Shown here: positions 1-64,000 of the stretch, in pieces
How the letters are laid out: every line of letters starts with the position of its first letter
How positions within the stretch are numbered: position 1 is the first letter of the stretch
Assembly: GCA_944322965.1 (NCBI GenBank)
Contig: CALUQR010000008.1
Coordinates: 4,418 to 68,417 of the forward strand
DNA from: Vulcanimicrobiota bacterium
GTDB taxonomy: Bacteria; Vulcanimicrobiota; Xenobia; Xenobiales; Xenobiaceae
Direction: 5' to 3'
DNA: 64,000 nt
Position numbers and translations under genes: made by a program
The notes under the pieces: generated by a model
Databases searched by the model: none
What the model was told of the DNA's origin: nothing
The model's input: the letters and a program-made list of their open reading frames with translations, nothing else

Positions 1-827
1 TGGTGCTAACGCCCAGGTCTTAGATTTGTGTTCTGTTCTCTCGTGGAGGTATTTAGGACGTCTGCCCAATTGGACCACGCGGGCCAAGGCAATTCGGAGT
101 GCTTAGTGCGTAATTCGGAATTAATTGACTTTTGTTAATGACCCGACAGATCCGAAAGTAACTTAGCCTAGGGAAGAATCGTTGCGGCTTAGCCGCGTTT
201 TTTTTGTTTTGATCGTTGTCCAATTGGACCGCGGCGCGCTCCGCGCCGCACACCCTAACGATTTTCCCCCTAGCTAAGCCCCATCGGAACCAGTCGGCAA
301 CTAACTCCTTGCCATCTCGCCCCTTACCCACAGCCGAAACCCAAGTTAAAGCCACGCCCTCCCCACTCGTTACGCTCCACCTAATTCCTCATTTACGCAC
401 TCCGAATTACGCATTGCCGCCGTTCAGGCGGCTCACGCATTCCGAATTCCTAATTACGCATTGCCCTCGCGTGCCACACCAAGACGATTTTCCCCCTAGC
501 TAAGCCCTCTCGGAATCAGACAGCAACTGACTCCCAGCAACCTCGCCCCTAAGTCACCGCCAAAGCTAAGGTTAGAGTCACAGTCTACCTTTCTGCCGGC
601 TCCTCCTAATTACGCATTACGAATTACGAATTGGTTGCCCGCCAGCCATTCCCCCAAGCCTTCTCGCCCCTAACCCATCGCCAAAACAAAAGTTAGAGCC
701 ATAACCTCACCCTAGCCGCACTAACCCAATTCCGAATTACGAATTCCTAATTCCGAATTGCTGCCGCCTCCGGCGGCTAAAGGCGGCAATGCGAAAGTTA
801 GAGAATACAACTGCTGGGGGTAGATGA
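1..827. repeat. Composite intergenic repeat array A. It runs off the left edge and contains a centre segment, one short-form unit (+ orientation), the palindrome, then about 2.5 long-form units (- orientation) with 7-nt tracts and GC hairpins.
   Basis: Positions 1-75 match 54309-54379 and 58013-58083. Cores with CGATTTTCCCCCTAGCTAAGCC...TCTCGCCCCTAA...AAGTTAGAGCC recur at about 247, 474 and 641. Heptamer tracts (AATTACG/AATTCCG/CATTACG) lie at about 381-466, 606-632 and 727-768. Confidence 0.85.
184..210 (+). terminator. Terminator-like hairpin plus T-run closing the short-form repeat unit
   Basis: GCGGC-TTA-GCCGC (184-196) is followed by T8 and GTTTT. The stem is only 5 bp. Confidence 0.4.
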
Positions 828-2573
828 GTGGAGGCTAGTCGTTTGGGGATAACTGGGGATATAGCTTTAATTGTAGTAGCCGCTCTCTTGTGTGGTTTAG
901 TAGCGAGGCAGTTTAAGGCTCCGGCTCTTTTGGGTTATATTGTGGCAGGCTTTTTGGTCAGTCCGCATACTGAGGGTCCGCACGTAGTCAATGTAGAGCA
1001 GGTAGAGTTCTTAGCCGATATTGGCGTGGCCTTATTGCTCTTTTGCGCCGGTTTGGAGTTCCCGGTAGAGAAGTTAGCGCCGGTCAAAAAGATCGCCCTT
1101 TTAGGGACCCCCTTGCAAATCATTAGTTGCATCCTCTTAGGTTGGGGCTTAGCTTGGAGTTGGGGTGAGAGTTGGAGTCAGGCCCTATGGTTTGGCTGTA
1201 TGATCTCCGTCTCCAGTACCATGGTCGTCCTCAAGATTTTGAGCGACCGGGGGCTAACGGGTACCCTCTCCAGTCAGGTTATGACCGCCATCTTAATTAT
1301 GCAGGACTTGGCGGTTATCCCTATGCTCATCTTATTGCCGGTCCTCAACAATTTAGATCAGGGTCTGGCCACTCTGTTGGGCGCTTTGGGCAAGTCGATC
1401 TTATTGATGGCGGCCGCCCTTTTGGTGGGGGTCAAAGCGGTCCACGGTTTTGTAGCGAAGATCGCCAGTTGGGGCTCGCGCGAGCTCTTTATGGTAACCA
1501 TCTTAGCTCTAGGCATGGGCTTAGGACTTTTGACCTATCACATCGGCCTCTCCTTCGCCTTTGGCTCCTTTTTAGCGGGTATGCTCCTCTCCCGCTCGGA
1601 GTTCAGCCACCAGGCTCTCAGCGACATCGTCCCCCTGCGCGACCTCTTCACCTTAATCTTCTTTGTTAGCGTCGGGATGTTGATCCAGCCCCAATTTGTG
1701 GTGGCCAACTGGCACAAGATCTTGGGGGTGATGGCCGCCATCTGTATTGGCAAGTCGCTCATCTTTGCCCTTATCGCTAGGCTCTTTGGTTACGTCAATA
1801 TTATGCCTTTGGCGGTCGGGCTCTACATGTTCCAGGTGGGCGAATTCGCCTTCGTCTTGGCCCGGACGGGTATGGCCACTAAGAGTATCTCCCACGACCT
1901 CTACTTACTGATTATCAGCGTGGCCGCCCTCTCTATAGCTATTACCCCCTTCCTGGCCAATTGGGCCGACCCCATCTATCAGTGGTGGCGCAAGCGTACG
2001 GGCACTAAGGCCTCCCACACTATTCCCCTCGTCTCTACCGGCTTGGAGAATCACTTAGTAGTTATTGGCTACGGCCATATAGGTCGCTTCATCTGTAAAG
2101 TCTTGCCCCCGGGCACTCCCATTTTGGTGATCGAGTCCCAGCCCCAGCGCTTGGCCCAGGCTAAGGCTGAAGGCTATGAGGTCATAGGGGGCGACGCCAC
2201 TTCCCCCGACCTTTTGAAGGCCGCCGGTCTGCCTAAGACTGCGCTCTTAGTGATGACTATTCCCAATCCGCTGGACTCGGCTACTATCCAGGAGACGATC
2301 CACTTTATCAATCCCCACTTGCGCGTCATGGCTAGAGCTAGCAATTTAAAACATATGCGAGAATTGATAAAGTACGGTTGTAGCGAGGCGGTGGTGCCGG
2401 AGTACGAAGCGGCCCTGGCCATGTTGCGCGATATTGTGCAAGTCATGGATATTTCTAACTTTGCGGTCGACCAGTTAGTCAATAAGGTGCGCGCTCAGCA
2501 ATATAGCCCGCTCTGGGTGGGCAATTCTAACTTAAATCTGGGCGCCCCAACGAAGAGTTCAGCTACTACTTGA
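828..2573 (+). CDS. Cation:proton antiporter (CPA2/Kef-type) with a C-terminal RCK/TrkA-N domain
   Basis: 581-aa ORF. The first ~390 aa are polytopic membrane sequence. A Rossmann-type motif, VVIGYGHIGRF, follows, as in TrkA-N. Confidence 0.85.
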   Translation: MEASRLGITGDIALIVVAALLCGLVARQFKAPALLGYIVAGFLVSPHTEGPHVVNVEQVEFLADIGVALLLFCAGLEFPVEKLAPVKKIALLGTPLQIISCILLGWGLAWSWGESWSQALWFGCMISVSSTMVVLKILSDRGLTGTLSSQVMTAILIMQDLAVIPMLILLPVLNNLDQGLATLLGALGKSILLMAAALLVGVKAVHGFVAKIASWGSRELFMVTILALGMGLGLLTYHIGLSFAFGSFLAGMLLSRSEFSHQALSDIVPLRDLFTLIFFVSVGMLIQPQFVVANWHKILGVMAAICIGKSLIFALIARLFGYVNIMPLAVGLYMFQVGEFAFVLARTGMATKSISHDLYLLIISVAALSIAITPFLANWADPIYQWWRKRTGTKASHTIPLVSTGLENHLVVIGYGHIGRFICKVLPPGTPILVIESQPQRLAQAKAEGYEVIGGDATSPDLLKAAGLPKTALLVMTIPNPLDSATIQETIHFINPHLRVMARASNLKHMRELIKYGCSEAVVPEYEAALAMLRDIVQVMDISNFAVDQLVNKVRAQQYSPLWVGNSNLNLGAPTKSSATT

Positions 2574-2591
2574 GGAAAGGGAGGAGCGACG

Positions 2592-4235
2592 ATGGTCGGT
2601 CAATCTAGTTTATGGAAGGCTCAATTGGCGATTATTGGGGGTGGGGTAGGCGGTTTTGCAGCCGCTTGGGCCGCCTTGCGGCGCGGTTTAACGGTGGTCA
2701 TGACTGAGGAGTACGACCGGGTAGGCGGCCAGTTTACCTCTCAGGCGGTTCCGCCCGACGAACATCCCTGGATCGAGAACTTCGGCTGCAGCGCCTCTTA
2801 CCGCCAGTTCCGCCAGTTGGTGCGGGCCTACTATAAGGAGTGGTACCCTCTCTCCCCTAGGGCCTTGCAATTTTGGGAAACCCTCAATCCCGGTCAGGGT
2901 TTTGTCTCTAGTCTGTGCCACGAGCCGGCGGTCAGTCGGGCGGTGATGGAGTCCCTCTTGCGCCCTTATCTCTCTAGCGGCCAGTTAAAGCTCTTATTGC
3001 ATACGGTTCCGGTGGGGGCTACCCGAGTGGGCGACCGCCTCTTAGAGGTGGAGGTAGAAGAGCGCTTAGAGGATGGGGAGAAGCGCCATTACCGCTTGCA
3101 GGCCCCTTACTTTATAGAGGCCACGGAGACGGGCGATCTCTTACCTTTAGCGGAAGTGGAGTATCGCATAGGGAGCGAGTCTCGCCAAGAGACGGGCGAG
3201 CCCCGCGCCCCCTTAGAGCCCGACCCGCACAACCAGCAGGCCATCTCCTGGTGTATGATCTTAGATTACCAGCCAGAGCGCGAGGCGAGGCTTGAGCCTC
3301 CGGCCCAGTACGATTTTTGGCGCCAGTACGTGCCGCAGTTGACTCCGCCCTGGAGCGGTCCCCTCCTCTCTTGGACGGCTACCCACCCCATAACTTTGGA
3401 GCCCGTGGAGCGCTCCTTCGATCCCTTACATCCCCAGCCTGAGCGCGGTCCGATGGACCTTTGGACCTTTAGGCGCTTAGCTTGGCGGGAGAATTTTGAG
3501 TATCCGGCGGGTACTTCGGAATTAGTCTTAGTCAACTGGCCCCAGATCGACTATTTAGAGGGCAATATCGTAGAAGTTACCCCCCAGGAGAAGGCCCGCC
3601 ATTTAGAGGGCGCCCGCCAATTGAGTCTATCCTTATTATATTGGATGCAGACTGAAGCCCCCCGCCCCGACGGCGGTAAAGGTTGGCCCGGCTTAGGCTT
3701 GCGTCCCGACGTCGCCCAGACCGCAGACGGTTTGGCCCGGGCCCCTTACGTGCGCGAAGCTAGGCGCCTTAAAGGCCTCTTCACCGTCTATGAGCAGCAC
3801 GTCTCTTTGGAGTGTCGCTGCCAGGAGACGGGCCTCTCTCCCCAGGAGGTACGCGCTACGCAATTTTCGGATAGCGTGGGGATAGGCGCCTACCGCTTAG
3901 ATCTCCACCCTACGACTAGGGGCCAGAATTATTTAGACGTCAGCGCCTTGCCCTTCCAGATCCCCTTAGGTTCGCTCTTAGCGGCCGACACGGTCAACCT
4001 CTTGGCCGGCGGCAAGACCCTCTCCGTCACCCACATTACTAACGGCTGTTACCGTCTCCACCCCGTCGAGTGGGGCGTAGGCGAGGCGGCCGCTCTCTGC
4101 GTAGCTTACGCTCTGGAGCGGGGAGTCAATCCCCACCAGATTTACGCGCAACCGGCCCACTTAGAGGACCTACAAAACGATCTCTCAGCCCGCGGCCTGG
4201 AGTTAGAGTGGCCCCAGGAGATCTATCCTCTCTGA
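2592..4235 (+). CDS. FAD-dependent oxidoreductase
   Basis: N-terminal dinucleotide-binding motif IIGGGVGGFAAA...E..D.VGGQ. 547-aa ORF, 18 nt after the antiporter gene. Confidence 0.7.
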   Translation: MVGQSSLWKAQLAIIGGGVGGFAAAWAALRRGLTVVMTEEYDRVGGQFTSQAVPPDEHPWIENFGCSASYRQFRQLVRAYYKEWYPLSPRALQFWETLNPGQGFVSSLCHEPAVSRAVMESLLRPYLSSGQLKLLLHTVPVGATRVGDRLLEVEVEERLEDGEKRHYRLQAPYFIEATETGDLLPLAEVEYRIGSESRQETGEPRAPLEPDPHNQQAISWCMILDYQPEREARLEPPAQYDFWRQYVPQLTPPWSGPLLSWTATHPITLEPVERSFDPLHPQPERGPMDLWTFRRLAWRENFEYPAGTSELVLVNWPQIDYLEGNIVEVTPQEKARHLEGARQLSLSLLYWMQTEAPRPDGGKGWPGLGLRPDVAQTADGLARAPYVREARRLKGLFTVYEQHVSLECRCQETGLSPQEVRATQFSDSVGIGAYRLDLHPTTRGQNYLDVSALPFQIPLGSLLAADTVNLLAGGKTLSVTHITNGCYRLHPVEWGVGEAAALCVAYALERGVNPHQIYAQPAHLEDLQNDLSARGLELEWPQEIYPL

Positions 4236-4292
4236 GCGGGTGGAATCTTTACCTCTATTTTAGGAGCAGGGTAAGCCCCTCTCAGTCCAGAA

Positions 4293-4796
4293 ATGGGAGG
4301 GGCTATGAGTATGAACAACGAGCACTACCGGATGGCCCAAATCCATAGGGATCGGGGCAAGCGCCACTACGCGGCTAACGAGATCAAAGAGGCGGTAGCC
4401 GAGCTGACCGAGGCTTATAAGTTTGATCCTCGCGATCCGGAGATCCTATCCCTCTTGGCGGAGATCTACGGGGCGGCGGGCTTTATCGATCCGGCGGCCG
4501 ATCTCATCCAGAAGAGTCTGCGCGAGAACTTTAGCGACGTGCGCGGCTGGATCATGTTGGCTAATCTCTACGCTCAGAAAGGCGGCGCTTACCAGGAGTT
4601 AGCTCTGGAGCAGCTCAATCAGGCGGAGAACTTAGATCCCAAGCAATCGATGATCCCCTACTTGCGGGGCAATATCTGCGCTCGCCGCGGTCAGATAGAA
4701 GAGGCTAAGAACTATCTGCGCAAGGCGCTGGAGCTGGATCCTAAGAATATGTACGCTAAGCGCGACTTAGATATTTTGAATAAGCCCCCAGAGTAA
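4293..4796 (+). CDS. TPR-repeat protein
   Basis: Repeated 34-aa A/Y/L pattern (e.g. ANLYAQKGGAYQELALEQLNQAENLDP and ARRGQIEEAKNYLRKALELDP). The start is uncertain: ATGs at 4293, 4305 and 4311, with an SD GGGAGGGG at 4296-4302. Confidence 0.7.
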   Translation: MGGAMSMNNEHYRMAQIHRDRGKRHYAANEIKEAVAELTEAYKFDPRDPEILSLLAEIYGAAGFIDPAADLIQKSLRENFSDVRGWIMLANLYAQKGGAYQELALEQLNQAENLDPKQSMIPYLRGNICARRGQIEEAKNYLRKALELDPKNMYAKRDLDILNKPPE

Positions 4797-4823
4797 GAGG
4801 CTCTAAGGGACGCTAAAAAGGGT

Positions 4824-4851
4824 AGCCCTCCGCAAAGGGAGGGCTCTTTTC
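4824..4851. terminator. Bidirectional intrinsic terminator between convergent genes
   Basis: AGCCCTCC-GCAAAG-GGAGGGCT (8-bp stem) followed by CTTTTC. Confidence 0.6.
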
Positions 4852-4853
4852 AT

Positions 4854-5381
4854 TTAGATATTGAGACTCTCCAACTGGCTGACTTCATCTTTACTGATAC
4901 TAAAGCTCTCCACCCCGCCCTCATCATCTAGGCGCACCCACAATCCGTTGTAGACGTAGGCTTGGGGCAGCTCCTTATAGGGCTGACCCAGTTTAGTCTT
5001 GATGGTGGCCGCTTTGGAGTCGGGCCAGATCCCCTCTTTAGTGGAGCCTTGGTAAGCCACCCACTGCACGCCGTCTTTGAGGCCGCTACTATAGAGGACG
5101 ATACTGCCCACCGTATCGCGCAAGTAGGAGATCTCTAGCCCCCGCTGGGGGTACTGGACGATAACATGCTCCTTATTGAAGGGGTTATCGCTAACTATGG
5201 GGGGCGCTCCCAGGGCGGCCTCTACCTCTTGGCGGCTATCGAAGAGTTGGACCTCGGCGATCCCCTCGCCGGGCACGATAGCCCCCGGATTGGGGCCGGC
5301 GGGCGAATGTTGGGTACAGGCGCTCAAGAGACCTAGGGCTAAGCTAGCGGAGAGGATCAAAAGGGCGAGCGAGCGTTTCAA
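4854..5381 (-). CDS. Lipoprotein, function unknown
   Basis: Signal peptide with lipobox LLSAC. 175-aa ORF. Confidence 0.65.
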   Translation of the reverse strand: MKRSLALLILSASLALGLLSACTQHSPAGPNPGAIVPGEGIAEVQLFDSRQEVEAALGAPPIVSDNPFNKEHVIVQYPQRGLEISYLRDTVGSIVLYSSGLKDGVQWVAYQGSTKEGIWPDSKAATIKTKLGQPYKELPQAYVYNGLWVRLDDEGGVESFSISKDEVSQLESLNI

Positions 5382-5387
5382 AGCTTT

Positions 5388-6692
5388 CTATTCTCCTTGG
5401 GAAGTTTGGGGGATGGCGGTCTCCTGGGGAGCGCTCCAGGGTTTTAGCTTCGAGAGGTGGAGTTCTTTTTCCCAGTCGTCCCACTCATTGGGGATCTTGA
5501 AAATCTCTAAGAGGGGGCGCAAGGGGATGAGGGTATGGCTCCCCAGCTGGCGGGCGGTAGAGATGACGTCGGCGCTACTGCCTAAGGGTATTTGGAGAGG
5601 GTCTAAGACGTAGTCGGGATCGAGCGGGAAGTAGAGAGCCTGGGCGCCGTAACTAACCTTAACGACTCGCTCTTGGGCATCCCAATTGACCTCTAAACCG
5701 GCCGCCTGGGCGACTTTGGGAGAGACCCAGATCGCCCCCTCGATGAGGGTGGGATCTACGGGCCATTGGGAGAGGCGCTCTTTACCTACGGAGACGATAA
5801 TATTATTGAAGAGGAGCTCCCGGGCCACGCCGTCGGCGCTAGCTAAGTAAGCTAAATCCTCAGCGGAGAGGCTCAGGGCCTCTTCATCTAAGAGGCGCTC
5901 TAAAGAGGCGGCGGGGGCGCTCTGGCGGTAGACGTCGGGGAAGGTGGCGATCCAGTAAGAGCCGGTAGCTGGATCGCTACCCAGCTTAGCCGTCTCATAC
6001 TCGATACGCACCGGCCACCCTAACTCTAAGAGCGGGAAGAGCTCGTGGACGGCCCGCGGGTACATGCGCATACAGCCATGCGAGACCGCCTGCCCAATAG
6101 AGAGGGGGCTAGTAGTGGAGTGGATCCCAATCCCCGGAGAGCTGATCCCTATCCAGCGGTCCCCTAAGGGGTTATCCGGCCCGGGAGGGACCATCTCTTC
6201 CTTACGTCCGGCCCACTCCGGAGGGAACCAGACGGGATCTTTAGAGAGGGAAGTGATAGTAAAGTTTCCCTGCGGGGTCTGGAAGCGGCCCGCCATGCCG
6301 ATGGCGATGGGATAAAATTGGCGAAATTCACCGTGCCGGAAATAGAAGATCCCCCGCTCGGGGAGGTTGATAACTAAGCCGTCGCTGGGCGGATTAGCGG
6401 GCAAGACGCGGCGCAGAGGGATTATGAGCTCCGTACCGGGAGCAACTTGGATGTTATTAGGATCGCGCCCGTTGGCGAAGGCCAAATGTTCGATAGCTAA
6501 ACCGTAATTTTGGGCGATCGTAAAGAGATTTTCACCGCTATGGACTATATGGTGGCGATCGTGGCCTACGACTAGGCGCGCCTCTCCCCCTTGGACGCTG
6601 GAGCTAAATAATAAGCCCCACAGTAAGAGTAAGCCTATCCACTTGGGCAGCCCGCCTCCCATAATAGCTTGCGCTCCTTCCTCTAGCCTCAA
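5388..6692 (-). CDS. L,D-transpeptidase (YkuD domain) with a LysM domain and a C-terminal copper-amine-oxidase-N-like domain
   Basis: LysM-like HIVHSGENLFTIAQNYGL...VAPGTELIIP. YkuD catalytic motif IGIHSTT...SHGCMRM. Signal peptide present. Confidence 0.85.
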   Translation of the reverse strand: MRLEEGAQAIMGGGLPKWIGLLLLWGLLFSSSVQGGEARLVVGHDRHHIVHSGENLFTIAQNYGLAIEHLAFANGRDPNNIQVAPGTELIIPLRRVLPANPPSDGLVINLPERGIFYFRHGEFRQFYPIAIGMAGRFQTPQGNFTITSLSKDPVWFPPEWAGRKEEMVPPGPDNPLGDRWIGISSPGIGIHSTTSPLSIGQAVSHGCMRMYPRAVHELFPLLELGWPVRIEYETAKLGSDPATGSYWIATFPDVYRQSAPAASLERLLDEEALSLSAEDLAYLASADGVARELLFNNIIVSVGKERLSQWPVDPTLIEGAIWVSPKVAQAAGLEVNWDAQERVVKVSYGAQALYFPLDPDYVLDPLQIPLGSSADVISTARQLGSHTLIPLRPLLEIFKIPNEWDDWEKELHLSKLKPWSAPQETAIPQTSQGE

Positions 6693-6801
6693 AACTTAGA
6701 GATTATAGATCTTCTGGCCGCTAAAAGGGGGGCCGCAAAGACGCAAATTTAGGAAAATTAGAGCCCCTCAGGCAGGATTCCCTCCCTAGGCTCAAAAGAT
6801 T

Positions 6802-7245
6802 TTGAGCCAAACGCAGGGTTTTAACCCTATAACCTCAACGCTGGAGGCCCCCTTGTCGGCTCAAGCTCTAAATAATAATCTCTCTCCCGTACTCCACCGC
6901 CCCCCCTCCCCGCTCTATAAAGAGTTGAAACGTAAGGGACGCATCTATCCCGCCCAGGCTGGCATCTTGGAGATAGATTACGATACGGGACTCTTTGGGA
7001 TCGAATTCCCCACCGGTGGCGAGGGCGCTTTGGAGACGGAACTGACCCGCACTAGCCGCCACTTCCCCTTAGCCGGGGTCGAGAAATTTCAACAGCCCTC
7101 CGCAGACGGTACGGAGAGCGGCTGTAAAGTCTTCTACTTCGATACTTCTAATACTAACGCCCGCGGCTCGGGAGACCTGCATTTCGTGCAGACTAGCGGC
7201 CACAAGCGCGCCAACTCCTTAAAGATCCGCCTGGAAGTGGAGTAG
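6802..7245 (+). CDS. Hypothetical protein (start uncertain)
   Basis: Open frame of 147 codons with no competing ORF. The TTG start lies inside the hairpin GGCTCAAAA-GA-TTTTGAGCC (6789-6808). There is no internal Met. Confidence 0.35.
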   Translation: MSQTQGFNPITSTLEAPLSAQALNNNLSPVLHRPPSPLYKELKRKGRIYPAQAGILEIDYDTGLFGIEFPTGGEGALETELTRTSRHFPLAGVEKFQQPSADGTESGCKVFYFDTSNTNARGSGDLHFVQTSGHKRANSLKIRLEVE

Positions 7246-7261
7246 GCGCCCCAGTAGTACC

Positions 7262-8119
7262 TTAAAGGAGCGGGCTCAGAGCGTCATAGAGCAAGACTCC
7301 GGCCATAGCCCGCCGGTAATCGGCTTGGGAGCGCACGTCGCTAATGGGCGAGACCTCGCTCTGGGCCAGCTGGCAAGCCCGCTCTAAGCGCTGGGCGCTC
7401 AGAGGCTCGGCCCGGAGGTACTCCTCTACCTGGCGGGCCCGCAAGACGGTAGGCCCTACCGCTCCAAAAGCTACTTGTAAGTAATTAAAGCCCACGCCCT
7501 CCTCGAGCTCGGGATCTAAGACGTAGCTCACCCCAATATTGACCTTACTAATAGCTAGCGACTCCCGCTGAGCCATAGAGTTCCATACCCCTTTGATCCC
7601 CGGGCGGCAGGGGAAGTTGATGGAGTAGATAATCTCGCCCGGCTCTAAGACGTTGCGCCTGGGGGCTAAGGCGAACTCTTCTACGGCCACCGTGCGCTCG
7701 CCGCGCTGGGAGATGAGATGCAACTGGGCCCCTAAACTGTAGAGGGCGGGCACGGTATCGGCCACCGGAGAGGCATTAGCTAAGTTGCCGCCTATAGTGC
7801 CCCTAGAGCGGATCTGAGGGCCGCCCACGTTGGCGCTAGCTTGGGCTAAGGCCGGGGCCCAAGTCTGCACTAATTGGGAGCGCATAATCTCATGATGAGT
7901 GACCCCGGCCCCGATGCGCAATTCTGAACCCTCTACGCTGATACCGTGCAGTTGGGGCACGTCGGAGATCTCTAACCAAGTGGCGGGGGGCAAGACTCCG
8001 GCGTGGGCTTGGACCATGAGATCCGTACCTCCGGCCAGGTAGAAGATGCGTCCCTCGATGGAGGCCGCAGCCTTTAAGAGGGAGTCTAAATCGGTATGGC
8101 GCTGAACCTTAATCTCCAT
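7262..8119 (-). CDS. Xanthine dehydrogenase/CO dehydrogenase family, FAD-binding (medium) subunit
   Basis: 285 aa. LAGGTDL and GGNLANASP motifs typical of FAD-binding molybdopterin dehydrogenase subunits. Last gene of the L-S-M operon. Confidence 0.85.
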   Translation of the reverse strand: MEIKVQRHTDLDSLLKAAASIEGRIFYLAGGTDLMVQAHAGVLPPATWLEISDVPQLHGISVEGSELRIGAGVTHHEIMRSQLVQTWAPALAQASANVGGPQIRSRGTIGGNLANASPVADTVPALYSLGAQLHLISQRGERTVAVEEFALAPRRNVLEPGEIIYSINFPCRPGIKGVWNSMAQRESLAISKVNIGVSYVLDPELEEGVGFNYLQVAFGAVGPTVLRARQVEEYLRAEPLSAQRLERACQLAQSEVSPISDVRSQADYRRAMAGVLLYDALSPLL

Positions 8120-8131
8120 CGCTCTATCCTC

Positions 8132-8686
8132 CTACAAGCGGTCGGCTGAGGGCGCGGGATGGACCCCGGGCAGATCTTTAAGTTGGGAGGGCTTACCCTC
8201 TAAGCGCAATTGGCGCTCGATCTTAGCCGCCCGCAGGACGGCCCTAAAGATCTTGTGGTAACCGGTACAGCGGCAGATATTGCCGCCCAAGGCGTAGCGC
8301 ACCTCCTCTAAAGTAGGGTCTTCCTTCTCCTCTAAGAGGGCTCGGGCGGCCACCACCATCCCCGGGATGCAGAAACCGCACTGGACGCTAGCCTCTTCTA
8401 CAAACATCTGCTGGATCGTATCTAAGCGCCCTTCGAAGGCCATGCCCTCGATAGTTACCAGCCGGTGGCCCTGAGCCTGGATAGTCATTACCAAACAGGA
8501 GTCGACGGGCTTACCGTCCATAAAGATCGTACAGGCCCCGCACTCGCCCTGACCGCAACCCTCTTTGCAGCCGGTGAGATGCAACTCTTCGCGCAGAGTA
8601 TCTAAAAGGCGGGCCGTAGGGTCGACCATCTTATCGATGGGATGGCCGTTGACCGTACATTGCAGGCGAAAATTCTTCTCAGCCAT
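8132..8686 (-). CDS. Xanthine dehydrogenase family, [2Fe-2S] (small) subunit
   Basis: Cys clusters CKEGCGQGECGACT and C..C...CRCTGY, typical of (2Fe-2S)-binding subunits. Confidence 0.9.
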   Translation of the reverse strand: MAEKNFRLQCTVNGHPIDKMVDPTARLLDTLREELHLTGCKEGCGQGECGACTIFMDGKPVDSCLVMTIQAQGHRLVTIEGMAFEGRLDTIQQMFVEEASVQCGFCIPGMVVAARALLEEKEDPTLEEVRYALGGNICRCTGYHKIFRAVLRAAKIERQLRLEGKPSQLKDLPGVHPAPSADRL

Positions 8687-8689
8687 GAC

Positions 8690-11032
8690 TTAAACTCCTG
8701 AATCTTGTGAATGCTCTTGTTGCCAGGCGGCCCACACCCGCTCGGGGGTAGCCGGTAGATGTTTGAGGCGCAAGCCGGTAGCGTTGGCGATGGCGTTAAT
8801 GATAGCCGGAGCCGCCGGTACGAGCGGGGTCTCGCCGAAACCCTTAGCCCCGTAGGGTCCCCAAGAGTAATTGTGCTCTACGATGACGGGCACGATCTCC
8901 GGCACGTCCATCGAGGTGGGAATAATGTAGGTGGAGAGGCTATCATTTAAGATGCGCCCCTCTTTTAAGATGTACTCCTCCATGAGGGCGTAACCTATCC
9001 CCTGCAGGGCGCCCCCTTGGATCTGCCCCTCTACCAAGGCGGGATTGATAGCCCGACCTATATCTTGGCCGCTGACGAACTTATTGATCTTGACCTTCCC
9101 CGTCCAAGTATCGACGGTGACGTCGGCCGCGTTGGCGCACCAGGTGTAGATCTCGTAAGTGGCGCCATGGCCCGTCTGGTCGTCAAAATCTAACTTGTAG
9201 CCCGGCCGGTAGTAACCTTGGGCCGCCATCTGCACCCCGCCCACGTGGCAAGCGGAGACCGCCTCTCGCCAGGGCAGATCCTTGCGCTCTTTGAGGTAAT
9301 TATCCATACGCTGGCGGATGATCTGGCAGGCGTCGCGCACCGCATTCCCGGAGGCTAAGGTAGTGCGGCTGGCCACGGTGGGGCCGGAGTCAGGCACCTG
9401 AGAGGTATCGGTATCGGCCAGATAGAGGCGCTCGAAGGGACATTGTAAGGTCTCGGCGGCGATCTGCAACATGACCGTAGTCATCCCTTGGCCGATCTCC
9501 GCCGTCCCTACGGCTACGCTCACCGAACCGTCGACGGCTACCACCACGTTGGCGGCGGCAAAGTTGTGGGGACCGCCATTGGCCCCTAAGCCCACGCCAT
9601 AGTGGCTGACGGAGAGGCCCACCCCGCGCCGGAAGCGGCCGGGAGTGCGGGGCAGAGTTAAGAGGCGATCGTAATCGATCTCCGCCTTGACCTTAGCCAC
9701 CACCTCTTCAAAGCCCACCGATTCGGCTAAGAGCTGGCCGCTAGAGGTCTTATCGCCTACCTTCAACATATTCTTGCGCCTAAACTCCAGGGGATCGATC
9801 CCCATCTGCTGGGCCACATGATCCCAGTGGGCGTCGGCGGCGAAGGCGACTTGGGGCTGCCCAAAACCGCGGAAGGCCCCGTTGGGGGCGGTATTACTCC
9901 CCACCGCGTCGGCTAAGGTGCGCACGTTGGGAATGCGGTAAGGGCCGCTAGCGTGCAAGAGACCGCGCCAGAGGACGATAGAGGAGAGGGTGATATAAGC
10001 TCCGCCATCTACGTAATAGTGGATATCGACCGCCTTAATGTAACCATCCTTATCGACGGCGCTCTTAAAGACCGTCTTGGAAGGGTGGCGCTTGGTCATG
10101 GAGATCATATCCTCTTCCCGACCGTAGATGAGGCGCACGGGACGCCTAGTGCGCCAACATAAGACGGCCGCTAAGGAGGCGGGCGTACTGGGGGCGTCTT
10201 CCTTCCCTCCGAAACCGCCGCCCGTCACCGTCTGCACTACGCGCACCTTCTGATAATCGACGCCCAAAGCGGTGGCTACCGCCTTCTGCACGTAGAAGGG
10301 ACACTGCATCGAGCCTAAGACTTTGAAGCCGCCCCGATCTTCCGGGGTGACGATACAACCGTTAGTCTCTAAGTAAGCGTGCTCTTGGTGGGAGGTAGTA
10401 TAAGTAGCTTCATAGATGTGCATCCCGGGCTCGGGGTTATTGAAGACGCTCTCCGCGTCCCCCGTAAATTGCTGGTAGTGCCAGAGGATCCAATCCTTTG
10501 CGATCCCCTCCTCAATAGTCAAGGAGGGCTTTAGAACTTCGTACTGGACCTCGATAGCCTCCGCGGCGGCTCGGGCCTCTTCGTAGCTCTCGGCCGCCAC
10601 CAAGGCTACGGGCTGACCGATAAACTTGACCTCGGAGGCCGCCAATAAAGGCAGATCGTTGCGCACTAGGGGCACGTAATTGGCCGCCGGCAAGTCCTCA
10701 GCGGTCATAATAGCCGCTACCCCGGGCATGGCCTGGGCTTTAGCGGTAGAGATCTTCTCAATGCGGGCCGAGGCGTGGGGGCTGCGCAAGACGTAAGCTT
10801 GCAAAATATTGGGAATCTGCAGGTCGGCGATATACTTAGCCTGACCGGTCAACTTCTCGGGCGCATCGGGGCGGTATAAGCCATGGCCCACGACTTCCAA
10901 GGGCGGGCAGGCGCACTCCGTCTCACAGACGGTCTCCGGCAAGGGGGAGATGGGGTTTTCAATCATAGCAAACTGGGAGCTCCCTAGAACGTAGTAAGAC
11001 TGCATCCCCAACCTTCTGCCCATTATAGGCAA
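8690..11032 (-). CDS. Xanthine dehydrogenase family, molybdopterin-binding (large) subunit
   Basis: 780 aa with TGGGFGGKE and the aldehyde oxidase/xanthine dehydrogenase a/b-hammerhead region. The start may instead be the ATG at 10966 (MIENPIS). Confidence 0.9.
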   Translation of the reverse strand: MPIMGRRLGMQSYYVLGSSQFAMIENPISPLPETVCETECACPPLEVVGHGLYRPDAPEKLTGQAKYIADLQIPNILQAYVLRSPHASARIEKISTAKAQAMPGVAAIMTAEDLPAANYVPLVRNDLPLLAASEVKFIGQPVALVAAESYEEARAAAEAIEVQYEVLKPSLTIEEGIAKDWILWHYQQFTGDAESVFNNPEPGMHIYEATYTTSHQEHAYLETNGCIVTPEDRGGFKVLGSMQCPFYVQKAVATALGVDYQKVRVVQTVTGGGFGGKEDAPSTPASLAAVLCWRTRRPVRLIYGREEDMISMTKRHPSKTVFKSAVDKDGYIKAVDIHYYVDGGAYITLSSIVLWRGLLHASGPYRIPNVRTLADAVGSNTAPNGAFRGFGQPQVAFAADAHWDHVAQQMGIDPLEFRRKNMLKVGDKTSSGQLLAESVGFEEVVAKVKAEIDYDRLLTLPRTPGRFRRGVGLSVSHYGVGLGANGGPHNFAAANVVVAVDGSVSVAVGTAEIGQGMTTVMLQIAAETLQCPFERLYLADTDTSQVPDSGPTVASRTTLASGNAVRDACQIIRQRMDNYLKERKDLPWREAVSACHVGGVQMAAQGYYRPGYKLDFDDQTGHGATYEIYTWCANAADVTVDTWTGKVKINKFVSGQDIGRAINPALVEGQIQGGALQGIGYALMEEYILKEGRILNDSLSTYIIPTSMDVPEIVPVIVEHNYSWGPYGAKGFGETPLVPAAPAIINAIANATGLRLKHLPATPERVWAAWQQEHSQDSGV

Positions 11033-11095
11033 AAACCTACCTAGAAGCCCCCGCTCCTACGCCCTCTCCCCGCCCGGAAAGAGCGCCAAAGGGGT

Positions 11096-12883
11096 TTAGG
11101 GGTTAGCGTATTCGCTAATTACTCGCCCTTCAAAATTATTGACGACTAGGCCCACCGTATGGCCAAAATCGACGCTAGGGTCGCTAGCCTCCTCCTTATC
11201 GGCGGGACGCAAGACTAAAGTAATGGGGCGACGCATACGCTCTGAGAGCAGGGCCTCTAACTCCTTTTGGCGCTCTCCCGCCCGGCGGTACTCCTCTTGA
11301 TGGCCCGCCTTATACTTAATAGTGATGACCCCGCTGACCGTAGAGAGACAGCGGCTGGGAGCGACTAACCTCTGTAACTCCCCGTTGCGCTCCCCTAAGT
11401 ACTCTAAGAGCAATTTCCAAATGGCCCCCGGCGAGCTGGGCCGCTTGCGCGCTGGAGGCGGCTCAACCTTCTGAGGGGGCGGCTCGACCTTCTTAGGAGT
11501 CGGCTCCTCTACCTGACCCCACCCCAAATCGACTTCCGCCGCAGGCGCCGGAACGCTAGCCGGGACGCTGGCCGCCACTTCCTCTAATTTGGGCAACTTC
11601 TGAGGGAGCGGGGCCGCCGCTTTAGCTGGAGCCGCTGCTGGAGGCGGGGACGCCGCAGCCGCGGGGGCCAAAGTAAGTCCCGGACTAGCTAAGGCGGGAG
11701 TAGAGGCGCGCTCTAAGAGGCGCTCCTCTAAGCGAGCGAGCTTCTCTTCTAACTGACCCAGGCGCTGGGCTAAGAGTTGAGGCTCCGATTGCAAACTAGG
11801 CTGAGTGAGATTAATTAAAGCTAACTCCCACTGCAGGCGCCCATTTTGGCTATCCCCCAGGCGGCGCTGTAAGGCGGTAATAGACTCTACCCAACTTTGC
11901 AATAAGGGCAATTCTAAAGCCTTACTCAAGCGCTCTAAGGTTACAAATTGGCTCTCGCTAGCCCCCAAAGCGTCCGCCTGAGCGGCGCGCACCTTCACTA
12001 AGAGGATCTGGCGCAGATAATCTAAGAGCTCCCCGCTAAATTTGCGCAGGTCGCGCCCCTTTTGCACCAATTCATCTAAGATCTCTAAGGCGGCGCAAGT
12101 CTGCTTTTCCAAAAGGGCGGAGACTAACTCCCCTACCGCCTCGGCCCCGGCCAGACCTAAGAGATCGCGTACCCCTTCGCTAGTAATCTTGGACCCGCAG
12201 AAGGTCATGGCCTGCTCTAAATCGACTAAGGCGTCGCGCATCGAACCTTCGGAGGCCTTGGCTATAAGCTCTAAAGCTTCGTTCTCCGCCTCTACCCCTT
12301 CGCTACTAGCCACATGACCCAACCAGCGGCTCGTCTCGCTCAGAGTGAAGCGCTTAAAGTCGTAGCGCTGACAGCGAGAGAGGATGGTAGGCAAGAGCTC
12401 CTGAGGATGGGTAGTAGCCAAGATGAAGACGACGTGCTCCGGGGGCTCTTCCAAAGTCTTTAAAAGAGCGTTGAAAGAGGCGCTCGAGAGTTTGTGGACC
12501 TCGTCTATAATATAGACCTTGTAGCGGACCTCGGCCGGGGCGAATTGGACCTTCTCCACGATAAATTCGCGGATCTTATCGACCTGGGTGTGGGAGGCGG
12601 CGTCGATCTCTAAGACGTCTAGACAGGAACCGGCGGCGATACTGCGGCAAGCAGAACACTCTCCGCAAGGGTCGGGGGTGGGGCCGTGCACGCAGTTGAG
12701 GGCCTTAGCTAAGATGCGGGCGGTACTCGTCTTGCCTGTGCCCCGCGGACCGCAGAAGAGGTAAGCGTGGCCGATGCGCCCAGTGCTCAGGGCGTTGCGC
12801 AAAGTGCGCACTACCACCTCTTGGCCCACTAGATCCTGGAAATTTTGCGAACGCCACTTTTGGAAGAGAGATAAACTGGCCAC
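11096..12883 (-). CDS. dnaX: DNA polymerase III subunit gamma/tau
   Basis: Walker A GPRGTGKTS, zinc module CGECSACRS, DEVH box, SRC motif, and a Pro/Ala-rich linker. Confidence 0.95.
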   Translation of the reverse strand: MASLSLFQKWRSQNFQDLVGQEVVVRTLRNALSTGRIGHAYLFCGPRGTGKTSTARILAKALNCVHGPTPDPCGECSACRSIAAGSCLDVLEIDAASHTQVDKIREFIVEKVQFAPAEVRYKVYIIDEVHKLSSASFNALLKTLEEPPEHVVFILATTHPQELLPTILSRCQRYDFKRFTLSETSRWLGHVASSEGVEAENEALELIAKASEGSMRDALVDLEQAMTFCGSKITSEGVRDLLGLAGAEAVGELVSALLEKQTCAALEILDELVQKGRDLRKFSGELLDYLRQILLVKVRAAQADALGASESQFVTLERLSKALELPLLQSWVESITALQRRLGDSQNGRLQWELALINLTQPSLQSEPQLLAQRLGQLEEKLARLEERLLERASTPALASPGLTLAPAAAASPPPAAAPAKAAAPLPQKLPKLEEVAASVPASVPAPAAEVDLGWGQVEEPTPKKVEPPPQKVEPPPARKRPSSPGAIWKLLLEYLGERNGELQRLVAPSRCLSTVSGVITIKYKAGHQEEYRRAGERQKELEALLSERMRRPITLVLRPADKEEASDPSVDFGHTVGLVVNNFEGRVISEYANP

Positions 12884-13078
12884 TTTGCCGCCCTTAAACG
12901 GATAATAGGCATAAAACTTCTCCCTCCCTCCAAGCCCCCCCTGCTCTAAAGCCCCGCCGCCTCCCTAAGCCCTAACTTTGGAGGAAGGCGCACAATTGTT
13001 CACTTAGCTGTAACATCTGGAGCTTAAATTTGCTCTACAATAAGAGGACTATAAATTTAGCATTAATTTGGCAGTGAG

Positions 13079-13636
13079 GTGCCCCACATGTCTATCGGTT
13101 CTATCAATTTCAATAACCCCAACTCTTACCAGACGAGTTCGGTACCTACCCAGACCCAGACTCCTGCTGAAGAGCCCCCCGTGCAGGCCCCTCCGGAAGA
13201 GACGGTAGACTTAGGCGGCCAAGAGCCCTCTAAGGAGATGACCTTCTCTCACAAAGTATTGCGCAACGTAGCCGGCGCCATCGGCGGCACGGTGGGCGCG
13301 GTCAAGGGCTTTGTAGCGGGAGGCATCAAGAGCTCCGTCCAGAACGCTACGGTCAGCGATAAGGCCAGCTCCATTATGCGCGGCATCGGCGGCGTCTTAG
13401 GGACGGTCGTAGGCGGCGCGGCGGCGGCTATCGGCGGCGGTCCGATCGGCCTCTTGGGCGGCGTGATGTTGGGCTCCCTGATCGGCACCATTAGCGGCGG
13501 CGCCGTCAGCGGCGGAGCCTCCGTCATTAACGACTTCGCCTCCGGCGCGGCTAAAGGCGCTATCGCCGACGCTAAGGAAGGCTTCGCTACCGGTCGGGAG
13601 TTAGTCGACAAATTGGAAGCGAAATTCTCTAAATAA
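13079..13636 (+). CDS. Glycine-zipper-rich hypothetical protein
   Basis: 185 aa. Q/T/P-rich N-terminus, then GxxxG-rich hydrophobic segments (GGVLGTVVGGAAAAIGGGPIGLLGGVMLGSLIG). Nothing recognisable as a signal peptide. Confidence 0.6.
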   Translation: MPHMSIGSINFNNPNSYQTSSVPTQTQTPAEEPPVQAPPEETVDLGGQEPSKEMTFSHKVLRNVAGAIGGTVGAVKGFVAGGIKSSVQNATVSDKASSIMRGIGGVLGTVVGGAAAAIGGGPIGLLGGVMLGSLIGTISGGAVSGGASVINDFASGAAKGAIADAKEGFATGRELVDKLEAKFSK

Positions 13637-13653
13637 TTAACCCCCCTTAGGCC

Positions 13654-13681
13654 TTGACAGTGGTGAAGACTGTGTTATAAT
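13654..13681 (+). promoter_or_regulatory. Sigma70-type promoter for tRNA-Ala
   Basis: TTGACA (13654-13659), 16-nt spacer, TGT-TATAAT (13676-13681). It ends 13 nt upstream of the tRNA 5' end. Confidence 0.7.
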
Positions 13682-13694
13682 TACCCACGTTTTC

Positions 13695-13770
13695 GGGGTT
13701 ATAGCTCAGTTGGGAGAGCACTTGCATGGCATGCAAGGGGTCAAGGGTTCAAGTCCCTTTAGCTCCACCA
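13695..13770 (+). tRNA. tRNA-Ala (anticodon GGC), CCA encoded
   Basis: 76-nt cloverleaf GGGGTTATAGCTCAGTTGGGAGAGC... The anticodon loop is ATGGCAT. The G3:U70 alanine identity pair is present. T-arm GGTTCAAGTCC; ends ACCA. Confidence 0.95.
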
Positions 13771-13784
13771 CTCATTAGAGATAG

Positions 13785-13820
13785 CGGACTCAAGTCGAAA
13801 TTGGGTCCGTTATTTTTTTT
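13785..13820 (+). terminator. Intrinsic terminator after tRNA-Ala
   Basis: CGGACTC...GGGTCCG stem followed by TTATTTTTTTT. Confidence 0.75.
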
Positions 13821-13952
13821 GCCACTCTCCCAGAGGGGTGGGGCTCTATTTGGCAGGGGCCGGAAGCTAGAGCCAAGAAAGTAGAGTACCTTTTCTATCT
13901 TTCTTTAAAGTCTGTGGGGACTGTTGGCAGTCCTATGAAATGGAGTTTGAGC

Positions 13953-15776
13953 ATGGCTAGACAAGTTTACGCGGGAATGGATGCCCAGGATAAGGAGAAT
14001 GATCCCTTATACAAGAGACGCCACTCTTTAGCTCACATTTTAGCCGAGGCCGTTCAGCGCCTCTATCCGGGCACTAAGTTGGGATTTGGCCCGCCCGTCG
14101 ACAACGGTTTTTATTACGATTTCCAATTCACTACCCCCTTAGAAGCCGATAAGTTGGCGGATATTGAAGCGGAGATGCGGCGCATTATCGCCGAGAAGCA
14201 GCCCTTCACCACCTACGAGCTTCCGCCCGAGGAGGCCGTCAAGCGCTTAGAAGAGGCGGGCGAGACCCTCAAAGCCGAGTACGTGCGCGACTTAGCCGCC
14301 AATGGACAGCCTATCCATTTCTACGAGAATGGCGAGTTCGTCGATCTCTGCGCCGGCCCGCACGTAGAGAATACCTCCCAGATCCCCTCCGACTCCTTCG
14401 CCTTAGATACCGTGGCCGGCGCTTATTGGCGCGGCGACCAGTCTCGGGATATGCTGACCCGCATCTACGGCTTAGCCTTCAATAATAAGAAGGAGCTCAA
14501 AGAGTTCTTGCGCCAGCGCGAAGAGGCCCGCAAGTACGATCACCGCAAATTGAGCAAAGAGTTAGAATTCTACACCATGTGCGAGCAGATCGGAGCCGGT
14601 CTGCCCTTATGGCTGCCTAACGGTACCGTCCTGCGCGAAGAGTTAGAGAAGTTCGCCAAAGAGACGGAGCAGCGCGGCGGTTACCTGCGCGTAGCTACCC
14701 CCCACATCACTAACGAGCAGCTCTTCTATACCTCCGGGCACCTCCCTTATTACAAGGATAGTATGTTCCCGCCCATGCAGATCGACGGGGGCCAGAACTA
14801 CTATTTAAAGCCCATGAATTGCCCCTTCCACCACATGATCTTTAGCTCCCGGCCCCGCTCTTACCGGGAACTGCCCCTGCGCTTAGCCGAATACGGGCAG
14901 TGCTACCGCTACGAAGCCTCCGGGACCTTAGCGGGACTCCTGCGCGTGCGCGGGATGTGTATGAACGACGCCCACATCTACTGTAGTCCCGAACAGCTGG
15001 CCCAAGAGTTTAGAGCGGTCTTAGATATGCACCGCTTCTACTACGATAAGTTCCGCATCGACGGCTACTGGATGCGCCTCTCTATGCACGATCCCTTAAA
15101 TACTAAGAAGTACGTCGATAATCCCGAAGCTTGGAAACAGTCGGAAGAGGCTATTCGCCAAGTGGTGCGGGAGATGGGCGTAGCCTACGAAGAGGTGCCG
15201 GGCGAAGCCGCCTTCTACGGACCCAAGGTAGACTTCCAGATCCGCAACGTGGTAGGACGGGAAGAGACCGCCTCCACCAACCAGTTAGACTTTGCCGTGC
15301 CGCCGCGCTTTAACTTAGTCTATACCGGTAAAGATGGCGAGTACCATACCCCCTACTGCATCCACCGCGCCCCCTTAGGGACCCACGAGCGCTTCTTAGC
15401 CTTCCTGATGGAACACTTTAAAGGCGCCTTCCCCACCTGGATGTCTCCCACCCAAGTGGTAATTATCCCCGTCTCTACCGATAAGTTCGGAGAGTACGCC
15501 GAGAAGTTGGCCGCCCGCCTGCGCGACCAGCTCTATCGGGCCCACGCCGACTTAGGAGACGATAGCTTCAATAAGAAGATCCGCGCCGCCGTCACTAGTA
15601 AGATCCCCAATATCTTAGTAGTAGGCGCCCAAGAGATGGAAGAAGAAGCGGTCACCTGGAGGCGCTACGCCGTCAAGGAACAGCGGACCCTCAAGTTCGA
15701 AGAGTTCAACCAGATCCTGGGACGTATGTGCCGCGATCGCTTGATGGACAACTTCGCCGACGTAGTCTTAGAGTAG
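13953..15776 (+). CDS. thrS: Threonine--tRNA ligase (no N-terminal TGS domain)
   Basis: Editing-domain motif RHSLAH, class II motifs, and Zn ligands in KPMNCPFHH / DAHIY / IHRA. I prefer the ATG at 13953 (GGAG 8 nt upstream) over the GTG at 13914. Confidence 0.93.
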   Translation: MARQVYAGMDAQDKENDPLYKRRHSLAHILAEAVQRLYPGTKLGFGPPVDNGFYYDFQFTTPLEADKLADIEAEMRRIIAEKQPFTTYELPPEEAVKRLEEAGETLKAEYVRDLAANGQPIHFYENGEFVDLCAGPHVENTSQIPSDSFALDTVAGAYWRGDQSRDMLTRIYGLAFNNKKELKEFLRQREEARKYDHRKLSKELEFYTMCEQIGAGLPLWLPNGTVLREELEKFAKETEQRGGYLRVATPHITNEQLFYTSGHLPYYKDSMFPPMQIDGGQNYYLKPMNCPFHHMIFSSRPRSYRELPLRLAEYGQCYRYEASGTLAGLLRVRGMCMNDAHIYCSPEQLAQEFRAVLDMHRFYYDKFRIDGYWMRLSMHDPLNTKKYVDNPEAWKQSEEAIRQVVREMGVAYEEVPGEAAFYGPKVDFQIRNVVGREETASTNQLDFAVPPRFNLVYTGKDGEYHTPYCIHRAPLGTHERFLAFLMEHFKGAFPTWMSPTQVVIIPVSTDKFGEYAEKLAARLRDQLYRAHADLGDDSFNKKIRAAVTSKIPNILVVGAQEMEEEAVTWRRYAVKEQRTLKFEEFNQILGRMCRDRLMDNFADVVLE

Positions 15777-15785
15777 AGGCAGAGG

Positions 15786-18700
15786 ATGGCCCAAGAGAGC
15801 CAAAATTCCGGAATACTGGGGCGGGGGATAAACTTTGTCTCCCGCTTGTGGGGGTCGGGAGCCGCTCCCTCCCAGGAGAGCTCCCCCAGCGCCGAGCTAG
15901 CGGCCGAGCCCTCGGGAGAGGTAGTCTCCCTAGAAGGGTGCCTGCGCATCGCCATCTGCTCCCCTAAGAGGTTGGAGTTCTACTCCACCCTCTCCCCCAC
16001 GCGCCTCTTTACCGTCTTAGGCTCTCTGACCGGCCCCCTAGGGCGCTTCACTAAGAATATACCCTCCCGCGGAAAAGAGGTGACCCTGACCGTACCTCTG
16101 CGCCTGCCCGAGGGCCAAGAGAGTACGGCTAAAGTCGTACTCCACGCCTCCCGCCAAGACCCCGAAGGGCTCAAAAGCGCCAAACTGCTCCGCGCCGGAT
16201 TAGGGAGCCAGCCCCAAGGGGGCCAGATTATTAGCGTACTCCTGGGGCGAGAGCGAGACGAGTTCCAATATATCTTCGAATTCGATAAAGATACCCAAAT
16301 CGTCGACTTTGAAGAGGTAGTCGATAACCGGCCCGTCTTCCAAAATGTGCCCCCCATCGCCCAAATGTCTACCTTCCTGCGGGCCATTACCAGCCAAAGG
16401 CGCAACGTCCAGAGCATCTTGCGCGGCCTGCAAGCGGTAGCTAGCTCCGAATTAGCCGCCGCCACCCGCCAGTTCTTGCGACTCTACCGCGAAGGGCTGA
16501 CTATCGACGAGAGCCCGGCCCTAGAACTGAAACAGCACTTTATCCAGGCCGGAAAGAATATCTCCGAACAAGTCTTAATCGCCTTCCCCATCTTCCTAGA
16601 ACTGGCCGCCGGGAACCTGGACCCCTCCGAACTCTCCGCCCAAGATACGATCCAGATCTCGCCCGTAGCCCTAAGTATCGTCAGCTCCCACTTCGGCCTG
16701 CCCCTCAAAGAAGAGGACTGGCAAAAGCTGAGCTTCTCCGCTCAACTCAATTACGAAGATCTCCAGAGCTTATTGGCGACCCCCCAGTACTACAGCCTGC
16801 CCCAAAGGCTGCGCAATAATTGGGATAACCGCAGCCCCATCGCCATCCTAGAACAATTAGCCGTCGATAGCGATAGCCGCCGCGTCACCGCCTTCTCCCA
16901 AGCCCTACGCAAGATCCATAGCGGCCACGGACTCATCATCAACGACCAACAGATGAGCCTCCTAGCCCTGCTCTCCGCCGTGGGACGGCGCTACCACCCC
17001 AATACCGTAGCCGCCCTCTGTATGTTCGTAGATGCCGAACTGGGGGTTATCGACGCCGACTCCCTCTCCGAAGCGGATAAGAATTACTGCCTAGAGACCT
17101 CGGCCTACGCCATGTTAGTAGTGGGCGGAGCCTTCGACGTCTCCCTCTCTAGTCTGGCCCTCGAGCTGGGACCCGGCCAGCGTATGGACGTAGTCTTCCC
17201 CAAATTAGTCGAGTTTACGGGGATCGGACTGCTCAGCAATTTCCAACGGCGAGACGGGAGCCGCACTTGGCTGTGGATCCCCAACGCCCAAACGGCCGGT
17301 AAGGCCCTGCGCATGCCCCAACAGACCTTTGACGGGGTAGTCTTAGGCTCCTTACCCAAGATCGAACAGCTGAGCGAGATCGATCTGGCCGATATGCTCG
17401 AATCGGGACGGGACTTTATCGCCTCCTTCCAATCCGACTTCGATAAGACCGTCATCTGGCGGCGGATCTCCTCCATCCCGCCCGAGAAGTTTATGATTAA
17501 CCCCAAAGAGGGGGAACGGCGCACTAGCTTTAGCTTTATCGAAGGGTTCTGCGCCTACCACTTCAGTAAAGCCGTCTTGGGCCATACCTTCAAAGTCCAC
17601 GATGAAGAGCTCATCGGCCAAGAGAACGTCTTGGCCATCTTCCTCGACGACCGCGAGAACGCCCACTACGTCTACCTCCCCTCCGTAGAGAGCGTCGACT
17701 CCCTGCAGCCGCCCCCCAATACCGGTTGGACCTGGAGCCACCAGATCGTCCTCGACTACGATATGCAACTCCTGCCCCAGACGATGCGCGAATTGGGGCT
17801 AGACTATCTCTTAGGCCGGCCCGAACCTACCTCCCCCAAATACAAACGGCTCAACTGGCTCCACGATGCGGTCTGGAATATCTTCGCCCAACCCTCGCCC
17901 CACCAGTCGCTCTCCGATCGGCCCGATATCTTAGAGCGGATCTATAAAAAGCTCTGGAGCCCCGAAGGGCGCTCCCTCATCTCCGGCTTAATGGACGCCC
18001 GCACCCAAGAGATCCTGGGCAAAGTCCTGCGCGGAAGTAGTCGCGAACGCCTCGACTTCTCACCCCACGCCTGCCTGCTCCAAGGGAGCGGCCAAGAAGA
18101 TCAGCTGGAACTGCTGGCCCTGCAAGTGCTCTTAGCTATGAGCCGCTGCTCCCATATCGAATTTGGCTCCTACGTCAAGATGGTCGATGAAGTCGGGTTC
18201 CGCAACCTCATTGAAGATCGTATCCTGACCTTAGCCCACTCCGAAGTGCCGGAAAAAGAACTCATCGCCTGCCAGCTGCTCTCTAGCGCCGAGTTCGCTA
18301 CCGACCCCAAAGGGCGCTTTATCGCCCAAGAAGAGCTGCGCCATATCCTGGACCATACCGACGACCAGAACGTAGGGGTAGCCGCCTGCGAAGGATTAGT
18401 GCGCCTGAGCCTCGAGCGCAAAGTGCCGCTACCTAACCTAGTGCGCATCACCCCCCTCCAGACGGACGCCCGCCAAGTCCAACCTACGGCCGGACTCAAT
18501 CCGCTGCGCCAATCGATCTGCGAGTGGCTCGAACAATTGCGCCAACGCAACCCGCGCGAGTACCTCTCCCTGCCCATCGTCGAAGCTAACGGCCAGATCG
18601 ACGCCCAAAGGCTCCAAGCCTTCGTCGAGTTCCTAGGGGCCGTCGACGAGGCCTGCCGCGATAATTACGGACAACTGCCCCGCCACTACCTGGCCATAGC

Positions 18701-19562
18701 CTCCGAACGCCAAATTGAAGATACCTTAGTAGCCCTGCTCGAATGCTGGAAACTATTGGCCCGCTCCCGACACCAGACCCTGAGCGAAATGCTGGCCCAT
18801 ACCCAACTGAGCGTGCTCTTCGTCGATTACCGCTTCTTTATCGAAGACCATAGCCAAGAGATCGAACGCCGACTGGGACGGAGCCCCTACTTCGGAGGAC
18901 AGACTACGCCCCTCAAGATCTACCATTTCCGGCCCCAAGAGAAACTAGGACCCTACTGCGCCGGACCGCCCAGCCCCCTGGGACGGAGTAGACGCCAAGA
19001 ATCAGAATTCTTTAAAGACCTGCTCTTCCAATTCTTTGAATCGCCCGAAAAGGCGCCCCGCATCCTGCGACTCCACTCCGCTAGCGGTATGAAGATGGAA
19101 CAGATCGAACAGACCCTGCCCACCTTCAAAACCTCCCGCATCGTAGACGTGCGCTTCGTAGAAGCCTTCTCGCCCCAACGCGGGACCTTCGTGCCCCTGC
19201 TCAACGACGTCACCTACGTCGTCGAACGGATGGGAGGGAATAGCGAAGAACTGAACGGCATCTATAGCCTGCTGCGGATCCTGACCGGCAATAAGGGACC
19301 GAAACCCGAAGAGCCCAACCCCGCCGCCAACGCCGCCAAAAGCGCGCCCAGCCCCGAAACGGAAAGTAAACCCCCACGCTGGGAATCGAGCGAAGAGGAA
19401 GAGGCTCTGCCCGCCAGCGCCGGACCCGAAGAGGACCAATTCAACGAGCTCATGCAAATGGCCGATACCGCCCGCCAAGCGGTCGATCTGCCCAACGAAC
19501 TCCAACGCCAAGTCCTCAACATCTTCATCTCCGCTACCCGGTTTTTTAAACCTCGGAGTTAG
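15786..19562 (+). CDS. Large hypothetical protein (1258 aa), no recognisable domain
   Basis: Uninterrupted ORF starting 10 nt after the thrS stop. Looks mainly helical from the residue pattern, with an acidic C-terminal region. I found no Walker A or other catalytic motif. Confidence 0.75.
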   Translation: MAQESQNSGILGRGINFVSRLWGSGAAPSQESSPSAELAAEPSGEVVSLEGCLRIAICSPKRLEFYSTLSPTRLFTVLGSLTGPLGRFTKNIPSRGKEVTLTVPLRLPEGQESTAKVVLHASRQDPEGLKSAKLLRAGLGSQPQGGQIISVLLGRERDEFQYIFEFDKDTQIVDFEEVVDNRPVFQNVPPIAQMSTFLRAITSQRRNVQSILRGLQAVASSELAAATRQFLRLYREGLTIDESPALELKQHFIQAGKNISEQVLIAFPIFLELAAGNLDPSELSAQDTIQISPVALSIVSSHFGLPLKEEDWQKLSFSAQLNYEDLQSLLATPQYYSLPQRLRNNWDNRSPIAILEQLAVDSDSRRVTAFSQALRKIHSGHGLIINDQQMSLLALLSAVGRRYHPNTVAALCMFVDAELGVIDADSLSEADKNYCLETSAYAMLVVGGAFDVSLSSLALELGPGQRMDVVFPKLVEFTGIGLLSNFQRRDGSRTWLWIPNAQTAGKALRMPQQTFDGVVLGSLPKIEQLSEIDLADMLESGRDFIASFQSDFDKTVIWRRISSIPPEKFMINPKEGERRTSFSFIEGFCAYHFSKAVLGHTFKVHDEELIGQENVLAIFLDDRENAHYVYLPSVESVDSLQPPPNTGWTWSHQIVLDYDMQLLPQTMRELGLDYLLGRPEPTSPKYKRLNWLHDAVWNIFAQPSPHQSLSDRPDILERIYKKLWSPEGRSLISGLMDARTQEILGKVLRGSSRERLDFSPHACLLQGSGQEDQLELLALQVLLAMSRCSHIEFGSYVKMVDEVGFRNLIEDRILTLAHSEVPEKELIACQLLSSAEFATDPKGRFIAQEELRHILDHTDDQNVGVAACEGLVRLSLERKVPLPNLVRITPLQTDARQVQPTAGLNPLRQSICEWLEQLRQRNPREYLSLPIVEANGQIDAQRLQAFVEFLGAVDEACRDNYGQLPRHYLAIASERQIEDTLVALLECWKLLARSRHQTLSEMLAHTQLSVLFVDYRFFIEDHSQEIERRLGRSPYFGGQTTPLKIYHFRPQEKLGPYCAGPPSPLGRSRRQESEFFKDLLFQFFESPEKAPRILRLHSASGMKMEQIEQTLPTFKTSRIVDVRFVEAFSPQRGTFVPLLNDVTYVVERMGGNSEELNGIYSLLRILTGNKGPKPEEPNPAANAAKSAPSPETESKPPRWESSEEEEALPASAGPEEDQFNELMQMADTARQAVDLPNELQRQVLNIFISATRFFKPRS

Positions 19563-19800
19563 GCGGCTGACTTTAGGTACTGAGCGGCCGTAAGTTAGGG
19601 TACGGCTAGACCTACTATCCTTTTTTTGGGTCCTCGGACTTAGGCTACTGGCTTTAGATACTGGACGACCGTAACTTAGGTTACGACTGGACTCACTAAC
19701 CTTTTTTAAAACCTCGGACTTAGGCGAATGGCTGAGAGAAAGCGCACGGCCGTAACTTCTTCTCTTTTCTCTCTTACCTAAGCGGCGGGACTCACGATAG
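19551..19800. repeat. About 2.5 tandem copies of an ~80-bp unit (CCTCGGA(G/C)TTAGGC...GGCCGTAA...hairpin...T-run)
   Basis: Units start at 19551, 19632 and 19712. Hairpins are GCCGTA-N8-TACGGC and CGTAAC-TTAG-GTTACG. The first unit contains the stop codon of the 1258-aa ORF. Confidence 0.8.
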
Positions 19801-19829
19801 CGAAAGGCCGTAAATTGCGGGGGCGGGGC

Positions 19830-21188
19830 TTAAAAGATGAAGAGGAGGTAGAGGACGATGCCGCCGTTCCACAAGACGTGGCTAATAATGGGCGGCCAGA
19901 GGCTGCCGCTGGCGCGGCGCAGCCAACAGAAGACGCAACCTAAAGCGGTCAAGACTAAAAGGCCATGGCTGTCGCCGTGACCTAAGGCAAAGATCAGCGA
20001 ACTGACTACCGCCGCCCCAATAGGCGAAATGTGAGCCCCCAAACCCTGGAAGAGTAAGCCCCGGAAGAGGACCTCCTCATAGATGGGGCCCAATAAGACC
20101 AAAGCCACAAAGAGCGAAAACTCCCAACGGTCGCTCCCCGCCAACAGTAAGAGCAAAGGATTGGAGGAACGGACGGGCTCCCCTAAACAAGAGCTAGTAA
20201 TTAAACCCGCCCCCATAGCCGCCACTAAGGCTACCCCGTAACCGCCTAAACCCTGCCCAATGTAAGAGAGCTTAAAACCCTCCAAACCTAAGACCTGGTC
20301 GCTAGTTAACTTTCGCTCCCCCGCCGGGCTAACCAACTTAGGCAATAGCCAAGCCAAGACTAAAAGGCATAAGGCGTAAGCTAAAAACTGACTGAGGACC
20401 AAAGAGAGCGAAGCCGGAGCGCCCTTAGTACGCATCCAAGTGACGGTCACTAAGGCCACTACCATCGCTAGCCAACTTAAACCCACAAAGAGGTAAAGGC
20501 TTAAAACCGGACGCCAACGCCACGGTAAAGGCTCACCCTCCTCCCCGCTCTGTAACCTCCGCCAACAGTCGCGCCCACTGCGCCAAAGATAATAAGCGCC
20601 CAAAAGCAAAGCCCCCACTATGCCTAGAGCTGCCGCCGCTAGCCACAACTTGTCCCGCTCCCCCTCCGCTAACCAACCCTTATACTTACCCTCCCCCATA
20701 AAAGAGGCCGGATCGTCCGGGAAATCGGCTAAGAGAAGGTAACCGTAATACTGGGCGCTCAAATTGGAAAAGCTAGAGAGATAAGCTAAAGCCTTAGCCC
20801 GCTCCTGGGCCGATAAATCCTTACCCTCCGCTAAACGCTCTAAAGCCCTAGCCAAAGGGTTGCTCTGCTGGCCCTCAAACAAACTCAAAACGGACTGGGC
20901 GCCCGCCTTGTCCCCGGCGCTCAACTCTAAAATGGAAATGGCTAAAGCCGTATTGGGAGCTACCCCGCGCAGATCGGAAGCGTTCATCTGGGAGAGGTCC
21001 CGCGGCAACCGGTCTACCCCCGCTACGGTCAAGAGACGAGCGACGCGCAAGAGCGCCTCAGCCTCCAAACGGGCGTGCAAATTGTCCGCCGCCTCCGAGT
21101 CGCCCTGGGCGGGGACTAAGACGGCCAAAGCCAAAGGCAACCACAAGGCTAAGGCTATAACTACTAAAAGGACCCGCTTCCCAGACAC
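19830..21188 (-). CDS. CPBP-family intramembrane glutamic endopeptidase (CAAX protease/Abi-like) with a long N-terminal extension
   Basis: Motifs EEVLFRG, FALGH and HVLWN in the C-terminal polytopic region. Confidence 0.8.
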   Translation of the reverse strand: MSGKRVLLVVIALALWLPLALAVLVPAQGDSEAADNLHARLEAEALLRVARLLTVAGVDRLPRDLSQMNASDLRGVAPNTALAISILELSAGDKAGAQSVLSLFEGQQSNPLARALERLAEGKDLSAQERAKALAYLSSFSNLSAQYYGYLLLADFPDDPASFMGEGKYKGWLAEGERDKLWLAAAALGIVGALLLGAYYLWRSGRDCWRRLQSGEEGEPLPWRWRPVLSLYLFVGLSWLAMVVALVTVTWMRTKGAPASLSLVLSQFLAYALCLLVLAWLLPKLVSPAGERKLTSDQVLGLEGFKLSYIGQGLGGYGVALVAAMGAGLITSSCLGEPVRSSNPLLLLLAGSDRWEFSLFVALVLLGPIYEEVLFRGLLFQGLGAHISPIGAAVVSSLIFALGHGDSHGLLVLTALGCVFCWLRRASGSLWPPIISHVLWNGGIVLYLLFIF

Positions 21189-21194
21189 CGCGTT

Positions 21195-23009
21195 CTACTT
21201 GGCCACTTCATTAAAAGCTACAAAGGCGTCCAACGGATCGGCCTTGGCGTGAGACATCTCCAAAATTAAAGAGGTGCCCCGCTCCGAAGTGCACAGATAG
21301 ACGCAGTCGCACATCTCTAACATCACCGAATAACCTAACCCCAAGGAAGGGGTGGCGCCCATCGAATAGCCCGACAGTAAGACCGCCTTGGGCAAGTTGG
21401 CAAAGGCGATACCCGGACCCACGTCGTCTAAACGCACGTGGACCCCGTCGTCCTCCACCCGAATGCGCATCTGGCCCGGAGGACCGTACTTAACTACGTT
21501 AGTCGCCGCCTCGGAGACGCAAGTTACCATATCGAAGAGGCGCTCCTGGGGGAAACCGTGGGCGCTCATAATCCCCTCCGTCAGACGGCGCGACTGGGGC
21601 ACGTCGGCAAACTCCTTGAGCTCTAAAGAGGCCTCCTCCTGACCGCACTTGGCCCAGTGACTATCTAACTCGTCCCGCTCGCAGAAGACTAACTTGCCCG
21701 AAGTGAGAGCGTTGAGAGCGTCCCGATAGAAGCGGCGGCGGTTGGCCTCCTCCTCTAAACGGCGCTTGACGTTGATAGCGTTCTGTAAGGCCAAACCGGC
21801 CTGGATGCCCACCGAAATTAAGAAGGAGTTGTTCTCCCGGGAAAGGGCGCTCTCCTTATCGGCCAAAGCCCAAATGCAACCGATATGCTCCACCCCCACC
21901 GTGAGAGCCACACAGACGATACCCCGCAAACCGGCCTCTCGAATAGCCGAAGCCGCCGGATCGGGATCGTGCTCTAAATCCTTAATGACCCGGATCGCCT
22001 GCCTGCCTAAACGCGTGCAGAAGGAATCGACCGTCTCCTTGAGAGCCGGAGTAATCCTACGATCGACATCCTGATCGATGACCTCCCCAAAGCCCTGCAA
22101 CTTGATGCCGCAACAACGGTAATCGCACATACTGCGTACCGTCTCCGTAATAATATTAATAACTTTAGAGACGTCGAAGGCCCGACTGAGGCGCAAAGCT
22201 AAACTGTAGAGAGTCACCAAGTTGCGGCTGGCCACGAACTCCTCTAAGGGCATACCCTCCGCCTGGCGCACTAAGGCCACGCTGCCCGTATAGGCCCCAT
22301 CCTTATCGAAACGAGGGGTAGCGTCTATCTCCACTACCTGCCCGTCCGAACGCAGACGCACTACGTAAGGGGAGATGATCCCGTTGCGCAACTGGACCTG
22401 GACGGCGTTGAGACAAGCTATATCCCGACTATCTACTAACTCGCTAAAGTTGCGACCCTCCAAATCGCCCTGACCCACTAAACCCTTAAAGGCGTTGTTG
22501 GCCCACTGAATCTGATCTTGGGCGTCGAGATCGACTACCCCCTGGCGCACCCTATTGAGCAACTTGCGGTAACGCTCGTGGACGGGCGCCTCCTTGCCCT
22601 TAATCTCCCACCAGGCCCCGCAGGCCTGCATCAGGCGGCAAGAATACTTGTTAGATACGAAAGAAGTATAACAGAGGTAAGCGGTGCGCATCCGGGGACG
22701 CTCGCTACCCTGACGGCTCGAGCTTTGACTGGCATAACTGTCGTAGAGGAAGAAGATCTCAATATCTAAACCCGCCTTGAAGGCTAGGCTCCCCACCTCG
22801 TCTTGGTGCGGGAAATCAACGTTGACGGCCACGAATTGGACCGGGCGAGAGCGCAAGAAGAATTTCTTGAGCTCCTCTAAGTTGCCAATAACTACCACCT
22901 CGGAGCCCAGAGCGCCCAAACTAGCCGCTAAACTGGTCTGCTCCTCGTTACGCTCCCCCACTATAAGCACACAGCGCTTAGACTTAAAAGCTCGATTCGA
23001 TTTAGACAC
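21195..23009 (-). CDS. Multidomain signalling protein: degenerate receiver, PAS, GAF-like and HATPase_c (anti-sigma/SpoIIAB-like kinase) domains
   Basis: Receiver-like N-terminus with Asn at the phospho-acceptor position (VAVNVDFP). PAS-like LNRVRQGVVDLD...IQWANNAF. C-terminal N-box EAATNVVKY and G1 box DDVGPGI. Confidence 0.7.
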   Translation of the reverse strand: MSKSNRAFKSKRCVLIVGERNEEQTSLAASLGALGSEVVVIGNLEELKKFFLRSRPVQFVAVNVDFPHQDEVGSLAFKAGLDIEIFFLYDSYASQSSSRQGSERPRMRTAYLCYTSFVSNKYSCRLMQACGAWWEIKGKEAPVHERYRKLLNRVRQGVVDLDAQDQIQWANNAFKGLVGQGDLEGRNFSELVDSRDIACLNAVQVQLRNGIISPYVVRLRSDGQVVEIDATPRFDKDGAYTGSVALVRQAEGMPLEEFVASRNLVTLYSLALRLSRAFDVSKVINIITETVRSMCDYRCCGIKLQGFGEVIDQDVDRRITPALKETVDSFCTRLGRQAIRVIKDLEHDPDPAASAIREAGLRGIVCVALTVGVEHIGCIWALADKESALSRENNSFLISVGIQAGLALQNAINVKRRLEEEANRRRFYRDALNALTSGKLVFCERDELDSHWAKCGQEEASLELKEFADVPQSRRLTEGIMSAHGFPQERLFDMVTCVSEAATNVVKYGPPGQMRIRVEDDGVHVRLDDVGPGIAFANLPKAVLLSGYSMGATPSLGLGYSVMLEMCDCVYLCTSERGTSLILEMSHAKADPLDAFVAFNEVAK

Positions 23010-23128
23010 CCTGCGCTCTTCCTAATACCTCTAAACGATTCCTTCCCCCAGGGGGTAAGTTGCAGGCTCAGAGTCCTTAAAATAAAGGTAACTTTACGTG
23101 CTAGAAGAAAGCGAGTGGAAAGTTACTC

Positions 23129-25153
23129 TTGATATTTTGTGGGGCGAAGGCGAAGTCGATCATGGCCATTGAGTTCAAACCCAACCAGATGTTACAGGGA
23201 GATAGGTATAAAGTCCTAAAATGCCTGAAACAGCAGGGAGCAGAGTACGTCTATAGCGCCCGCGACAACTCCCGCGGGCGCAAAGTCCTCCTGCGCGCCT
23301 ACTGGCCTAAGCCCTCCCTCAGCGCCGGCGCCCTAGAAGATCTGACCCTCCGCTTCCAAGAGGTCATGACCCTCCTCCTCTCCCTCGATCACCCCCACCT
23401 AGTGAAATTCTACGACTATTTCACCCAGGATAGACTCCAAGTAGTAGTCATGGAGTATTTGGACGGCTTGACCTTAGAGGGACTGCAAGAGATGTCTAGC
23501 CGCCCCCTAGAGCGCGAAGAGGTCCTACCCTGGCTCCAAGCTATAAGCTCCGCCCTCCACTACCTCCAAGATAGGCCCCAACCTTACTTTTATGGACCTT
23601 TAACCCCCGAGCGCCTGTGGGTCGACCTGGAAGGGAAGATTAAACTCCACTCCTTTAAAATCGAGCCCTACTTCCAAAATGAGCGCCAACCTCCGCGCGC
23701 TATTACCCCCCTCATGGTGGCCGACGAGTACCACCAGCTGGGCGAGATCGCCTATTGGCTCTTGACCCGCAATATCGCCCCGCCCATCGGACAGATTAGC
23801 GAGGGCGGCAACGTCAACGCCCCCTTGGCGGAGGTCATCAATAAGCTCTTATCCTCTAAAGGGGCCTCTACCATCCCCTACCCCCAATTTGAAGATTTCT
23901 CTAAGGCTTTAGAGCCTATCCTCCACCCGCCCCTGCCCCAACTTATTGAGCGGGCCTCTGAGCCCAGTAAGCTCAACCCCTGGACCTGGTGGTCCCAGTT
24001 CTTAGGGGGCTGGAGCCAGGGTTCCTTAGCCTACCGCTTAGGTTGGATGGGGGCCCTCTTAGTGGTGGTGGCCGCCGGTTACTTGGTCGTGGCCTCTGAG
24101 GTCGAACCCCTCCCCTCCGCCCAGCCAGCGCCCGCCGTCCAACCCTCAGCTAGCCCCGCCCAGCCCGGTAATGGCTACCATTGCTACTTGGCCTGCGGCT
24201 CAGAATTAAAGATCTTCGCCCTGCCCAGTCTGCGCCCCACGGGTACTATCTCCCTGCCTAGCCCCATTCGCGCCCTGGCGGCCACCCAAGATGGAGAAAA
24301 ACTCTACGGCTCTAGCGCTCAAGAGGGGGTTATCTACCTCTTAAATCCCCGCTCTCAAGAGGTTATCAGTACCCTCTCCGTAGAGCCGGGCGTGAGCCAG
24401 ATGGTCCTCAATCCCCCCGAGACCTTCCTCTTCGCCCAACATGCGGCTAGCGGCTACTTGAGCGTCTTAGGCTTAAATCCCGACCCCCTGCCCGCGCAAC
24501 CCCCCGCCCAAGGTTATCAAGAGGAGGTCGTCAATCTCTACGCCCTGGGGACTAAACGCTCCGAACCGGAAGGGCCTCTTATGGCTACTTCCACTCTGGA
24601 GAATACCCAAGCGGCCGGTCAACCCTTCCCGCGTTTAGCTGCGGCTAGCCAAGGGGATAATCGGCTCATGACCTTCGTCTATGAGCATCCCCAGCCCACC
24701 CAAATTGAGGACGCTACCTCCCCTAATCCCAGCACCCTGGCTATCGATAGCCCGGGCCAGACCCTCTTTGTAGGGAGCCACAACCCCTCCCAAGTAGCCC
24801 TCTACCAACTGCCCGGCCTCAACCAGACGGCCCTCTGGCGGGAGACGGGAGGAGAGGGGGTCCAAGACTTACAACTCTCCTCTAAAGGGGATATCCTCTG
24901 GGTACTCAACGCCTCGGGAGAGTTAGGTAGTATCGAAGTAGCCTCCGGGAAGCTCCAAGAGACCGTCCCCTTAGAAGCTACCCCCATCGCCATGCGCCTC
25001 ATGCCCGATCCCGCCGGCGATCGCCTCTTAGTGGCTACCTCCCAGCCGCCCCGCCTGCTCTTAGTCGATCCCCATCTGGGCCCCATCCAGACCGTACCTT
25101 TACAATCTGCGCCCAGCGATCTCACCCTCTTGCCCCCTTGGAAGGATAAATAG
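23129..25153 (+). CDS. Ser/Thr-kinase-fold pseudokinase, one TM segment, extracytoplasmic beta-propeller-like repeats
   Basis: The kinase-like fold is recognisable (HPHLVKFYDYF, VVVMEYLDG). HRD is replaced by FYGPLTPER and DFG by HSF. TM segment LGWMGALLVVVAAGYLVVA. The start may be the ATG at 23162. Confidence 0.7.
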   Translation: MIFCGAKAKSIMAIEFKPNQMLQGDRYKVLKCLKQQGAEYVYSARDNSRGRKVLLRAYWPKPSLSAGALEDLTLRFQEVMTLLLSLDHPHLVKFYDYFTQDRLQVVVMEYLDGLTLEGLQEMSSRPLEREEVLPWLQAISSALHYLQDRPQPYFYGPLTPERLWVDLEGKIKLHSFKIEPYFQNERQPPRAITPLMVADEYHQLGEIAYWLLTRNIAPPIGQISEGGNVNAPLAEVINKLLSSKGASTIPYPQFEDFSKALEPILHPPLPQLIERASEPSKLNPWTWWSQFLGGWSQGSLAYRLGWMGALLVVVAAGYLVVASEVEPLPSAQPAPAVQPSASPAQPGNGYHCYLACGSELKIFALPSLRPTGTISLPSPIRALAATQDGEKLYGSSAQEGVIYLLNPRSQEVISTLSVEPGVSQMVLNPPETFLFAQHAASGYLSVLGLNPDPLPAQPPAQGYQEEVVNLYALGTKRSEPEGPLMATSTLENTQAAGQPFPRLAAASQGDNRLMTFVYEHPQPTQIEDATSPNPSTLAIDSPGQTLFVGSHNPSQVALYQLPGLNQTALWRETGGEGVQDLQLSSKGDILWVLNASGELGSIEVASGKLQETVPLEATPIAMRLMPDPAGDRLLVATSQPPRLLLVDPHLGPIQTVPLQSAPSDLTLLPPWKDK

Positions 25154-25282
25154 TAGAGGAAGAGGGAGCAAAAAGCTCAAAGTATCTCCTAACCTTTAGG
25201 ACTGAGAAGCACTCGGTCCCCCACCAATAGCTAGGTCCCTAGCTTGAAGATCCTAATCATAAAAATATTGGAGGAGCTATCT

Positions 25283-25564
25283 ATGTCTACCCTGCTATCC
25301 GCCGTCGTCGTCTGCTGTCTTATTATCATCACTATCCTCTGCGGCGTGGGAGTGGTCGTCATCCTCTCTCGCTTACACTCCATAGATGAAGGTATCCAGA
25401 AGACCGCGCTGCTCTTAACCGTCTTAGCCAACCTCCAGGGCGCCACCGACGGCGATATCCAGAAGGCTTTGGGCGGCGAAGGCGACGCCGAGACCGCTGA
25501 GAGCGCCGAAGATAAAGAGGCTGAAGCCACTCCCGTCACCAAGAATAGCAAAAAGAAAAAATAA
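25283..25564 (+). CDS. Small membrane protein (1 TM, acidic middle, Lys-rich tail)
   Basis: The ATG at 25283 is preceded by GGAGGAG at about 7 nt. Hydrophobic N-terminus LLSAVVVCCLIIITILCGVGVVVIL. Confidence 0.55.
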   Translation: MSTLLSAVVVCCLIIITILCGVGVVVILSRLHSIDEGIQKTALLLTVLANLQGATDGDIQKALGGEGDAETAESAEDKEAEATPVTKNSKKKK

Positions 25565-25685
25565 AAGGCTCCCTTCTCCCCCGCTAGAGGGAACTAGAGA
25601 ACGCCGTCAGCATCTCACCTTCTGAGCCTTTAGTCGCGAGATACTGACTTGGCGTCTATTTTAATTTGTCGAGGAATAGCAACTG

Positions 25686-27800
25686 ATGAACTTGCACGCT
25701 TTGCCCCGCCGAGCTTGGCTCTGGATAGGCTTAATGTGGGTCCTGGCCCTCTTCTTAGTAGGAGGCGCGCCCTTAAGCGCCGCCCCTGACTCCAGCGCGG
25801 GGAAGATAGATCCCCGCCTGCGCGATCTGCCCGGCCAGGAGGAGTACCCCCGCGCCAGCGCTCTGATCGTCATCGACGATCTCACCTATACGCTCAACCC
25901 CGACTATTCAGCGGTAGCTACCGAGCACAATGCGGTCAAGATCCTCACCGAAAATGGAGCCGAACTCTTTAGCTTAGCCCCCCGCCCCTACTGGGAGGGC
26001 AGCGAGAAGATCGAGTTCCTCTTCGCCCGCACTATTACCCCTCAAGGCCAAGTCTTAGAGGTGGACCTCGACACCCTCAAGACGATTGAGACCATCCCCA
26101 ACGTGCCCGCCTACGCTAAGTACAAGATCTTAGTGGCCCAGCTGCCCCAAGTGGAGGTAGGCTCTATCGTAGAGTACGCCATTAAGACCACCTACCAGCC
26201 CCGCCCCGATAAGGCCTGGTGGACGGTCTCCTTTATCCAAAATGACGTGCCTCTGCTCAATTCCACCTTCAAAGTGACCTTGCCCCAAGAGGTCGAGGCC
26301 CACACCTTTACTAACGTCTCCCATCTGCCTAAGCCTAAGATCGAAAAGCGCAACGGCCAAAAGAGCTATTACTGGGAGACCGACCGCCCCTACGACGTCC
26401 TCCCCGACGCCGTCAGTATGCCCTCCGATCTCAACTACTATAAGTACATCGCCGTCAGCCCCTTCGCTAACTGGGAAGAGATGGGAACCTGGGCCGCCCA
26501 AGTCTGGCGTCAGAATACGGACGACCCCCAAGGGAAGCTCAACTTGCTCAGCGCCCGCCTGACCTCCGTCAGTAAGCCTACCGCGGCTAAGATCGCCGAT
26601 ATTCTCAAGTATATGGGCCAATTCTCGGTAGTCGATAAGGGCAGCGAGTACTGGCGTCCCGCCGACTTAGTAGCCCTCACCGAAGGCAAACAGTTGACCT
26701 ATCCCGACGCCGCCTACCTCATGGGAGCGCTGCTGCGCAAGGCCGGCCTGCGCGTGGTACCTTACCTCACCACCACCGCCGACCTTCACGATCTGCGTAC
26801 CCTGCCCCCCGTGCCCAGCTACGCCAACCAGTTTATGCTCCAGGTAGTCGATCCCGACTCCCAGAGCTGGTGGATCGATCCCTCCCTGCCCGGCGGGACC
26901 TTAAAAGCGCCCGGCCTGGGTTTCCAAGGCTCGGCCCTCCTGCGCCTGCCCACCGGCATCGAAACTGAAGCCCAAATCGTAACCGGCCCCTCCTCTACCC
27001 CCCAAGAGAATGCGGCCTTCTTCCACTTAGATGGACGCCTGGAGACTACCGGCATGGGCCAACTGACCGCCGACATCACCTATAACGGCCCCCGGGCCAA
27101 TATCTTGCGCTCCGCCATGAGCCAGATGCAGACCTTAACCCCCGCCCAGCGCCAAGAGATTATCGACTGGATCTTCCTCAAGTTCAACCGCAGCTTCTGC
27201 TTCCAGACCATCCCCTACTCCCACTACTTCCCCAACCAGGTCCCGGCCGACCAGCCCCTGACCTTCAATACTTCCGTCAGCTTCTCCAATAGCGCCCGCT
27301 TCCAAGCGGCCGAAGGTTACTTCGAGACCCCCCTGCCCATTATCCAAGGTCAGTCCCTCCAAGTGGCCCTCAATACCGCCGATCGGGCCTTTCCCATCCG
27401 CTTCGACGCCCCCTTCTTAGATGAGGTCAGCTACCGACTCCACCTGCCCCCCCAGAGCCAAGTTATCGCCCAGCCTAAAGATCGCAACCTCACCAACCCC
27501 GCCGGTTCTTATCTCTGTAAGACGGTAGTTAAGGGAGACGAGGTCTGGTTCTATAGCCGCACCGAGATCAAAAAGGCCTGGTATTACCCCAACGATTTCG
27601 CCCAACTGCGCGAACTGGCCCAAGCCCAGATGGAGACCTTCAAAAGCGCCCTGCGCTACAAACTGGCCCCGGCCGCCCCGGCTAGCGACTCCCCAACCGA
27701 CGCTCCCTTAGAGCTGGAAGTTGAGACGGAGCCGGGCGTCCAATCGCCCACCGAAGGGATAATAGAGATCGAACTGGAGGCCCCCTCCTCCACTAAGTAG
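25686..27800 (+). CDS. Secreted DUF3857-type / transglutaminase-like protein
   Basis: Signal peptide. A DUF3857-like segment (VEVGSIVEYAIKTTY). A transglutaminase-core-like segment GKQLTYPDAAYLMGALLRKAGLRV. The family assignment is from memory of these families. Confidence 0.55.
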   Translation: MNLHALPRRAWLWIGLMWVLALFLVGGAPLSAAPDSSAGKIDPRLRDLPGQEEYPRASALIVIDDLTYTLNPDYSAVATEHNAVKILTENGAELFSLAPRPYWEGSEKIEFLFARTITPQGQVLEVDLDTLKTIETIPNVPAYAKYKILVAQLPQVEVGSIVEYAIKTTYQPRPDKAWWTVSFIQNDVPLLNSTFKVTLPQEVEAHTFTNVSHLPKPKIEKRNGQKSYYWETDRPYDVLPDAVSMPSDLNYYKYIAVSPFANWEEMGTWAAQVWRQNTDDPQGKLNLLSARLTSVSKPTAAKIADILKYMGQFSVVDKGSEYWRPADLVALTEGKQLTYPDAAYLMGALLRKAGLRVVPYLTTTADLHDLRTLPPVPSYANQFMLQVVDPDSQSWWIDPSLPGGTLKAPGLGFQGSALLRLPTGIETEAQIVTGPSSTPQENAAFFHLDGRLETTGMGQLTADITYNGPRANILRSAMSQMQTLTPAQRQEIIDWIFLKFNRSFCFQTIPYSHYFPNQVPADQPLTFNTSVSFSNSARFQAAEGYFETPLPIIQGQSLQVALNTADRAFPIRFDAPFLDEVSYRLHLPPQSQVIAQPKDRNLTNPAGSYLCKTVVKGDEVWFYSRTEIKKAWYYPNDFAQLRELAQAQMETFKSALRYKLAPAAPASDSPTDAPLELEVETEPGVQSPTEGIIEIELEAPSSTK

Positions 27801-27816
27801 CTCCCTATCCCCCTAA

Positions 27817-27888
27817 GCCCCCCTATCGAGAAAGAGGTTCTAACCCCCCAGAGGTTTAATCTCTAACTAATGGTAGGGGGGCTTTTTT
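27817..27888 (+). terminator. Possible terminator (long-range AGCCCCCCT/AGGGGGGCT pairing followed by T7)
   Basis: GGTAGGGGGGCTTTTTTTAA at about 27870-27890. The partner arm is about 50 nt upstream. Confidence 0.35.
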
Positions 27889-27910
27889 TAATGGAGGTCT
27901 TATTCTAGAC

Positions 27911-28834
27911 GTGACCCTCACCCTCAGCGCGCCCGCTAAAGTCAACCTCTGCCTGGAGATAACCGACCTCCGCCCCAACGGCTACCACGCCCTAGATACT
28001 ATCTTCCAAAGCTTAGCCTTAGCCGATACTCTGCAACTGCAAAAGGGCGCTACCCAGCTCCAGATCTGCGATCACGTGGGCCAAGGCTTGAGCGTCGAAA
28101 GTAACCCTCAAAACCTCGTCTTGCGCGCCCAGCGGATGCTGGAGGAGTACCTCCAAAAGGAGCTGCCCTGCCAATTCCAGCTCCATAAATACCTGCCCGC
28201 CGGAGGGGGACTGGGAGGGGGCAGCTCCGACGCCGCCACCACCCTGGTTGGGCTGAACCTACTCTATGAGCTCAACTTGACTCTCCCCCAGCTCAACCAC
28301 TTGGCCCAAAAATTGGGGGCCGACGTAGCCTTTAACCTCCAACCCGGCACGGCCCGGGGGACCGATCTGGGCCAAGAGATCTCGCCCCTGCCCTTCCCCC
28401 AACCCTTAGCCGACTGGGGGGTCCTACTCCTGGCCCCGCCCTGGGGGATGAGCACCCCCACCGTCTACCAAGCCTGGGATCGCCTAGAGGCCGACCTGCG
28501 CCGCCCGGCCTCCGCTTGCGCCCCCCAAATGGTTAAGCTCCTCGAAAACTTGCCTGCCCCCGTCGACTCCCCCGCCTGGATAGCTAGCTTCTTGCAACTT
28601 TTGCGCAACGATCTCCAACCGGCGGCCCTCCAGCTCCAACCCCAACTGGAAGGGGTCTTCCGAGCTCTAGAGGATTGGGGCTGCGCCGCCACTCTACTCT
28701 GCGGCTCAGGCTCTACCGTGATGGGACTCCTGGAACCCGCCGCTCGCCAAAGGGTAGAGCTCCAACCCCAACTCTTAGAGAGCCTCCAGCCCCTGGGCAG
28801 CCCCTATCTCACCCACTTCATCTCCGAAAGGTAA
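27911..28834 (+). CDS. ispE: 4-diphosphocytidyl-2-C-methyl-D-erythritol kinase
   Basis: APAKVNLCLEI...RPNGYH start and GHMP kinase motif PAGGGLGGGSSDAA. GTG start. Confidence 0.9.
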   Translation: MTLTLSAPAKVNLCLEITDLRPNGYHALDTIFQSLALADTLQLQKGATQLQICDHVGQGLSVESNPQNLVLRAQRMLEEYLQKELPCQFQLHKYLPAGGGLGGGSSDAATTLVGLNLLYELNLTLPQLNHLAQKLGADVAFNLQPGTARGTDLGQEISPLPFPQPLADWGVLLLAPPWGMSTPTVYQAWDRLEADLRRPASACAPQMVKLLENLPAPVDSPAWIASFLQLLRNDLQPAALQLQPQLEGVFRALEDWGCAATLLCGSGSTVMGLLEPAARQRVELQPQLLESLQPLGSPYLTHFISER

Positions 28835-28837
28835 ATT

Positions 28838-29647
28838 ATGTACCAGCCCGCGCCTAACTTCACCCTGCCCCTACCCGCTATTCTCCTCACCGGAGGGAAG
28901 CTCAAGAACCTGCCCGCCAGCGAACCGGCCGTGCCCAGTAAAGGTTTCTTGCCCCTAGGCTCTAAGCCGCTCAGCGTCCATACCTTAGCAGCGCTCAAAG
29001 CTTGCCCCCAAGTGGGACCGGTAATAGTCGTTAGCCCCTTAACCCAAGAGGAGTTAGGGCCCGAGTGGAAAGAGGCCGATTGGGTAGTACCCTGCGGAGA
29101 TAAATTGGCCCAGTCGCTCTATAATGGGCTAGACCAAATTACGCCTACCCCCCAGCCCGTACTCTTAGTAGCCGGAGACTTGCCCTTCCTCACCCCCCAA
29201 GCGGTCGGCGACTTTATTACTCAAGCTAGCCAATACCCCGAAAATGCGCTCTGGTACGCCTTCGTAGAAAAGAGCGTTTCTGAACAGAAGTACCCCCAAC
29301 TCCAACATACTTACGCCCACCTAGTCGACGGCACTTTCTGCGGCAGCGGCTTAGTCATCCTCCGCGCCGACGCCGCCCAACAACTGAAAGAGGCCATCAC
29401 CCAAGTGACCCAGATGCGCAAGTACGTCTTTAAATTGGCTATGCTCCTGGGCTTTAAAACGCTCTGGAGATTGGCCACCCGCCGACTCACCATCGCCCAA
29501 GCCGAAGACGCCGGCCGCCGCCTCCTCGACGCCCCCTGTAAAGGGATCGTCAGCCCCTACGCCGAGAGCGCCTACAATATCGACAACTACGAGACGCTCT
29601 TGCAAGCTAGGCGCTGCATGCCGCCAGAGGCGGCGTGTAGCGCCTAG
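28838..29647 (+). CDS. MobA-like NTP-transferase-domain protein
   Basis: N-terminal LLTGGK...G and LLVAGDLPFLT motifs, typical of the nucleotidyltransferase (MobA/CofC-like) fold. Starts 3 nt after ispE. Confidence 0.6.
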   Translation: MYQPAPNFTLPLPAILLTGGKLKNLPASEPAVPSKGFLPLGSKPLSVHTLAALKACPQVGPVIVVSPLTQEELGPEWKEADWVVPCGDKLAQSLYNGLDQITPTPQPVLLVAGDLPFLTPQAVGDFITQASQYPENALWYAFVEKSVSEQKYPQLQHTYAHLVDGTFCGSGLVILRADAAQQLKEAITQVTQMRKYVFKLAMLLGFKTLWRLATRRLTIAQAEDAGRRLLDAPCKGIVSPYAESAYNIDNYETLLQARRCMPPEAACSA

Positions 29648-30145
29648 CCTGCAAGAGCGTAATTAGGAATTCGGAATTCGTAATGCGTAATTGAGGGTTG
29701 CCGGCGGGAGGAGAGGTTGTGGCTCTAACTTTAGTTTCGTCGGTGACTTAAGGGCGAGAGGGCTTGGGGAAATATCTGGCGAGTTCCGGGGATTGCTTGG
29801 CTAGGGTGAAAATCGTTCTGGCGTGGCGCAGGGCGCCGGAAATGAGCTAGAGTGCAGGCTAAGGCGCGTTACGGGTTCGCGGGCTGCTTACGCGGAAGGA
29901 AGCGAAGTCAGTCGGCGAGTTTGCGTCAGCACTGTTTGAGCCGACAACTGAGCTGACCGAAGCCTGGTCGCCCGCTCGCCTGGACAGATTCCGAGCTCCG
30001 AGATTTATTCCAAGATGGAGGGCAGGTAGCGAAAGAAAGTGTCTCCCCACTTTCTGGAGCCTAGCTGCCCGCAATCGACGTAGAGCTCGGCTCGCATGGT
30101 CCAATTGGACAAGCGTCCTAAACTATCTCGGTCCATTAGTTACGG
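29648..30145. repeat. Composite repeat array B (inverted relative to the other arrays): heptamer tract, one long-form unit, a ~258-nt unique insert, then the palindrome
   Basis: 29659-29693 is CGTAATTAGGAATTCGGAATTCGTAATGCGTAATT. 29694-29817 is the reverse complement of the long-form core. GTCCAATTGGAC lies at 30099-30110, followed by AAGCGTCCTAAA. Confidence 0.85.
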
Positions 30146-31927
30146 TTAGGCATCAACTCTGGACGGAATGTCAGTCTGAAAATCTAGGAAGAGTTGTTTC
30201 CATTGAGAGAGGTAAAATTTTTCCCAGAAAGGCCGTCGTATAGGGTCTTTGTTCCAGGGGATGGGGTGGTAGTCGGTTTGGAAGCGTTGCAGGCGGGCGG
30301 ATTCGCGTTGGAGGTAGAGTTCTTGGCCGCCGGGGGCTAGGAGTTCTTCTTCGCCGGGGCGCAGGTAGCGGTAGAGGAGCCCTTCCCGTAAGACGTAGCG
30401 GGGGGTATCTTTACTAGCTAGGGCACAACTGAGGGCCGTGCGTTGGACGTCAAAGTAGACGTCTCTACCCTGACTGGCGGCCCAGTTGGCTAGTCCGGCT
30501 AGGCCCTCGTGGGCCAGGATGGCCCCCTCCTGGGGGGGCAGCGACTCTATAAACCAGGGGGAATGGGCGACCCCCACCGGTACTAGGAGAAAGCGCCGCC
30601 CTTCCACCGCTTGAGCGTAGATTAAGCCCCCGCAGGTAGCGTCATTTTGGGCTAAGACTAGGGCCTTATCGGGGATCTGGGCCGCCATAGAGCGCAAGGT
30701 ATCGTTGACTAAATAGGCGCCCCGCTCGGAAGCGGCGGGATAATTGTAGAATAAGACCCCTATTCCTAAAGAGAAAAGGCAGAGCGACTCTAAAGCTAAA
30801 GAGTAGGACTTTTTAGCTTTAGGCAACTTATTAAAGAGCCGCTGCCAACCCCAGGCTATAAAGTAAGCGCTAGCTAGGTAAGAGGTAGCGTAAAAGCGCT
30901 CTAACATCTCTCCAAAGCCGGGGGCCTGGGGCTGGGCCGCCCATAAGGACCAAATGGGCCCCGCCAAAATAAGGAGGGAGAGTAAGTAGAGGGTCCAAGG
31001 GCGAGCTTTGTTTAGCCCAGAAGAGAGACCTACTAAAGCCAAAAGAGCCCCTACGATAAAGAATTGGCTCCAGCCCCAGGAGAGGAGCCAGCCCCCCAAA
31101 CTAGCTAGGCAGTCGATCTCCGCCCCCCCTTGGGTAGAGAGTTGCAAAGTCCCATAACCGGAGCGGGAGATAACCCAGTAAAAGCCCTCCCAGTCGCTGG
31201 GATTACCCCAGTTCATGGCCCAACCTTCCCCTAAAGGGCGGCCCTCTAGGACCCGAGCCCGTAAGGGCAACCAGAGGTAAGGGAGTAAGCCCCCTAAGAA
31301 GGCCCCGGCCTGCCACCAGCTGAGCCCCAAACCTTTAGAGCGCTCTAAGTAAAAGAGCAGCCCTAAACCGGGTAAGAGGAGGATAATAGTCTGATGGTGG
31401 CTCAAGGCTAAGCCTAAGAGGAAGGCTAGGGCTAGCCCGTAACCTCGGCGCTTAGCGGGCTCTAGGTACCAGAGGAAGGCTACTAAGTTAAAGAGGGCTA
31501 CTAAGAAGAGGTGGAAGGCGAAGACCTCCGCCCCCACCGCCATCCGCCAGGGGGTGAGGGCCAAACCGTAGAGTGAGGCCCCCGCTAGAGAGGCTACTAT
31601 ACCTAAGCCCCCTAAGACGGAGGTAGCCGCCACCAAGGCGCAGCTCCCCGCCCCGCAGAGAGCGGAGAAGAGGTTCATCGTATAAGCTGGATCCCAGAGA
31701 TGTAAGGAACAGAGCCCCCAACCTAAGAGGGTATAGAGCGGATAACCGGGCGGATGGGCGATCCCGCCCGCCGCGCAAGCGGCGATAAGCTCCGCGCTGT
31801 CGTAACCGGGAGGCAGGGCGGGAGCTAAGCTCCATAGGTAGAGTAGGAAGAAAAAGAGGCCTACTATCCCTCCGCTCAGTAAGGCGCGGCGGCGGAGCTG
31901 GGGATCTAAGGGGCTAGTGGGAGACAT
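30146..31927 (-). CDS. DUF2723 / TMEM260-like membrane glycosyltransferase (GT-C fold)
   Basis: Polytopic N-terminal half with PGYDSAEL...HPPGYPLY, characteristic of DUF2723 proteins. Soluble C-terminal domain. Confidence 0.7.
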   Translation of the reverse strand: MSPTSPLDPQLRRRALLSGGIVGLFFFLLYLWSLAPALPPGYDSAELIAACAAGGIAHPPGYPLYTLLGWGLCSLHLWDPAYTMNLFSALCGAGSCALVAATSVLGGLGIVASLAGASLYGLALTPWRMAVGAEVFAFHLFLVALFNLVAFLWYLEPAKRRGYGLALAFLLGLALSHHQTIILLLPGLGLLFYLERSKGLGLSWWQAGAFLGGLLPYLWLPLRARVLEGRPLGEGWAMNWGNPSDWEGFYWVISRSGYGTLQLSTQGGAEIDCLASLGGWLLSWGWSQFFIVGALLALVGLSSGLNKARPWTLYLLSLLILAGPIWSLWAAQPQAPGFGEMLERFYATSYLASAYFIAWGWQRLFNKLPKAKKSYSLALESLCLFSLGIGVLFYNYPAASERGAYLVNDTLRSMAAQIPDKALVLAQNDATCGGLIYAQAVEGRRFLLVPVGVAHSPWFIESLPPQEGAILAHEGLAGLANWAASQGRDVYFDVQRTALSCALASKDTPRYVLREGLLYRYLRPGEEELLAPGGQELYLQRESARLQRFQTDYHPIPWNKDPIRRPFWEKFYLSQWKQLFLDFQTDIPSRVDA

Positions 31928-32014
31928 ACGCCCCCTTTAAGGAAGGGGGACGCCTTTCCCTGCTCTAGTGGGGAAAGTATAGGGTTTAATAAGGAAAGGG
32001 TGGAAAGTATAAAG

Positions 32015-32425
32015 ATGGATAAAAAAGAGACGAGCGCCCCCAGCTGGCCCCAAGTTATCGCCACCCCCCAAGCCCCTCCGGCTATCGGCCCCTACTCCCA
32101 AGCTCTGCGCGTAGGCCCCTGGCTCTACTGCTCGGGCCAATTGCCCCTCCACCCTCAAGAGGGCGCCTTAGTAGGCGCCGACTTAGCCAGCCAGACGGAA
32201 CAAGCCTTGCGCAATTTGCAGAGCGTAGTGGAAGCCGCCGGCGGCCATCTGGCTCAGGTAGTTAAGACTACCTGTTTTTTAAAGGATCTGAGCCAGTTTG
32301 CGGCCTTCAATAGGGTCTACGCCCAATTCTTCCCCGCCCCCGCCCCGGCCCGCTCGGCGGTAGAGGTCCAAGAGCTCCCCAAAGGGGCTTTAGTAGAGAT
32401 CGAGGCTATCGCTTATTTAGGCTAG
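32015..32425 (+). CDS. ridA: RidA/YjgF-family reactive intermediate deaminase
   Basis: PAIGPYSQA...SGQLPL...TTCFL...P.RSAVEV...LP.GALVEIE motifs. The alternative GTG start is at 32000. Confidence 0.88.
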   Translation: MDKKETSAPSWPQVIATPQAPPAIGPYSQALRVGPWLYCSGQLPLHPQEGALVGADLASQTEQALRNLQSVVEAAGGHLAQVVKTTCFLKDLSQFAAFNRVYAQFFPAPAPARSAVEVQELPKGALVEIEAIAYLG

Positions 32426-32597
32426 TTTTTGCTAGTTGAGGGAGGATTAATCACCCAGCAAAGGAATTTCTCACGGAATTTCGTACTTTCGCCGGATCGT
32501 ACTCTCTTTAAATGAGCCTTTTTTGGAGAAAGTTCGAGCCCCTCTGCGCTCTAGCGAGAGCTTAGAGGCGGCTATCTTATGGAGGTATTAATTTACA

Positions 32598-32843
32598 ATG
32601 TCTGTTGCAAAGCCAAAAAAGAATTCCCCAGCCAAGTGCCGCAAGTCGGCGGCCCCTATTGAGGGTCAGGATTGGGTACGGATTGGCGGCGCCCGGTGGC
32701 TGAGAGAAGTGGCCATTAAGGAAGGCAAGCACATTCCCATCGAGTATCGCGAGGGCTACAAGCCCAAGCAGAAGGCCGTGGAAGAGGCCCCCGCTGCTGA
32801 GGCTCCCGCTGAAGAGATCCCCGCTGCTCCCGCTGCAGAATAA
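32598..32843 (+). CDS. Small basic/acidic hypothetical protein (81 aa)
   Basis: ATG with GGAGG upstream. Lys/Arg-rich N-terminal half and a Pro/Ala/Glu tail. Ends 35 nt upstream of the EF-G paralogue. Confidence 0.45.
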   Translation: MSVAKPKKNSPAKCRKSAAPIEGQDWVRIGGARWLREVAIKEGKHIPIEYREGYKPKQKAVEEAPAAEAPAEEIPAAPAAE

Positions 32844-32877
32844 GACAAAATAACCCGCCCGGTACGGAGGGACCCAA

Positions 32878-34953
32878 GTGAACGTATATACCACAGAAAA
32901 GATTCGCAACATCGGCCTTTTTGGCCACCAGGGAGCTGGCAAAACCTCTTTAGCCGAAGCTCTGCTCTATTGCTCTGGCGTGACCGACCGGCTCGGCAAA
33001 GTTGAAAATGGCAACACCGTAGCCGACTTCGATCCCGACGAAATTAAGCGCTGCATGAGCGTCTTCTCCGCCCTCACTCCTACGGTTTGGGGCGAGTACA
33101 AGTTCAATATCGTCGACACCCCCGGATTCTTCGACTTCATCGCCGAGACTCTGGGCGCCCTGCGAGTGACGGATTGCGCCGTTTTAGTGGCCGCCGCCAA
33201 CTCCGGGATAGAGGTGGGCTTGGAGAAGGTTTGGGGCCAGTGCGAGGAGCGCTCTAAGCCCCGTCTGCTCTTCGTCAATAAGATGGACAAAGAGAACGCC
33301 AACTTCCAGCACATTTTAGATGAGAGCAAAGAGAAGTTGCCCGGCGCCCGCGTGGCGCCCGTGCAGTTGCCTATTGGCGCCGCCGAGAACTTTACTGGGG
33401 TAGTAGACCTCGTTGAGCAGAAGGCTTACACCTTCGACGCTAAGGGCGTACCCAGCGAGACGGCCATTCCCGCCGATCTGGCTGACGAGGTAGAAGCGGC
33501 TCGCGAGCAGCTGATGGAAGTAGCCGCCGAGGCCACCGATGAGCTGACCGAGAAGTATTTCGAGGCTATGGAGCTCTCTACTGAGGAGCTGAAGGAAGGC
33601 CTCAAGATTTTAGTTGCTAAGGGTTCTGTGGTTCCCGCCCTCTGTGGTTCCTCCGCGACCTTAAAGGGCATTCACTTACTGGCCGACGAGATCGTCAACT
33701 ACGTCCCCGCCCCCGGCGGCGAGGTAGAGGCGGTAGACGCCGAAGGGCAGAGCGTAGAGATCGCCGTCGATCCCAAGGATCCGGTGGTGGCCTTAATCTT
33801 TAAGACTAGCTCCGATCCTTACGTCGGTAAGATCTCTTACTTGCGCATCTTCGCCGGCACCCTCCATCCGGACTGCGTCTTACACAACCAAGCTAAGGGC
33901 GTAGACGAGAAGATCGGCAACTTGCTCTTCATCCGCGGTAAGAGCCAGGAGAAGATCTCCGAAGCTCCGGCGGGCGACATCGTGGCCGTAGCTCGTTTGG
34001 GCGCCTCCTCTACGGGCGACACCCTCTCCGACGCCAGCCGCAAGGTGACCTTGCCCGGCTTAGATCTGCCCCGTCCCTTCTACTCTCGGGCCATCTACGC
34101 CAAGTCCAAAGCGGACGAAGATAAGCTCTCCGCCAACTTGCAGCGCCTCTTGCAAGAGGATCCCACCCTGCAGTTGGAGCGCGTGGAGGAGACCCACCAG
34201 ACGATCATCACCGGTATCGGCGACGTGCAGATCGATCTCTGCGTAGAGCGCTTAAAGAGAATGGGCGTAGACGTAGAGTTAGCGGCTCGCAAGATCCCTT
34301 ACCGCGAGACCTTAAAGGGTAAGGTTTCCGAAGATTACCGTCACAAGAAGCAGGCTGGCGGTCGCGGTCAGTTCGCCCAGGTGAGCATCGAAATTAGCGG
34401 CCTGCCCTCCGGCGCCGGCTTCCAGTTCGAAGATAATATTGTGGGCGGCGTAGTCTCTAAGAACTACATCCCGGCCGTAGAGAAGGGCGTGCGCAAGGCT
34501 ATGGAGAGCGGTATTCTGGCCGGTAACCCCGTGGTCGACGTCAAGGTCCGCCTCTTCGACGGTAAGATGCACGAAGTAGACTCCTCCGATATGGCCTTCC
34601 AAATTGCCGGTATGCAGGCCTTTAAGAACGGCGCCCCCAAGGCTAAGCCCGTCATCTTAGAGCCTATCGTCAACGTGGAAGTGACCGTGCCCGACGCCTA
34701 CATGGGCGACGTTATCGGCGACTTGAACTCCAAGCGCGGCCGTATCAGCGGTATGGATCCCATCGGCCACGGCTTACAGTGCATTAAGGCCCAGGTTCCC
34801 TTGGCGGAGATGCAGCGCTACGCTATCGATCTGCGCAGTATCACCCAGGGTCGCGGTTCCTTTATTCAGGAGTTCGATCACTACGAGGAGACCCCGCCTA
34901 TGGTGGCCGAGCAAGTAATTGCCGAAGCCAAAGCGGCGGAGAAACAAGCTTAA
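32878..34953 (+). CDS. fusA: Elongation factor G family GTPase (stand-alone EF-G paralogue)
   Basis: G1 GHQGAGKT, G3 DTPG, G4 NKMD, plus EF-G domains II-V over 691 aa. GTG start 5 nt after GGAGGGA. Not located in an rpsL-rpsG context. Confidence 0.88.
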   Translation: MNVYTTEKIRNIGLFGHQGAGKTSLAEALLYCSGVTDRLGKVENGNTVADFDPDEIKRCMSVFSALTPTVWGEYKFNIVDTPGFFDFIAETLGALRVTDCAVLVAAANSGIEVGLEKVWGQCEERSKPRLLFVNKMDKENANFQHILDESKEKLPGARVAPVQLPIGAAENFTGVVDLVEQKAYTFDAKGVPSETAIPADLADEVEAAREQLMEVAAEATDELTEKYFEAMELSTEELKEGLKILVAKGSVVPALCGSSATLKGIHLLADEIVNYVPAPGGEVEAVDAEGQSVEIAVDPKDPVVALIFKTSSDPYVGKISYLRIFAGTLHPDCVLHNQAKGVDEKIGNLLFIRGKSQEKISEAPAGDIVAVARLGASSTGDTLSDASRKVTLPGLDLPRPFYSRAIYAKSKADEDKLSANLQRLLQEDPTLQLERVEETHQTIITGIGDVQIDLCVERLKRMGVDVELAARKIPYRETLKGKVSEDYRHKKQAGGRGQFAQVSIEISGLPSGAGFQFEDNIVGGVVSKNYIPAVEKGVRKAMESGILAGNPVVDVKVRLFDGKMHEVDSSDMAFQIAGMQAFKNGAPKAKPVILEPIVNVEVTVPDAYMGDVIGDLNSKRGRISGMDPIGHGLQCIKAQVPLAEMQRYAIDLRSITQGRGSFIQEFDHYEETPPMVAEQVIAEAKAAEKQA

Positions 34954-35042
34954 GGGCTTGTGGGAGGCCCTAGAGGAGTCTAGCGCAAGGAAAACTCTTC
35001 TAGGGCCCTCTACCATTTTTTAGCTAAGCTCCCAGGAGGTAA

Positions 35043-36656
35043 GTGGTGAAGCACGGTCTAGGAATAGCCATCTTTTCAGTTCTAGCATCGGTCTCTCTGG
35101 CAATAGTTGGTTGTGGAGGTAGCGGCAGTGGCATGGGCGTGCTCGAGCCTTACCCCACGGGCGGCCCTGGAGGCCAGGGCGGCAGCGGCGGGGGTACCCC
35201 CCGTCCTCCCCGTCCCCCGGAAGCGGGTTCCGCCTACGAAGTCTTAGAGAGCAATAAACTCTATAATCCCATCGCCCAAGTCTACGCCCCCGAATTAGAT
35301 AAGGTCTTCTTCGTCCAGGGCTTCTCTTTAACCAATACCCAGATCCCCGAGAGCGAGCTGGAGTATCGTTTGATGTCCTACGACCCTCGCGACGGGAGCG
35401 ACGGCAACTTAGCTAAGGCCCAGGAGGTAAAATTCATCTTCCGGGACCAGAACAACCAGGAAGAGCGCGACTGGAAGGGCTTACAGAGCCCCTATGGCAT
35501 CGCTTATACCTACGACAATATGGGTACTGAAGACGCTAGCGACGATCGCTTCTATCTGGGTATTACCGACGTGGGCACTACTAAGCGCGTCTACCTCTTA
35601 GAGTTCCGCAAGGATAAAGAGGGCCAGTGGGAAGGTAAGGCCAAGGATATCTTGACCTCGGGCGGTATGAGCTCTTCCTATCCGCTGAACTGCGCTTTCG
35701 ACCAGAACTTACTCTTCTGGACCGACTATACGGGCGGTAAGGTCTGCGCCTTCAGCTTCCGCGATTTCGTCTGGGAGAACGATACTAACGACGTCATCTG
35801 GAATAAAGACGTCATCGCCAGACTCCAGTTTCCGGCCGCCATTAAGACTGACGGCCCCGTGGGCGCGGTCACTTGCCAAGGCGACAATAAGATAGTCCTC
35901 TTTAAAATCAACCAGCCCGCTGCGGACTTAGAGAAGCAGAATGAGAATAACTGGACCGATGGCGAACACGGATATCCGCTGCAGACTGACGGTCCTTGGC
36001 GCAACTATATCTTGCCCGAAGATAAGTATGAGTCTACTTACAACCGGGCCTTCGATTTAGCTTGGACCCAGGTTACTGGCGAAGGCGAGACTGGAGCTAA
36101 CTACTACTTAGTAGCTACTAGCGGCAATACTCTGCCCATTTCCGGTCTGTCAGACTCCAGTAAGGATAACGGTACCCTCTGGATCTACGACGCTAGCGCC
36201 TACATTAAGTACGATAACGCCGGAGAGCTCGACTTGGAGGATTTGCGCCAGGTGACGGACTCTGCCGAGTATAAGTTGCTCTTAGAAGATCTGGCCTTCC
36301 CCGTCAATCCCTGCTTCCCGCGCCAAGCGGCTCAGACTTGGGAGAATCCCTATATCGATATCGCCTTCTTAACTACCGGTAGCGCCACCTCTCCCGATAA
36401 CCACGAGACTTTAGGGGCTATCAACCTCGTCCGCTACAATTGGCAGACTAAGAGCGTAGAAGAGGGCTTTACCCAGACGGTAATCGATAAGCTGGAGGAT
36501 CCCTTCGCCCTCATCGTCAACCCCGTCTTTAACCAGTTAGACTCTCTGGCCTTCCTCTACGTGACCCACTGGAACTGGAGTTATAAGACTAATACCGGCG
36601 GCAAGCTGGAGAATGGCCACGTCTTTGGCGTGCGCGGTTACGTACCCCAAGAGTAA
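35043..36656 (+). CDS. Lipoprotein, probable beta-propeller (YWTD-like blade motif)
   Basis: Lipobox IVGC, a Gly-rich linker, and an LFWTDYTGGKV motif. Confidence 0.6.
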   Translation: MVKHGLGIAIFSVLASVSLAIVGCGGSGSGMGVLEPYPTGGPGGQGGSGGGTPRPPRPPEAGSAYEVLESNKLYNPIAQVYAPELDKVFFVQGFSLTNTQIPESELEYRLMSYDPRDGSDGNLAKAQEVKFIFRDQNNQEERDWKGLQSPYGIAYTYDNMGTEDASDDRFYLGITDVGTTKRVYLLEFRKDKEGQWEGKAKDILTSGGMSSSYPLNCAFDQNLLFWTDYTGGKVCAFSFRDFVWENDTNDVIWNKDVIARLQFPAAIKTDGPVGAVTCQGDNKIVLFKINQPAADLEKQNENNWTDGEHGYPLQTDGPWRNYILPEDKYESTYNRAFDLAWTQVTGEGETGANYYLVATSGNTLPISGLSDSSKDNGTLWIYDASAYIKYDNAGELDLEDLRQVTDSAEYKLLLEDLAFPVNPCFPRQAAQTWENPYIDIAFLTTGSATSPDNHETLGAINLVRYNWQTKSVEEGFTQTVIDKLEDPFALIVNPVFNQLDSLAFLYVTHWNWSYKTNTGGKLENGHVFGVRGYVPQE

Positions 36657-36701
36657 GCCCTAAGACTTAAACCTTTAAGGTTTAGGGACCTTAAACTAGA
36701 G

Positions 36702-36741
36702 TTATCCCCCTCCGCCTAAATCTTTGGGCGGAGGGGGATAA
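36702..36741 (+). terminator. Strong hairpin downstream of the lipoprotein gene (15-bp stem)
   Basis: TTATCCCCCTCCGCC-N10-GGCGGAGGGGGATAA. There is no clear T-run. Confidence 0.5.
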
Positions 36742-36886
36742 TAACTTGGCCCCTCTTTAGGTAACCTTAAAAAAGGGAGGAGGGCAGGAACTTTGGGGAG
36801 TCTAGCTAATTGCCTAGAGCTAGGTGGCCTGTCCTCTCCCCGCGCTTTAAATGGGGATTGAGAGTATGCTATAAGAGAGAAGTTTT

Positions 36887-37585
36887 ATGGTTCTAAAAGT
36901 CGTCAAGATCGTAGTCGTCTTTGTGGTTCTACTCTGGGTAGTGAGCCTCTTCTTCGCCCCCAGCGTCAAGGGACCGGGCTATAAGGGCGGAGGACTGCTC
37001 TTCTCTAAAGATCTAGCCCAAAAGGTCAGCCAAGGCCAATTGGTCATCGTCGATAAAGATGAGAGCGACAAATTGATCCAGGAAGATTTGGCGACCCACG
37101 ATCTGGTGGAGGCCCTGACCTTCGCCCGCTATAAGAGCGAAGTCTTAGAGCGCCCCCTCTACATTGAGAACGCCGAGACCTTCGGTAAGCCCACCTCCGT
37201 AGCTAGAGTAGACCCCAGCGACCGCCAAGCTTGGCAGCACCTCATCCTCTTAGAGATCGACTTAAAATCTAAGTACGCTAGGCGTCACCCCAACGATATT
37301 GAAGGCTATACTAGCGAAAAGGCTCTCGACTTAAAGCGCGTCCCCCAAGCTATGCAAGAGTTTATTGACGATTATCCCGACTCTTACGTAGTGACTACCG
37401 CCTTAGCCTATATCGAATATAGCCTCTGTCTAGCGGGCAACGACTGCGACCGGGCCATTAAGATCTACAATAAGTTAGAGTCCAAATACCCGGACAGCCA
37501 AGTCTTAGGGGAGTTCTTACCTAAGTACCGGGAGCGGGCTATAGAGCATAGGCGCAATAAGCGCAACGCCGCCGAAGCCGCTTAA
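36887..37585 (+). CDS. Membrane-anchored hypothetical protein
   Basis: N-terminal TM VKIVVVFVVLLWVVSLFF. 232-aa ORF. Confidence 0.6.
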   Translation: MVLKVVKIVVVFVVLLWVVSLFFAPSVKGPGYKGGGLLFSKDLAQKVSQGQLVIVDKDESDKLIQEDLATHDLVEALTFARYKSEVLERPLYIENAETFGKPTSVARVDPSDRQAWQHLILLEIDLKSKYARRHPNDIEGYTSEKALDLKRVPQAMQEFIDDYPDSYVVTTALAYIEYSLCLAGNDCDRAIKIYNKLESKYPDSQVLGEFLPKYRERAIEHRRNKRNAAEAA

Positions 37586-37643
37586 AAGAGTTTAGTCTAA
37601 AGAAGATTGATTTAGGCTGAGAAAAGTTTTAAGCCCCCAAGTA

Positions 37644-37685
37644 AATAATCCCGGGCCTCTTCTAAAGAAGAGGCCCGGGATTATT
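37644..37685. terminator. Bidirectional terminator (19-bp perfect stem)
   Basis: AATAATCCCGGGCCTCTTC-TAAA-GAAGAGGCCCGGGATTATT between convergent genes. Confidence 0.75.
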
Positions 37686-37702
37686 GGCTTTTAGCCTCTA
37701 AA

Positions 37703-38083
37703 TTACTTAACTTCAGCTACCCACAGACCGTGTAAGTTGCAATAGGCGTAAACCTTTAAGGGTTTATCGTCAATAACTTTGAAGCTGACTTTGGGCTCCT
37801 GGCCGGGCTCAATATTCTTGCGCTGACCGCCGTGCTCCGTCTCCAAATAGACCCAGGGGATGAAGTGCTCGGGGGTGGAGGGGTGGAGAATAGAGCCTAC
37901 GCTCACCTGGACCGTATCGCCCTCTACGGTAATTGCGGGCACGTGCTTCTCTTGGGCGGCGTCAATCGCTCCCGGAATAAGAGCGGTCATAGGCTGACCA
38001 CAGCAGACCATGGGCAGACCGGAAGCGTGGATCATACCTACCATATTGCCGCACTTTTGACAGACAAAAAACTTATTAGCCAT
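37703..38083 (-). CDS. dfx: Desulfoferrodoxin (2Fe superoxide reductase)
   Basis: Centre I is CQKCGN...CCG. Centre II ligands lie in EKHVP, HPSTPEH and CNLHGLW. Confidence 0.92.
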   Translation of the reverse strand: MANKFFVCQKCGNMVGMIHASGLPMVCCGQPMTALIPGAIDAAQEKHVPAITVEGDTVQVSVGSILHPSTPEHFIPWVYLETEHGGQRKNIEPGQEPKVSFKVIDDKPLKVYAYCNLHGLWVAEVK

Positions 38084-38385
38084 TACAAAACCTCCACTAA
38101 AATAGGTTCCCTAAGGCCCTTCCCTTTGACCGCTCTCTCTAAACTTCCTCTTTATACCCCCAGACTGCGCCGCCAATCGCTTGCCAAGCGAATTTTAACA
38201 TTCCCCGCAAAAGTCTCCCCTTTTTGGGCGCCAAGGGAGCAAAGCCTCATCTAAATTGTCCGAATGTTCACATTTTTAACAAATTTTAGGGTGGGGGAAA
38301 TGCTAGTATCAATTAGAGCTTGTTTTATGAACAAAGCTTGTGAGGGAATCCCAGACAGTTCTCTACAAGCGAAAGGAGCAGTTTA

Positions 38386-39693
38386 ATGGAAATTCGTCCT
38401 ACTATGGCCTCCGCTACCCCCCAGATTCATACCAGCGCCAAGGCCCCCCAAGCTGCCCAGACCCAGAGCGTAGCTGAGCAGCAGCCCCAAGAGAGTTTCT
38501 TAGCTTCTGCCGATGGTCCGGTAAACTTAATTATTACTAACGATGACAAAGCCAAACTGGAAGAGATGCGGGCTTCTATCTTAGCCAACAACTCCCAGAA
38601 CCAGATCACCGCCGAGTTGCCTTTGATCAATGGCTTCGCCGTCACCGTCAACCCCGGTGAGGATGGCTCCCTGTTGCCCAACCTGGGTCAGATGCAGGAA
38701 GCTGGCACCAGCGTGGTTATGGACCAGCGCTTGGGTATTCCCGACAAGGAGCTCAACGAGCTGCGCGACACTATGCGCCCCTTGATGGACAACGCTAATG
38801 TCACCTTAGGCGTAGACGAGCTGCACGCTCAGGGCATCACCGGTAAGGATACCACCATCTGCGTTATCGACACCGGTATCGCTCCCCACCCCGATTTCGA
38901 AGATCGCATTATCGGCTTCGCCGATATGGTCAACGGCCGCACCGAGCCCTACGATGATCAGGGTCACGGTACGCACTGCGCCGGTATCGCCGCCGGTTCC
39001 GGTAAGAGCTCCGACGGCAAGTTCGTAGGCGTAGCCCCCGACGCCAACTTGGTAGGCGTTAAGGTTCTGGGCGCCGATGGTTCCGGTTCCTTCTCCGGCA
39101 TCATCAAGGGCATCCAGTGGGCCGTCGACAACAAGGATAAGTTTGGCATCGATGTAGTCTCCATGTCCCTGGGCGGCTACGTAATGCAGAGCTACAAGAA
39201 CGACCCCGTGGTCCAGGCCGTTGAAGCCGCTCACGACGCGGGTCTGACCATGGTCATCGCCGCCGGTAACGAGGGTCCCTCCGCGGGCACCATCGGCACC
39301 CCCGGTAACTCCCCCAGCGCCATCACCGTAGGCGCTCTGGATGACAAGGGTACCGTCGATCGTTCCGACGACGAGATCGCCTACTTCTCCAGCCGCGGTC
39401 CCTCTAACGTCGACAAGTTAGAGAAGCCCGACATCTTGGCTCCCGGTGTGGACATCACCGCCGCTTCCCACAGAGGTGATGGTTACGTGACCATGTCCGG
39501 TACCTCCATGGCTACTCCTTTCGCCGCTGGCGTAGCTAGCTTGATGCACCAAGTCAAGCCCGGCGTCAGCCCCGACCAAGTAAAGTCCGTCATGATGGAG
39601 AACGCTGACGCTCTCGAGGGTCTGGATAAGTTCCAGCAAGGTAAGGGCGTTATCGATCCTCAGGAGAACATCGAGTTCTTGATGGGCAAGTAG
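38386..39693 (+). CDS. S8 family serine peptidase (subtilase)
   Basis: Catalytic triad contexts VIDTGI, HGTHCAG and SGTSMATP. The N-terminus is Q-rich and shows no obvious signal peptide. Confidence 0.92.
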   Translation: MEIRPTMASATPQIHTSAKAPQAAQTQSVAEQQPQESFLASADGPVNLIITNDDKAKLEEMRASILANNSQNQITAELPLINGFAVTVNPGEDGSLLPNLGQMQEAGTSVVMDQRLGIPDKELNELRDTMRPLMDNANVTLGVDELHAQGITGKDTTICVIDTGIAPHPDFEDRIIGFADMVNGRTEPYDDQGHGTHCAGIAAGSGKSSDGKFVGVAPDANLVGVKVLGADGSGSFSGIIKGIQWAVDNKDKFGIDVVSMSLGGYVMQSYKNDPVVQAVEAAHDAGLTMVIAAGNEGPSAGTIGTPGNSPSAITVGALDDKGTVDRSDDEIAYFSSRGPSNVDKLEKPDILAPGVDITAASHRGDGYVTMSGTSMATPFAAGVASLMHQVKPGVSPDQVKSVMMENADALEGLDKFQQGKGVIDPQENIEFLMGK

Positions 39694-39754
39694 TCCTTCT
39701 ACTACTAAAAGCCCCGCGAGAGCGGGGCGCCGTATAATATACGTATAAAATAAA

Positions 39755-39788
39755 ATCCCCTCTTGACCTGGTGAGGGGATTTTTTTTA
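39755..39788 (+). terminator. Intrinsic terminator after the subtilase gene
   Basis: ATCCCCTC-N10-GAGGGGAT followed by T8. Confidence 0.8.
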
Positions 39789-39812
39789 TGCGCTATATAC
39801 GATCTTAGCTTA

Positions 39813-40505
39813 CTAATTAAAGATCCTCTTCCACCAGGGGAGGGCCGCCCGCCGTTCGGCCTCTTCTAGGCGGGCGGCCAAGGTCTGGGCCCGCAACTCG
39901 GCCTCTTGGCGACTATCCTTAGCCACTTCGTACTTAGCCCCCAGGCGCAAGATCTCACGCTGAGCCTCTTCTAGCTCCTGAGTGAGACTCTTGACCTTCT
40001 CCTCTTGCTCCTTCTCCTTAGCGCTACCGGCCGTCAAGAGGCGCTGCACCTGCTCTAATTGGCTCTGCATGTAGCCTAGGCGCATAACGGCCGCCTCGTG
40101 GCGCTCTAAGGGCACGGAGTCTACCGCCTGCTGTAAGGGGGTAAATTGGGGCTCGGCGTGGACTTGGTAAGTCTTGCCATTAGGGGAGGGCGAGCCCTCC
40201 CCCGGGGCGCTCCCTAACTCTTCTACGCTCTCTAAGATCTCCGCCGAGGGGATCTCCCGCTCCGCCGAGGCCCGCATACGGGCCCAAGCGCTCGAAGCGC
40301 TAGTTAGATTGTCGATGAAGGTTTGGACTTCGCTCTCAGGGATGCGCACCCCGCCCTTGCCCGTCTCTGCAGGGGGAGCGGCGTGGACTCGCCCCTGGCG
40401 CAAGTAACGGTAGACTTGGCGCTCCGTCTTGCCAATAGCGAAAGCAAACTCGGCCACCGTCAAGAGGCGCGCGCCGCTCTCTGGGGGGCTAGTAAGGCTG
40501 TTCAT
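39813..40505 (-). CDS. Helix-turn-helix (excisionase/MerR-like) DNA-binding protein with a C-terminal coiled coil
   Basis: LLTVAEFAFAIGKTERQVYRYLRQGRV HTH. Heptad-rich C-terminus (EKVKSLTQELEEAQREILRL...). Confidence 0.6.
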   Translation of the reverse strand: MNSLTSPPESGARLLTVAEFAFAIGKTERQVYRYLRQGRVHAAPPAETGKGGVRIPESEVQTFIDNLTSASSAWARMRASAEREIPSAEILESVEELGSAPGEGSPSPNGKTYQVHAEPQFTPLQQAVDSVPLERHEAAVMRLGYMQSQLEQVQRLLTAGSAKEKEQEEKVKSLTQELEEAQREILRLGAKYEVAKDSRQEAELRAQTLAARLEEAERRAALPWWKRIFN

Positions 40506-40518
40506 ATCTCCAGGGGGA

Positions 40519-40866
40519 TTACTGCTGCATTACGTAAGAGATAATGATCGAGAGGCCGATAAAGGCGATAGCTAAATAGTTGCTGACCGTCTTCAAGTTC
40601 TCCTCATAACTCTTCTTGCCTTGGTACTTGTGGTCCAAGGGGCTGCTGCCCCCGCCCAACATACCCTGCAGGCCGCCCTGCTTCTGCTCAGTTTGCATCA
40701 CCACCGCGATGAGACCGATACAGACCATGAGGTAGAGGCTCATTAAGATCCAGCGCACCGGATCGAGCTGAAAGTGGGTAGTCTCGGGGGGGACGGGGGT
40801 GTTGACCCCGGGGGTCGGGGTCTGGGCTAAGAAGTTAGCCACCCGCAGATAGGCATCTAATAACAT
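40519..40866 (-). CDS. secG: Preprotein translocase subunit SecG (N-terminally extended ORF)
   Basis: TM, then QTEQKQGGLQGMLGGGSS, then TM: the SecG architecture. It sits immediately after tpiA. The true start may be the internal Met (MSLYLMV). Confidence 0.7.
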   Translation of the reverse strand: MLLDAYLRVANFLAQTPTPGVNTPVPPETTHFQLDPVRWILMSLYLMVCIGLIAVVMQTEQKQGGLQGMLGGGSSPLDHKYQGKKSYEENLKTVSNYLAIAFIGLSIIISYVMQQ

Positions 40867-40893
40867 TTCCTAATTCCTAATTCCCTAAAATCT

Positions 40894-41643
40894 CTAGTAA
40901 TTGACGATCTGGGCGAAGCTGGGCTTTAAGCTGGCCCCGCCTACCAGAGCGCCGTCAATATCGCTAGTAGCCATAAAACCGGCGATATTCTCGGGCTTGA
41001 CGCTGCCGCCGTAGAGCAAGCGCACCCCTTGGGCGATCTCTTCATTGAAGATCTGGGCTAAAGTCTGGCGCAGAGTCTGCATCGTCTCGTTGGCCGCTTG
41101 GGGGGTATCCGTCTTGCCGGTACCGATAGCCCAAATGGGCTCGTAAGCGATGATCAGCTGACGGCCGTCGCTAATCTCCAAACCGTCTAAAGCGCCGTGC
41201 AATTGGGAGGTGACGACCTTCTCCGTGAGCCCCTGTTCGCGCTCCTCTAAACTCTCCCCTACGCAGAGGATGGGGATGAGCTGATGCTTGACCGCCGCCG
41301 CCACCTTCTTGGCGCAAGTCTCGTCCGTCTCGCCAAACATGGCCCGCCGCTCGGAGTGGCCAATAATTACCACCCGGCAACCGACGTCTAAGAGCATAGG
41401 AGCGGAGATCTCACCCGTAAAGGCCCCGCTATCCTGCCAATACATATCCTGGGCGCCCAAATAGACTTGGGGACGCCCCTCCACCAACTTCTCAATATCA
41501 GCCAAGAGGTGGAAAGGAGGGCAGATAGCCATCTCCCGACCCTCAACTTGGGCGCAGGTCTCCATCAAGCCCTGCACCAACTCCCGAGCCGCCTGGCGAC
41601 CCATATTCATCTTCCAGTTAGCTGCCAAGAATGGAACGCGCAT
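40894..41643 (-). CDS. tpiA: Triosephosphate isomerase
   Basis: AANWKMN, IGHSERR and [11 protein letters not shown] motifs. The ATG at 41643 is preceded by GGAGG. Confidence 0.95.
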
Positions 41644-41724
41644 AATACCTCCAAAAAGCCAAGAAATGGTAGCAAAACCGCGGCTGGCGGTCAAGCTACC
41701 CTTTCCCTAAAGATTAAAGTCTCT

Positions 41725-42906
41725 CTACTTAGAAGCCAGAGCCTCGACGCCGGGCAACTGACGCCCCTCGATGAACTCTAAGGAAGCGCCGCCGCCAGTG
41801 GAGACGTGGGTGATCTTGGCGGCTAAGCCGGCCTGGGTGAGAGCGGCCACGGAGTCGCCGCCGCCCACTACGCTGCGAGCCTGAGAGTCGGCTACCGCCT
41901 GAGCTACGGCCCGAGTACCCTGATCGAAGGGCTTCTTCTCAAAGACGCCCATGGGACCATTCCAGAAGATGGTCTTGGCGCTGGCGATAATCTGGCCAAA
42001 CTTCTCCACCGTCTTGGGACCGATATCTAAGCCCATCTTGTCGGCGGGAATAGCCTCCACGTCGACTACCTGGTGGGGAGCGTCTTCCACTAACTCCTCG
42101 GCTACGACTACGTCTACGGGCAAGACGATCTGGGTCTTCGTACCCTTAGCCTTCTCTAAGATGCCCTGAGGCACGCTCAAATCGCCGTCGCAGAGGGACT
42201 TGCCGATCTCCAGACCCTGGACCTTCAAGAAGGGGAAGGCCATGCCGCCGCCCACTAAGAGGTAGTCGGCCTTGCCAATTAAGTTCTGCATAACCCCGAT
42301 CTTATCGGAGACCTTAGCTCCGCCCAAAAGGACGACGAAGGGGGACTGGGGATTATCTAAGAGCTGACCCAGCTCTCTAAGCTCCTTCTCCATCAAGAAG
42401 CCGGCTACGGCGGGCAAGTACTGGGCTACGCCCGTAGTGGAGGCGTGGGCCCGGTGGGCGGCGCCGAAAGCGTCGTTGACGTAGATCTCCGCCAAAGAGG
42501 CCAAATCTTTAGCGAACTGGGGATCGTTGTCCGTCTCTTGGGGATAGAAGCGCACGTTCTCCAATAAGAGGACCTGGCCGGGCTGCAGGGCGGCGGCCAT
42601 CTTCTGGACCTCCTCGCCGATGCAATCGGGAGCCATCTCTACGGGCTTCCCTAAGAGCTCATGTAAACGCAAAGCTACGGGGCGCAGGGAGTACTTGGGA
42701 TCCTTCTTCCCCTTGGGACGGCCCAGGTGGGACATCAAAATAACCGCCGCCCCATTCTCTAAAAGATAATTGATGGTAGGCAGAGCGGCCCGGATGCGGG
42801 TGTCGTCGGTCACCGTCTCCCCATTTAAAGGCACGTTGAAATCGACGCGCACTAAGACTTTCTTACCCTTAATATCGATATCGCGAACCGTCTTAAAGTC
42901 TTTCAT
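41725..42906 (-). CDS. pgk: Phosphoglycerate kinase
   Basis: RVDFNVP, SHLGRPKG and STGGGASLE motifs. Confidence 0.96.
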   Translation of the reverse strand: MKDFKTVRDIDIKGKKVLVRVDFNVPLNGETVTDDTRIRAALPTINYLLENGAAVILMSHLGRPKGKKDPKYSLRPVALRLHELLGKPVEMAPDCIGEEVQKMAAALQPGQVLLLENVRFYPQETDNDPQFAKDLASLAEIYVNDAFGAAHRAHASTTGVAQYLPAVAGFLMEKELRELGQLLDNPQSPFVVLLGGAKVSDKIGVMQNLIGKADYLLVGGGMAFPFLKVQGLEIGKSLCDGDLSVPQGILEKAKGTKTQIVLPVDVVVAEELVEDAPHQVVDVEAIPADKMGLDIGPKTVEKFGQIIASAKTIFWNGPMGVFEKKPFDQGTRAVAQAVADSQARSVVGGGDSVAALTQAGLAAKITHVSTGGGASLEFIEGRQLPGVEALASK

Positions 42907-42933
42907 TCCCCTAATCTTCCTTTCGCTATTCTC

Positions 42934-42965
42934 AAAAAGAAAGCCCGGACTAGCGGCCGGGCTTT
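42934..42965 (-). terminator. Intercistronic hairpin plus T-run between gap and pgk (partial terminator or processing site)
   Basis: On the minus strand: AAAGCCCGG-N8-CCGGGCTTT followed by CTTTTT. Confidence 0.5.
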
Positions 42966-42982
42966 ATAGAACTAGACCCTAA

Positions 42983-44065
<1,083 letters not shown>

Positions 44066-44358
44066 TCAAGCTATTGAAAACTGGAAACTTTGTATACCGC
44101 GCCCGCGGGCGGGATGGTAACTAAAACTTACCCTTATCGGTGGCGCCACTTCGCTAGTAGAAAGCCTATTCCCCCTCTCTTATAAGGGGATAGAAGAGGA
44201 ATTTTTTGCCGCCCTAGACCCTATGGCCCGTACTCCCCCTCTACCCTACCCTTAAGGGGTAATGGAGGCCCTCTTCTAGGCTGCAAAAGAGCTGAAGTGC
44301 TAAAATTAGCTCCCCAATACGGGGGAATTGTGCGCTCTAAAAACGAAGGCCGCCACCT

Positions 44359-45582
44359 ATGCGTCGCTTTCTCATCCTCTCAGTTCTGGCCCTAGTGACC
44401 AGCCTCCTAGCCTTGGGTTGTAGCAGCGCCCCCCAAGGCCCCAAACCGCTTATGGTCTGGTCGGGAATGGACGCCGAGTACCCCACCTTGGTCGCTCAAT
44501 GTCAGCGCTTCACCCAAGAGACGGGGATCCCGGTCGAGGTCCTCAAAGTGCCCTTCCAGGACTTGCGCAATAAGTTCCTCATCGCTGCCCCAGCCAGTTT
44601 GGGACCGGACGTCCTAGTAGGACCCCAAGACTGGATCGGAGTCTTAGTGACCGCCGGCATGTTGGCCCCCATCCCTGAAGGGACGATCGATACTCGCCAA
44701 TTCTTCCCCGTCACCATTGACTCCGTCAAGTTCCAACAGAAGCTCTATATGGCCCCCTTGGCTATGGAGTGTATCGCCCTCTTCCGCAATAAGGATCTCA
44801 TGCCCCAGCGCCCCCAGACGGTACCCCAACTCATAGCCCAAGCCCAAAAGATTCAGCGTCAAAGCCAGGGCAAGGTGCGCGGTTTCTACTTTGAGATTAA
44901 GGACCTCTACTTCTCTCTGCCCTTCCTGACGGCCGAGGGAGCCTACCTCTTAGGGCGCGACGCCCAGGGCAACTACGTGCCTACCGACGTAGGTATCGCC
45001 ACCCCGGGGGCCGTGCGCGGAGCCGAATTTTTGCGCGACTTAGTCCAAAAGGATAAGCTCATCCAGCTGGGCGCTACCGAAAATATCTCCCGCACCATCT
45101 TCTTAGAGAACCAAGCGGCGGTCATCTTAAACGGCCCCTGGTTCCTCAAGCAGGCCAAAGAGGCGGGTATCAATTACGCTATCGATCCCTTCCCCCTGAC
45201 CGCCTCCGGCCATCAGCCCCGCCCGGTCTTAGGGGTCCAAGGCTTTATGATCAATACCTACTCCAAGCGCCCCGCCGAAGCGGCCCAACTCATCAGCTAC
45301 TTAGAGTCGGCCCCCAATATGGCCCAGATGAGCTTAGTCTCCGGCCGCCCGCCCACCAAGATGGCCGCCCTCCAACTCTGCCAAGGGGACCCCGACATCT
45401 TAGCCTTCGCTAAGATCTGCTCCGAGTGTATCCCCATGCCCACCCACCCCGCGGTAGGCCAAATTTGGGAGCCTATGCGCCAGAGTTTGGAGATGATCTC
45501 TAAAGGCCAAGTGGAGCCCGCTCCTGAGCTCCAGAGCGCGCGCGAGCGCATCATCCAAAAGATCAATTTGATGCTCGAGTAA
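44359..45582 (+). CDS. ABC transporter sugar-binding lipoprotein (family 1, MalE-like)
   Basis: Lipobox LALGC. 407 aa. First gene of an operon with two MalF/MalG-type permeases. Confidence 0.8.
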   Translation: MRRFLILSVLALVTSLLALGCSSAPQGPKPLMVWSGMDAEYPTLVAQCQRFTQETGIPVEVLKVPFQDLRNKFLIAAPASLGPDVLVGPQDWIGVLVTAGMLAPIPEGTIDTRQFFPVTIDSVKFQQKLYMAPLAMECIALFRNKDLMPQRPQTVPQLIAQAQKIQRQSQGKVRGFYFEIKDLYFSLPFLTAEGAYLLGRDAQGNYVPTDVGIATPGAVRGAEFLRDLVQKDKLIQLGATENISRTIFLENQAAVILNGPWFLKQAKEAGINYAIDPFPLTASGHQPRPVLGVQGFMINTYSKRPAEAAQLISYLESAPNMAQMSLVSGRPPTKMAALQLCQGDPDILAFAKICSECIPMPTHPAVGQIWEPMRQSLEMISKGQVEPAPELQSARERIIQKINLMLE

Positions 45583-45612
45583 ATTCCAAAGAAGACGGCA
45601 AGGGAAGCTTAA

Positions 45613-46566
45613 ATGAAGAAAGACTCCGGATTCATCCCCTATCTATATCTGACTCCGGCCCTCATCCTCTTGGGGGTCCTCAGCCTACTGCCCAACCTCT
45701 ATTCGGTCTATCTGGCCTTTACTAACTACTCGCTCTACCATTACAACGAGTTTAGCTGGGTGGGCCTGCGCAACTTCATGAAGATCATCAGCGGCCCGGA
45801 GACGGCCACCTTCGTGAGGGTCTTCCTGTGGACTATGGTCTGGGCGGGCGGCTCCGTCCTCTTCAGCCAAGCGGTAGGTATCTTTTTGGCCGTCTTACTC
45901 AATAAACCCGACCTCAAAGGGAGCTCCTTCTACCGCACCCTCTTCATCTTGCCCTGGGCTATCCCGGCCTTTATCTCCGTCTTGATGTGGCAGGGCCTCC
46001 TCAATACGGAATTTGGAGCCTTTAACGTCTTCCTAAAGGAGCTGGGCTTAGACCACGTCCTACAATGGATGCTAGGCCTTATGGGTTACCAACTCGATCT
46101 ACCCATCGCTTGGCTCGATAAGACGGGTTGGGCCCACCTCTCCGTCTTGATGGTCAATATCTGGCTGGCCTTCCCCTTCCAACTGACCGTCTGCTTAGGG
46201 GCCTTGCAATCGGTGCCCAGCGACGTCTACGAAGCGGCGGACGTCGACGGGGCCTCCCCCTGGACCCAATTTAAGGTCATCACCCTGCCCCTCTTGCGCT
46301 CCTCCCTCCTGCCCGTCTTGATCTCTAGTTTCGCCTTCAACTTCAACCAGTTTACGGCCATCTACCTCTTGACGGCGGGCGGCCCCCCCATCCCCGGAAG
46401 CGACGCCGGAGCTACCGATATTCTCATCACCTACTCCTACAAACTGGCCTTCAACTCGTTCCAGTACGGCTTGGCCTGCGCCTACGCCATCTTCATCTTT
46501 ATCCTCGTGGCTACCATCTCCGGAATCAACTTCCGTCTGACCGGCGCCTTCGACGATGTGCAATAA
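45613..46566 (+). CDS. Carbohydrate ABC transporter permease (MalF-like)
   Basis: EAA loop EAADVDGASPWTQFKVITLPLL. Six-TM pattern. Confidence 0.88.
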   Translation: MKKDSGFIPYLYLTPALILLGVLSLLPNLYSVYLAFTNYSLYHYNEFSWVGLRNFMKIISGPETATFVRVFLWTMVWAGGSVLFSQAVGIFLAVLLNKPDLKGSSFYRTLFILPWAIPAFISVLMWQGLLNTEFGAFNVFLKELGLDHVLQWMLGLMGYQLDLPIAWLDKTGWAHLSVLMVNIWLAFPFQLTVCLGALQSVPSDVYEAADVDGASPWTQFKVITLPLLRSSLLPVLISSFAFNFNQFTAIYLLTAGGPPIPGSDAGATDILITYSYKLAFNSFQYGLACAYAIFIFILVATISGINFRLTGAFDDVQ

Positions 46567-46585
46567 AGGGAGGTCCTAAGATAGT

Positions 46586-47446
46586 ATGTCCCGCAAAATG
46601 AGCCTCTGGCAAAAGGTGATGCTCCACCTGCTCCTCTTATTGTGCGTGAGCGCCGTAGTCTTGCCCATCGTCTTAGTCTTCTTTGCCTCCCTCAAGGAGA
46701 GCTCTACCCTCATCTCCACTAGCCTCATCCCCAAGTGGGACGAACTCTCCCTAGTTAACTATAAGCGCCTCCTAACGGAGACCCACTTCTTAAGGTGGAT
46801 CCTCAATACGGTCATCGTCTCCACCTTCTCTAGCGTCATCGCCATCGCCGTCACCGCCCTGGCGGGCTACGCCTTCTCCCGCTTCCACTTCTGGGGGCGC
46901 AAGAATGGTTTGATGACCATGATCCTCTTGCAGATGTTCCCGGCCGCCATGGCGATGGTCGCTATCTTCACCCTCTTGCAACACTTAGGGGCCTGGACGG
47001 GCGGCATGATCGGCTTAAACTCCCTTTTGGGTCTCTCTCTAGTCTATATTGGCGGCGGCATCCCCTTTAATACCTGGATGATTAAGGGTTACGTCGACTC
47101 CCTACCCCGCGAGTTGGAAGAGTCGGCCCTTATTGACGGCGCCACCCCTACCCAGACCTTTGTGCAGATCATCTTGCCCTTGATGAGCCCCATCTTGGCC
47201 GTAGTAGCTATCTTTAACTTCATTAGCCCCTATAGCGACTTCATCTTCCCCTCCGTAGTGATGTTTGAAGAGAGTAAGTATACTCTGGCCGTAGGAATGC
47301 AGAGCTTTATCTCGGGTAACTTCTCTACCAACTGGTCCCTCTTTACGGCTGGTTCCATCTTGGGAGCTATCCCCATTATGGTCCTCTTCTTCGCCCTGCA
47401 GGGCTTCTTAGTAGAAGGCTTGACTAAGGGTGCGGTTAAGGGTTAA
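46586..47446 (+). CDS. Carbohydrate ABC transporter permease (MalG-like)
   Basis: EAA loop EESALIDGATPTQTFVQIILPLM. Confidence 0.88.
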   Translation: MSRKMSLWQKVMLHLLLLLCVSAVVLPIVLVFFASLKESSTLISTSLIPKWDELSLVNYKRLLTETHFLRWILNTVIVSTFSSVIAIAVTALAGYAFSRFHFWGRKNGLMTMILLQMFPAAMAMVAIFTLLQHLGAWTGGMIGLNSLLGLSLVYIGGGIPFNTWMIKGYVDSLPRELEESALIDGATPTQTFVQIILPLMSPILAVVAIFNFISPYSDFIFPSVVMFEESKYTLAVGMQSFISGNFSTNWSLFTAGSILGAIPIMVLFFALQGFLVEGLTKGAVKG

Positions 47447-48035
47447 AGTCCCAGCCCCCTTAAAGGCCCTCCTCTGGGGGGCCTTCTTCCTTTTGCTCCT
47501 CCCCTACCCCGCCCGGGCCGAAGTCTACCCCGAGCCCTATAAGTCGCCCGCCTATCTCCAAGCTTACTACCGGGCGGTGCGCTACTATAACCCTCGCTTG
47601 AGCGACCAGGAGAGCCGGCGCATCGTCTTGGCCCTCTTACATTACGCCCACTCTTACCGCCTCGACCCCCGCCTAGTGACCGCGGTCATCGCCTGCGAGT
47701 CCCACTTTAACCCCCGGGCCGTCTCCCCGGCGGGGGCCATAGGTTTAGCCCAGTTGATGCCCCAGACGGCCCGGGAGGTCAAAAGTAGCGACCCTTACAA
47801 TATCGATCTCAATATTCGCGGAGCCTGTTACTTACTAAAAAAGCATCTCTTAACTTACGGCTGGAGCCAGACCGCCAACTTGCTCCCCCCGCCCCCGGCC
47901 CTACTCTTAGCCCTGGCCGCCTACAACGCCGGCCCCGGAGCGGTAGAGCGCTATGGAGGGATCCCCCCCTATGCGGAGACCCAAAATTACGTGCGCCGAG
48001 TCTTAGAGGAGTATAGGCGCCTCTGTGGGGTGTGA
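47430..48035 (+). CDS. Lytic transglycosylase (SLT domain)
   Basis: Catalytic ES motif in ACESHFNPRAVSPAGAIGLAQLMP, plus AYNAGPG. Signal peptide present. Confidence 0.85.
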   Translation: MRLRVKVPAPLKALLWGAFFLLLLPYPARAEVYPEPYKSPAYLQAYYRAVRYYNPRLSDQESRRIVLALLHYAHSYRLDPRLVTAVIACESHFNPRAVSPAGAIGLAQLMPQTAREVKSSDPYNIDLNIRGACYLLKKHLLTYGWSQTANLLPPPPALLLALAAYNAGPGAVERYGGIPPYAETQNYVRRVLEEYRRLCGV

Positions 48036-48140
48036 GAGAAACTAGAAGGGCTAAATGGGCTCCTATAGCAGGACTCTAGGACCAATAGAGGCAAATAGGG
48101 CCCGATTTAGCGAGCGCTCTGCAAAAAGGGGAAATTAAAC

Positions 48141-49052
48141 GTGAAAATTTACCAGTGGCTTTTTACTCTGCTCCTCGGCCTGAGCTTGGCTGTAACTTTG
48201 CCTAGCTCGGCCCAGGCTCAAGAGCCCGCTCCCATGGGGGAGGAGATGGCCGGAGCTCTGCAAGCCTTTTACGCTGGCCAGTGGGATGAGTCTATCGCCC
48301 AATTTGAAAGTATCTTGGCCCAAGAGCCCCAAAATACCTTGGCTATGGCCTATATCTTAGACGCCTACTACCGCAAGAAGGATGTGGACGGCATCGTCAG
48401 CCAGATCGAGACGGAGACCGCCGCTACCGGCGAGTCGGGGGAGTCTCTGAGCAAGTTGGGGATGGCCTACTTCCTGCGCGGCAAGATCGTAGCTAACGTC
48501 TTAGATGAAGCTTTGACCGAGTTCCGGGCGGCGGTGGAGGCCGATCCTGAAAATTCCATGGCCTACTGCGGCATGGGTTTAGTCTACTTCCAAAAGCGCA
48601 TGATGCCCCGCGCCAAAGGTTTCTTCGTGCGCGCCCTGCGCCTCAACCCCCACGACGTCATGGCTATGGACCGTCTGGGCAATATCCTCTTAGTCGACGA
48701 GAAGAAGCCAGCTGAAGCTAGAGACGTCTACCAGCGCATCGTAGAAGAGTTGCCTACCTATCCCGACGGCCACTACTTTATGGGCTCCGCCCTCTACGAT
48801 ATGGGCCAGTTGGAGGAGGCTATCCCCTACTTAAAGCGCAGCGCGGAGTTAGATCCCCACGGTTACACCCAAGGTTTCGACGCTCTCACCCTCTGCGGCG
48901 ACATCTACCTCAAGACGGGACGCTTTCCGGAAGCCATCGCCATCTATGAGAGCGCCAAGAAGGTGCGCCCGGAGAGTACCTACGTCGACTACAAATTGAA
49001 GTTGGCCCGCGAGGGGAAGAGCGTTCCTCCCACTAAAGTCAACGATCATTAA
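48141..49052 (+). CDS. Secreted TPR-repeat protein
   Basis: Signal peptide ending SSAQAQE. Several TPR-like repeats. Confidence 0.7.
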   Translation: MKIYQWLFTLLLGLSLAVTLPSSAQAQEPAPMGEEMAGALQAFYAGQWDESIAQFESILAQEPQNTLAMAYILDAYYRKKDVDGIVSQIETETAATGESGESLSKLGMAYFLRGKIVANVLDEALTEFRAAVEADPENSMAYCGMGLVYFQKRMMPRAKGFFVRALRLNPHDVMAMDRLGNILLVDEKKPAEARDVYQRIVEELPTYPDGHYFMGSALYDMGQLEEAIPYLKRSAELDPHGYTQGFDALTLCGDIYLKTGRFPEAIAIYESAKKVRPESTYVDYKLKLAREGKSVPPTKVNDH

Positions 49053-49177
49053 GTAAATTCTTGCATCTAGAGGGGCCGCTCTTAGAGGTCTAAACCCTTT
49101 ATAGTAGAAGCCCCCCTGACAAGGAACTGGGAGGAGGGCGTCTTGAGGCCTTTCCTGCGCAGTTTTGTTATACATTC

Positions 49178-49975
49178 GTGAAGGAGTCTGGCTCTGTGAA
49201 AAAATTAATGCCCGCTTTAGCCTTGGGCGCTCTGCTATGGGCAGCGGCCCCTGCGGCGGCTCAGACCGGCCCGGACTACGACATGCGCTTCGAGCTAACC
49301 TACACCCCGTTGCGCATCTCTACGTCTGATCCCTCAGGCGTAGTCCACTCCAATATCAACGCCATTACGCTCAGCGGCGAAGGCCGAGTTTTCGAAGGCA
49401 TCATGTTCGGCGGAAGCTACACCTTCGGCGGTGGCAGCGACTTGGACGTAGTCGGTATAGATAGCGTCATGGGCGCACCGGTCACCTTCAACTGCAGCAG
49501 TCCTGAGTATAAGGACCTAGAAATTTACGCGAAGATCCCCTTTAACTTCAGAGAGTTCGGCGATCGCAGTCGCACTATGGATGGCCCCCCGGCCATGTCC
49601 CCCTTCTACGGTTATGTAGGCTATAAGAATACCAGCTTGACCTCTAAGTGGCCCGACGGCGCTGGTCTGACCGGAAAAGCAAACATAGAAAACTCGTCCG
49701 GTTTCGGCTTCGGTCTGGGCGCGGAGTTCGCCTGGGAACCTATCGGCCTCTACGGTCAGGCGGTATACTATCCGGCTATGATCACCAAGAACGTGGGCTT
49801 GGATGGCAATCCCGACGGCAAGTTGAACGTCTGGGAGTTGGATATCGGAATCCGCACTAACTTCAAAGATAGCCCCATCCAAGGGCGTATCGGTTACCAC
49901 TGGGAGACCCACAACGCTAGCAACGTCGATCTGCGCTATGACGGCATCCAGATTGGCGCCGTAGCTGAGTTCTAA
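49178..49975 (+). CDS. Outer-membrane beta-barrel protein
   Basis: Signal peptide AAPAAAQ, an alternating hydrophobic pattern, and a C-terminal aromatic residue (AVAEF). Confidence 0.7.
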   Translation: MKESGSVKKLMPALALGALLWAAAPAAAQTGPDYDMRFELTYTPLRISTSDPSGVVHSNINAITLSGEGRVFEGIMFGGSYTFGGGSDLDVVGIDSVMGAPVTFNCSSPEYKDLEIYAKIPFNFREFGDRSRTMDGPPAMSPFYGYVGYKNTSLTSKWPDGAGLTGKANIENSSGFGFGLGAEFAWEPIGLYGQAVYYPAMITKNVGLDGNPDGKLNVWELDIGIRTNFKDSPIQGRIGYHWETHNASNVDLRYDGIQIGAVAEF

Positions 49976-50007
49976 ACTCTTTAAAGTTATCTCCCTGACT
50001 TAATAAG

Positions 50008-50045
50008 TTTTGGCCCGCCCGGAAAGCTTTCCGGGCGGGCCAAAA
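50008..50045. terminator. Bidirectional terminator (perfect 38-bp palindrome)
   Basis: TTTTGGCCCGCCCGGAAAGCTTTCCGGGCGGGCCAAAA between convergent genes. Confidence 0.75.
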
Positions 50046-50062
50046 TTTATTAGACCGCTTTC

Positions 50063-50662
50063 TTACCAGGGCCTACGGTTATCTAAGGCCCGGGAGAGGG
50101 TCAGAGGGTCGGTATACTCTAAGTTGGCCCCTATGGGGAGGCCGCTAGCCAAACGGGTCAAGCGCACCCCCTTACCTTGGAGCAACTCCTTTAAGTAGAG
50201 GGCCGTAGCCTCCCCCGCTACGGTGGGATTAGTAGCTACGATAATCTCCTGGATAGGTTCCCTCTTTAAGCGCTCTAGGAGGGAAGCCAAATTGAGCTCC
50301 TCGGGACCGATCCCATCTAAGGGGGAGATTAGGCCCCCCAAGACGTGGTAGAGGCCCCGGTACTGGCCGGAATTCTCCATAGCCATCAGCTCCCTAGTAT
50401 TAGCTACTAGACAGAGAGTCTGGGGCTCGCGGTCGGGGTCCTGACAGATAGGGCAGAGCTCGCCCTCCGCCAGATTGCCACAACGCCTACAAGAGGTCAG
50501 CCTCTCCTTGACTTCCTTTAGCGCCTGGGCCAGAGCTTGGACCCGCTCTAAGGGGGCCTCCAAAAGGTGGAAGGCCAAGCGGGCCGCCGTCTTGGGGCCC
50601 ACGCTGGGCAAGTATTGCAACTCGCCCATCAAGCGCTCTAAAGAGCGCGGATACTTACTCAT
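50063..50662 (-). CDS. recR: Recombination protein RecR
   Basis: LPSVGPKTAARLAFHLL HhH, C4 zinc finger CRRCGN...CPIC, and a Toprim region. Confidence 0.95.
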   Translation of the reverse strand: MSKYPRSLERLMGELQYLPSVGPKTAARLAFHLLEAPLERVQALAQALKEVKERLTSCRRCGNLAEGELCPICQDPDREPQTLCLVANTRELMAMENSGQYRGLYHVLGGLISPLDGIGPEELNLASLLERLKREPIQEIIVATNPTVAGEATALYLKELLQGKGVRLTRLASGLPIGANLEYTDPLTLSRALDNRRPW

Positions 50663-50671
50663 AAACCCCTT

Positions 50672-50992
50672 TTAGAAGAGGCCCGGAGGTAAGTTGAGGC
50701 CCGCCGCCACCTTGCCCATACGGTTGGAAGAGAGCTGGCGCGATTTCTCTAAGCCGTCGTTAATAGCTACCAAGATCAGATCTTCTAACATCTCTACATC
50801 CTGGGGGTCGACTACCTCTTTAGAGATCTTGATCGAACGCAAGACCTGGGCCCCAGTTACCACCGCCTTAATAGCTCCGCCCCCGGCTACGCCCTCTACG
50901 GTAGCCTCTTCCAATTCCTTCTGAGCGTTGGCCAGGTCCATCTGCATCTTCTGCTGCATCTTCTGTACCTGTTTGAGGATCTGTTTTTGCAT
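50672..50992 (-). CDS. ybaB: Nucleoid-associated protein YbaB/EbfC
   Basis: 106 aa. MQKMQ...EGVAGGGAIKAVVTG...I...VDP.D.EMLEDLI, typical of the family. Sits upstream of recR. Confidence 0.9.
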   Translation of the reverse strand: MQKQILKQVQKMQQKMQMDLANAQKELEEATVEGVAGGGAIKAVVTGAQVLRSIKISKEVVDPQDVEMLEDLILVAINDGLEKSRQLSSNRMGKVAAGLNLPPGLF

Positions 50993-51074
50993 GCTCTACT
51001 CCCTTACATCTAGCGGCTCCGCCACCCCCAGTTGCGGAGCTCCACCTTAATCTCTGCCGCCCTTTCGCCCCCCT

Positions 51075-51548
51075 CTAGCCAAAGCCTCTCTCTAGAAACT
51101 CTACCCGCTCCAGCTGGAAATGGGAGCCCTCCACTTGCAAAATGACTAACTGCTTAGCTTGACCGCCCCGCGGCTCGCTGACGCTGCCCGGGTTGAGGTA
51201 GTAGACCCCATCTTGGAAATATTGCTGGAAGCGGTGGGTATGGCCAAAGACTACCAGTTGGATCTTGTGGGGATCGGGCTTAAAAGATAGGTAATTTATA
51301 TTGTGGATGACTAAGAGATGGAGCTCCTCCACCTGCAATAAGGCCTCTTTAGGGAGCTGGTCCGCCCACGGGCCCCAATCGCAATTGCCCCGCACCGCCG
51401 TCAGAGGGGCGATAAGCTCCAACTCCGCCAAAAGGCGCGGATCCTCCGTGTCCCCCGCGCAGACTATATAATCGACACCCGCCAGGCGCTCTAAGACCCG
51501 CTCCTCTAAATGGCGGTGGATATCAGAAATTAAGGCTACTCGTTTCAC
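51075..51548 (-). CDS. Metallophosphoesterase (YfcE/MJ0936 family)
   Basis: Motifs SDIH, GD, GNCD and GHTH. Confidence 0.85.
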   Translation of the reverse strand: MKRVALISDIHRHLEERVLERLAGVDYIVCAGDTEDPRLLAELELIAPLTAVRGNCDWGPWADQLPKEALLQVEELHLLVIHNINYLSFKPDPHKIQLVVFGHTHRFQQYFQDGVYYLNPGSVSEPRGGQAKQLVILQVEGSHFQLERVEFLERGFG

Positions 51549-51775
51549 TTTTTAGCTTCCACAATATTGACGCTCCCATTTTCGGGATCGAAGATTAAAC
51601 GCAACTGGCCGCTACGCAAGCGCTTTTCTACGCTAGCTATGCGCCGCTCTAAAGGCCAGTCGCACTCATATCCGCCCCTAGTTACGTACTCCTCTAAGAC
51701 CCCGCGCCGAGCCTCTAAACTCAAGCGCTCCCAGGGTACCTCTATTAACTGGCCCTCCTGGCCCTCAGCTGGCAA
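51545..51775 (-). CDS. YheU (UPF0270) family protein
   Basis: IEVPWERLS...LEEYVTRGG...ERRIASVEKRLRSGQLRLIFDPENGSVNI parallels E. coli YheU. I prefer the TTG at 51775 (AGGGAGG 8 nt upstream). The ORF track extends to 51898. Confidence 0.55.
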   Translation of the reverse strand: MPAEGQEGQLIEVPWERLSLEARRGVLEEYVTRGGYECDWPLERRIASVEKRLRSGQLRLIFDPENGSVNIVEAKK

Positions 51776-51926
51776 CTCTCCCACCTCCCTAACCCCCCAC
51801 CCCAAAGTAGGACCTAAACTAAAAATCCTGATACCTGAAGCCCCGCAAAACCCCTGCCTAAAAGGGGGGACTAGCCCCCAACTAGAAGGCCCCGCCACTA
51901 CCTACTAGCGAAATGAGGCCCTCCCC

Positions 51927-52994
51927 ATGCCCAGCTATATTAGCGGCCAATTGCCAGGGATCGGCGGCCAGCTGCGCCGCTACCCCCAAGATTTCCGAGT
52001 CCAAGAGATCCCCGCCTACCCGCTCTGCGGTCAGGGCGAACATCTCTTTATAGAGATCACTAAAGAGGGGATCACCACCCAAGCCGCTATCTCCGAGCTG
52101 GCCCAACGTTTAGGGATCCCCGCTAGCTCTATAGGTTACGCGGGCCTTAAAGATCGCCAAGCGATGACGACCCAACGCCTCTCCCTCCCCGCCTGCGCCT
52201 GGCCGGGCGCCACCTCCGACTTAGAGCCTAAAGCTTGGCCCCTCCTCCCCGACTTAAGCTTCCAGGTGGAGATCTTAGGGCTACACAATAATAAACTGAA
52301 GACCGGTCACCTGCAGGGTAACCGCTTCGCTATCCGAGTGCGCCAGGCTAACCCCCGCTGGCCCCAACTGGTCCCCCCCATCCTGCAGGCCCTGCGCCGC
52401 CACGGGATGGCCAACTTCTACGGGCCCCAGCGCTTTGGACGCCAAGGGGATAACGCCCTCAAAGGGCTAGAGGGACTGCGCCGCGGTTATCTCCCCGGCC
52501 CCAAGTGGCGCAAGTGGCTCCTCATCTCCGCCCTCCAATCCCAACTCTTTAACCGCTGGTTAGAGGAGCGGATAGCCGACGGACTCTTTGAAAAAGCTAT
52601 CATAGGCGACGTCTTTGGGAAATTGCCCCAAGGAGGAATCTTCTACTCTCTGGAGCCCCAAGCTGAGCAGCCCCGCTTGGAGGCCTTCCAAATTAGCCCC
52701 ATGGGTCCCATCTTCGGCTACAAGATGTTTAAAGCCCAAGGGGAGGCTCTGGAGCGGGAAGAGCGGATCTTAAAGGAAGCGGATATAAAATTGGAAGAGT
52801 TCCGGGCCCTCAAAGCGGAGGGGAGTAGGCGTAGAGCCCGCCTGCCCGTCGAGGACTTAGAGATCTGCGATCTAGAGGGCGACCCCCTCTTCACCTTCAC
52901 TCTGCCCGCCGGCAGTTACGCCTCCGTCTTAGTAGGCGAATTTATGAAGAGCGACTTAGCCCCCAGCGAAGAGGACGAAGTCGATAGCGAGTGA
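51927..52994 (+). CDS. truD: tRNA pseudouridine(13) synthase TruD
   Basis: GEHLF, catalytic YAGLKDRQA, NFYGPQRFG, and LSALQSQLFN. Confidence 0.9.
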   Translation: MPSYISGQLPGIGGQLRRYPQDFRVQEIPAYPLCGQGEHLFIEITKEGITTQAAISELAQRLGIPASSIGYAGLKDRQAMTTQRLSLPACAWPGATSDLEPKAWPLLPDLSFQVEILGLHNNKLKTGHLQGNRFAIRVRQANPRWPQLVPPILQALRRHGMANFYGPQRFGRQGDNALKGLEGLRRGYLPGPKWRKWLLISALQSQLFNRWLEERIADGLFEKAIIGDVFGKLPQGGIFYSLEPQAEQPRLEAFQISPMGPIFGYKMFKAQGEALEREERILKEADIKLEEFRALKAEGSRRRARLPVEDLEICDLEGDPLFTFTLPAGSYASVLVGEFMKSDLAPSEEDEVDSE

Positions 52995-53006
52995 GGTCTA
53001 GTCGCC

Positions 53007-53999
53007 GTGAAGAAGCAGACCCTGCTCCTAACTTTGCGCCGCCATTTCCGCTTCTGGGTCCTAGTAGTGGCCGATGTAGTACGCAATTTTATCCGGGACG
53101 ACTGCGCCTTTATGGCGGCCGGTATCGCCTTCTACGCCTTCCTCTCCCTCTTCCCCATGTGCCTAGTCCTAGTCTCCTTCTTCGGCTGGGTGCTCTCTAT
53201 CGATTGGATCCACCAGCAGGTAGTCTTGGGCTTCTCCCAACTGAATATCATCCCCTTAGAGGAAAAATCGGGCACGGGACTGACCTACACCAGCGAGTTA
53301 GTGCGCCAACTCCTGCCGGCTACTAGCGAATGGATCGTGCGTGAACTCTCCGTCCTGGCCGAACATATCGGGCGCAACGTCCTCATCTCCGTCGTCGTAG
53401 GCCTCTGGTCGGGCCGCCATATGTTTGTAGCTATGGAATATGGCTTACAGAAGATCTGGAACCTCAGGACCCAGCGCAATTGGTTCTCCAGTAACTTAGT
53501 GAGTATGTATCTCATCTTAGTTACGGGGCTAGTCTTCACCGTGCTCCTGACCTTCACCGGGGTGATGAGTATCGTCCAGAATGTGATCGCCAACTTCAAC
53601 TTGCCCAGCTTTATGGGCTTCTCTATCGACCAGGCCATGCTCTGGAATTGGGTAGTCTCCTGGATCATGATCCCCCTAGGGGCCAGCACCCTCTTCCTCA
53701 TGATGTACCGCCTCCTCCCCTCCGAGCCCCTCCCCGTAGCCTACCTCCTCCCGGGCGCCATCTTCTCCGGCCTAGCCTGGAAATTGTCGGGCCTAGCCTA
53801 CGTCACCTACGGCGAAAAATTCGGCCAAGTCTCCGCCTTCTACGGTTCAATCTGGTACCTCGTCGGCCTTATGACCTGGCTCTATATCGTAGCCGTCGTC
53901 TTCCTCCTAGGCGCCGAAGTAGTCCACGCCTACGCCTACCAACAAAAGCTCCAAACACACTTTTTTCGAATTCGGAATTCGGAATGCGGAGTGAGCTAG
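53007..53999 (+). CDS. YihY/BrkB-family membrane protein
   Basis: AAGIAFYAFLSLFP start and a 6-TM pattern. The last ~12 codons and the stop lie inside repeat array C. Confidence 0.8.
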   Translation: MKKQTLLLTLRRHFRFWVLVVADVVRNFIRDDCAFMAAGIAFYAFLSLFPMCLVLVSFFGWVLSIDWIHQQVVLGFSQLNIIPLEEKSGTGLTYTSELVRQLLPATSEWIVRELSVLAEHIGRNVLISVVVGLWSGRHMFVAMEYGLQKIWNLRTQRNWFSSNLVSMYLILVTGLVFTVLLTFTGVMSIVQNVIANFNLPSFMGFSIDQAMLWNWVVSWIMIPLGASTLFLMMYRLLPSEPLPVAYLLPGAIFSGLAWKLSGLAYVTYGEKFGQVSAFYGSIWYLVGLMTWLYIVAVVFLLGAEVVHAYAYQQKLQTHFFRIRNSECGVS

Positions 54000-54103
54000 C
54001 CGCCGAAGGCGGCTAGCAATGCGGAATGCGTAATGCGTAATGCGGAATTAGATGGCGCTTGTTAGTGGCTTAGCGGATCCGGAAATAGCTGGACACACGG
54101 GAG

Positions 54104-54383
54104 AATCGCTGGCAGTTTCACTGCCCTAAATCTAATTCGGAATGCGCTAGCCGCCGGGACGGCCGGCGGCAATTCGGAATGCTTAGTTCGTAATTCGGAA
54201 TTAAGTCTCTACTTGTTAATGACTTGGCGGATCCGGAAATAGCTGAGCATACGGGAAAATCGTTGGCAGTTTCACTGCCTTTTGAGGGCTCTGGTTTGGC
54301 GCTTTGATGCTGGCGCTCAGATCTTAGATTTGTGTTCTGTTCCCTCATGAAGGCCTTTAGGACGCTTGTCCAATTGGACCGCG
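54104..54383 (+). repeat. ~280-bp segment X, copy 1 (short unit + centre + palindrome), near-identical to 57802-58087
   Basis: Direct alignment by eye shows only a few substitutions across ~280 bp. Confidence 0.9.
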
Positions 54384-54579
54384 GCGCGCGCCGCACACCA
54401 AGACGATTTTCTCCCCAGCCAAGTAACCTGCGGAATCAGCCGGTCATTTTCCCAGCTATCTCGCCCCTAAGTCCCGCCAAAACAAAAGTTAGGGCCACAG
54501 CCTACCTTCCCGGCTGTAGCCCCTAATTCCGAATTACGAATTCCGAACTACGCATTGCCCCCCTGCCGCCAAGTAAGTC

Positions 54580-54609
54580 TTGCGACAACCAAGGTTCCGG
54601 TTGTATACT
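54580..54609 (+). promoter_or_regulatory. Putative sigma70 promoter of rpn copy 1
   Basis: TTGCGA, 18 nt, TATACT. The same arrangement is conserved upstream of copy 2. Confidence 0.5.
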
Positions 54610-54656
54610 ATCCCCAGCGATAACTTAACTTCGACACGTATAAAGGGGGGATAGAT

Positions 54657-55649
54657 TTGGGCCACGATTCTAGTTACAAGAAGTTTTTTAGTCGCACCGA
54701 TATGGTTGAGTCACTGGTGCGAGATTTTATTTCCGGTGATCTAGCCGACGAACTCGACTTTAAGACCCTGAAGCTGATGCCTACCGTTTTTCAAAAACAT
54801 GGACAGACGGAACGGCGTGGCGATCTTATTTGGCGGCTCAAATGGAGAGACGGTAGTCCTTGTCTTTTGGCCATACTTTTAGAGTTTCAGAGTACTATCG
54901 ATAAGAAGATGCTCTGTCGATTACTGGAATATGCCACTCTCTTCTTAGAGCAAACCTTGGACGATGATAAGAGCAAAGGGCTGTCTTTGCCGCAAATTTT
55001 GCCCATTGTGCTCTACAATGGCGCCAAACCTTGGAGCGCGCCTTGCGTTTATAACGAGTTGTCGGAGCGCGAAAGGCTAGCTTATGAGCGCGGCATTTGG
55101 GATTTCAAATACCATTTAATTGACATTCGCCACCTAGAAGAATCTCTAGTAGATAAAGCTAAAGGTATCAGCGCATGGATCTTTCGCTTTGAACGAGCTG
55201 CAAGTGTCCAGGATATGGAGCGACTCTGGAGAGTGATGTTCCGCGCTCTAAGGAATCCAGCTTATGAAAATTTGCGCCAAGAGATTATAATGTGGCTAGA
55301 GACCTGCGTCTTGCCAGTCCGCAAAATATCGGGCGCTAAAATAGTTATAGAACGTTTGAAGGAGGAAGAGAAGATGACCGTAGTTACCGCCGAAATGGAG
55401 GACTGGACCCTCCCCTACATCAACCAAGGAATCAAACAAGGCCGCGCCGAAGGTGAGGCACGTGGCCTCGCAGAGGGAGAACGTATAGGCTTGAGTAAGG
55501 GAAGACGCGAAGGCGAAGCCAAAGGCATAGCCGAGAAAGCGGCCCAAGTCATCCGCCAAATGATCGCTGAAGGTTTTGAAGATAATCTAATCGCCAAATT
55601 AGTCAGCGTTCCCTTATCCGAAGTCAAAAAACTACGTCTACAAATCTAA
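54657..55649 (+). CDS. Rpn-family recombination-promoting nuclease / putative transposase (YhgA-like PD-(D/E)XK N-domain, DUF4351-like C-tail), copy 1
   Basis: HDSSYKKFF...TLKL...GDLIWRL...LLEFQST...M..RLLEY parallels E. coli RpnA/YhgA. TTG start after GGGGGGA. GC looks lower than in the neighbouring genes. Confidence 0.88.
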   Translation: MGHDSSYKKFFSRTDMVESLVRDFISGDLADELDFKTLKLMPTVFQKHGQTERRGDLIWRLKWRDGSPCLLAILLEFQSTIDKKMLCRLLEYATLFLEQTLDDDKSKGLSLPQILPIVLYNGAKPWSAPCVYNELSERERLAYERGIWDFKYHLIDIRHLEESLVDKAKGISAWIFRFERAASVQDMERLWRVMFRALRNPAYENLRQEIIMWLETCVLPVRKISGAKIVIERLKEEEKMTVVTAEMEDWTLPYINQGIKQGRAEGEARGLAEGERIGLSKGRREGEAKGIAEKAAQVIRQMIAEGFEDNLIAKLVSVPLSEVKKLRLQI

Positions 55650-56239
55650 TTCGGAGTAGGCTAGCCGCCGGGACGGCGGCTTAGCAATGCGGAATGCTTA
55701 ATGCGTAATGCGGAGTGTTCCGGCGGAAAAACCGCCGGAACAATTTGGGATGCGTAATGCGTAGTTCGGAATTAGATGGCTCTTGTTAGTGGCTTAGCAG
55801 ATCCGGAAATAGCTGGACACACGAGAGAATCGCTGGAGGCTTCGCCTCCCTTGCGGCGCGCTCCGCGCCGCACACTCCCAGCGATTTCCCCCCAGCCAAG
55901 CTACCTTCGGAACCAGTCAGCAACTAACTCCTTGCCATCTCGCCCCTACCCCACCGCAAAAACTAAAGTTAGAACCACACCCTCTCCCTCAGCCGCGCCA
56001 CCCCCAATTACGCATTACGCATTCCTAATTCCGAATTGCCCTCCCGCCGCGTCCCTCCTAATTCCGAATTACGAATTCCGAACTACGCATTACCCCCACT
56101 ACCCTCAATTCCGAATTACGCACTCCGAATTACGCATTACCGCCTCCGGCGGCAACATAAGTCTTGCGGCAACTAAGGTTACGGTTGTATACTCTCTCTA
56201 GCGGAAACTTAACTTCGATACGCGCAAGGGGGGATAGAT
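55650..56239. repeat. Composite repeat array D: hairpins and heptamers, 1 short unit (+), GC hairpin, 1 long unit (-), long heptamer tracts, promoter
   Basis: 10-bp-stem hairpin GTTCCGGCGG-AAAAA-CCGCCGGAAC at 55717-55741. GCGGCGCG-CTC-CGCGCCGC at about 55853-55871. Heptamer tracts at 56006-56140. Confidence 0.9.
56164..56193 (+). promoter_or_regulatory. Putative sigma70 promoter of rpn copy 2
   Basis: TTGCGG, 18 nt, TATACT. Syntenic with 54580-54609. Confidence 0.5.
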
Positions 56240-57232
56240 TTGGGCCACGATTCTAGTTACAAGAAGTTCTTTAGTCGCACCGATATGGTTGAGTCACTGG
56301 TGCGAGATTTTATTTCCGGTGATCTAGCCGACGAACTCGACTTTAAGACCCTGAAGCTGATGCCTACCGTTTTTCAAAAACATGGACAGACGGAACGGCG
56401 TGGCGATCTTATTTGGCGGCTCAAATGGAGAGACGGTAGTCCTTGTCTTTTGGCCATACTTTTAGAGTTTCAGAGTACTATCGATAAGAAGATGCTCTGT
56501 CGATTACTGGAATATGCCACTCTCTTCTTAGAGCAAACCTTGGACGATGATAAGAGCAAAGGGCTGTCTTTGCCGCAAATTTTGCCCATTGTGCTCTACA
56601 ATGGCGCCAAACCTTGGAGCGCGCCTTGCGTTTATAACGAGTTGTCGGAGCGCGAAAGGCTAGCTTATGAGCGCGGCATTTGGGATTTCAAATACCATTT
56701 AATTGACATTCGCCACCTAGAAGAATCTCTAGTAGATAAAGCTAAAGGTATCAGCGCATGGATCTTTCGCTTTGAACGAGCCGCTAATGTTCAGGAGATG
56801 GAGCGACTTTGGAAAGTGATGTTCCGCGCTCTCAAGAATCCAGCTTATGAAAATTTGCGCCAAGAGATTATAATCTGGCTAGAAACCTGTGTCTTGCCAG
56901 TCCGCAAAATATCGGGGGCAAAGATCGTTGTAGAACGTTTAAAGGAGGAAGAAAAGATGACCGTAGTTACCGCCGAAATGGAAGACTGGACCCTCCCCTA
57001 CATCAACCAAGGAATCAGACAAGGCCACGCCGAGGGAAGATTAGAGGGTGAGCGCATAGGCGAACTTAGAGGAAGACGCGAAGGAGAGCGCATCGGGGAG
57101 GCTAAGGGGATAGCGGAAAAGGCGGCTCAGGTCATCCGCCAAATGATCGCTGAGGGATTTGAGGATAACTTAATTGCCAGATTAGTCAGCGTCCCCTTAT
57201 CAGATGTGGAAAAACTCCGCCTACAAATCTAA
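56240..57232 (+). CDS. Rpn-family recombination-promoting nuclease / putative transposase, copy 2
   Basis: 330 aa. The first ~181 codons are identical to copy 1 apart from one synonymous change. The C-terminal third diverges. Confidence 0.88.
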   Translation: MGHDSSYKKFFSRTDMVESLVRDFISGDLADELDFKTLKLMPTVFQKHGQTERRGDLIWRLKWRDGSPCLLAILLEFQSTIDKKMLCRLLEYATLFLEQTLDDDKSKGLSLPQILPIVLYNGAKPWSAPCVYNELSERERLAYERGIWDFKYHLIDIRHLEESLVDKAKGISAWIFRFERAANVQEMERLWKVMFRALKNPAYENLRQEIIIWLETCVLPVRKISGAKIVVERLKEEEKMTVVTAEMEDWTLPYINQGIRQGHAEGRLEGERIGELRGRREGERIGEAKGIAEKAAQVIRQMIAEGFEDNLIARLVSVPLSDVEKLRLQI

Positions 57233-58454
57233 TTAGGAGTAGGCTAGCCGCCGGGACGGCGGCTAGCAATGCGGAATGCGGAATGTTCCGGCGGAAAAAC
57301 CGCCGGAACAATTCGGAATGCGTAATGCGTAGTTCGGAATTAAGTGGCTCTTGTTAATGACTTGGCAGATCCGGAAGAAACTTGGCCCATGAGAGAATCG
57401 CTGCGGTTTCACCGCGCCAAAGCTAATCCGGAATGCTTAGTGCGTAATTCGGAATTAAGTTTCTGCTTGTTAATGGCTTGGCGGATCCGGAAGTAGCTTA
57501 AACTATGGAAGAATCGCACTGGGTGCTTGAGCGCCTAATTCTTAGGTTTGTGCTCCGTTACTTGAGTGAGGCTAAATCTAATTCGGAGTGCGTAATGCGC
57601 AATGCGGAGTTAAGTGACTATTGTTAGTAGCTTGGCAGATCCGAGAATAACTTGGCCTATGAGAGAATCGCTGCGGTTTCACTGCGCCGAATCTAATTCG
57701 GAATGCGGAATTCGGAATTAGGGAAGTAAGATGCCGCCTGAAGGCGGCGGTTTAAGTTGCAGCTTGTTGGTAACTTGGCAGATCCGAAAGTAGCTGAGTA
57801 CACGGGAGAATCGCTGGCAGTTTCACTGCCTTTAGTCTAATTCGGAATGCGCTAGCCGCCGGGACGGCCGGCGGCAATTCGGAATGCTTAGTTCGTAATT
57901 CGGAACTAAGTCTCTACTTGTTAATGACTTGGCGGATCCGGAAATAGCTGAGCATACGGGAAAATCGTTGGCAGTTTCACTGCCTTTTGAGGGCTCTGGT
58001 TTGGCGCTTTGATGCTGGCGCTCAGATCTTAGATTTGTGTTCTGTTCCCTCATGAAGGCCTTTAGGACGCTTGTCCAATTGGACCGCGCGGGCTGCGGCT
58101 AACGCACTCCTAATTCCGCATTGTTTCCCCGCCAAGCCACTCACGGAATCAGCCGGTCATTTCCCCAGCCGTCTCGCCCCTAACTCCTGCCGAATCCCCA
58201 GTTAGAGCCATAACCTCTCCCCTGGCCGCGCCACCCCCAATTACGCATCACGCATTCCTAATTCCGAATTGATCTTCCCCCCAGCCAAGCCCCCTCGGAA
58301 CCAGTCAGCAACTAACTCCTTGCCATCTCGCCCCTACCCCACCACAAAAACTAAAGTTAGAGCCACAACCTCTCCCCCTGCCGCGCCTCCCCAATTACGC
58401 ATTACGCATTCCTAATTCCGAATTGCCCTCCCGCCGCGCCACCCCAATTCCGAA
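57233..58454. repeat. Composite repeat array E: 5 short-form units (+), centre segment, palindrome, 2 long-form units (-) and heptamer tracts running into the whiA 3' end
   Basis: GATCCG(G/A)A cores at about 57370, 57484, 57630, 57781 and 57935. GTCCAATTGGAC at 58072-58083. Long cores at about 58100-58260 and 58270-58410. Confidence 0.9.
57802..58087 (+). repeat. ~280-bp segment X, copy 2
   Basis: Near-identical to 54104-54383. Confidence 0.9.
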
Positions 58455-59411
58455 TTACGAATTCCGAATTACGCATTGTTGTAATCGGCGGTTGAGGGTG
58501 GTGCGGGAGAGGGGTGGATCGCAAAGTTGGCAGAGTTCGCTGAGGGTGGCTTCGGGGTTTTCTAATCTCAGGCGGGCTACGTTTTGGAGTTGGGGCGACA
58601 GTTGGTCGAGGGCGCCGCTCTCTTGTAATTCTCGGAGCTTGGCGATCTGGCGGGCGGCGGCTAGGCTGGAGCGGGCGATATTGGCGCTTTCGGCGTTGAC
58701 GCGGCGGCGCACTTCGTTGCGAGTCTCCTTGAGGGCCCGCACCTCTTCGAATTGGAGTCGCGCCAGTTGGGCTCCGATGACGCTCAGAGCTTGGGCCACC
58801 TCTTCGGCCCGTTTGAGGCTAACTACCCAACGCCTACGCCGTTGGGCCATTTGGGGGTTAAACCCCTCTAACTCTAGGGCGATCTTGACCTTCTCAGCTA
58901 AATAAAGCCGGGGCAGGGCCCACTCTAATAGGTACCCTTTCTGAGGGTCGCTCAAAGCCCCAAAGCGCAAAAAGAGGGCCCCCAACCAATGGCGCCGGCA
59001 ACAGAGTTTGAGGGTCAGATTCTTGTGGGGTCCCAAGCTAAAGTGGAGCTCTTCCCGTTCCTCAGCCTGATCTCCAGAGGTGCGGGTAGCTTGATGGCTC
59101 AGACAGTAGTGCAAGGTCCGGCGCACTTTGCTCAATTTGGGTAGGTCGATAAGTTTTAAGATATAGCGGCTAGCCACCCGTCCGGAGCGGGTCCAGAGGA
59201 ACTCTATCTCTAGGCTGCGCAAGACCTTAATAGCCCATTGGGCCAATTCTAGGGAGCTAAAGACTAAGACCGGCCCCGGATAAGAGCGCAGGGTGCGAGC
59301 CCCTTCCAAAAGGGCGGCTAAGATATAGCGCCGACAGCAGGAAGGGGGCCGATGGCGGGCGATCTGGGCCCGCACTTGACTGGCAAAAGAGGGCTGGCGC
59401 TCGGAGCTAAT
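58455..59411 (-). CDS. whiA: DNA-binding protein WhiA (probable non-AUG start)
   Basis: C-terminal HTH LSELCQLCDPPLSRTTLNRRL. The N-terminal SFASQVRAQIA...CC..Y matches the WhiA N-terminus (B. subtilis MSFASETKKEL...) but lies upstream of the first GTG (59375). The frame opens at 59423, and the only candidate start is the ATT at 59411. Confidence 0.8.
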   Translation of the reverse strand: MSSERQPSFASQVRAQIARHRPPSCCRRYILAALLEGARTLRSYPGPVLVFSSLELAQWAIKVLRSLEIEFLWTRSGRVASRYILKLIDLPKLSKVRRTLHYCLSHQATRTSGDQAEEREELHFSLGPHKNLTLKLCCRRHWLGALFLRFGALSDPQKGYLLEWALPRLYLAEKVKIALELEGFNPQMAQRRRRWVVSLKRAEEVAQALSVIGAQLARLQFEEVRALKETRNEVRRRVNAESANIARSSLAAARQIAKLRELQESGALDQLSPQLQNVARLRLENPEATLSELCQLCDPPLSRTTLNRRLQQCVIRNS

Positions 59412-62199
59412 CTTCCTCCTCCTTTAGGTCCTCTTCCGTGGAGTCGGTAGGCAAGTTCTCGTAGAAATCGGTATAATCTTCGCTTTCTACCTCGCGCTCC
59501 TGGTCCTCGTCCGCCTCTGACAGTTGGGCCGCCCCTTGCGCTTGGAGGGCGGTCACGCTCTCCGCCTGGGGCTCTGTCTCGGGCAGCTCTTCTAACTGCA
59601 GATCCTTAGTCACTACGGGGGCTACGCCAATTACCCGGTCCTCTTCGGCCACATTGATAAACTTGACCCCCGAGTTACCGCGGTGGCGCAAGCTCACCCC
59701 CTGGACGGAGGTGCGCAAGGTCACCCCTTGCAGGGTGGAGACCATCAATTGGCCGTGGGGATCGACTACTAAGGCCGCAGCCACCGGCCCCGTCTTGGGG
59801 GTAACTCTCATCCCCCACACTCCGCGCGCGCGCCGCCCTTTATAGTTGAACTCGCTCAAACGGAGCCGCGTCCCCATCCCGCGCTCACTGACTAAGAGCA
59901 ACTGCCCGCCGTGGGTATCGGAACCTAAACCCACGATAGAGTCGCCCGGCCAGAGGGTAATACTCAAAACCCCGCGCGCGCTGCGCCCTTGGAGGCGCAC
60001 TGAGGACTCGGCAAAACGCAGGACCCGCCCTTGGGCGGTCACGATAAAGAGCGAAGGCTTGGCGCTCGGTTGGGCGGCTTCAGCTTCGGCTGCGGCCTCC
60101 TCTTCGGCGCTAGCCCCCTCCTCTAAGGCCCCAGACTCCTCGACGTTAGTAAGCTCTTCGCCCTCCTCTAAGGCCGACTCTTCGCCCTCAGACTCTTCGG
60201 CCGTAGGCGCCTCGCTCTCTTCAGCCTCCCCTTCCCAACTAGAGTAGAGGGCGCTAAGCAGGGCGTCCCCTTCCGTTAAGATGAGGGCCCGCTTCCCGCG
60301 CGAGGGAATATGGAGGAATTCCGCTAAGGGGGTGCGCTTAATATACCCTTGTTGGGTGAGGGTAATGATGGAGCCGCTAGTTACGGCCGAGTCCAGAGGT
60401 ATAACTACTACCACCTTCTCGCCGGGCGCCAAGTTGAGCAGGTTGACTAGAGCCATCCCCATCGAGCCCCGCTTATTGCTGGGCAGTTCGTAGACCTTCA
60501 ACTTGTAGATGCGCGCCTGGTCGGTCAGGAAATAGAGCGTATCGTGGGCCCGGCAGGTGAAGAGCTGGACTAAGGAGTCGTCCTGCTTCAATTTCAGACT
60601 GCTGCGCCCCCGCCCTCCGCGCCCTTGGGCCCGGTACTCGGAGAGTCCTACCCGCTTAATGTAGCCGGTGCGGGACATAGTAACTACCATCTGTTCGTTA
60701 CTAATGAGATCTTCGATGGCGATCTCTTCCCCTTCGGCGGAGAAGATACGCGTCCGCCGAGGGTCGGAGTAGCGCATCTGCAGTTGGACTAACTCGTCGC
60801 GAATAGCCCCATCCAATTTGCGGCTATCCCCTAAGAGCTCTTGGCAGTAGGCGATAGTGCGCAATAAGTTCTGGTGCTCGGCGCTAAAACGCTCAAATTC
60901 TAGGCCGGTCAAGCGCTGCAGGCGCATATCTAAGATAGCTTGGGCCTGGATCTCGCTGAAGGCGTAAGTCTCCATCAGCTGGTTGCGGGCGCTATCGACG
61001 GTCGCTGAGTTTTCGATAATCTCAATAATCTCGTCGATATGTTCCAAAGCTTTTAAGAGGGCCTGGACGATATGGTCGCGGGCCAGAGCCTTATCCAGTT
61101 CGTACTGGGTACGGCGGCGCACCACTTGGCGGCGGTGGTCCAGGTAGAGGGAGAGGGCCTCTTTTAAGCTTAAAAGGCGGGGCACGTCTTGGACTAAGGC
61201 CAGCATGATGACGCTATAATTAGTCTGCAGGCGCGTATGGGCTAAGAGCCTATTGAGGACGACTTTGGCGTTGGCATTTTGGGCCAGCTCGATGACGATG
61301 CGCATCCCCTTGCGGGAGGACTCGTCGCGCAGATCGCTGATGCCAGTGAGGGTCCCCTCATTGACTTTGGCGGCGATCTCCTCTACCAACTTGGCCTTAT
61401 TGACCTGGTAGGGTATCTCGGTGACGATAATAGCCTGTTTGCCGGGGCGCACCTCTTCGATATTAGTTACCGAGCGCACCTTAATAGAGCCTCGCCCGCT
61501 GCGGTAGGCCTCGCGGATCCCATTCTGACCGCAGATAATAGCTCCGGTGGGGAAATCGGGGCCGGGGATATAGCCCATCAATTCTTCGACGCTAATTTCC
61601 GGCTTCTCTAAGAGGGCCAGGACCCCATTTAAGACCTCGCGCAAGTTGTGGGGGGGTATCTTAGTGGCCATCCCCACGGCGATCCCTTCGGAGCCGTTAA
61701 TAATGAGGTTGGGCAATAAGGCGGGGAGCACCACCGGCTCTTGGGTAGAATTATCGAAATTGGGACGCCAATCGACCGTATTCTTGCCCAGATCGCGGAT
61801 CATCTCCATAGAGATACGGGCCAATTTGGCCTCCGTATAGCGCATGTGGGCGGGCGAGTCGCCATCGACGGAGCCGAAGTTACCCTGAGGCCAGACTAGG
61901 GGGTAGCGCGTATTGAAGGGCTGAGCTAAGCGCACCATAGCGTCGTAGACGGCGCTATCGCCATGGGGATGGTAGCGGGCGATGACATTACCCACCGTGG
62001 AGGCCGACTTGCGGAACTTGCGGTCGGGGGTAATATGCTCCTCGAACATGGTGTAGAGGATGCGCCGGTGCACGGGCTTAAAACCGTCGCGCACGTCGGG
62101 CAGGGCTCTAGCGACGATGACGCTCATGGCGTAATCGACGTAGGCCTCCTTCATCCCATCCTCAATAGAGAGGGGCAGTATCTGCTGACGCTCACTCAT
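59407..62199 (-). CDS. gyrA: DNA gyrase subunit A (full length, with an acidic insertion in the CTD and an acidic tail)
   Basis: [18 protein letters not shown], catalytic Tyr in HMRYTEAKL, and a GyrA-box-like QGRGGRG at the start of the beta-pinwheel CTD. Confidence 0.95.
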   Translation of the reverse strand: MSERQQILPLSIEDGMKEAYVDYAMSVIVARALPDVRDGFKPVHRRILYTMFEEHITPDRKFRKSASTVGNVIARYHPHGDSAVYDAMVRLAQPFNTRYPLVWPQGNFGSVDGDSPAHMRYTEAKLARISMEMIRDLGKNTVDWRPNFDNSTQEPVVLPALLPNLIINGSEGIAVGMATKIPPHNLREVLNGVLALLEKPEISVEELMGYIPGPDFPTGAIICGQNGIREAYRSGRGSIKVRSVTNIEEVRPGKQAIIVTEIPYQVNKAKLVEEIAAKVNEGTLTGISDLRDESSRKGMRIVIELAQNANAKVVLNRLLAHTRLQTNYSVIMLALVQDVPRLLSLKEALSLYLDHRRQVVRRRTQYELDKALARDHIVQALLKALEHIDEIIEIIENSATVDSARNQLMETYAFSEIQAQAILDMRLQRLTGLEFERFSAEHQNLLRTIAYCQELLGDSRKLDGAIRDELVQLQMRYSDPRRTRIFSAEGEEIAIEDLISNEQMVVTMSRTGYIKRVGLSEYRAQGRGGRGRSSLKLKQDDSLVQLFTCRAHDTLYFLTDQARIYKLKVYELPSNKRGSMGMALVNLLNLAPGEKVVVVIPLDSAVTSGSIITLTQQGYIKRTPLAEFLHIPSRGKRALILTEGDALLSALYSSWEGEAEESEAPTAEESEGEESALEEGEELTNVEESGALEEGASAEEEAAAEAEAAQPSAKPSLFIVTAQGRVLRFAESSVRLQGRSARGVLSITLWPGDSIVGLGSDTHGGQLLLVSERGMGTRLRLSEFNYKGRRARGVWGMRVTPKTGPVAAALVVDPHGQLMVSTLQGVTLRTSVQGVSLRHRGNSGVKFINVAEEDRVIGVAPVVTKDLQLEELPETEPQAESVTALQAQGAAQLSEADEDQEREVESEDYTDFYENLPTDSTEEDLKEEED

Positions 62200-62202
62200 A
62201 AT

Positions 62203-63717
62203 TTACTCCTCCCCCTCCTCTAGCGGCTCTTCTTCCCCCTCTTGGGGCAGGTTAGCCGTCAAGATGCGGGTCCGGCGCGGATCGCCGTAGCGGGCTTTGA
62301 TCTCTAAAAGCTCAGTCTCTAAAAGCTCGTTCATCTTGAGGCGATTATTTAAGAGCTCCTCTAAGCGGGCGATAGTAGCCTCCAATTGGCGGGCCTCCTC
62401 TTCCAGCTTATTGCGCTCTAAGTGGGTGAGGCGCTGCAGGCGCATATCTAAGATGGCCTGGACTTGGGCTTCACTAAATTGGTAGCGCTCTTGCAACCCG
62501 CGCCTAGCCTCTTCCGTCGTCTTGGAGGCCTTGATGAGGGCGATAATCTCGTGGATATGGAGCAGCGCTTTGAGCAGTCCCTGAACGATATGGAGGCGCG
62601 CTTTAGCTTTGGCCAGTTCGTACTGGGTGCGGCGGGTAACCACCTCCAGGCGGTGATTTAAGAAGCAGTCCAGCGCTTGGCGCAAGTTGAGGATGCGGGG
62701 AGCGTTATCTACTAGGGCCAACATGATGATCCCGTAGGTAGTCTCTAAGTTGGTAGCGCTCAGAAGTTCCCGCTCTACCTGCTGGGGATCGGCCTTCTTT
62801 TTGAGCTCGAAGACGATGCGGATCCCCTTGCGGGAGGACTCGTCGCGCAGGTCGGCCACCCCGTTGATCTTCTTCTCCCTAATAGCTTGGGCCGCCCGCT
62901 CTACCAGACTGGCCTTATTGACCATGTAGGGGATCTCTTCCACAATGAGCGCTTGGCGCCCGCCCTCTTGCTCCTCTAAGCGCAGGCAGGAGCGCACCGT
63001 AATCTTGCCCCGCCCGGTGCGGTAGGCCTTCTCGATACCCGCCCGCCCTACGATCTGAGCGCCGGTGGGGAAGTCGGGCCCCTGGACGTACTCCATCAGC
63101 CCCTCGATAGAGATCTGGGGGTCCTCTAAGATAGCTACGCAGGCCTCAATAATTTCGCTCAAATTGTGGGGCGGGATGCGGGCGGACATGCCCACGGCGA
63201 TCCCCTCCGAGCCATTAATGAGCAAGTTGGGGATGACTAAGGGCAAGACGACCGGCTCTTGGGTAGAGTTATCGAAGTTAGGGCGCCAATCGACCGTATC
63301 CTTATCTAAATCGCGCACCGTCTCCATGGCTATGGGGGCCAACTTAGCCTCCGTATAGCGCATGTGGGCGGCCGGGTCCCCGTCTAAGGAGCCGAAATTA
63401 CCTTGGGGCCAGACTAGGGGATAGCGCATATTGAAGGGCTGGGCTAAACGCACCATGGCGTCGTAGACGGCGCTATCGCCGTGAGGATGGTAACGGGCGA
63501 TGACATTACCTACCGTAGCCGCCGATTTGCGGAACTTGCGCTCCGGGGTAATGCGCTCTTCGAACATAGTGTAGAGGATGCGCCGATGTACGGGCTTAAA
63601 GCCGTCCCGAGCGTCGGGCAGGGCCCTGGAGACGATGACGCTCATGGCGTAATCGACGTAGGCCACCTTCATCTCATCTTCGATGGGGGCCGCGGTCACA
63701 ATCTTACTCTCTGACAT
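62203..63717 (-). CDS. gyrA: GyrA paralogue made up of the N-terminal breakage-reunion domain only (no CTD)
   Basis: 504 aa, colinear with residues 1-~495 of the downstream gyrA, including HMRYTEAKL. It ends at DPRRTRI plus a short acidic tail. Stop TAA, then ATT, then the ATG of the next gene; GGAGGAG lies within its own last codons. Confidence 0.85.
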
Positions 63718-63759
63718 GGAATCTCCTAACTTGAGGGGCGCGAAAGTACTCTAAAAAGC

Positions 63760-64000
63760 CTAAATATCTAAGTTCTTCACTTCGCGGGCGTACTTAATAA
63801 TGAACTCCCGCCGCGGCTTAACCTCGTCGCCCATCAAGACCGAAAAGACCCGGTCCGCCTCCACGGCGTCTTCCAATTTGACTTGGCGCATCACCCGATG
63901 TTCGGGATCCATAGTCGTATCCCAAAGCTGCTCGGCGTTCATCTCGCCCAAGCCTTTATAGCGCTGGATCTCCACCTTATCCCCCATCTCCTGGCGCAGG
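63760..64000 (-). CDS. gyrB: DNA gyrase subunit B, C-terminal end (partial; continues off the window)
   Basis: [22 protein letters not shown]...REFI...A..V.NLDI is the conserved GyrB C-terminus. Confidence 0.93.

Follow-up and report, generated by a model that had tools for sequence, protein, structure and literature searches.

REPs are palindromic repeats of 20-40 nt that are dispersed in hundreds of copies, and the RAYT protein is an HUH Y1 (IS200/IS605 TnpA-like) transposase, usually present in one copy per REP family. BIMEs of enterobacteria and BOX of Streptococcus pneumoniae are mosaic extragenic repeats. Rpn genes occur widely and in multiple copies and spread horizontally. They are described as moving through recombination or as hitchhikers, without terminal repeats of their own; terminal inverted repeats could not be identified and the ends of the genes were variable (PMC10400941). 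RpnA, whose catalytic residues are D11, D63, E82 and Q84, behaves as a non-specific nuclease in vitro (PMC5350276).

The window analyzed here is a stretch of 64,000 nucleotides of DNA from an uncultured member of the Vulcanimicrobiota (class Xenobia) of the animal gut. Between positions 53965 and 58480 it carries two PF04754/Rpn genes of 330 aa, rpn1 and rpn2, with three copies of a repeat module, E, between them and on either side. Because the only published survey to address the matter reported rpn genes without flanking repeats (PMC10400941), genes flanked by E are unusual, and the modules offer a testable route to the movement and multiplication of rpn.

The rpn genes and their products

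As the first-pass annotation had claimed, the two genes lie head-to-tail, encode Rpn proteins and are lower in GC (0.445-0.47) than the neighboring genes (0.56-0.63). Both products matched the PF04754 profile (E = 1.3e-24 and 2.3e-24) over residues 3-200, corresponding to profile positions 3-194 of 203. This was the sole Pfam match, and a match to TIGR01784 fell under the cut-off of that model. Searches for a sequence match among solved structures and for relatives in viral contigs found none. Read from the sequence, the putative catalytic residues are D4 (in an HD motif), D56, E76 and Q78, with the spacing seen in RpnA.

The genes share much with RpnL/RpnS of E. coli and other bacteria, beginning with the Pfam domain and the D..D..E-x-Q constellation (Kingston 2017, PMC5350276; Zhong 2023, PMC10400941). 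The C-terminal region, putatively helical, contains four-residue repeats that resemble those of RpnL, where their number varies by paralogue and strain (PMC10400941); here both number and sequence vary among paralogues and strains. In both genes an in-frame ATG at codon 240, 8 nt past AAGGAGG, is the candidate start of a putative RpnS, which would correspond to the internal start and strong ribosome-binding site described for RpnS (PMC10400941). The likeness extends to the presence of several paralogues in a genome, to tandem duplication and to the lower GC. Among all the rpn paralogues the central protein segment is near-identical, and the N-terminal domain is divergent in one of them (P0044).

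Upstream of each gene is a promoter-like element (Table 1), recognized by sequence features only. The element of rpn1 matches the consensus at 9 of 12 positions, which by itself is not significant, and a scan for promoters and terminators gave no excess over shuffled sequence. The motif AAGTCTTGCG at the rpn1 promoter is also kept upstream of a 36%-identical rpn paralogue.

Architecture of the E modules

The E modules are a lineage-specific family of large imperfect-palindrome mosaics of 0.5-1.3 kb. The order of parts is a GC hairpin, a heptamer tract, one to five short (S) units in + orientation, an optional centre (C) with GTCCAATTGGAC, one or two long (L) units in - orientation, inverted heptamers and a GC hairpin. 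That a composite repeat family exists was borne out by counts: the heptamer pattern matched 72 times versus 0.4 expected, and the S core 7 times versus 0 expected. With nhmmer profiles we located 9 S units, all on the + strand, 3 C segments and 8 L matches. Seven of these L matches were on the - strand (one an overlapping partial); the eighth, at 29.7 kb, was the solo unit and lay on the + strand. The positions are collected in Table 1.

Table 1. Positions of modules, genes and associated elements in the 64-kb window.
Feature	Position	Strand	Remarks
Terminal E module of second tandem rpn pair, right-hand part	1-780	.	locus L019; rpn pair just upstream of the window; centre, one S (+), three L (-), heptamers and hairpins
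Solo relic	29661-30122	.	no rpn near; heptamers with one L unit (29661-29819) and a centre fragment
Solo relic, L unit	29681-29819	+	directly past a gene's stop codon
Solo relic, centre fragment	30099-30122	-	with palindrome
E module 1	53965-54562	.	imperfect palindrome; upstream of rpn1
E module 1, heptamers	53969-53996, 54018-54045, 54171-54198; inverted 54522-54556
E module 1, hairpins	53995-54017; about 54147-54170		first is a GC hairpin
E module 1, S units	54048-54129, 54202-54283	+
E module 1, centre	54281-54379		12-bp palindrome GTCCAATTGGAC at 54368-54379
E module 1, L unit	54382-54536	-
Promoter-like element	54580-54609	+	TTGCGA-18-TATACT; upstream of rpn1
rpn1	54657-55649	+	RpnL-type PD-(D/E)XK nuclease gene; 330 aa; TTG start after GGGGGG
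Putative intragenic RpnS antitoxin ORF	55374-55649	+	91 aa; holds the variable 4-aa repeat region
E module 2	55644-56155	.	between rpn1 and rpn2; without centre segment
E module 2, hairpins	55660-55685; 55717-55741		first is a GC hairpin; also a terminal GC hairpin
E module 2, heptamers	55686-55713; inverted 56003-56138		three inverted tracts
E module 2, S unit	55772-55852	+
E module 2, GC palindrome	55853-55871
E module 2, L unit	55860-56017	-
Promoter-like element	56164-56193	+	TTGCGG-18-TATACT; upstream of rpn2
rpn2	56240-57232	+	330 aa; putative RpnS start at 56957
E module 3	57227-58480	.	terminal module; hairpins and heptamers
E module 3, S units (n = 5)	starts 57340, 57456, 57610, 57753, 57907	+
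E module 3, centre	57986-58084
E module 3, L units (n = 2)	58091-58404	-
E module 3, inverted heptamers	58390-58477

The invariable order described in the first-pass annotation, in which S (+) units are followed by the centre, the 12-bp palindrome or a GC hairpin, L (-) units, heptamers and a TTGCG(A/G)-18-TATACT element, holds for spacers 1 and 3; spacer 2 has no centre and only the GC hairpin. What had been taken for a third slot without a gene is just the terminal module of the array. The observation that an rpn stop codon lies in the motif joining S units stands: that of rpn1 is inside ATCTAATTCGGA and that of rpn2 is inside ATCTAATTAGGA, which has one mismatch.

The modules are predicted to fold as long hairpins, with ssDNA z values of -7.8 and -8.35 for modules 1 and 2, respectively. 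In the terminal hairpin of the S unit, pairing is kept by compensatory changes in four of five pairs. Inverted heptamer tracts of variable length border each module and the island as a whole.

Distribution and variation of modules and rpn genes

For the survey of distribution we used about 123 kb of non-redundant sequence of the source species, which was centered on rpn genes apart from the 64-kb window. In this sample 67 of the 73 units lay within 1.5 kb of an rpn gene, zones that represent 20% of the sampled ~123 kb. Neither the host genes over about 10 kb to each side of the rpn loci nor many other intergenic spacers contained units. Enrichment at rpn loci had been set beforehand as a test, and it was found. 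At six of six loci all nine rpn genes, including the 36%-identical paralogue in opposite orientation, were embedded in E modules in the same way, among unrelated flanking genes. At each of the nine, the units to either side are directed outward and heptamers are nearest the gene; the proposed gene slot between diverging units is real. This fixed slot between structured inverted modules, occupied by nine of nine genes at six loci, distinguishes them from published rpn genes.

The association is not exclusive. Solo E modules without rpn exist, at generic intergenic positions and upstream of tRNA genes, and two slots hold non-rpn genes, one for a glycine-zipper product of 133 aa and the other for an RTX product of 290 aa. 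Slots equivalent to those of rpn also accommodate other small toxin-like genes.

Beyond the source species, an S pattern scan yielded no matches in 185,579 GTDB species genomes, in JGI metagenomes or in IMG/VR, collections from which the source species is apparently absent. A 20-kb sample of the nearest named relative, Candidatus Bruticola, contained no S, L or C unit. To this extent the repeats were not seen to be abundant in relatives, an outcome that would have spoken against the first-pass annotation. A true empty site was not obtained from Candidatus Bruticola because its locus is rearranged at the relevant point. Heptamer tracts are distributed differently: they were found in at least 120 stretches from many phyla. 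In the 120 listed loci (8-kb stretches) there was no Rpn gene, no S, L or C unit and no recurring family of neighboring genes, and heptamers were accordingly rejected as a signature of Rpn. Literature searches on the heptamer strings returned nothing, and on heptamer-repeat terms nothing relevant.

Comparison of rpn1 with rpn2 showed that nucleotides about 30-510 are identical and that the differences lie elsewhere; the promoters are about 80% identical and the region of 4-aa repeats is divergent. In strain L156 both copies share a W148* stop and four substitutions. Judged by these patterns, the tandem rpn copies evidently undergo concerted evolution or gene conversion. The first-pass annotation had called for strains to be compared for units gained or lost beside rpn. 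Multi-unit arrays vary among strains, as in module 3, which ranges from SSCL to SSSSSCLL, but the single-unit module between rpn1 and rpn2 hardly changes across 11 assemblies, at 580-590 nt. The solo unit does not vary either, the spacer of the relic being of equal length in three of four strains and 7 nt shorter in the fourth. Change in array size therefore follows tandem copy number, not nearness to rpn.

Units at loci B and C were 95-98% identical relative to a background of 70-85%, which suggests that these loci recently exchanged units. One rpn2-like/rpn3 pair was present in two genomic contexts, L009 and L022. L009 was at first read as a third rpn inserted in spacer 3, a reading that was dropped when L022 proved to hold that pair in another context; L009 has thus either been rearranged by way of the repeats or been assembled as a chimera.

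Possible relationships between modules and genes

We propose that the E modules are palindromic repeats of the BIME or BOX type that serve as portable homology for duplicating, moving and homogenizing low-GC RpnL/RpnS toxin-antitoxin cassettes, and we hold this preferred reading with about as much doubt as belief. Genes occupy the junctions where two modules diverge, and the cargo is mostly of the RpnL/RpnS type, a putatively toxic nuclease with a putative intragenic antitoxin and a GC content below that of host genes. Since homologous modules lie on both sides of a cassette, ordinary or Rpn-stimulated recombination together with gene conversion could duplicate it in tandem. The same recombination would copy a cassette into another module elsewhere, flip it and homogenize paralogues, while unequal exchange among tandem S or L units would alter the length of arrays. 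Sequence-specific recognition of the repeats by Rpn would not be required. We infer that rpn spreads by means of the modules, with a contribution from Rpn activity. Portable homology leaves unexplained why rpn, and not another gene, dominates the cargo, and neither a recombination intermediate nor an empty/filled pair at one locus was found in the sampled loci. The main rpn clade may stem from a single module-embedded ancestor, in which case the independent associations may be limited to two rpn lineages and the two non-rpn cargo genes.

The resemblance of E to BIMEs and BOX is one of kind, without relation in sequence. Fixed unit order, alternating orientation, variable internal unit number and strong predicted secondary structure are common to them, as are an extragenic position, often at the 3' ends of genes, and restriction to one species. 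E modules differ in that they are much larger, are built around heptamer tracts and are concentrated around one gene family in cassette-like arrays. Chromosomal integron arrays (e.g. the Vibrio VCR) are similar in that palindromic repeats alternate with single-gene cassettes, many of them for toxin-antitoxin or defense functions, and the cargo lies either way. A type III toxin-antitoxin (ToxIN-like) system does not fit, since the units directly upstream of rpn lie in the sense opposite to the gene and the toxin family is that of a DNA nuclease.

The closest rival derives from the first-pass annotation, which had taken the REP/RAYT (REPtron) arrangement as precedent and concluded that these Rpn proteins bind, cut or spread the repeats. 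The layout does correspond, in that a nuclease-type gene is flanked by inverted, structured, species-specific extragenic repeats with solo copies elsewhere; the analogy goes no further than layout, as the protein is a PD-(D/E)XK nuclease (PF04754) and not an HUH Y1 transposase, the modules are mosaics of 0.5-1.3 kb rather than REPs of 20-40 nt, and rpn is present at least nine times where a single cognate RAYT is usual. Rpn proteins of this clade might specifically recognize and cut module structure, with the GC hairpin preceded by GTAG-like bases, the heptamer tract and the 12-bp palindrome as candidate targets, and so spread the modules and their own genes in the manner of REP/RAYT or a homing nuclease. 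Strong co-localization speaks for this, as do the occupation of the same kind of slot by two rpn lineages only 36% identical, the inverted units placed around the gene like REPs around a RAYT gene, heptamers innermost, the hairpins kept by structure and the failure to find the S pattern outside the source species, where this rpn clade expanded. We nevertheless consider it unlikely. RpnA discriminates little, if at all, among sequences in vitro (PMC5350276), the multiplicity of rpn copies is unlike that of RAYT, and solo modules and non-rpn cargo, the Rpn-free heptamer tracts of many phyla (within the 8-kb stretches listed) and the stability of the module between two rpn genes, the most stable of all, each weaken the idea of binding, cutting or spreading. 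The units are also old and diverged (70-85% identity) with no recent burst, and an insertion leaves both flanking modules intact, unlike classical homing. It is similarly rather unlikely that Rpn is the active partner of the modules, recognizing the hairpin, heptamer or palindrome of E, cutting there and driving the copying of modules and of its own cassettes.

The modules might instead be bidirectional terminators, stabilizers of mRNA ends or antisense sources that silence and insulate toxic cassettes and owe their presence around toxin genes to selection for this role. The BrkB-like ORF has its stop codon within the first heptamer/hairpin stretch of module 1, the WhiA ORF (- strand) terminates within the last heptamer tract of module 3 and the rpn ORFs likewise end in such stretches; moreover, just ahead of the centre the last S unit closes with a hairpin and a run of T, and units face away from the gene on both sides. 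Terminator-like matches, however, numbered 8 versus 5.7 expected from shuffled sequence, which is no enrichment, and Rfam scans (at gathering thresholds for the window and by E-value for the region) gave no RNA family except one tRNA elsewhere. Termination would need far less than 0.5-1.3 kb of module with as many as five units in tandem, and solo modules lie upstream of tRNA genes, so that we regard this explanation as improbable. Still more so is a cassette array served by a site-specific recombinase or transposase encoded elsewhere, whether in the manner of an integron or of a MITE whose terminal inverted repeats are the heptamers, for which rpn would be merely frequent cargo. Slots do hold varied cargo in either orientation, the modules are palindromic like an oversized attC and end in inverted heptamer tracts, and solo modules occupy generic intergenic positions; yet no integrase (Phage_integrase-type in the gene tables), DDE or HUH transposase gene was found within 10 kb at the six rpn loci, and no target-site duplications were recognized at module ends, which run into variable heptamer tracts. 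Module size and internal copy number are highly variable, the repeats are not attC-like (60-140 nt) but ten times larger, and the arrays comprise one to three cassettes over at least six loci. A small HTH_Tnp_1 ORF lies near one partial module. The least probable reading is passive co-accumulation, by which repeats and dispensable, horizontally acquired rpn genes persist in the same few permissive intergenic regions without any link in function or mechanism. That rpn is dispensable (in one strain a nonsense mutation disrupts both copies) and that modules also occur without it would accord with this, but none of the nine genes departs from the strictly conserved polarity, a module starts exactly at the rpn stop codon and many other spacers in the 123 kb hold no units.

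If portable homology is correct and the modules are a recombination vehicle, they would constitute a repeat-scaffolded system of defense-gene cassettes that needs no integrase; if Rpn does act on the modules, it would be the first PD-(D/E)XK enzyme to pair with repeats as RAYT does with REPs, and its action would account for how rpn moves and duplicates. Either way the locus is a natural case in which every examined rpn copy lies between large structured inverted modules, with gene conversion and array remodeling apparent in the sequence. The analysis also brings to notice a heptamer-tract motif common to many phyla and, with E, a new mosaic repeat family in a nearly unstudied gut lineage of the Vulcanimicrobiota.

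Structure of the rpn island and its repeat modules

Both 330-aa ORFs of locus A, the rpn island of the window, matched Pfam PF04754 (Transposase_31, YhgA-like) with E-values of about 1e-24 and, judged from their sequences, the encoded proteins are typical Rpn proteins. The putative catalytic residues D4, D56, E76 and Q78 are the counterparts of D11, D63, E82 and Q84 of RpnA. The C-terminus carries (E/R)G-rich four-residue repeats that vary in number among paralogues and strains, and codon 240 is an in-frame ATG, 8 nt downstream of AAGGAGG. The repeats and this candidate internal start are consistent with the RpnL/RpnS arrangement of a toxin with a putative intragenic antitoxin (cf. PMC10400941). 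The first-pass annotation had described the two genes as lower in GC than their neighbors, and the values across most of rpn1 and rpn2 were indeed 0.445-0.47 compared with 0.56-0.63 in the adjoining genes.

Genes of locus A, slots with other cargo and the six rpn loci
Feature	Sequence	Positions	Strand	Description
rpn island	window	53965-58480		between BrkB/YihY-like gene and whiA
BrkB/YihY-like gene	window	53007-53999	+	
rpn1	window	54657-55649	+	330-aa ORF, PF04754 match
rpn2	window	56240-57232	+	330-aa ORF, PF04754 match
whiA	window	58455-59375	-	
non-rpn cargo	L019	2199-2600	-	133-aa protein, glycine-zipper C-terminal tail
non-rpn cargo	L164	8399-9271	-	290-aa RTX-repeat protein, HemolysinCabind E 1.6e-17
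locus A	window			BrkB-WhiA, two rpn genes
locus B				upstream of Na+/H+ exchanger, two rpn genes
locus C				P0044, one rpn gene
locus D				rpn3 (36%-identical paralogue) and rpn2-like gene, convergent
locus E				P0023, one rpn gene
locus F				P0029, one rpn gene

The modules of the island (E1, E2 and E3) are mosaics of GC hairpins, heptamers and short (S), center (C) and long (L) units. In the window, the heptamer pattern AATKCGKAATKCG occurred 72 times (0.4 expected) and the 27-nt core of the S unit 7 times (0 expected). With nhmmer profiles of S, L and C built from the window itself, nine S units of about 83 nt each were found, all on the + strand, along with three C segments of about 100 nt ending in the 12-bp palindrome GTCCAATTGGAC and eight L matches of about 160 nt. 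Seven L matches, including one overlapping partial match, lie on the - strand; the eighth, on the + strand, is a solo unit at 29.7 kb. Each module runs from a GC hairpin through heptamers (+), one to five S units (+), an optional center, L units (-; one to two in the window, up to three elsewhere) and heptamers (-) to a second GC hairpin. The first-pass annotation had the order right from S (+) through center or GC palindrome, L (-) and inverted heptamers to the TTGCG(A/G)-18-TATACT motif and the gene; GC hairpins and heptamers precede the S units, and the motif does lie between the inverted heptamers and the gene.

A gene slot is the point at which two modules diverge, with heptamers adjoining the gene on either side, and what had been read as a third slot without a gene is merely the last module of the array. 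The rpn1 stop codon falls, as claimed, within ATCTAATTCGGA, a motif found as well at the junctions between consecutive S units, and the corresponding rpn2 motif, ATCTAATTAGGA, differs from it by one mismatch. At window 53965-53999 and 58455-58480, heptamer tracts supply the last codons and the stop of the BrkB-like and WhiA ORFs, respectively, and C-terminal length varies by strain (BrkB 326, 330 or 338 aa; WhiA 306 or 312 aa).

The E modules are all large, imperfect palindromes, and in single-stranded form the DNA of E2 and E1 was predicted to fold 8.4 and 7.8 standard deviations better, respectively, than dinucleotide shuffles, with both heptamer arms paired. Among 25 distinct copies of the S unit, the terminal hairpin varies in sequence while its pairing is kept (4 of 5 pairs show compensatory changes), and the remainder of the unit is conserved in primary sequence. 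No Rfam family matched the modules. Six-bp palindromes that are classic restriction sites are dense in them (window 53900-58600): GAATTC in the heptamers, GGATCC in every S unit, CAATTG in the center palindrome and GCTAGC in the hairpin stems, with CCGCGG and GCGCGC also present. An orphan-looking N6/N4 DNA methyltransferase gene adjoins the locus E array (L023, a stretch from another assembly, 11882-12667).

Distribution of the modules and variation among copies

The same type of slot holds 9 of 9 rpn genes over the six loci, and no units were found in the 9-10 kb of host genes on each side. Of 73 units in 123 kb of non-redundant sequence, 67 are no more than 1.5 kb from an rpn gene, and the zone so defined covers 20% of that sequence; beyond the 64-kb window, sampling was centered on rpn. 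The nominal p-value for this proximity is inflated because the units are clustered and the paralogues related; at the level of loci, the association is still clear. The lattice at window 1-780 was considered as a counter-example and ruled out, since L019, a same-species contig that reaches further upstream, carries two more tandem rpn genes directly before position 1; this pair is counted among the six loci. The S pattern had zero matches in 185,579 GTDB species genomes, JGI metagenomes and IMG/VR, and 20 kb of Candidatus Bruticola held neither units nor heptamers. The first-pass annotation had named two patterns as speaking against its reading, an even spread of the repeats without enrichment at rpn and their abundance in relatives without this rpn clade. 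Neither was seen in this rpn-centered sample, in these databases or in the 20 kb of Ca. Bruticola. A 38%-identical Rpn gene of an unrelated organism lies on a relaxase-bearing element with tight spacers and no lattice.

Modules also occur apart from rpn. L022, from another assembly, has two solo modules (1035-1700 and 15039-15400), one complete and one partial, both directly upstream of promoter-like sequences and of tRNA-like genes judged by eye; ahead of the first is a hairpin based on GCCGCCTCCGGCGGC, with a perfect 19-bp stem and arms that resemble the heptamers. A solo relic in the window (29661-30122) has a spacer that is of equal length in 3 of the 4 strains shown and 7 nt shorter in the fourth. 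The two non-rpn cargo genes occupy module slots adjoining rpn slots and share a 5' leader of about 130 nt, and their products both begin with MSIxSxN. Heptamer tracts are not confined to the window species: three copies of AATKCGK occur in at least 120 stretches, among them cyanobacteria, Acidobacteriota, Planctomycetota, Clostridia, Bacteroidota, Chloroflexota and others, with inverted pairs frequent among those listed. At the 120 loci listed there was no Rpn gene, no S, L or C unit and no recurring neighbor family. Tracts of at least three copies of AATTCGT, AATTCGG or AATGCGG were intergenic in many phyla, including Nostoc, Calothrix and Oscillospiraceae, among the matches listed (L031-L150; for example L052 2643-2725, L074 6683-6780 and L045 6413-6995). 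Inverted pairs often enclose a short loop or a gene, with related AATTNNN heptamers close by, and no paper with the AATTCGT, AATTCGG or AATGCGG strings was found.

Across 11 locus A assemblies, E2, which separates rpn1 from rpn2, is essentially constant (S-L, 580-590 nt), whereas E1 occurs as SLL, SSCL, SSSLL or SSCSLL and E3 ranges from SSCL to SSSSSCLL. Instability therefore tracks tandem copy number, as unequal exchange predicts, and not proximity to rpn. Identity among units is mostly 70-85%, which argues that they are old and not the product of a recent burst; against this background, loci B and C stand out, with 95-98% identity between their units and center. rpn1 and rpn2 are the same over nucleotides of about 30-510 and diverge strongly in the four-residue-repeat region, and their promoters are about 80% identical. 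In L156, a further strain, both copies (10875-11867 and 12458-13450) differ from the window by an identical set of four substitutions and by a shared W148* stop, which is direct evidence that gene conversion has acted on the tandem pair. Together with an RpnS-like C-terminal part that stays open, these changes point to concerted evolution, and the toxin may have been lost with the antitoxin kept. The central protein segment is near-identical in all paralogues, but P0044 has a divergent N-terminal domain. In L009 (12480-14518) the rpn2-like/rpn3 pair adjoins locus A, whereas in L022 (9376-13017) its neighbors are type II secretion genes on one side and a 612-aa gene on the other; either the pair was rearranged through the repeats or the repeats led to a chimeric assembly of the metagenome. 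rpn3 and both non-rpn cargo genes read opposite to the lattice polarity, as inversion between inverted heptamer tracts would produce.

Origin of the association

The best-supported reading, to which we give about an even chance, takes the E modules for palindromic mosaic repeats of a BIME/BOX-like kind that belong to this lineage. On this view, they would supply portable homology through which cassettes, mostly RpnLS genes, were duplicated, moved, inverted and homogenized, perhaps helped by Rpn's own recombination-promoting activity. Published rpn genes are reported to lack terminal repeats of their own and to move by recombination or hitchhiking (PMC10400941); the arrangement here is an exception to the former and a possible instance of the latter. 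Both rpn genes and mosaic extragenic repeats are known kinds, and their arrangement here is a variant.

The first-pass annotation, whose observations stood, had proposed that these Rpn proteins bind, cut or spread the repeats, as in REP/RAYT (REPtron) systems. Its interpretation held in part: the repeats do concentrate at rpn, and the layout resembles a REPtron, but membership fails because the defining protein there is an HUH Y1 enzyme and here a PD-(D/E)XK one, and it fails also on repeat size and gene copy number. Among the readings, specific action of Rpn on the repeats is the most interesting, yet none of the results calls for it and we consider it improbable, given the solo modules, the two slots with other cargo, the heptamer tracts of many phyla, the constancy of E2 between two rpn genes, the age of the units and the little or no sequence specificity of DNA cleavage by RpnA (PMC5350276). 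Also less likely than exchange through portable homology are a regulatory or insulator role of the modules, an unidentified recombinase that services them, and passive co-accumulation of repeats and rpn genes.

Host organism and other features of the window

One NCBI MAG (GCA_964312305.1) and gut-type metagenome assemblies from ENA and Logan were the only sources of exact or near-exact copies of the proteins. The nearest named relatives by RecR are Candidatus Bruticola (71-73% identity), and the organism is accordingly assigned to class Xenobia of the Vulcanimicrobiota (Eremiobacterota). In L161, a Candidatus Bruticola stretch (GCA_051874695.1; 45% GC versus about 56% in the window species), the SBP-permeases-SLT-TPR-RecR-YbaB-Metallophos-UPF0270 order of window 44000-53000 is kept. 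Synteny breaks exactly at the end of UPF0270, which is followed by dnaX there and by truD, brkB, the rpn island and whiA in the window. On the - strand at window 59407-63717, a truncated gyrA-like gene (504 aa, N-terminal domain only) comes directly after a full-length gyrA (930 aa), which has a very similar N-terminus, and gyrB is next, an arrangement kept in all strains seen. Window 19542-19733, between two convergent genes, holds 2.4 copies of an unrelated 81-nt tandem repeat (76% matches).

Follow-up and report, generated by a model that had tools for sequence, protein, structure and literature searches.

A tandem pair of Rpn-family nuclease genes with a conserved internal start signal predicted to give a 91-residue antitoxin

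The closest described systems are the rpn genes of Escherichia coli, in which a small protein, RpnS, is produced from an internal start and neutralises the full-length nuclease RpnL (Zhong et al. 2023, PMC10400941). The small protein associates with its cognate RpnL and inhibits both its nuclease activity, as seen in cleavage assays in vitro, and its toxicity (Zhong et al. 2023, PMC10400941). In rpnA the internal start has been proven, with the ribosome-binding site within K240/E241 and the start at M244 (Zhong et al. 2023, PMC10400941), and we read this site in strain MG1655 as AAGGAG, 6 nt and ATG. Specificity between RpnS and RpnL is set by four-residue repeats that begin 8-20 residues beyond the Met (Zhong et al. 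2023, PMC10400941), and in E. coli RpnC/RpnCS as well as in Clostridioides difficile Rpn the number of units varies by strain and decides whether RpnS and RpnL match (Zhong et al. 2023). Plasmid-borne Rpn gives protection against phages, RpnS has been related to motifs of the helix-turn-helix (HTH) type using HHpred, and many antitoxins also act as repressors (Zhong et al. 2023, PMC10400941). A commentary by Koonin summarises the same RpnL/RpnS model, and our literature search for work later than Zhong et al. 2023 found nothing further. An earlier note on the DNA described here had summarised this gene-within-gene literature accurately (Zhong et al. 2023, PMC10400941).

Here we analyse two rpn genes of an uncultured bacterium. 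Whereas E. coli RpnA (YhgA; PMC10400941, PMC5350276, PDB 7TH0) has been studied experimentally, the present system comes from metagenome assemblies and is known here from its sequence alone. Like RpnA, both genes carry the PF04754 PD-(D/E)XK domain, its essential residues included, and an internal AAGGAG-type Shine-Dalgarno (SD) sequence followed by ATG at a nearly identical codon position (M240, compared with M244 of RpnA). The RpnL/RpnS arrangement is already known from E. coli, so that the pair is a further example of it with no new mechanism.

Family membership and setting of the gene pair

The window, by which we mean the whole 64,000-nucleotide stretch of DNA that was analysed, contains two tandem rpn ORFs, both on the plus strand and each 330 aa in length. 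The features that belong to the full-length form are the following.

54657..55649, plus strand: rpn copy 1, full-length RpnL with PD-(D/E)XK nuclease domain and tail, 330 aa, TTG start (PF04754, E 1.3e-24, residues 3-200)
56240..57232, plus strand: rpn copy 2, full-length RpnL, 330 aa (PF04754, E 2.3e-24; 5' part the same as copy 1 save for one base)
54642..54650, plus strand: imperfect SD sequence AAAGGGGGG, 6 nt ahead of the RpnL TTG of copy 1 (kept ahead of all paralogs)
54580..54609, plus strand: promoter-like sequence TTGCGA-18-TATACT, full-length transcript of copy 1, a candidate only (consensus scan)
55660..55740, plus strand: two strong GC-rich hairpins past the stop codon of copy 1, terminator-like with no T run (-43.1 kcal/mol)

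Both ORFs matched Pfam PF04754 (Transposase_31, YhgA-like) at 87 bits against a cut-off of 21, and BLASTP of the window protein against E. coli RpnA gave an E-value of 2e-14 with 28% identity, restricted to the nuclease domain. In this alignment D4, D56, E76, Q78 and R88 pair with RpnA D11, D63, E82, Q84 and R94, and D56, E76, Q78 and R88 were invariant among 22 homologs. The corresponding RpnA substitutions D11A, D63A, E82A and Q84K abolish all three RpnA phenotypes, while Q84A and R94A cause loss of recombination with toxicity retained (Kingston et al. 2017, PMC5350276). Judged by homology, both genes are Rpn/YhgA-like PD-(D/E)XK nucleases in which all five essential residues of RpnA are conserved. 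The NCBIfam profile TIGR01784 scored the whole protein at 46.6 bits (E 3.9e-12), narrowly under its curated cut-off of 52.1, which suggests a divergent branch of the Rpn family, with clear homology. A sequence search of the PDB with the full protein returned nothing relevant, Foldseek searches with the full-length and tail models gave PD-(D/E)XK and HTH matches only, none of them significant, and PADLOC-DB 2023 gave only weak 'putative invertase' matches for rpn.

The start codon of the long form is TTG or GTG in every paralog, behind the conserved AAAGGGGGG; the TTG of the window genes is a difference from E. coli RpnA. Because D4 precedes the first ATG (M16), an active long form must begin at the TTG. 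Gene calls made for the same genes in other assemblies include several of 303-315 aa that are without this N-terminus. The consensus scan that gave the candidate promoter of copy 1 found 5 sites against 3.4 expected, and the candidate sequence (family D10) is largely conserved ahead of copy 2. The hairpins past copy 1 had a z score of -3.29, and 0 of 200 shuffled sequences folded as well.

The window neighbours of the pair are housekeeping genes (truD, a BrkB-like gene, whiA and gyrA) and not a defence island; some rpn paralogs adjoin restriction-modification genes, namely hsdM/hsdS and a DNA methyltransferase. Several rpn copies per genome and tandem duplications, as in the window, are also features of the multi-repeat RpnC and C. 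difficile Rpn systems. We considered and rejected the idea that rpn and its flanking repeats form a mobile unit: the same repeat family occurs at 1-779 and at 29655-30122 of the window with no rpn gene to be seen beside it there, which marks it as a general dispersed intergenic repeat. Rfam identified a single tRNA in the window and nothing else.

An internal start signal and its conservation among relatives

The proposed second product of each gene would begin at an ATG within the ORF, and the features concerned are listed here.

55359..55365, plus strand: internal SD AAGGAGG of copy 1, codons K235-E236-E237 (-12.1 kcal/mol, second of 319)
56942..56948, plus strand: internal SD AAGGAGG of copy 2 (-11.7 kcal/mol)
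55374..55649, plus strand: predicted rpnS of copy 1, 91 aa in frame from M240 (MTVVTAEMEDWTLPYINQGIK...LRLQI; conserved internal ATG)
56957..57232, plus strand: predicted rpnS of copy 2, 91 aa (internal ATG)

In copy 1 a spacer of 8 nt separates AAGGAGG from the ATG at 55374-55376, which is in frame as codon 240 ((55374-54657)/3 = 239). In copy 2 AAAGGAGG at 56941-56948 precedes the ATG at 56957, likewise codon 240. The earlier note had reported this signal in copy 1 exactly to the base, and its report of the same signal in the same position of copy 2 was equally correct. The motif AAGGAGG occurs 12 times in the 64 kb window, counting both strands. When we computed the anti-SD pairing of all 319 internal in-frame ATGs in the 42 long ORFs of the window, the two rpn sites came second and third, at -12.1 and -11.7 kcal/mol; only three of the 319 reach -11 kcal/mol, and the strongest internal SD, at -12.8 kcal/mol, lies in an unrelated gene at 42600. 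The median anti-SD energy was -5.9 kcal/mol at the 42 ORF starts, placed by rule at the first start codon following a stop, versus -2.4 kcal/mol at the internal ATGs, so that SD pairing is meaningful in this organism. From the window alone, the internal signal would amount to roughly a 1% coincidence, and its presence twice follows from the duplication of the gene itself. Compared with shuffled controls, the RNA around the internal start had less structure, and both the SD and the ATG were unpaired (z +0.77 and +2.37).

Comparative data on relatives remove the doubt over coincidence in the window. M240 was invariant in 22 of 22 aligned homologs. All of the close paralogs, 12 sequences from the same group of metagenomes with 73-100% amino acid identity, retain AAGGAGGAAGA...ATG; variation is seen in the Leu codon ahead of the SD and, behind it, in the third Glu and the Lys. 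Synonymous changes were found in 67% of the conserved degenerate codon columns of these paralogs and in none of the SD codons K, E and E, a codon test that by itself is modest at about p 0.04. Despite encoding LEEVDDM, REVDAM and LEAPQM at this place, three distant homologs (36-38% identity) share the order GGAGG, spacer of exactly 8 nt, ATG, and in each of them no other in-frame start scanned in the second half of the gene had a stronger SD.

A metagenome scan returned 80 loci, 63 of which have a distinct sequence and a complete ORF and are 28-39% identical, a divergence at which synonymous sites are saturated and neighbouring codons differ widely. The codon aligned with M240 was ATG in 62 of these 63 relatives and GTG in the remaining one. 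As the relatives share ancestry, the codon counts represent fewer independent events than they suggest and their nominal probabilities are too small, but the pattern is as follows: where codon -4 encodes Glu, in 62 relatives, it is GAG 62 times out of 62, compared with 902 of 1940 (46%) for Glu at other positions of these genes; codon -5 has G as its third base in 45/63, against a background of 36%; and codon -3 has G as its first base in 52/63, against a background of 35%. The median anti-SD duplex energy was -11.4 kcal/mol at the internal start versus -3.1 kcal/mol at 277 other in-frame ATGs of the 63 relatives, and the internal start has the best internal SD in 58 of the 63 genes, where 13.9 would be expected. 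A scan of genome contigs yielded three distant Clostridia relatives only; in two of them (L001 and L002) the best-scoring in-frame ATG scanned again lies ahead of the repeats, but is weak (-5.9).

On the comparison of 63 distinct relatives, the internal signal is under nucleotide-level selection across the family, and we conclude from the aligned sequences that the internal SD and ATG most likely represent a functional initiation signal conserved across this Rpn branch. Two other readings of the signal were weighed against this one. The SD-like motif and the Met might be a by-product of protein-level constraint on a Lys-Glu-Glu...Met linker, with no separate product: AAGGAGG consists of plain K-E-E codons, and coincidences do occur, as the unrelated gene with its stronger internal SD before an in-frame ATG at 42600 illustrates. 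However, constraint on the protein is not sufficient to explain the exclusive use of GAG where GAA is equally used elsewhere, nor can it give the G bias in both flanking codons among residues that differ; the spacing of 8 nt fixed in the distant homologs and the rank of the site within its genes also speak against it, as does the homologous site of RpnA, which is a proven start. We regard this explanation as very improbable. Internal SD-like sequences have also been proposed to pause elongating ribosomes, a published but contested idea, and the internal SD lies exactly at the boundary between nuclease domain and tail, where a conserved pause could aid folding without any initiation. A pause, however, needs no start codon, whereas ATG (or GTG) follows the SD in 63/63 relatives, the spacing is a constant 8 nt in the four lineages inspected, and the RNA around the site lacks structure, as it does at true starts. 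We give this second reading hardly any credence, and we retain initiation at the internal ATG as our interpretation of the signal. Internal antitoxin starts in general could be detectable from sequence only by the family-wide codon pattern xxG GAG Gxx, 8 nt, ATG.

Transcription of the small protein could in addition involve a promoter within the gene, for which each copy has one candidate.

55264..55291, plus strand: candidate internal promoter of copy 1 (ATGAAA-16-TATAAT), lying some 83 nt before the internal ATG, weak (consensus match)
56847..56874, plus strand: candidate internal promoter of copy 2 (ATGAAA-16-TATAAT; consensus match)

The promoter stretch TATGAAAATTTGCG.C.AGAGATTATAAT is invariant save for two positions in the 12 paralog sequences, and neighbouring synonymous sites vary. 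Sigma-70-like sites were not enriched ahead of the internal start in the 63 relatives.

The sequence around the internal start has further properties at the DNA and peptide level. A change of AAGGAGGAA to AAAGAAGAA in the internal SD is silent and keeps K-E-E. The predicted 91-aa product minus its Met begins TVVTAEMEDW, and the peptide TVVTAEMEDWTLPYINQGIK is not obtainable from RpnL by trypsin, where cleavage after K239 leaves MTVV...

Repeats and predicted fold of the tail

The tail downstream of the internal Met consists of a variable repeat tract and a conserved end.

55425..55532, plus strand: hypervariable tract of copy 1, nine 4-residue units (QGIK QGRA EGEA RGLA EGER IGLS KGRR EGEA KGIA)
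57008..57115, plus strand: repeat tract of copy 2 (QGIR QGHA EGRL EGER IGEL RGRR EGER IGEA KGIA)
55533..55646, plus strand: conserved tail end, comprising the end of the long helix and two short helices, HTH-like (TIGR01784 match, AF2 model)

The xGxx units start 18 residues after the Met, with G at tail positions 19, 23, ... 51, and 18 distinct tails of the close clade hold 6-11 units between conserved flanks. Both window copies have nine; relative to copy 1, copy 2 is minus one unit early in the tract and plus one late, i.e., there are two compensating 4-residue indels. Bases 54690-55189 (500 nt) are identical between the copies, and the mismatch between copy 1 and copy 2 peaks at 55440-55539 with 46 per 100 columns, owing to the two compensating 12-nt indels in the repeat tract. 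It had been noted earlier that the copies diverge most just after the internal start, which this peak bears out; the accompanying detail of how the tails differ did not hold, as both tracts have the same number of units and differ in their order and sequence. The 500 nt without a difference suggest that the nuclease halves are probably kept identical by gene conversion.

Tail residues 39-87 match TIGR01784 positions 225-273 (E 2.6e-4), and residues 5-45 of E. coli RpnAS match positions 227-271, so that the two occupy the same C-terminal positions of the profile. The AF2 model of the tail has helices at 13-65, 70-77 and 81-90 at moderate confidence (pLDDT 65), and the full-length model is alike. 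As far as this model goes, the tail resembles that of RpnA, whose four-residue repeats lie in the long first of three helices, the other two being short, and the small product begins with Met-Thr in both. In contrast, RpnAS has 49 aa against 91 aa with nine units in the window tail, and pairwise similarity between the tails is not detectable: BLASTP of the tail against RpnAS gave no match, and Foldseek with the tail model did not place the RpnAS structure 7TH0 among its top 50 and returned no significant match. The tail had also been labelled 'DUF4351-like', a name that we would drop, as neither the window tail nor four other tails, RpnAS included, matched Pfam DUF4351 (PF14261) at E <= 1.

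The same layout, repeats followed by an HTH-like end, is found in small proteins encoded by stand-alone RpnS-like genes (ypaA/RpnESs and 'DUF4351' proteins), one example being P0174, a protein of 84 aa that one source names 'predicted transposase YdaD'. No stand-alone rpnS copy was found in the window. A 91-aa gene call (P0144) that starts exactly at the internal Met was set aside as a stand-alone rpnS, since it lies 47 nt from a contig end and is an artefact.

The HTH-like end bears on a further reading, namely that the small protein is made and has a main role other than that of an antitoxin, e.g., as an HTH-type autoregulator of the rpn promoter or as a specificity subunit that RpnL, far from being blocked by it, needs for its activity. 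Foldseek matched the tail end to recombinase, LuxR and IstA HTH domains over about 33-35 residues at 0.5-1.4 Å rmsd, with non-significant E-values, and weak HTH and invertase profile matches point the same way, as do the HTH relation and the repressor activity of many antitoxins noted by Zhong et al. Against this, the small protein of the E. coli homologs binds RpnL and blocks cleavage in vitro, and variability concentrated in the repeat tract suits an interface for protein-protein specificity; nothing in the present data points to an operator site. We consider a main role of this kind unlikely, and a regulatory HTH role in addition to neutralisation plausible.

Proposed mechanism and implications

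Taken together, we favour the reading in which each tandem gene is an Rpn-family gene-within-gene toxin-antitoxin module that works by the mechanism outlined below, and hold it to be likely. A separate 91-aa tail protein that restrains the toxin is, on the present analysis, very probably made from the internal start of each gene; homology is our ground for projecting separate translation, a complex of the two proteins, toxicity, neutralisation and phage defence onto these genes. The fit to the RpnL/RpnS model that the earlier note had proposed is supported by the PF04754 domain with its essential residues, the selected SD and ATG, the hypervariable repeats and the TIGR01784 positions of the tail.

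In the proposed mechanism, RpnL (330 aa) would be translated at a low level from the weak TTG behind its imperfect SD, giving a PD-(D/E)XK DNA endonuclease with a C-terminal helical tail. Ribosomes would start independently, and more efficiently than at the TTG, at the ATG at 55374 (56957 in copy 2) behind the perfect AAGGAGG, possibly also on a shorter transcript from the internal promoter. The product would be an RpnS of 91 aa with the same sequence as the RpnL tail, and the combination of TTG or GTG with AAAGGGGGG for RpnL and of ATG with AAGGAGG for RpnS fits an antitoxin in excess over its toxin. The long helix of xGxx repeats may then serve to pair RpnS with the tail of its cognate RpnL, which would block the nuclease, the repeat tract deciding which RpnS fits which RpnL. 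Release of RpnL, e.g., on phage infection, would lead to DNA damage.

With identical nuclease halves and different repeat tracts, the two copies would be predicted to form two non-cross-reacting pairs. It is tempting to see in them a 'constant toxin, variable antitoxin' cassette pair, with the same number of units in shifted order, although we advance this only tentatively and think it rather doubtful. In multi-repeat RpnC and C. difficile Rpn the number of units varies, whereas the window copies are equal at nine units with their order shifted; if the two pairs are orthogonal, count alone would not set specificity, which would have to reside in unit sequence or in register. Should the two RpnS proteins indeed fail to cross-neutralise, the rule known from E. 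coli would be extended accordingly. The tandem pair, with its identical toxin halves and different tails, offers a natural test case for RpnS-RpnL specificity.

Assemblies now call these genes as single ORFs of 303-341 aa, several of which omit the real N-terminus with its essential Asp, and the 91-aa product deserves an annotation of its own. More broadly, our analysis would add a divergent Rpn branch, found in an uncultured bacterium, to the known cases of antitoxin-inside-toxin coding, and it shows from sequence strong selection on the internal ribosome-binding site across that whole branch (63 relatives, 28-39% identical), beyond the two species that have been tested experimentally.

Mosaic structure of the tandem rpn copies

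The two rpn genes, which encode Rpn-family nucleases, are mosaic with respect to each other.

54657-55649, plus strand: rpn copy 1
56240-57232, plus strand: rpn copy 2

Over the 5' ~530 nt a single base differs between them, at 54686, whereas the 3' third diverges by 10-45%, a pattern which suggests either that the nuclease half has undergone gene conversion or that tail cassettes have been exchanged. The rpn genes have a GC content of 47% against 56.5% for the window, and their codon usage also differs from that of the window.

Hairpins, repeats and neighbouring genes

Each rpn stop codon is followed by two strong GC-rich hairpins that lack a T run (GCCGCCGGGACGGCGGC and GTTCCGGCGGAAAAACCGCCGGAAC). 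Folding was computed for copy 1 (-43 kcal/mol, z -3.3), and copy 2 is equivalent by sequence reading.

55660-55740: hairpins after copy 1
57245-57320: hairpins after copy 2

The window also carries a dispersed intergenic repeat family, composed of heptamer arrays (AATTACG, AATGCGT, AATTCCG) and 90-300-nt units.

53968-54640, 55642-56230 and 57225-58478: repeats around both rpn genes
1-779 and 29655-30122: same family, no rpn gene visible nearby in the window

Repeats of this family likewise flank rpn paralogs at unrelated loci on other contigs (L010, L016, L017, L019, L022-L025), and contig ends in the assemblies frequently fall within the family. Paralogs and one distant homolog adjoin defence-type genes (L017 1-2632; L019 4882-5667; L026 5125-6993), namely type I hsdM/hsdS, an N6/N4 DNA methyltransferase and a giant Eco57I/SNF2-helicase protein adjoining a relaxase. 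In contrast, the window copies are flanked by truD/brkB-like and whiA/gyrA genes.

59407-62199, minus strand: gyrA, product 930 aa

The gyrA product contains an acidic insert and a C-terminal extension of unusual length, rich in Glu/Ala/Ser.

The strongest internal Shine-Dalgarno sequence in the window lies in an ORF unrelated to rpn. It reads GAGGAGGT, has a pairing energy of -12.8 kcal/mol and is separated by 8 nt from an ATG at codon 103.

41725-42906, minus strand: 393-aa ORF, internal ATG at 42600

Two rpn lineages on contig L025

Contig L025 holds P0055, a homolog with 38% identity, together with a second ORF that is cut by the contig end.

L025 4612-4875, minus strand: second ORF, encoding a tail

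The tail it encodes shares 84% identity with the window protein across residues 245-328 of the latter. As both lie on one contig, two divergent rpn lineages coexist in a single genome.

Follow-up and report, generated by a model that had tools for sequence, protein, structure and literature searches.

The 64-kb stretch of DNA analyzed here, referred to as the window, contains gyrB, a short gyrA paralogue, and a full-length gyrA, which are followed by whiA (Table 1). All of these genes are located on one strand, with Shine–Dalgarno-like motifs ahead of most of the starts, and no further type IIA topoisomerase gene was found in the window. The part of gyrB inside the window is 100% identical to residues 594–672 of the GyrB from contig L001, as determined by tblastn with the 672-aa protein as the query. 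The complete 672-aa gyrB is present on four contigs bearing identical genes (L001–L004), and its product contains the HATPase_c, DNA_gyraseB, Toprim, and DNA_gyraseB_C domains. The first-pass annotation of this DNA reported the order of gyrB, truncated gyrA, and gyrA, which is supported by the common strand, the short gaps, and the Shine–Dalgarno-like motifs. It also placed the stop of the short gene 3 nt from the gyrA ATG and the gyrA Shine–Dalgarno sequence inside the end of the short gene. The junction, GAG GAG TAA ATT ATG, reads exactly so, with a 3-nt spacer and a GGAGG Shine–Dalgarno sequence of the long gyrA within the final codons of the short gene. A consensus scan of the coding strand between gyrB and whiA, which by itself is weak evidence, found neither promoter-like nor terminator-like sites. 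The gyrB, short gyrA, and long gyrA genes are likely co-transcribed.

Table 1. Positions of the genes and sequence features of the gyrase locus in the window.
Feature	Position	Strand	Description
gyrB 3′ end, last 79 codons and stop	63760..64000	(-)	gene runs past the window edge
gyrB/short gyrA gap, 42 nt	63718..63759	(-)	AGGAG Shine–Dalgarno 5 nt ahead of the ATG
Short gyrA paralogue, 504 aa	62203..63717	(-)	GyrA N-terminal breakage-reunion domain; beta-pinwheel CTD absent
Ser82 to Asp86 (SAVYD), quinolone-resistance-determining, short protein	63460..63474	(-)	matches the long GyrA exactly
Catalytic Arg120-Tyr121 codons, short protein	63355..63360	(-)	MRYTE motif, residues 119–123
His432 in the C-gate motif, RLTGLE to RLTHLE	62422..62424	(-)	specific to the short clade
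Acidic tail in place of the CTD, 19 residues	62206..62262	(-)	42% Asp+Glu, net charge -8
Junction GAGGAGGGGGAGGAG-TAA-ATT ahead of the gyrA ATG	62200..62220	(-)	read directly from the sequence
Full-length gyrA, 930 aa	59407..62199	(-)	PF00521, and PF03989 in five stretches
GyrA box QGRGGRG, long GyrA residues 525–531	60607-60627	(-)	
Acidic insertion in the long GyrA CTD	60058-60243	(-)	
DFYENLP in the acidic tail of the long GyrA	59449-59469	(-)	
whiA	58455..59375	(-)	PF02650 and PF14527; 31 nt past gyrA

The spacing of the genes was compared across species. The gap between gyrB and the short gene ranges from 9 to 92 nt, and the AAGGAG sequence occurs at the matching position before the short gene in six of the nine other species compared. 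The short and the long gene are separated by 3, 13, 67, 76, or 233 nt, and the 3-nt coupling is specific to the lineage of the window rather than general. Readthrough of the stop codon, by which the short and the long gene could be fused, was also considered for the window, where the junction is in frame. It was rejected because the spacer varies among species, with 13, 67, 76, or 233 nt elsewhere.

The short protein consists of the winged helix, tower, coiled coil, and C-gate subregions of GyrA, and PF00521 is its sole domain (residues 31–470, E=1.5e-158). In agreement with the first-pass annotation, which described it as colinear with the first ~495 residues of the 930-aa GyrA, the BLASTP alignment of the two proteins is colinear and contains 325 identical residues out of 501 (65%), with four gaps. 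The motif regions named there (HMRYTEAKL and YHPHGD) and the end at the boundary of the N-terminal domain and the CTD were confirmed by motif reading, which located the catalytic Arg-Tyr pair and the terminal RRTRI sequence (residues 481–485). An alignment of 31 sequences shows no variation at R120, Y121, T122, and E123. The SAVYD sequence lies in a stretch, residues 77–86 of the short protein, which is identical to the long GyrA, and the GIAVGM (residues 172–177) and DMRLQRLT motifs are also kept, the latter belonging to the C-gate.

Over its full length, the short protein matches N-terminal fragments of GyrA with solved structures, such as the B. subtilis fragment 4ddq_A, of which residues 12–499 are covered (E=2.8e-172). 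The AlphaFold2 model, which was based on the 31-sequence alignment, had a mean pLDDT of 68, with residues 1–180 mostly below 50. The structural argument rests on the sequence matches to the solved fragments. The pLDDT was also below 50 at residues 489–504, in the acidic tail. This tail, which the first-pass annotation had noticed as a short acidic extension after DPRRTRI, is one example of a general property, as every short copy stops soon after RRT(R/K/N)I. The tails of the orthologues are 46–120 aa long, and over all short copies, including the one in the window, the tails have 19–120 residues, 29–45% of Asp+Glu, and a net charge from -8 to -44. Their sequence varies, and its conservation is limited to close relatives.

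The scores against NCBIfam models were used together with the domain content to define the family membership of the short protein. It scored below the GyrA equivalog cut-offs NF004043 and TIGR01063 (746.9 bits versus 902, and 737.4 versus 877), and it matched only model positions 4–484 and 3–486, while the long GyrA passed the same cut-offs (1042 bits versus 902, and 1028 versus 877). The short protein has PF00521 with the Arg-Tyr pair, and lacks PF03989 and the GyrA box Q(R/K)RGG(R/K)G. The lack of a canonical GyrA box is a property that would also be expected of ParC; in the short protein the CTD is wholly missing. Its scores were below the cut-offs of all five ParC models used, which were TIGR01061, TIGR01062, NF010586, NF007208 (479 positions), and NF007209, with 559.8 bits versus 813, 520 versus 629, 529.8 versus 1475, 151.7 versus 598, and 228.1 versus 644. 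On the other hand, it scored above the cut-off of the generic model of type IIA A subunits, NF004044, DNA topoisomerase (ATP-hydrolyzing), with 680.7 bits versus 654. In phylogenetic analysis, the short protein groups as sister with the long GyrA of its own clade and falls inside the GyrA proteins of Eremiobacterota. Judged by this phylogeny and by the higher scores on GyrA than on ParC models, the short protein is derived from GyrA rather than ParC, as had been proposed from its similarity to GyrA, and its origin is independent of ParC.

The names given to such proteins by annotation pipelines are inconsistent, including 'topoisomerase 4 subunit A', 'DNA topoisomerase (ATP-hydrolyzing) subunit A', or no name, and the second of these is the NCBI name of the orthologue from Candidatus Bruticola. 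The case has a bearing on annotation.

The closest homologues of the short protein, which rank first among the matches and form a compact set, are proteins of 530–604 aa that contain PF00521 only and are 71–78% identical to it. The next homologues are full-length GyrA proteins with at most 65% identity, several of which are labelled Eremiobacterota or Vulcanimicrobiota. About 124 contigs are indexed as carrying the identical 504-aa protein. The protein is listed in 130 collection blocks, 24 contigs were read, and in all four contigs for which the gene order was shown, which come from four different sample assemblies, gyrB (672 aa), short gyrA, long gyrA, and whiA follow each other. When each GTDB species was represented by one genome, a scan turned up an orthologue in ten species-level genomes, the sources of which were Hadza human gut, goat rumen, a 'RUG'-labelled genome, UBA4705, and Ca. 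Bruticola (family Xenobiaceae, class Xenobia), the orthologue of the last having the same gene order. The tblastn searches located gyrB, the short gyrA, and a complete long gyrA in nine of these ten genomes, with whiA next in eight of them (contig L010 ends inside the long gyrA, and contig L015 before whiA). Hence, the synteny that the first-pass annotation proposed to look for in related genomes recurs in nine of the ten gut Xenobia genomes. Wherever a gut-clade locus reaches far enough, whiA comes after the long gyrA, as it does after gyrA in the close relatives L089 and L091.

The same data bear on the question of whether the short gyrA is real. Short-read assemblers can create or collapse tandem near-repeats, and the first-pass annotation had named an assembly artefact and a strain-specific pseudogene as the two scenarios in which its proposal would fail. 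However, the arrangement is repeated in independent assemblies from several samples and in ten further species, in which the GC content of the gene ranges from 41% to 58%, and the trees of the short and the long paralogues mirror each other. All extracted reading frames are intact, and the dN/dS values of about 0.02–0.05 exclude a decaying gene. The probability that the short gyrA is an artefact or a strain-specific pseudogene is therefore practically negligible. The short gyrA is a real, conserved, and selected GyrA paralogue, naturally devoid of the CTD and limited to one lineage.

The origin of the short gene was analyzed using neighbour-joining trees of the N-terminal domain, which contained the short and the long copies from ten genomes, the GyrA proteins of the nearest relatives, and distant outgroups. 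The short clade and the long clade were each recovered in 200 of 200 bootstrap replicates, and the two clades were sisters, to the exclusion of the nearest relatives L089 and L091, in 168 of 200. The branching order of the species is largely alike in both clades. In five related genomes (L087, L088, L089, L090, and L091), the GyrB proteins of which are 63–73% identical to that of the window, one full-length gyrA comes immediately after gyrB, and there is no short copy. The upstream synteny is common to these genomes and the gut clade, with Peptidase_M23, MamF_MmsF, DciA, a recF-like gene, and a GT4 glycosyltransferase preceding gyrB. The trees, together with the single gyrA of the nearest relatives, indicate one tandem gyrA duplication in the ancestor of a gut-associated subclade of Xenobia (Eremiobacterota, also named Vulcanimicrobiota). 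The long GyrA of this subclade has features that are absent from the relatives, which are an acidic insertion of variable length between the CTD blades, almost missing in L017, and a conserved DFYENL(P) motif within a long acidic C-terminal tail.

The strength of selection was estimated from close species pairs with unsaturated dS. The dN/dS values were 0.019–0.046 for the short gyrA, 0.013–0.032 for the N-terminal domain of the long gyrA, 0.067–0.134 for its CTD, and 0.004–0.024 for gyrB. The data showed that purifying selection on the short gene is as strong as that on the GyrA N-terminal domain. When clade-defining substitutions were polarised with the outgroups, the short clade accounted for 15 of the derived changes and the long clade for 17, so that the divergence is symmetric, and none of the short-derived substitutions is located within residues 1–160.

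The first-pass annotation had pointed to very high identity of the two proteins over the first ~190 residues. The higher identity was indeed seen in 40-residue windows, with values of 0.70–0.93 at residues 1–160 and of 0.38–0.70 beyond; however, it follows the ordinary conservation profile of the domain. The mean column conservation in each clade is 0.93–0.97 at residues 31–180 and lower beyond, and the N-terminal identity of the paralogues is not special, because these residues are the most conserved ones in both clades. Gene conversion as the main cause of this identity was rejected, as the two clades stay separate on residues 1–190 alone, with the short clade monophyletic in 70 and the long clade in 97 of 100 replicates. 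Few residues are shared within a genome while being atypical of both clades, and these are dispersed over the protein; no sign of gene conversion between the short and the long copies was found at the protein level. The use of identical codons within the window genome is 0.71–0.74 at the N-terminus versus 0.53, a modest excess that is confounded by differences in GC3 between genomes (34% to 75%). Rare, short gene-conversion tracts between the paralogues may occur.

The pattern of conservation also bears on the possibility of a regulatory or decoy role without enzymatic activity, in which the short protein would titrate GyrB or absorb gyrase-directed toxins or antibiotics. The N-terminal surfaces binding such agents are kept, including the SAVYD sequence of the quinolone-sensitive type, and gut organisms are presumably exposed to microbial toxins. 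On the other hand, a decoy would not need the catalytic Arg-Tyr pair, the DNA-bending Ile motif, or the C-gate basic motif, and yet these are invariant, the dN/dS values are those of a GyrA, and residues 1–160 contain no derived substitution of the short clade. The decoy function is thus highly improbable.

Differences that are fixed between the two clades are concentrated elsewhere. There are 11 positions that are invariant in each clade and yet different between the clades, and five of them fall in residues 380–438, which form the distal coiled coil and the C-gate. One of these is residue 432, which is His in ten of ten short copies, while Gly is present in ten of ten long copies and in 90% of the outgroups. 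In GyrA of S. pneumoniae and S. aureus, arginines form a basic patch of the C-gate at the dimer interface (PMC8368997), and His432 is located three residues past the position equivalent to R432 of S. aureus. These differences, including G432H, would fit divergence of the main dimer interface, which might lead the paralogues to favour homodimers, and speak against the explanation that the short protein mainly forms heterodimers with the full-length GyrA, in which a gyrase with a single CTD would tune the rate or the set-point of supercoiling. The N-terminal domains of the two proteins are 65% identical and nearly alike in the winged-helix and DNA-gate region, their genes are adjacent and probably co-expressed, and an engineered B. 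subtilis gyrase retains supercoiling with one CTD, at a slightly lower rate (PMC6061840), all of which would be compatible with mixed dimers. However, a small change of rate seems a weak reason for GyrA-like purifying selection in at least 11 species. We consider it unlikely that heterodimers are the main form of the short protein.

The gyrB gene is the only B-subunit gene adjoining the short gyrA, and no second GyrB-like clade was seen among the best 120 GyrB relatives. Given these two observations and the constrained catalytic core, the best-supported explanation is that the short protein would act together with the GyrB of its operon, and we lean towards the view that it is a functional, catalytically competent GyrA paralogue giving a non-supercoiling A′2B2 enzyme. 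According to this proposal, gyrA was duplicated in tandem, and one copy would have lost the DNA-wrapping beta-pinwheel and kept an acidic, disordered tail. One transcript would most likely encode GyrB, the short protein, and the full-length GyrA, and the short protein would most likely dimerise and bind the single GyrB of the operon. Because DNA cannot be wrapped without the CTDs, the A′2B2 enzyme would not introduce negative supercoils. Its activity would rather be that of a conventional ATP-dependent type IIA topoisomerase, which relaxes, decatenates, and unknots DNA. In this way, one operon could provide both gyrase and a topoisomerase IV-like activity, and the first-pass annotation had suggested that the latter might replace topoisomerase IV. 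The anatomy, origin, and conservation of the gene, the purifying selection on it, and the presence of the catalytic residues are established by the analysis, and co-transcription, pairing with GyrB, homodimer formation, and enzymatic activity are what we infer.

The short protein could alternatively be the A subunit of a topoisomerase IV with a B subunit (ParE or a second GyrB-like protein) from another place in the genome. The region inspected in each genome covered ~20 kb around the gene, and a classical ParE would rank below the best 120 GyrB matches, so that a distant gene could be present outside of this scope. Nevertheless, the short gene is directly after gyrB in all of the at least 11 species, there is no lineage-specific GyrB paralogue among the best 120 GyrB relatives, and the short protein branched off from GyrA recently. 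Additionally, its N-terminal ~30 residues, which we take to contact GyrB, are close to those of the long GyrA. Hence, a distant partner appears rather improbable.

The expected properties of an enzyme formed by the short protein and GyrB can be compared with those of engineered gyrases. The B. subtilis gyrase without both CTDs does not supercoil DNA, while it keeps ATP-dependent relaxation (PMC6061840), and the inference of a relaxing enzyme goes back to the CTD-deletion experiments of Kampranis and Maxwell (1996), as they are cited in PMC8216471. In the CTD-less B. subtilis gyrase the stimulation of the ATPase by DNA was weak, 2.3-fold (PMC6061840), and therefore the enzyme with the short protein might be inefficient. 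The engineered proteins, which are GyrA59 and GyrA64 of E. coli and the CTD deletion of B. subtilis, resemble the short protein in having the same end point at the boundary of the N-terminal domain and the CTD and a GyrA-type sequence, and by analogy also in the presumed GyrB partner and the expected ATP-dependent relaxation without supercoiling. The Xenobia protein differs from them in that it is natural, encoded by its own gene beside an intact gyrA, under purifying selection, and equipped with an acidic tail. The short gyrA is a natural counterpart of the classic truncated-GyrA experiment, and possibly an intermediate in the emergence of topoisomerase IV.

Natural CTD-less A subunits of type IIA topoisomerases are already known. 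The topoisomerase IV of Chlamydia has its own ParE-type partner gene, while at the Xenobia locus only gyrB is adjacent. The A subunit of the Chlamydia enzyme, which is a ParC with zero CTD blades, is like the short protein a natural CTD-less type IIA A subunit (PMC8216471); the Xenobia protein, in contrast, is nested in the GyrA of its own phylum and is recognized by none of the ParC models. The 'GyrA' of Aquifex aeolicus, which works as topoisomerase IV, is similar in its gyrase ancestry and in the switch of activity by an altered CTD, according to the account of the work of Tretter, Lerman & Berger (2010) in PMC8216471. The Aquifex protein has a CTD without a functional GyrA box and belongs to the only type IIA enzyme of the organism, whereas in Xenobia the CTD is wholly deleted and a true gyrase is encoded alongside. 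The Aquifex case illustrates that new functional paralogues can arise via CTD change.

Two further systems show how the halves of GyrA can be uncoupled. The gyrase with a single CTD studied by Stelljes et al. (2018) is what a heterodimer of the short and the long protein would be; however, that heterodimer was engineered, and a natural source of the CTD-less partner was not known in that work (PMC6061840). In Borrelia burgdorferi, a free GyrA CTD is a natural example of such uncoupling (PMC8216471), and it is the mirror image of the situation in Xenobia, as in Borrelia the CTD is made separately, while in Xenobia it is the N-terminal domain. No report on a natural CTD-less gyrA paralogue, or on the topoisomerases of Xenobia, was found in the searchable literature.

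Topoisomerase IV has been described as the product of a gyrase duplication that was followed by changes of the CTD (PMC8216471). The earlier examples of this process are old, fully separated parC/parE pairs and the Aquifex chimera. The Xenobia clade is a young and datable case, in which only the A subunit was duplicated, the CTD was deleted outright, and the copy is located between gyrB and gyrA. A further and more tentative possibility, which we hold with less confidence than the non-supercoiling enzyme itself, is that GyrB is common to the two A subunits of its operon, forming gyrase with GyrA and a topoisomerase IV-like decatenase and relaxase with the CTD-less paralogue, with classical parC and parE absent. 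If this were true, these bacteria would contain a living intermediate on the way from gyrase to topoisomerase IV, with the A subunit duplicated and specialised and the B subunit still common, and it would represent a separate, convergent origin of a CTD-less decatenase. The case makes it possible to test whether one GyrB can feed two enzymes, how the mixing of A subunits is avoided or exploited, and what the role of the acidic tail at the position of the CTD is.

Other CTD-less GyrA-like proteins were searched for in a survey of 1.84 billion cluster representatives, in which selected short matches were inspected. The candidate P0359 was rejected, as it is cut by the contig end, and so were P0354, P0329, P0357, and P0296, which contain the start of the CTD and look like fragments. 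The candidate P0249 has 528 aa, a basic tail, and a genuine stop; none of the frames downstream of it encodes a CTD, and the protein may represent an unrelated second case.

The comparison of the long GyrA proteins among the gut-associated Xenobia, in which a short gyrA copy without the C-terminal domain (CTD) precedes gyrA, showed that all those recovered in this clade (from the window and loci L005, L008-L009 and L011-L017) carry the motif DFYENLP in the C-terminal tail, with the form DFYENL in L017. The motif was not found in the GyrA of the nearest relatives without the short paralogue, and it was missing from all other proteins in the homologue search, with the sole exception of P0015, which is the GyrA of the L017 species. 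The motif and the short gyrA copy appeared in the same lineage. The long GyrA also contains an acidic insertion in its CTD, which is of variable length within the gut clade and nearly absent in L017; the other Eremiobacterota GyrA proteins compared were without it.

The small ORF located between a glycosyltransferase gene and gyrB encodes a hydrophobic product, rich in glycine and leucine, which resembles a small membrane protein. It was matched by tblastn in all gut-clade loci (L005, L008-L017), with 35-48% identity, while no tblastn match was obtained in the five relatives without the short gyrA (L087-L091).

Coordinates of the features in the window and at two further loci (L001, a gut-clade locus encoding the same short GyrA as the window, and L092).
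Feature	Location	Strand	Remarks
Repeat-rich stretch	window 53960-58480		downstream of whiA
Two tandem PF04754 (Transposase_31, YhgA-like) ORFs	window 54657-55649 and 56240-57232		330 aa each
DFYENLP motif	window 59449-59469	-	long GyrA residues 911-917, within long acidic C-terminal tail
Acidic insertion	window 60058-60243	-	long GyrA residues 653-714, ~60 residues, between CTD blades
TAA ATT ATG	window 62197-62205	-	short-gene stop, 3-nt spacer, gyrA start
87-aa ORF	L001 7595-7858	+	just upstream of gyrB, beyond the window; no Pfam match
P0249, GyrA-like ORF	L092 1520-3106	+	528 aa; 3.2-kb metagenome contig

At the junction of the two gyrA genes in the window, the stop codon, the spacer and the start codon are all in one frame, so that readthrough would join the short and the long GyrA into one protein. 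This arrangement is probably a coincidence, because the spacer in other species is 13-233 nt long.

Another short GyrA-like protein, P0249, is 52% identical to the short GyrA and is described here as an unrelated case. It stops after the RRTRI motif with a basic tail, and its stop codon is real. No CTD was detected downstream in any frame on its 3.2-kb contig, and no gyrB was found directly upstream. P0249 possibly represents another, independent A subunit that lacks a CTD.

The recF-like gene (SMC_N/AAA_23), which adjoins dciA, lies on the gyrB strand in the gut clade (L001, L005) and in its two closest relatives (L089, L091), while in the more distant Eremiobacterota (L087, L088, L090) its orientation is reversed relative to gyrB. 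This difference points to a local inversion common to the gut clade and its two closest relatives.

The repeat-rich stretch showed varying spacing among independent assemblies of the same organism; the Bruticola locus lacks it and carries two T2SSE genes in its place. Both PF04754 ORFs are surrounded by arrays of ~7-nt units (e.g., AATGCGG, AATTCGG), and the 300 nt across their start codons are 100% identical.
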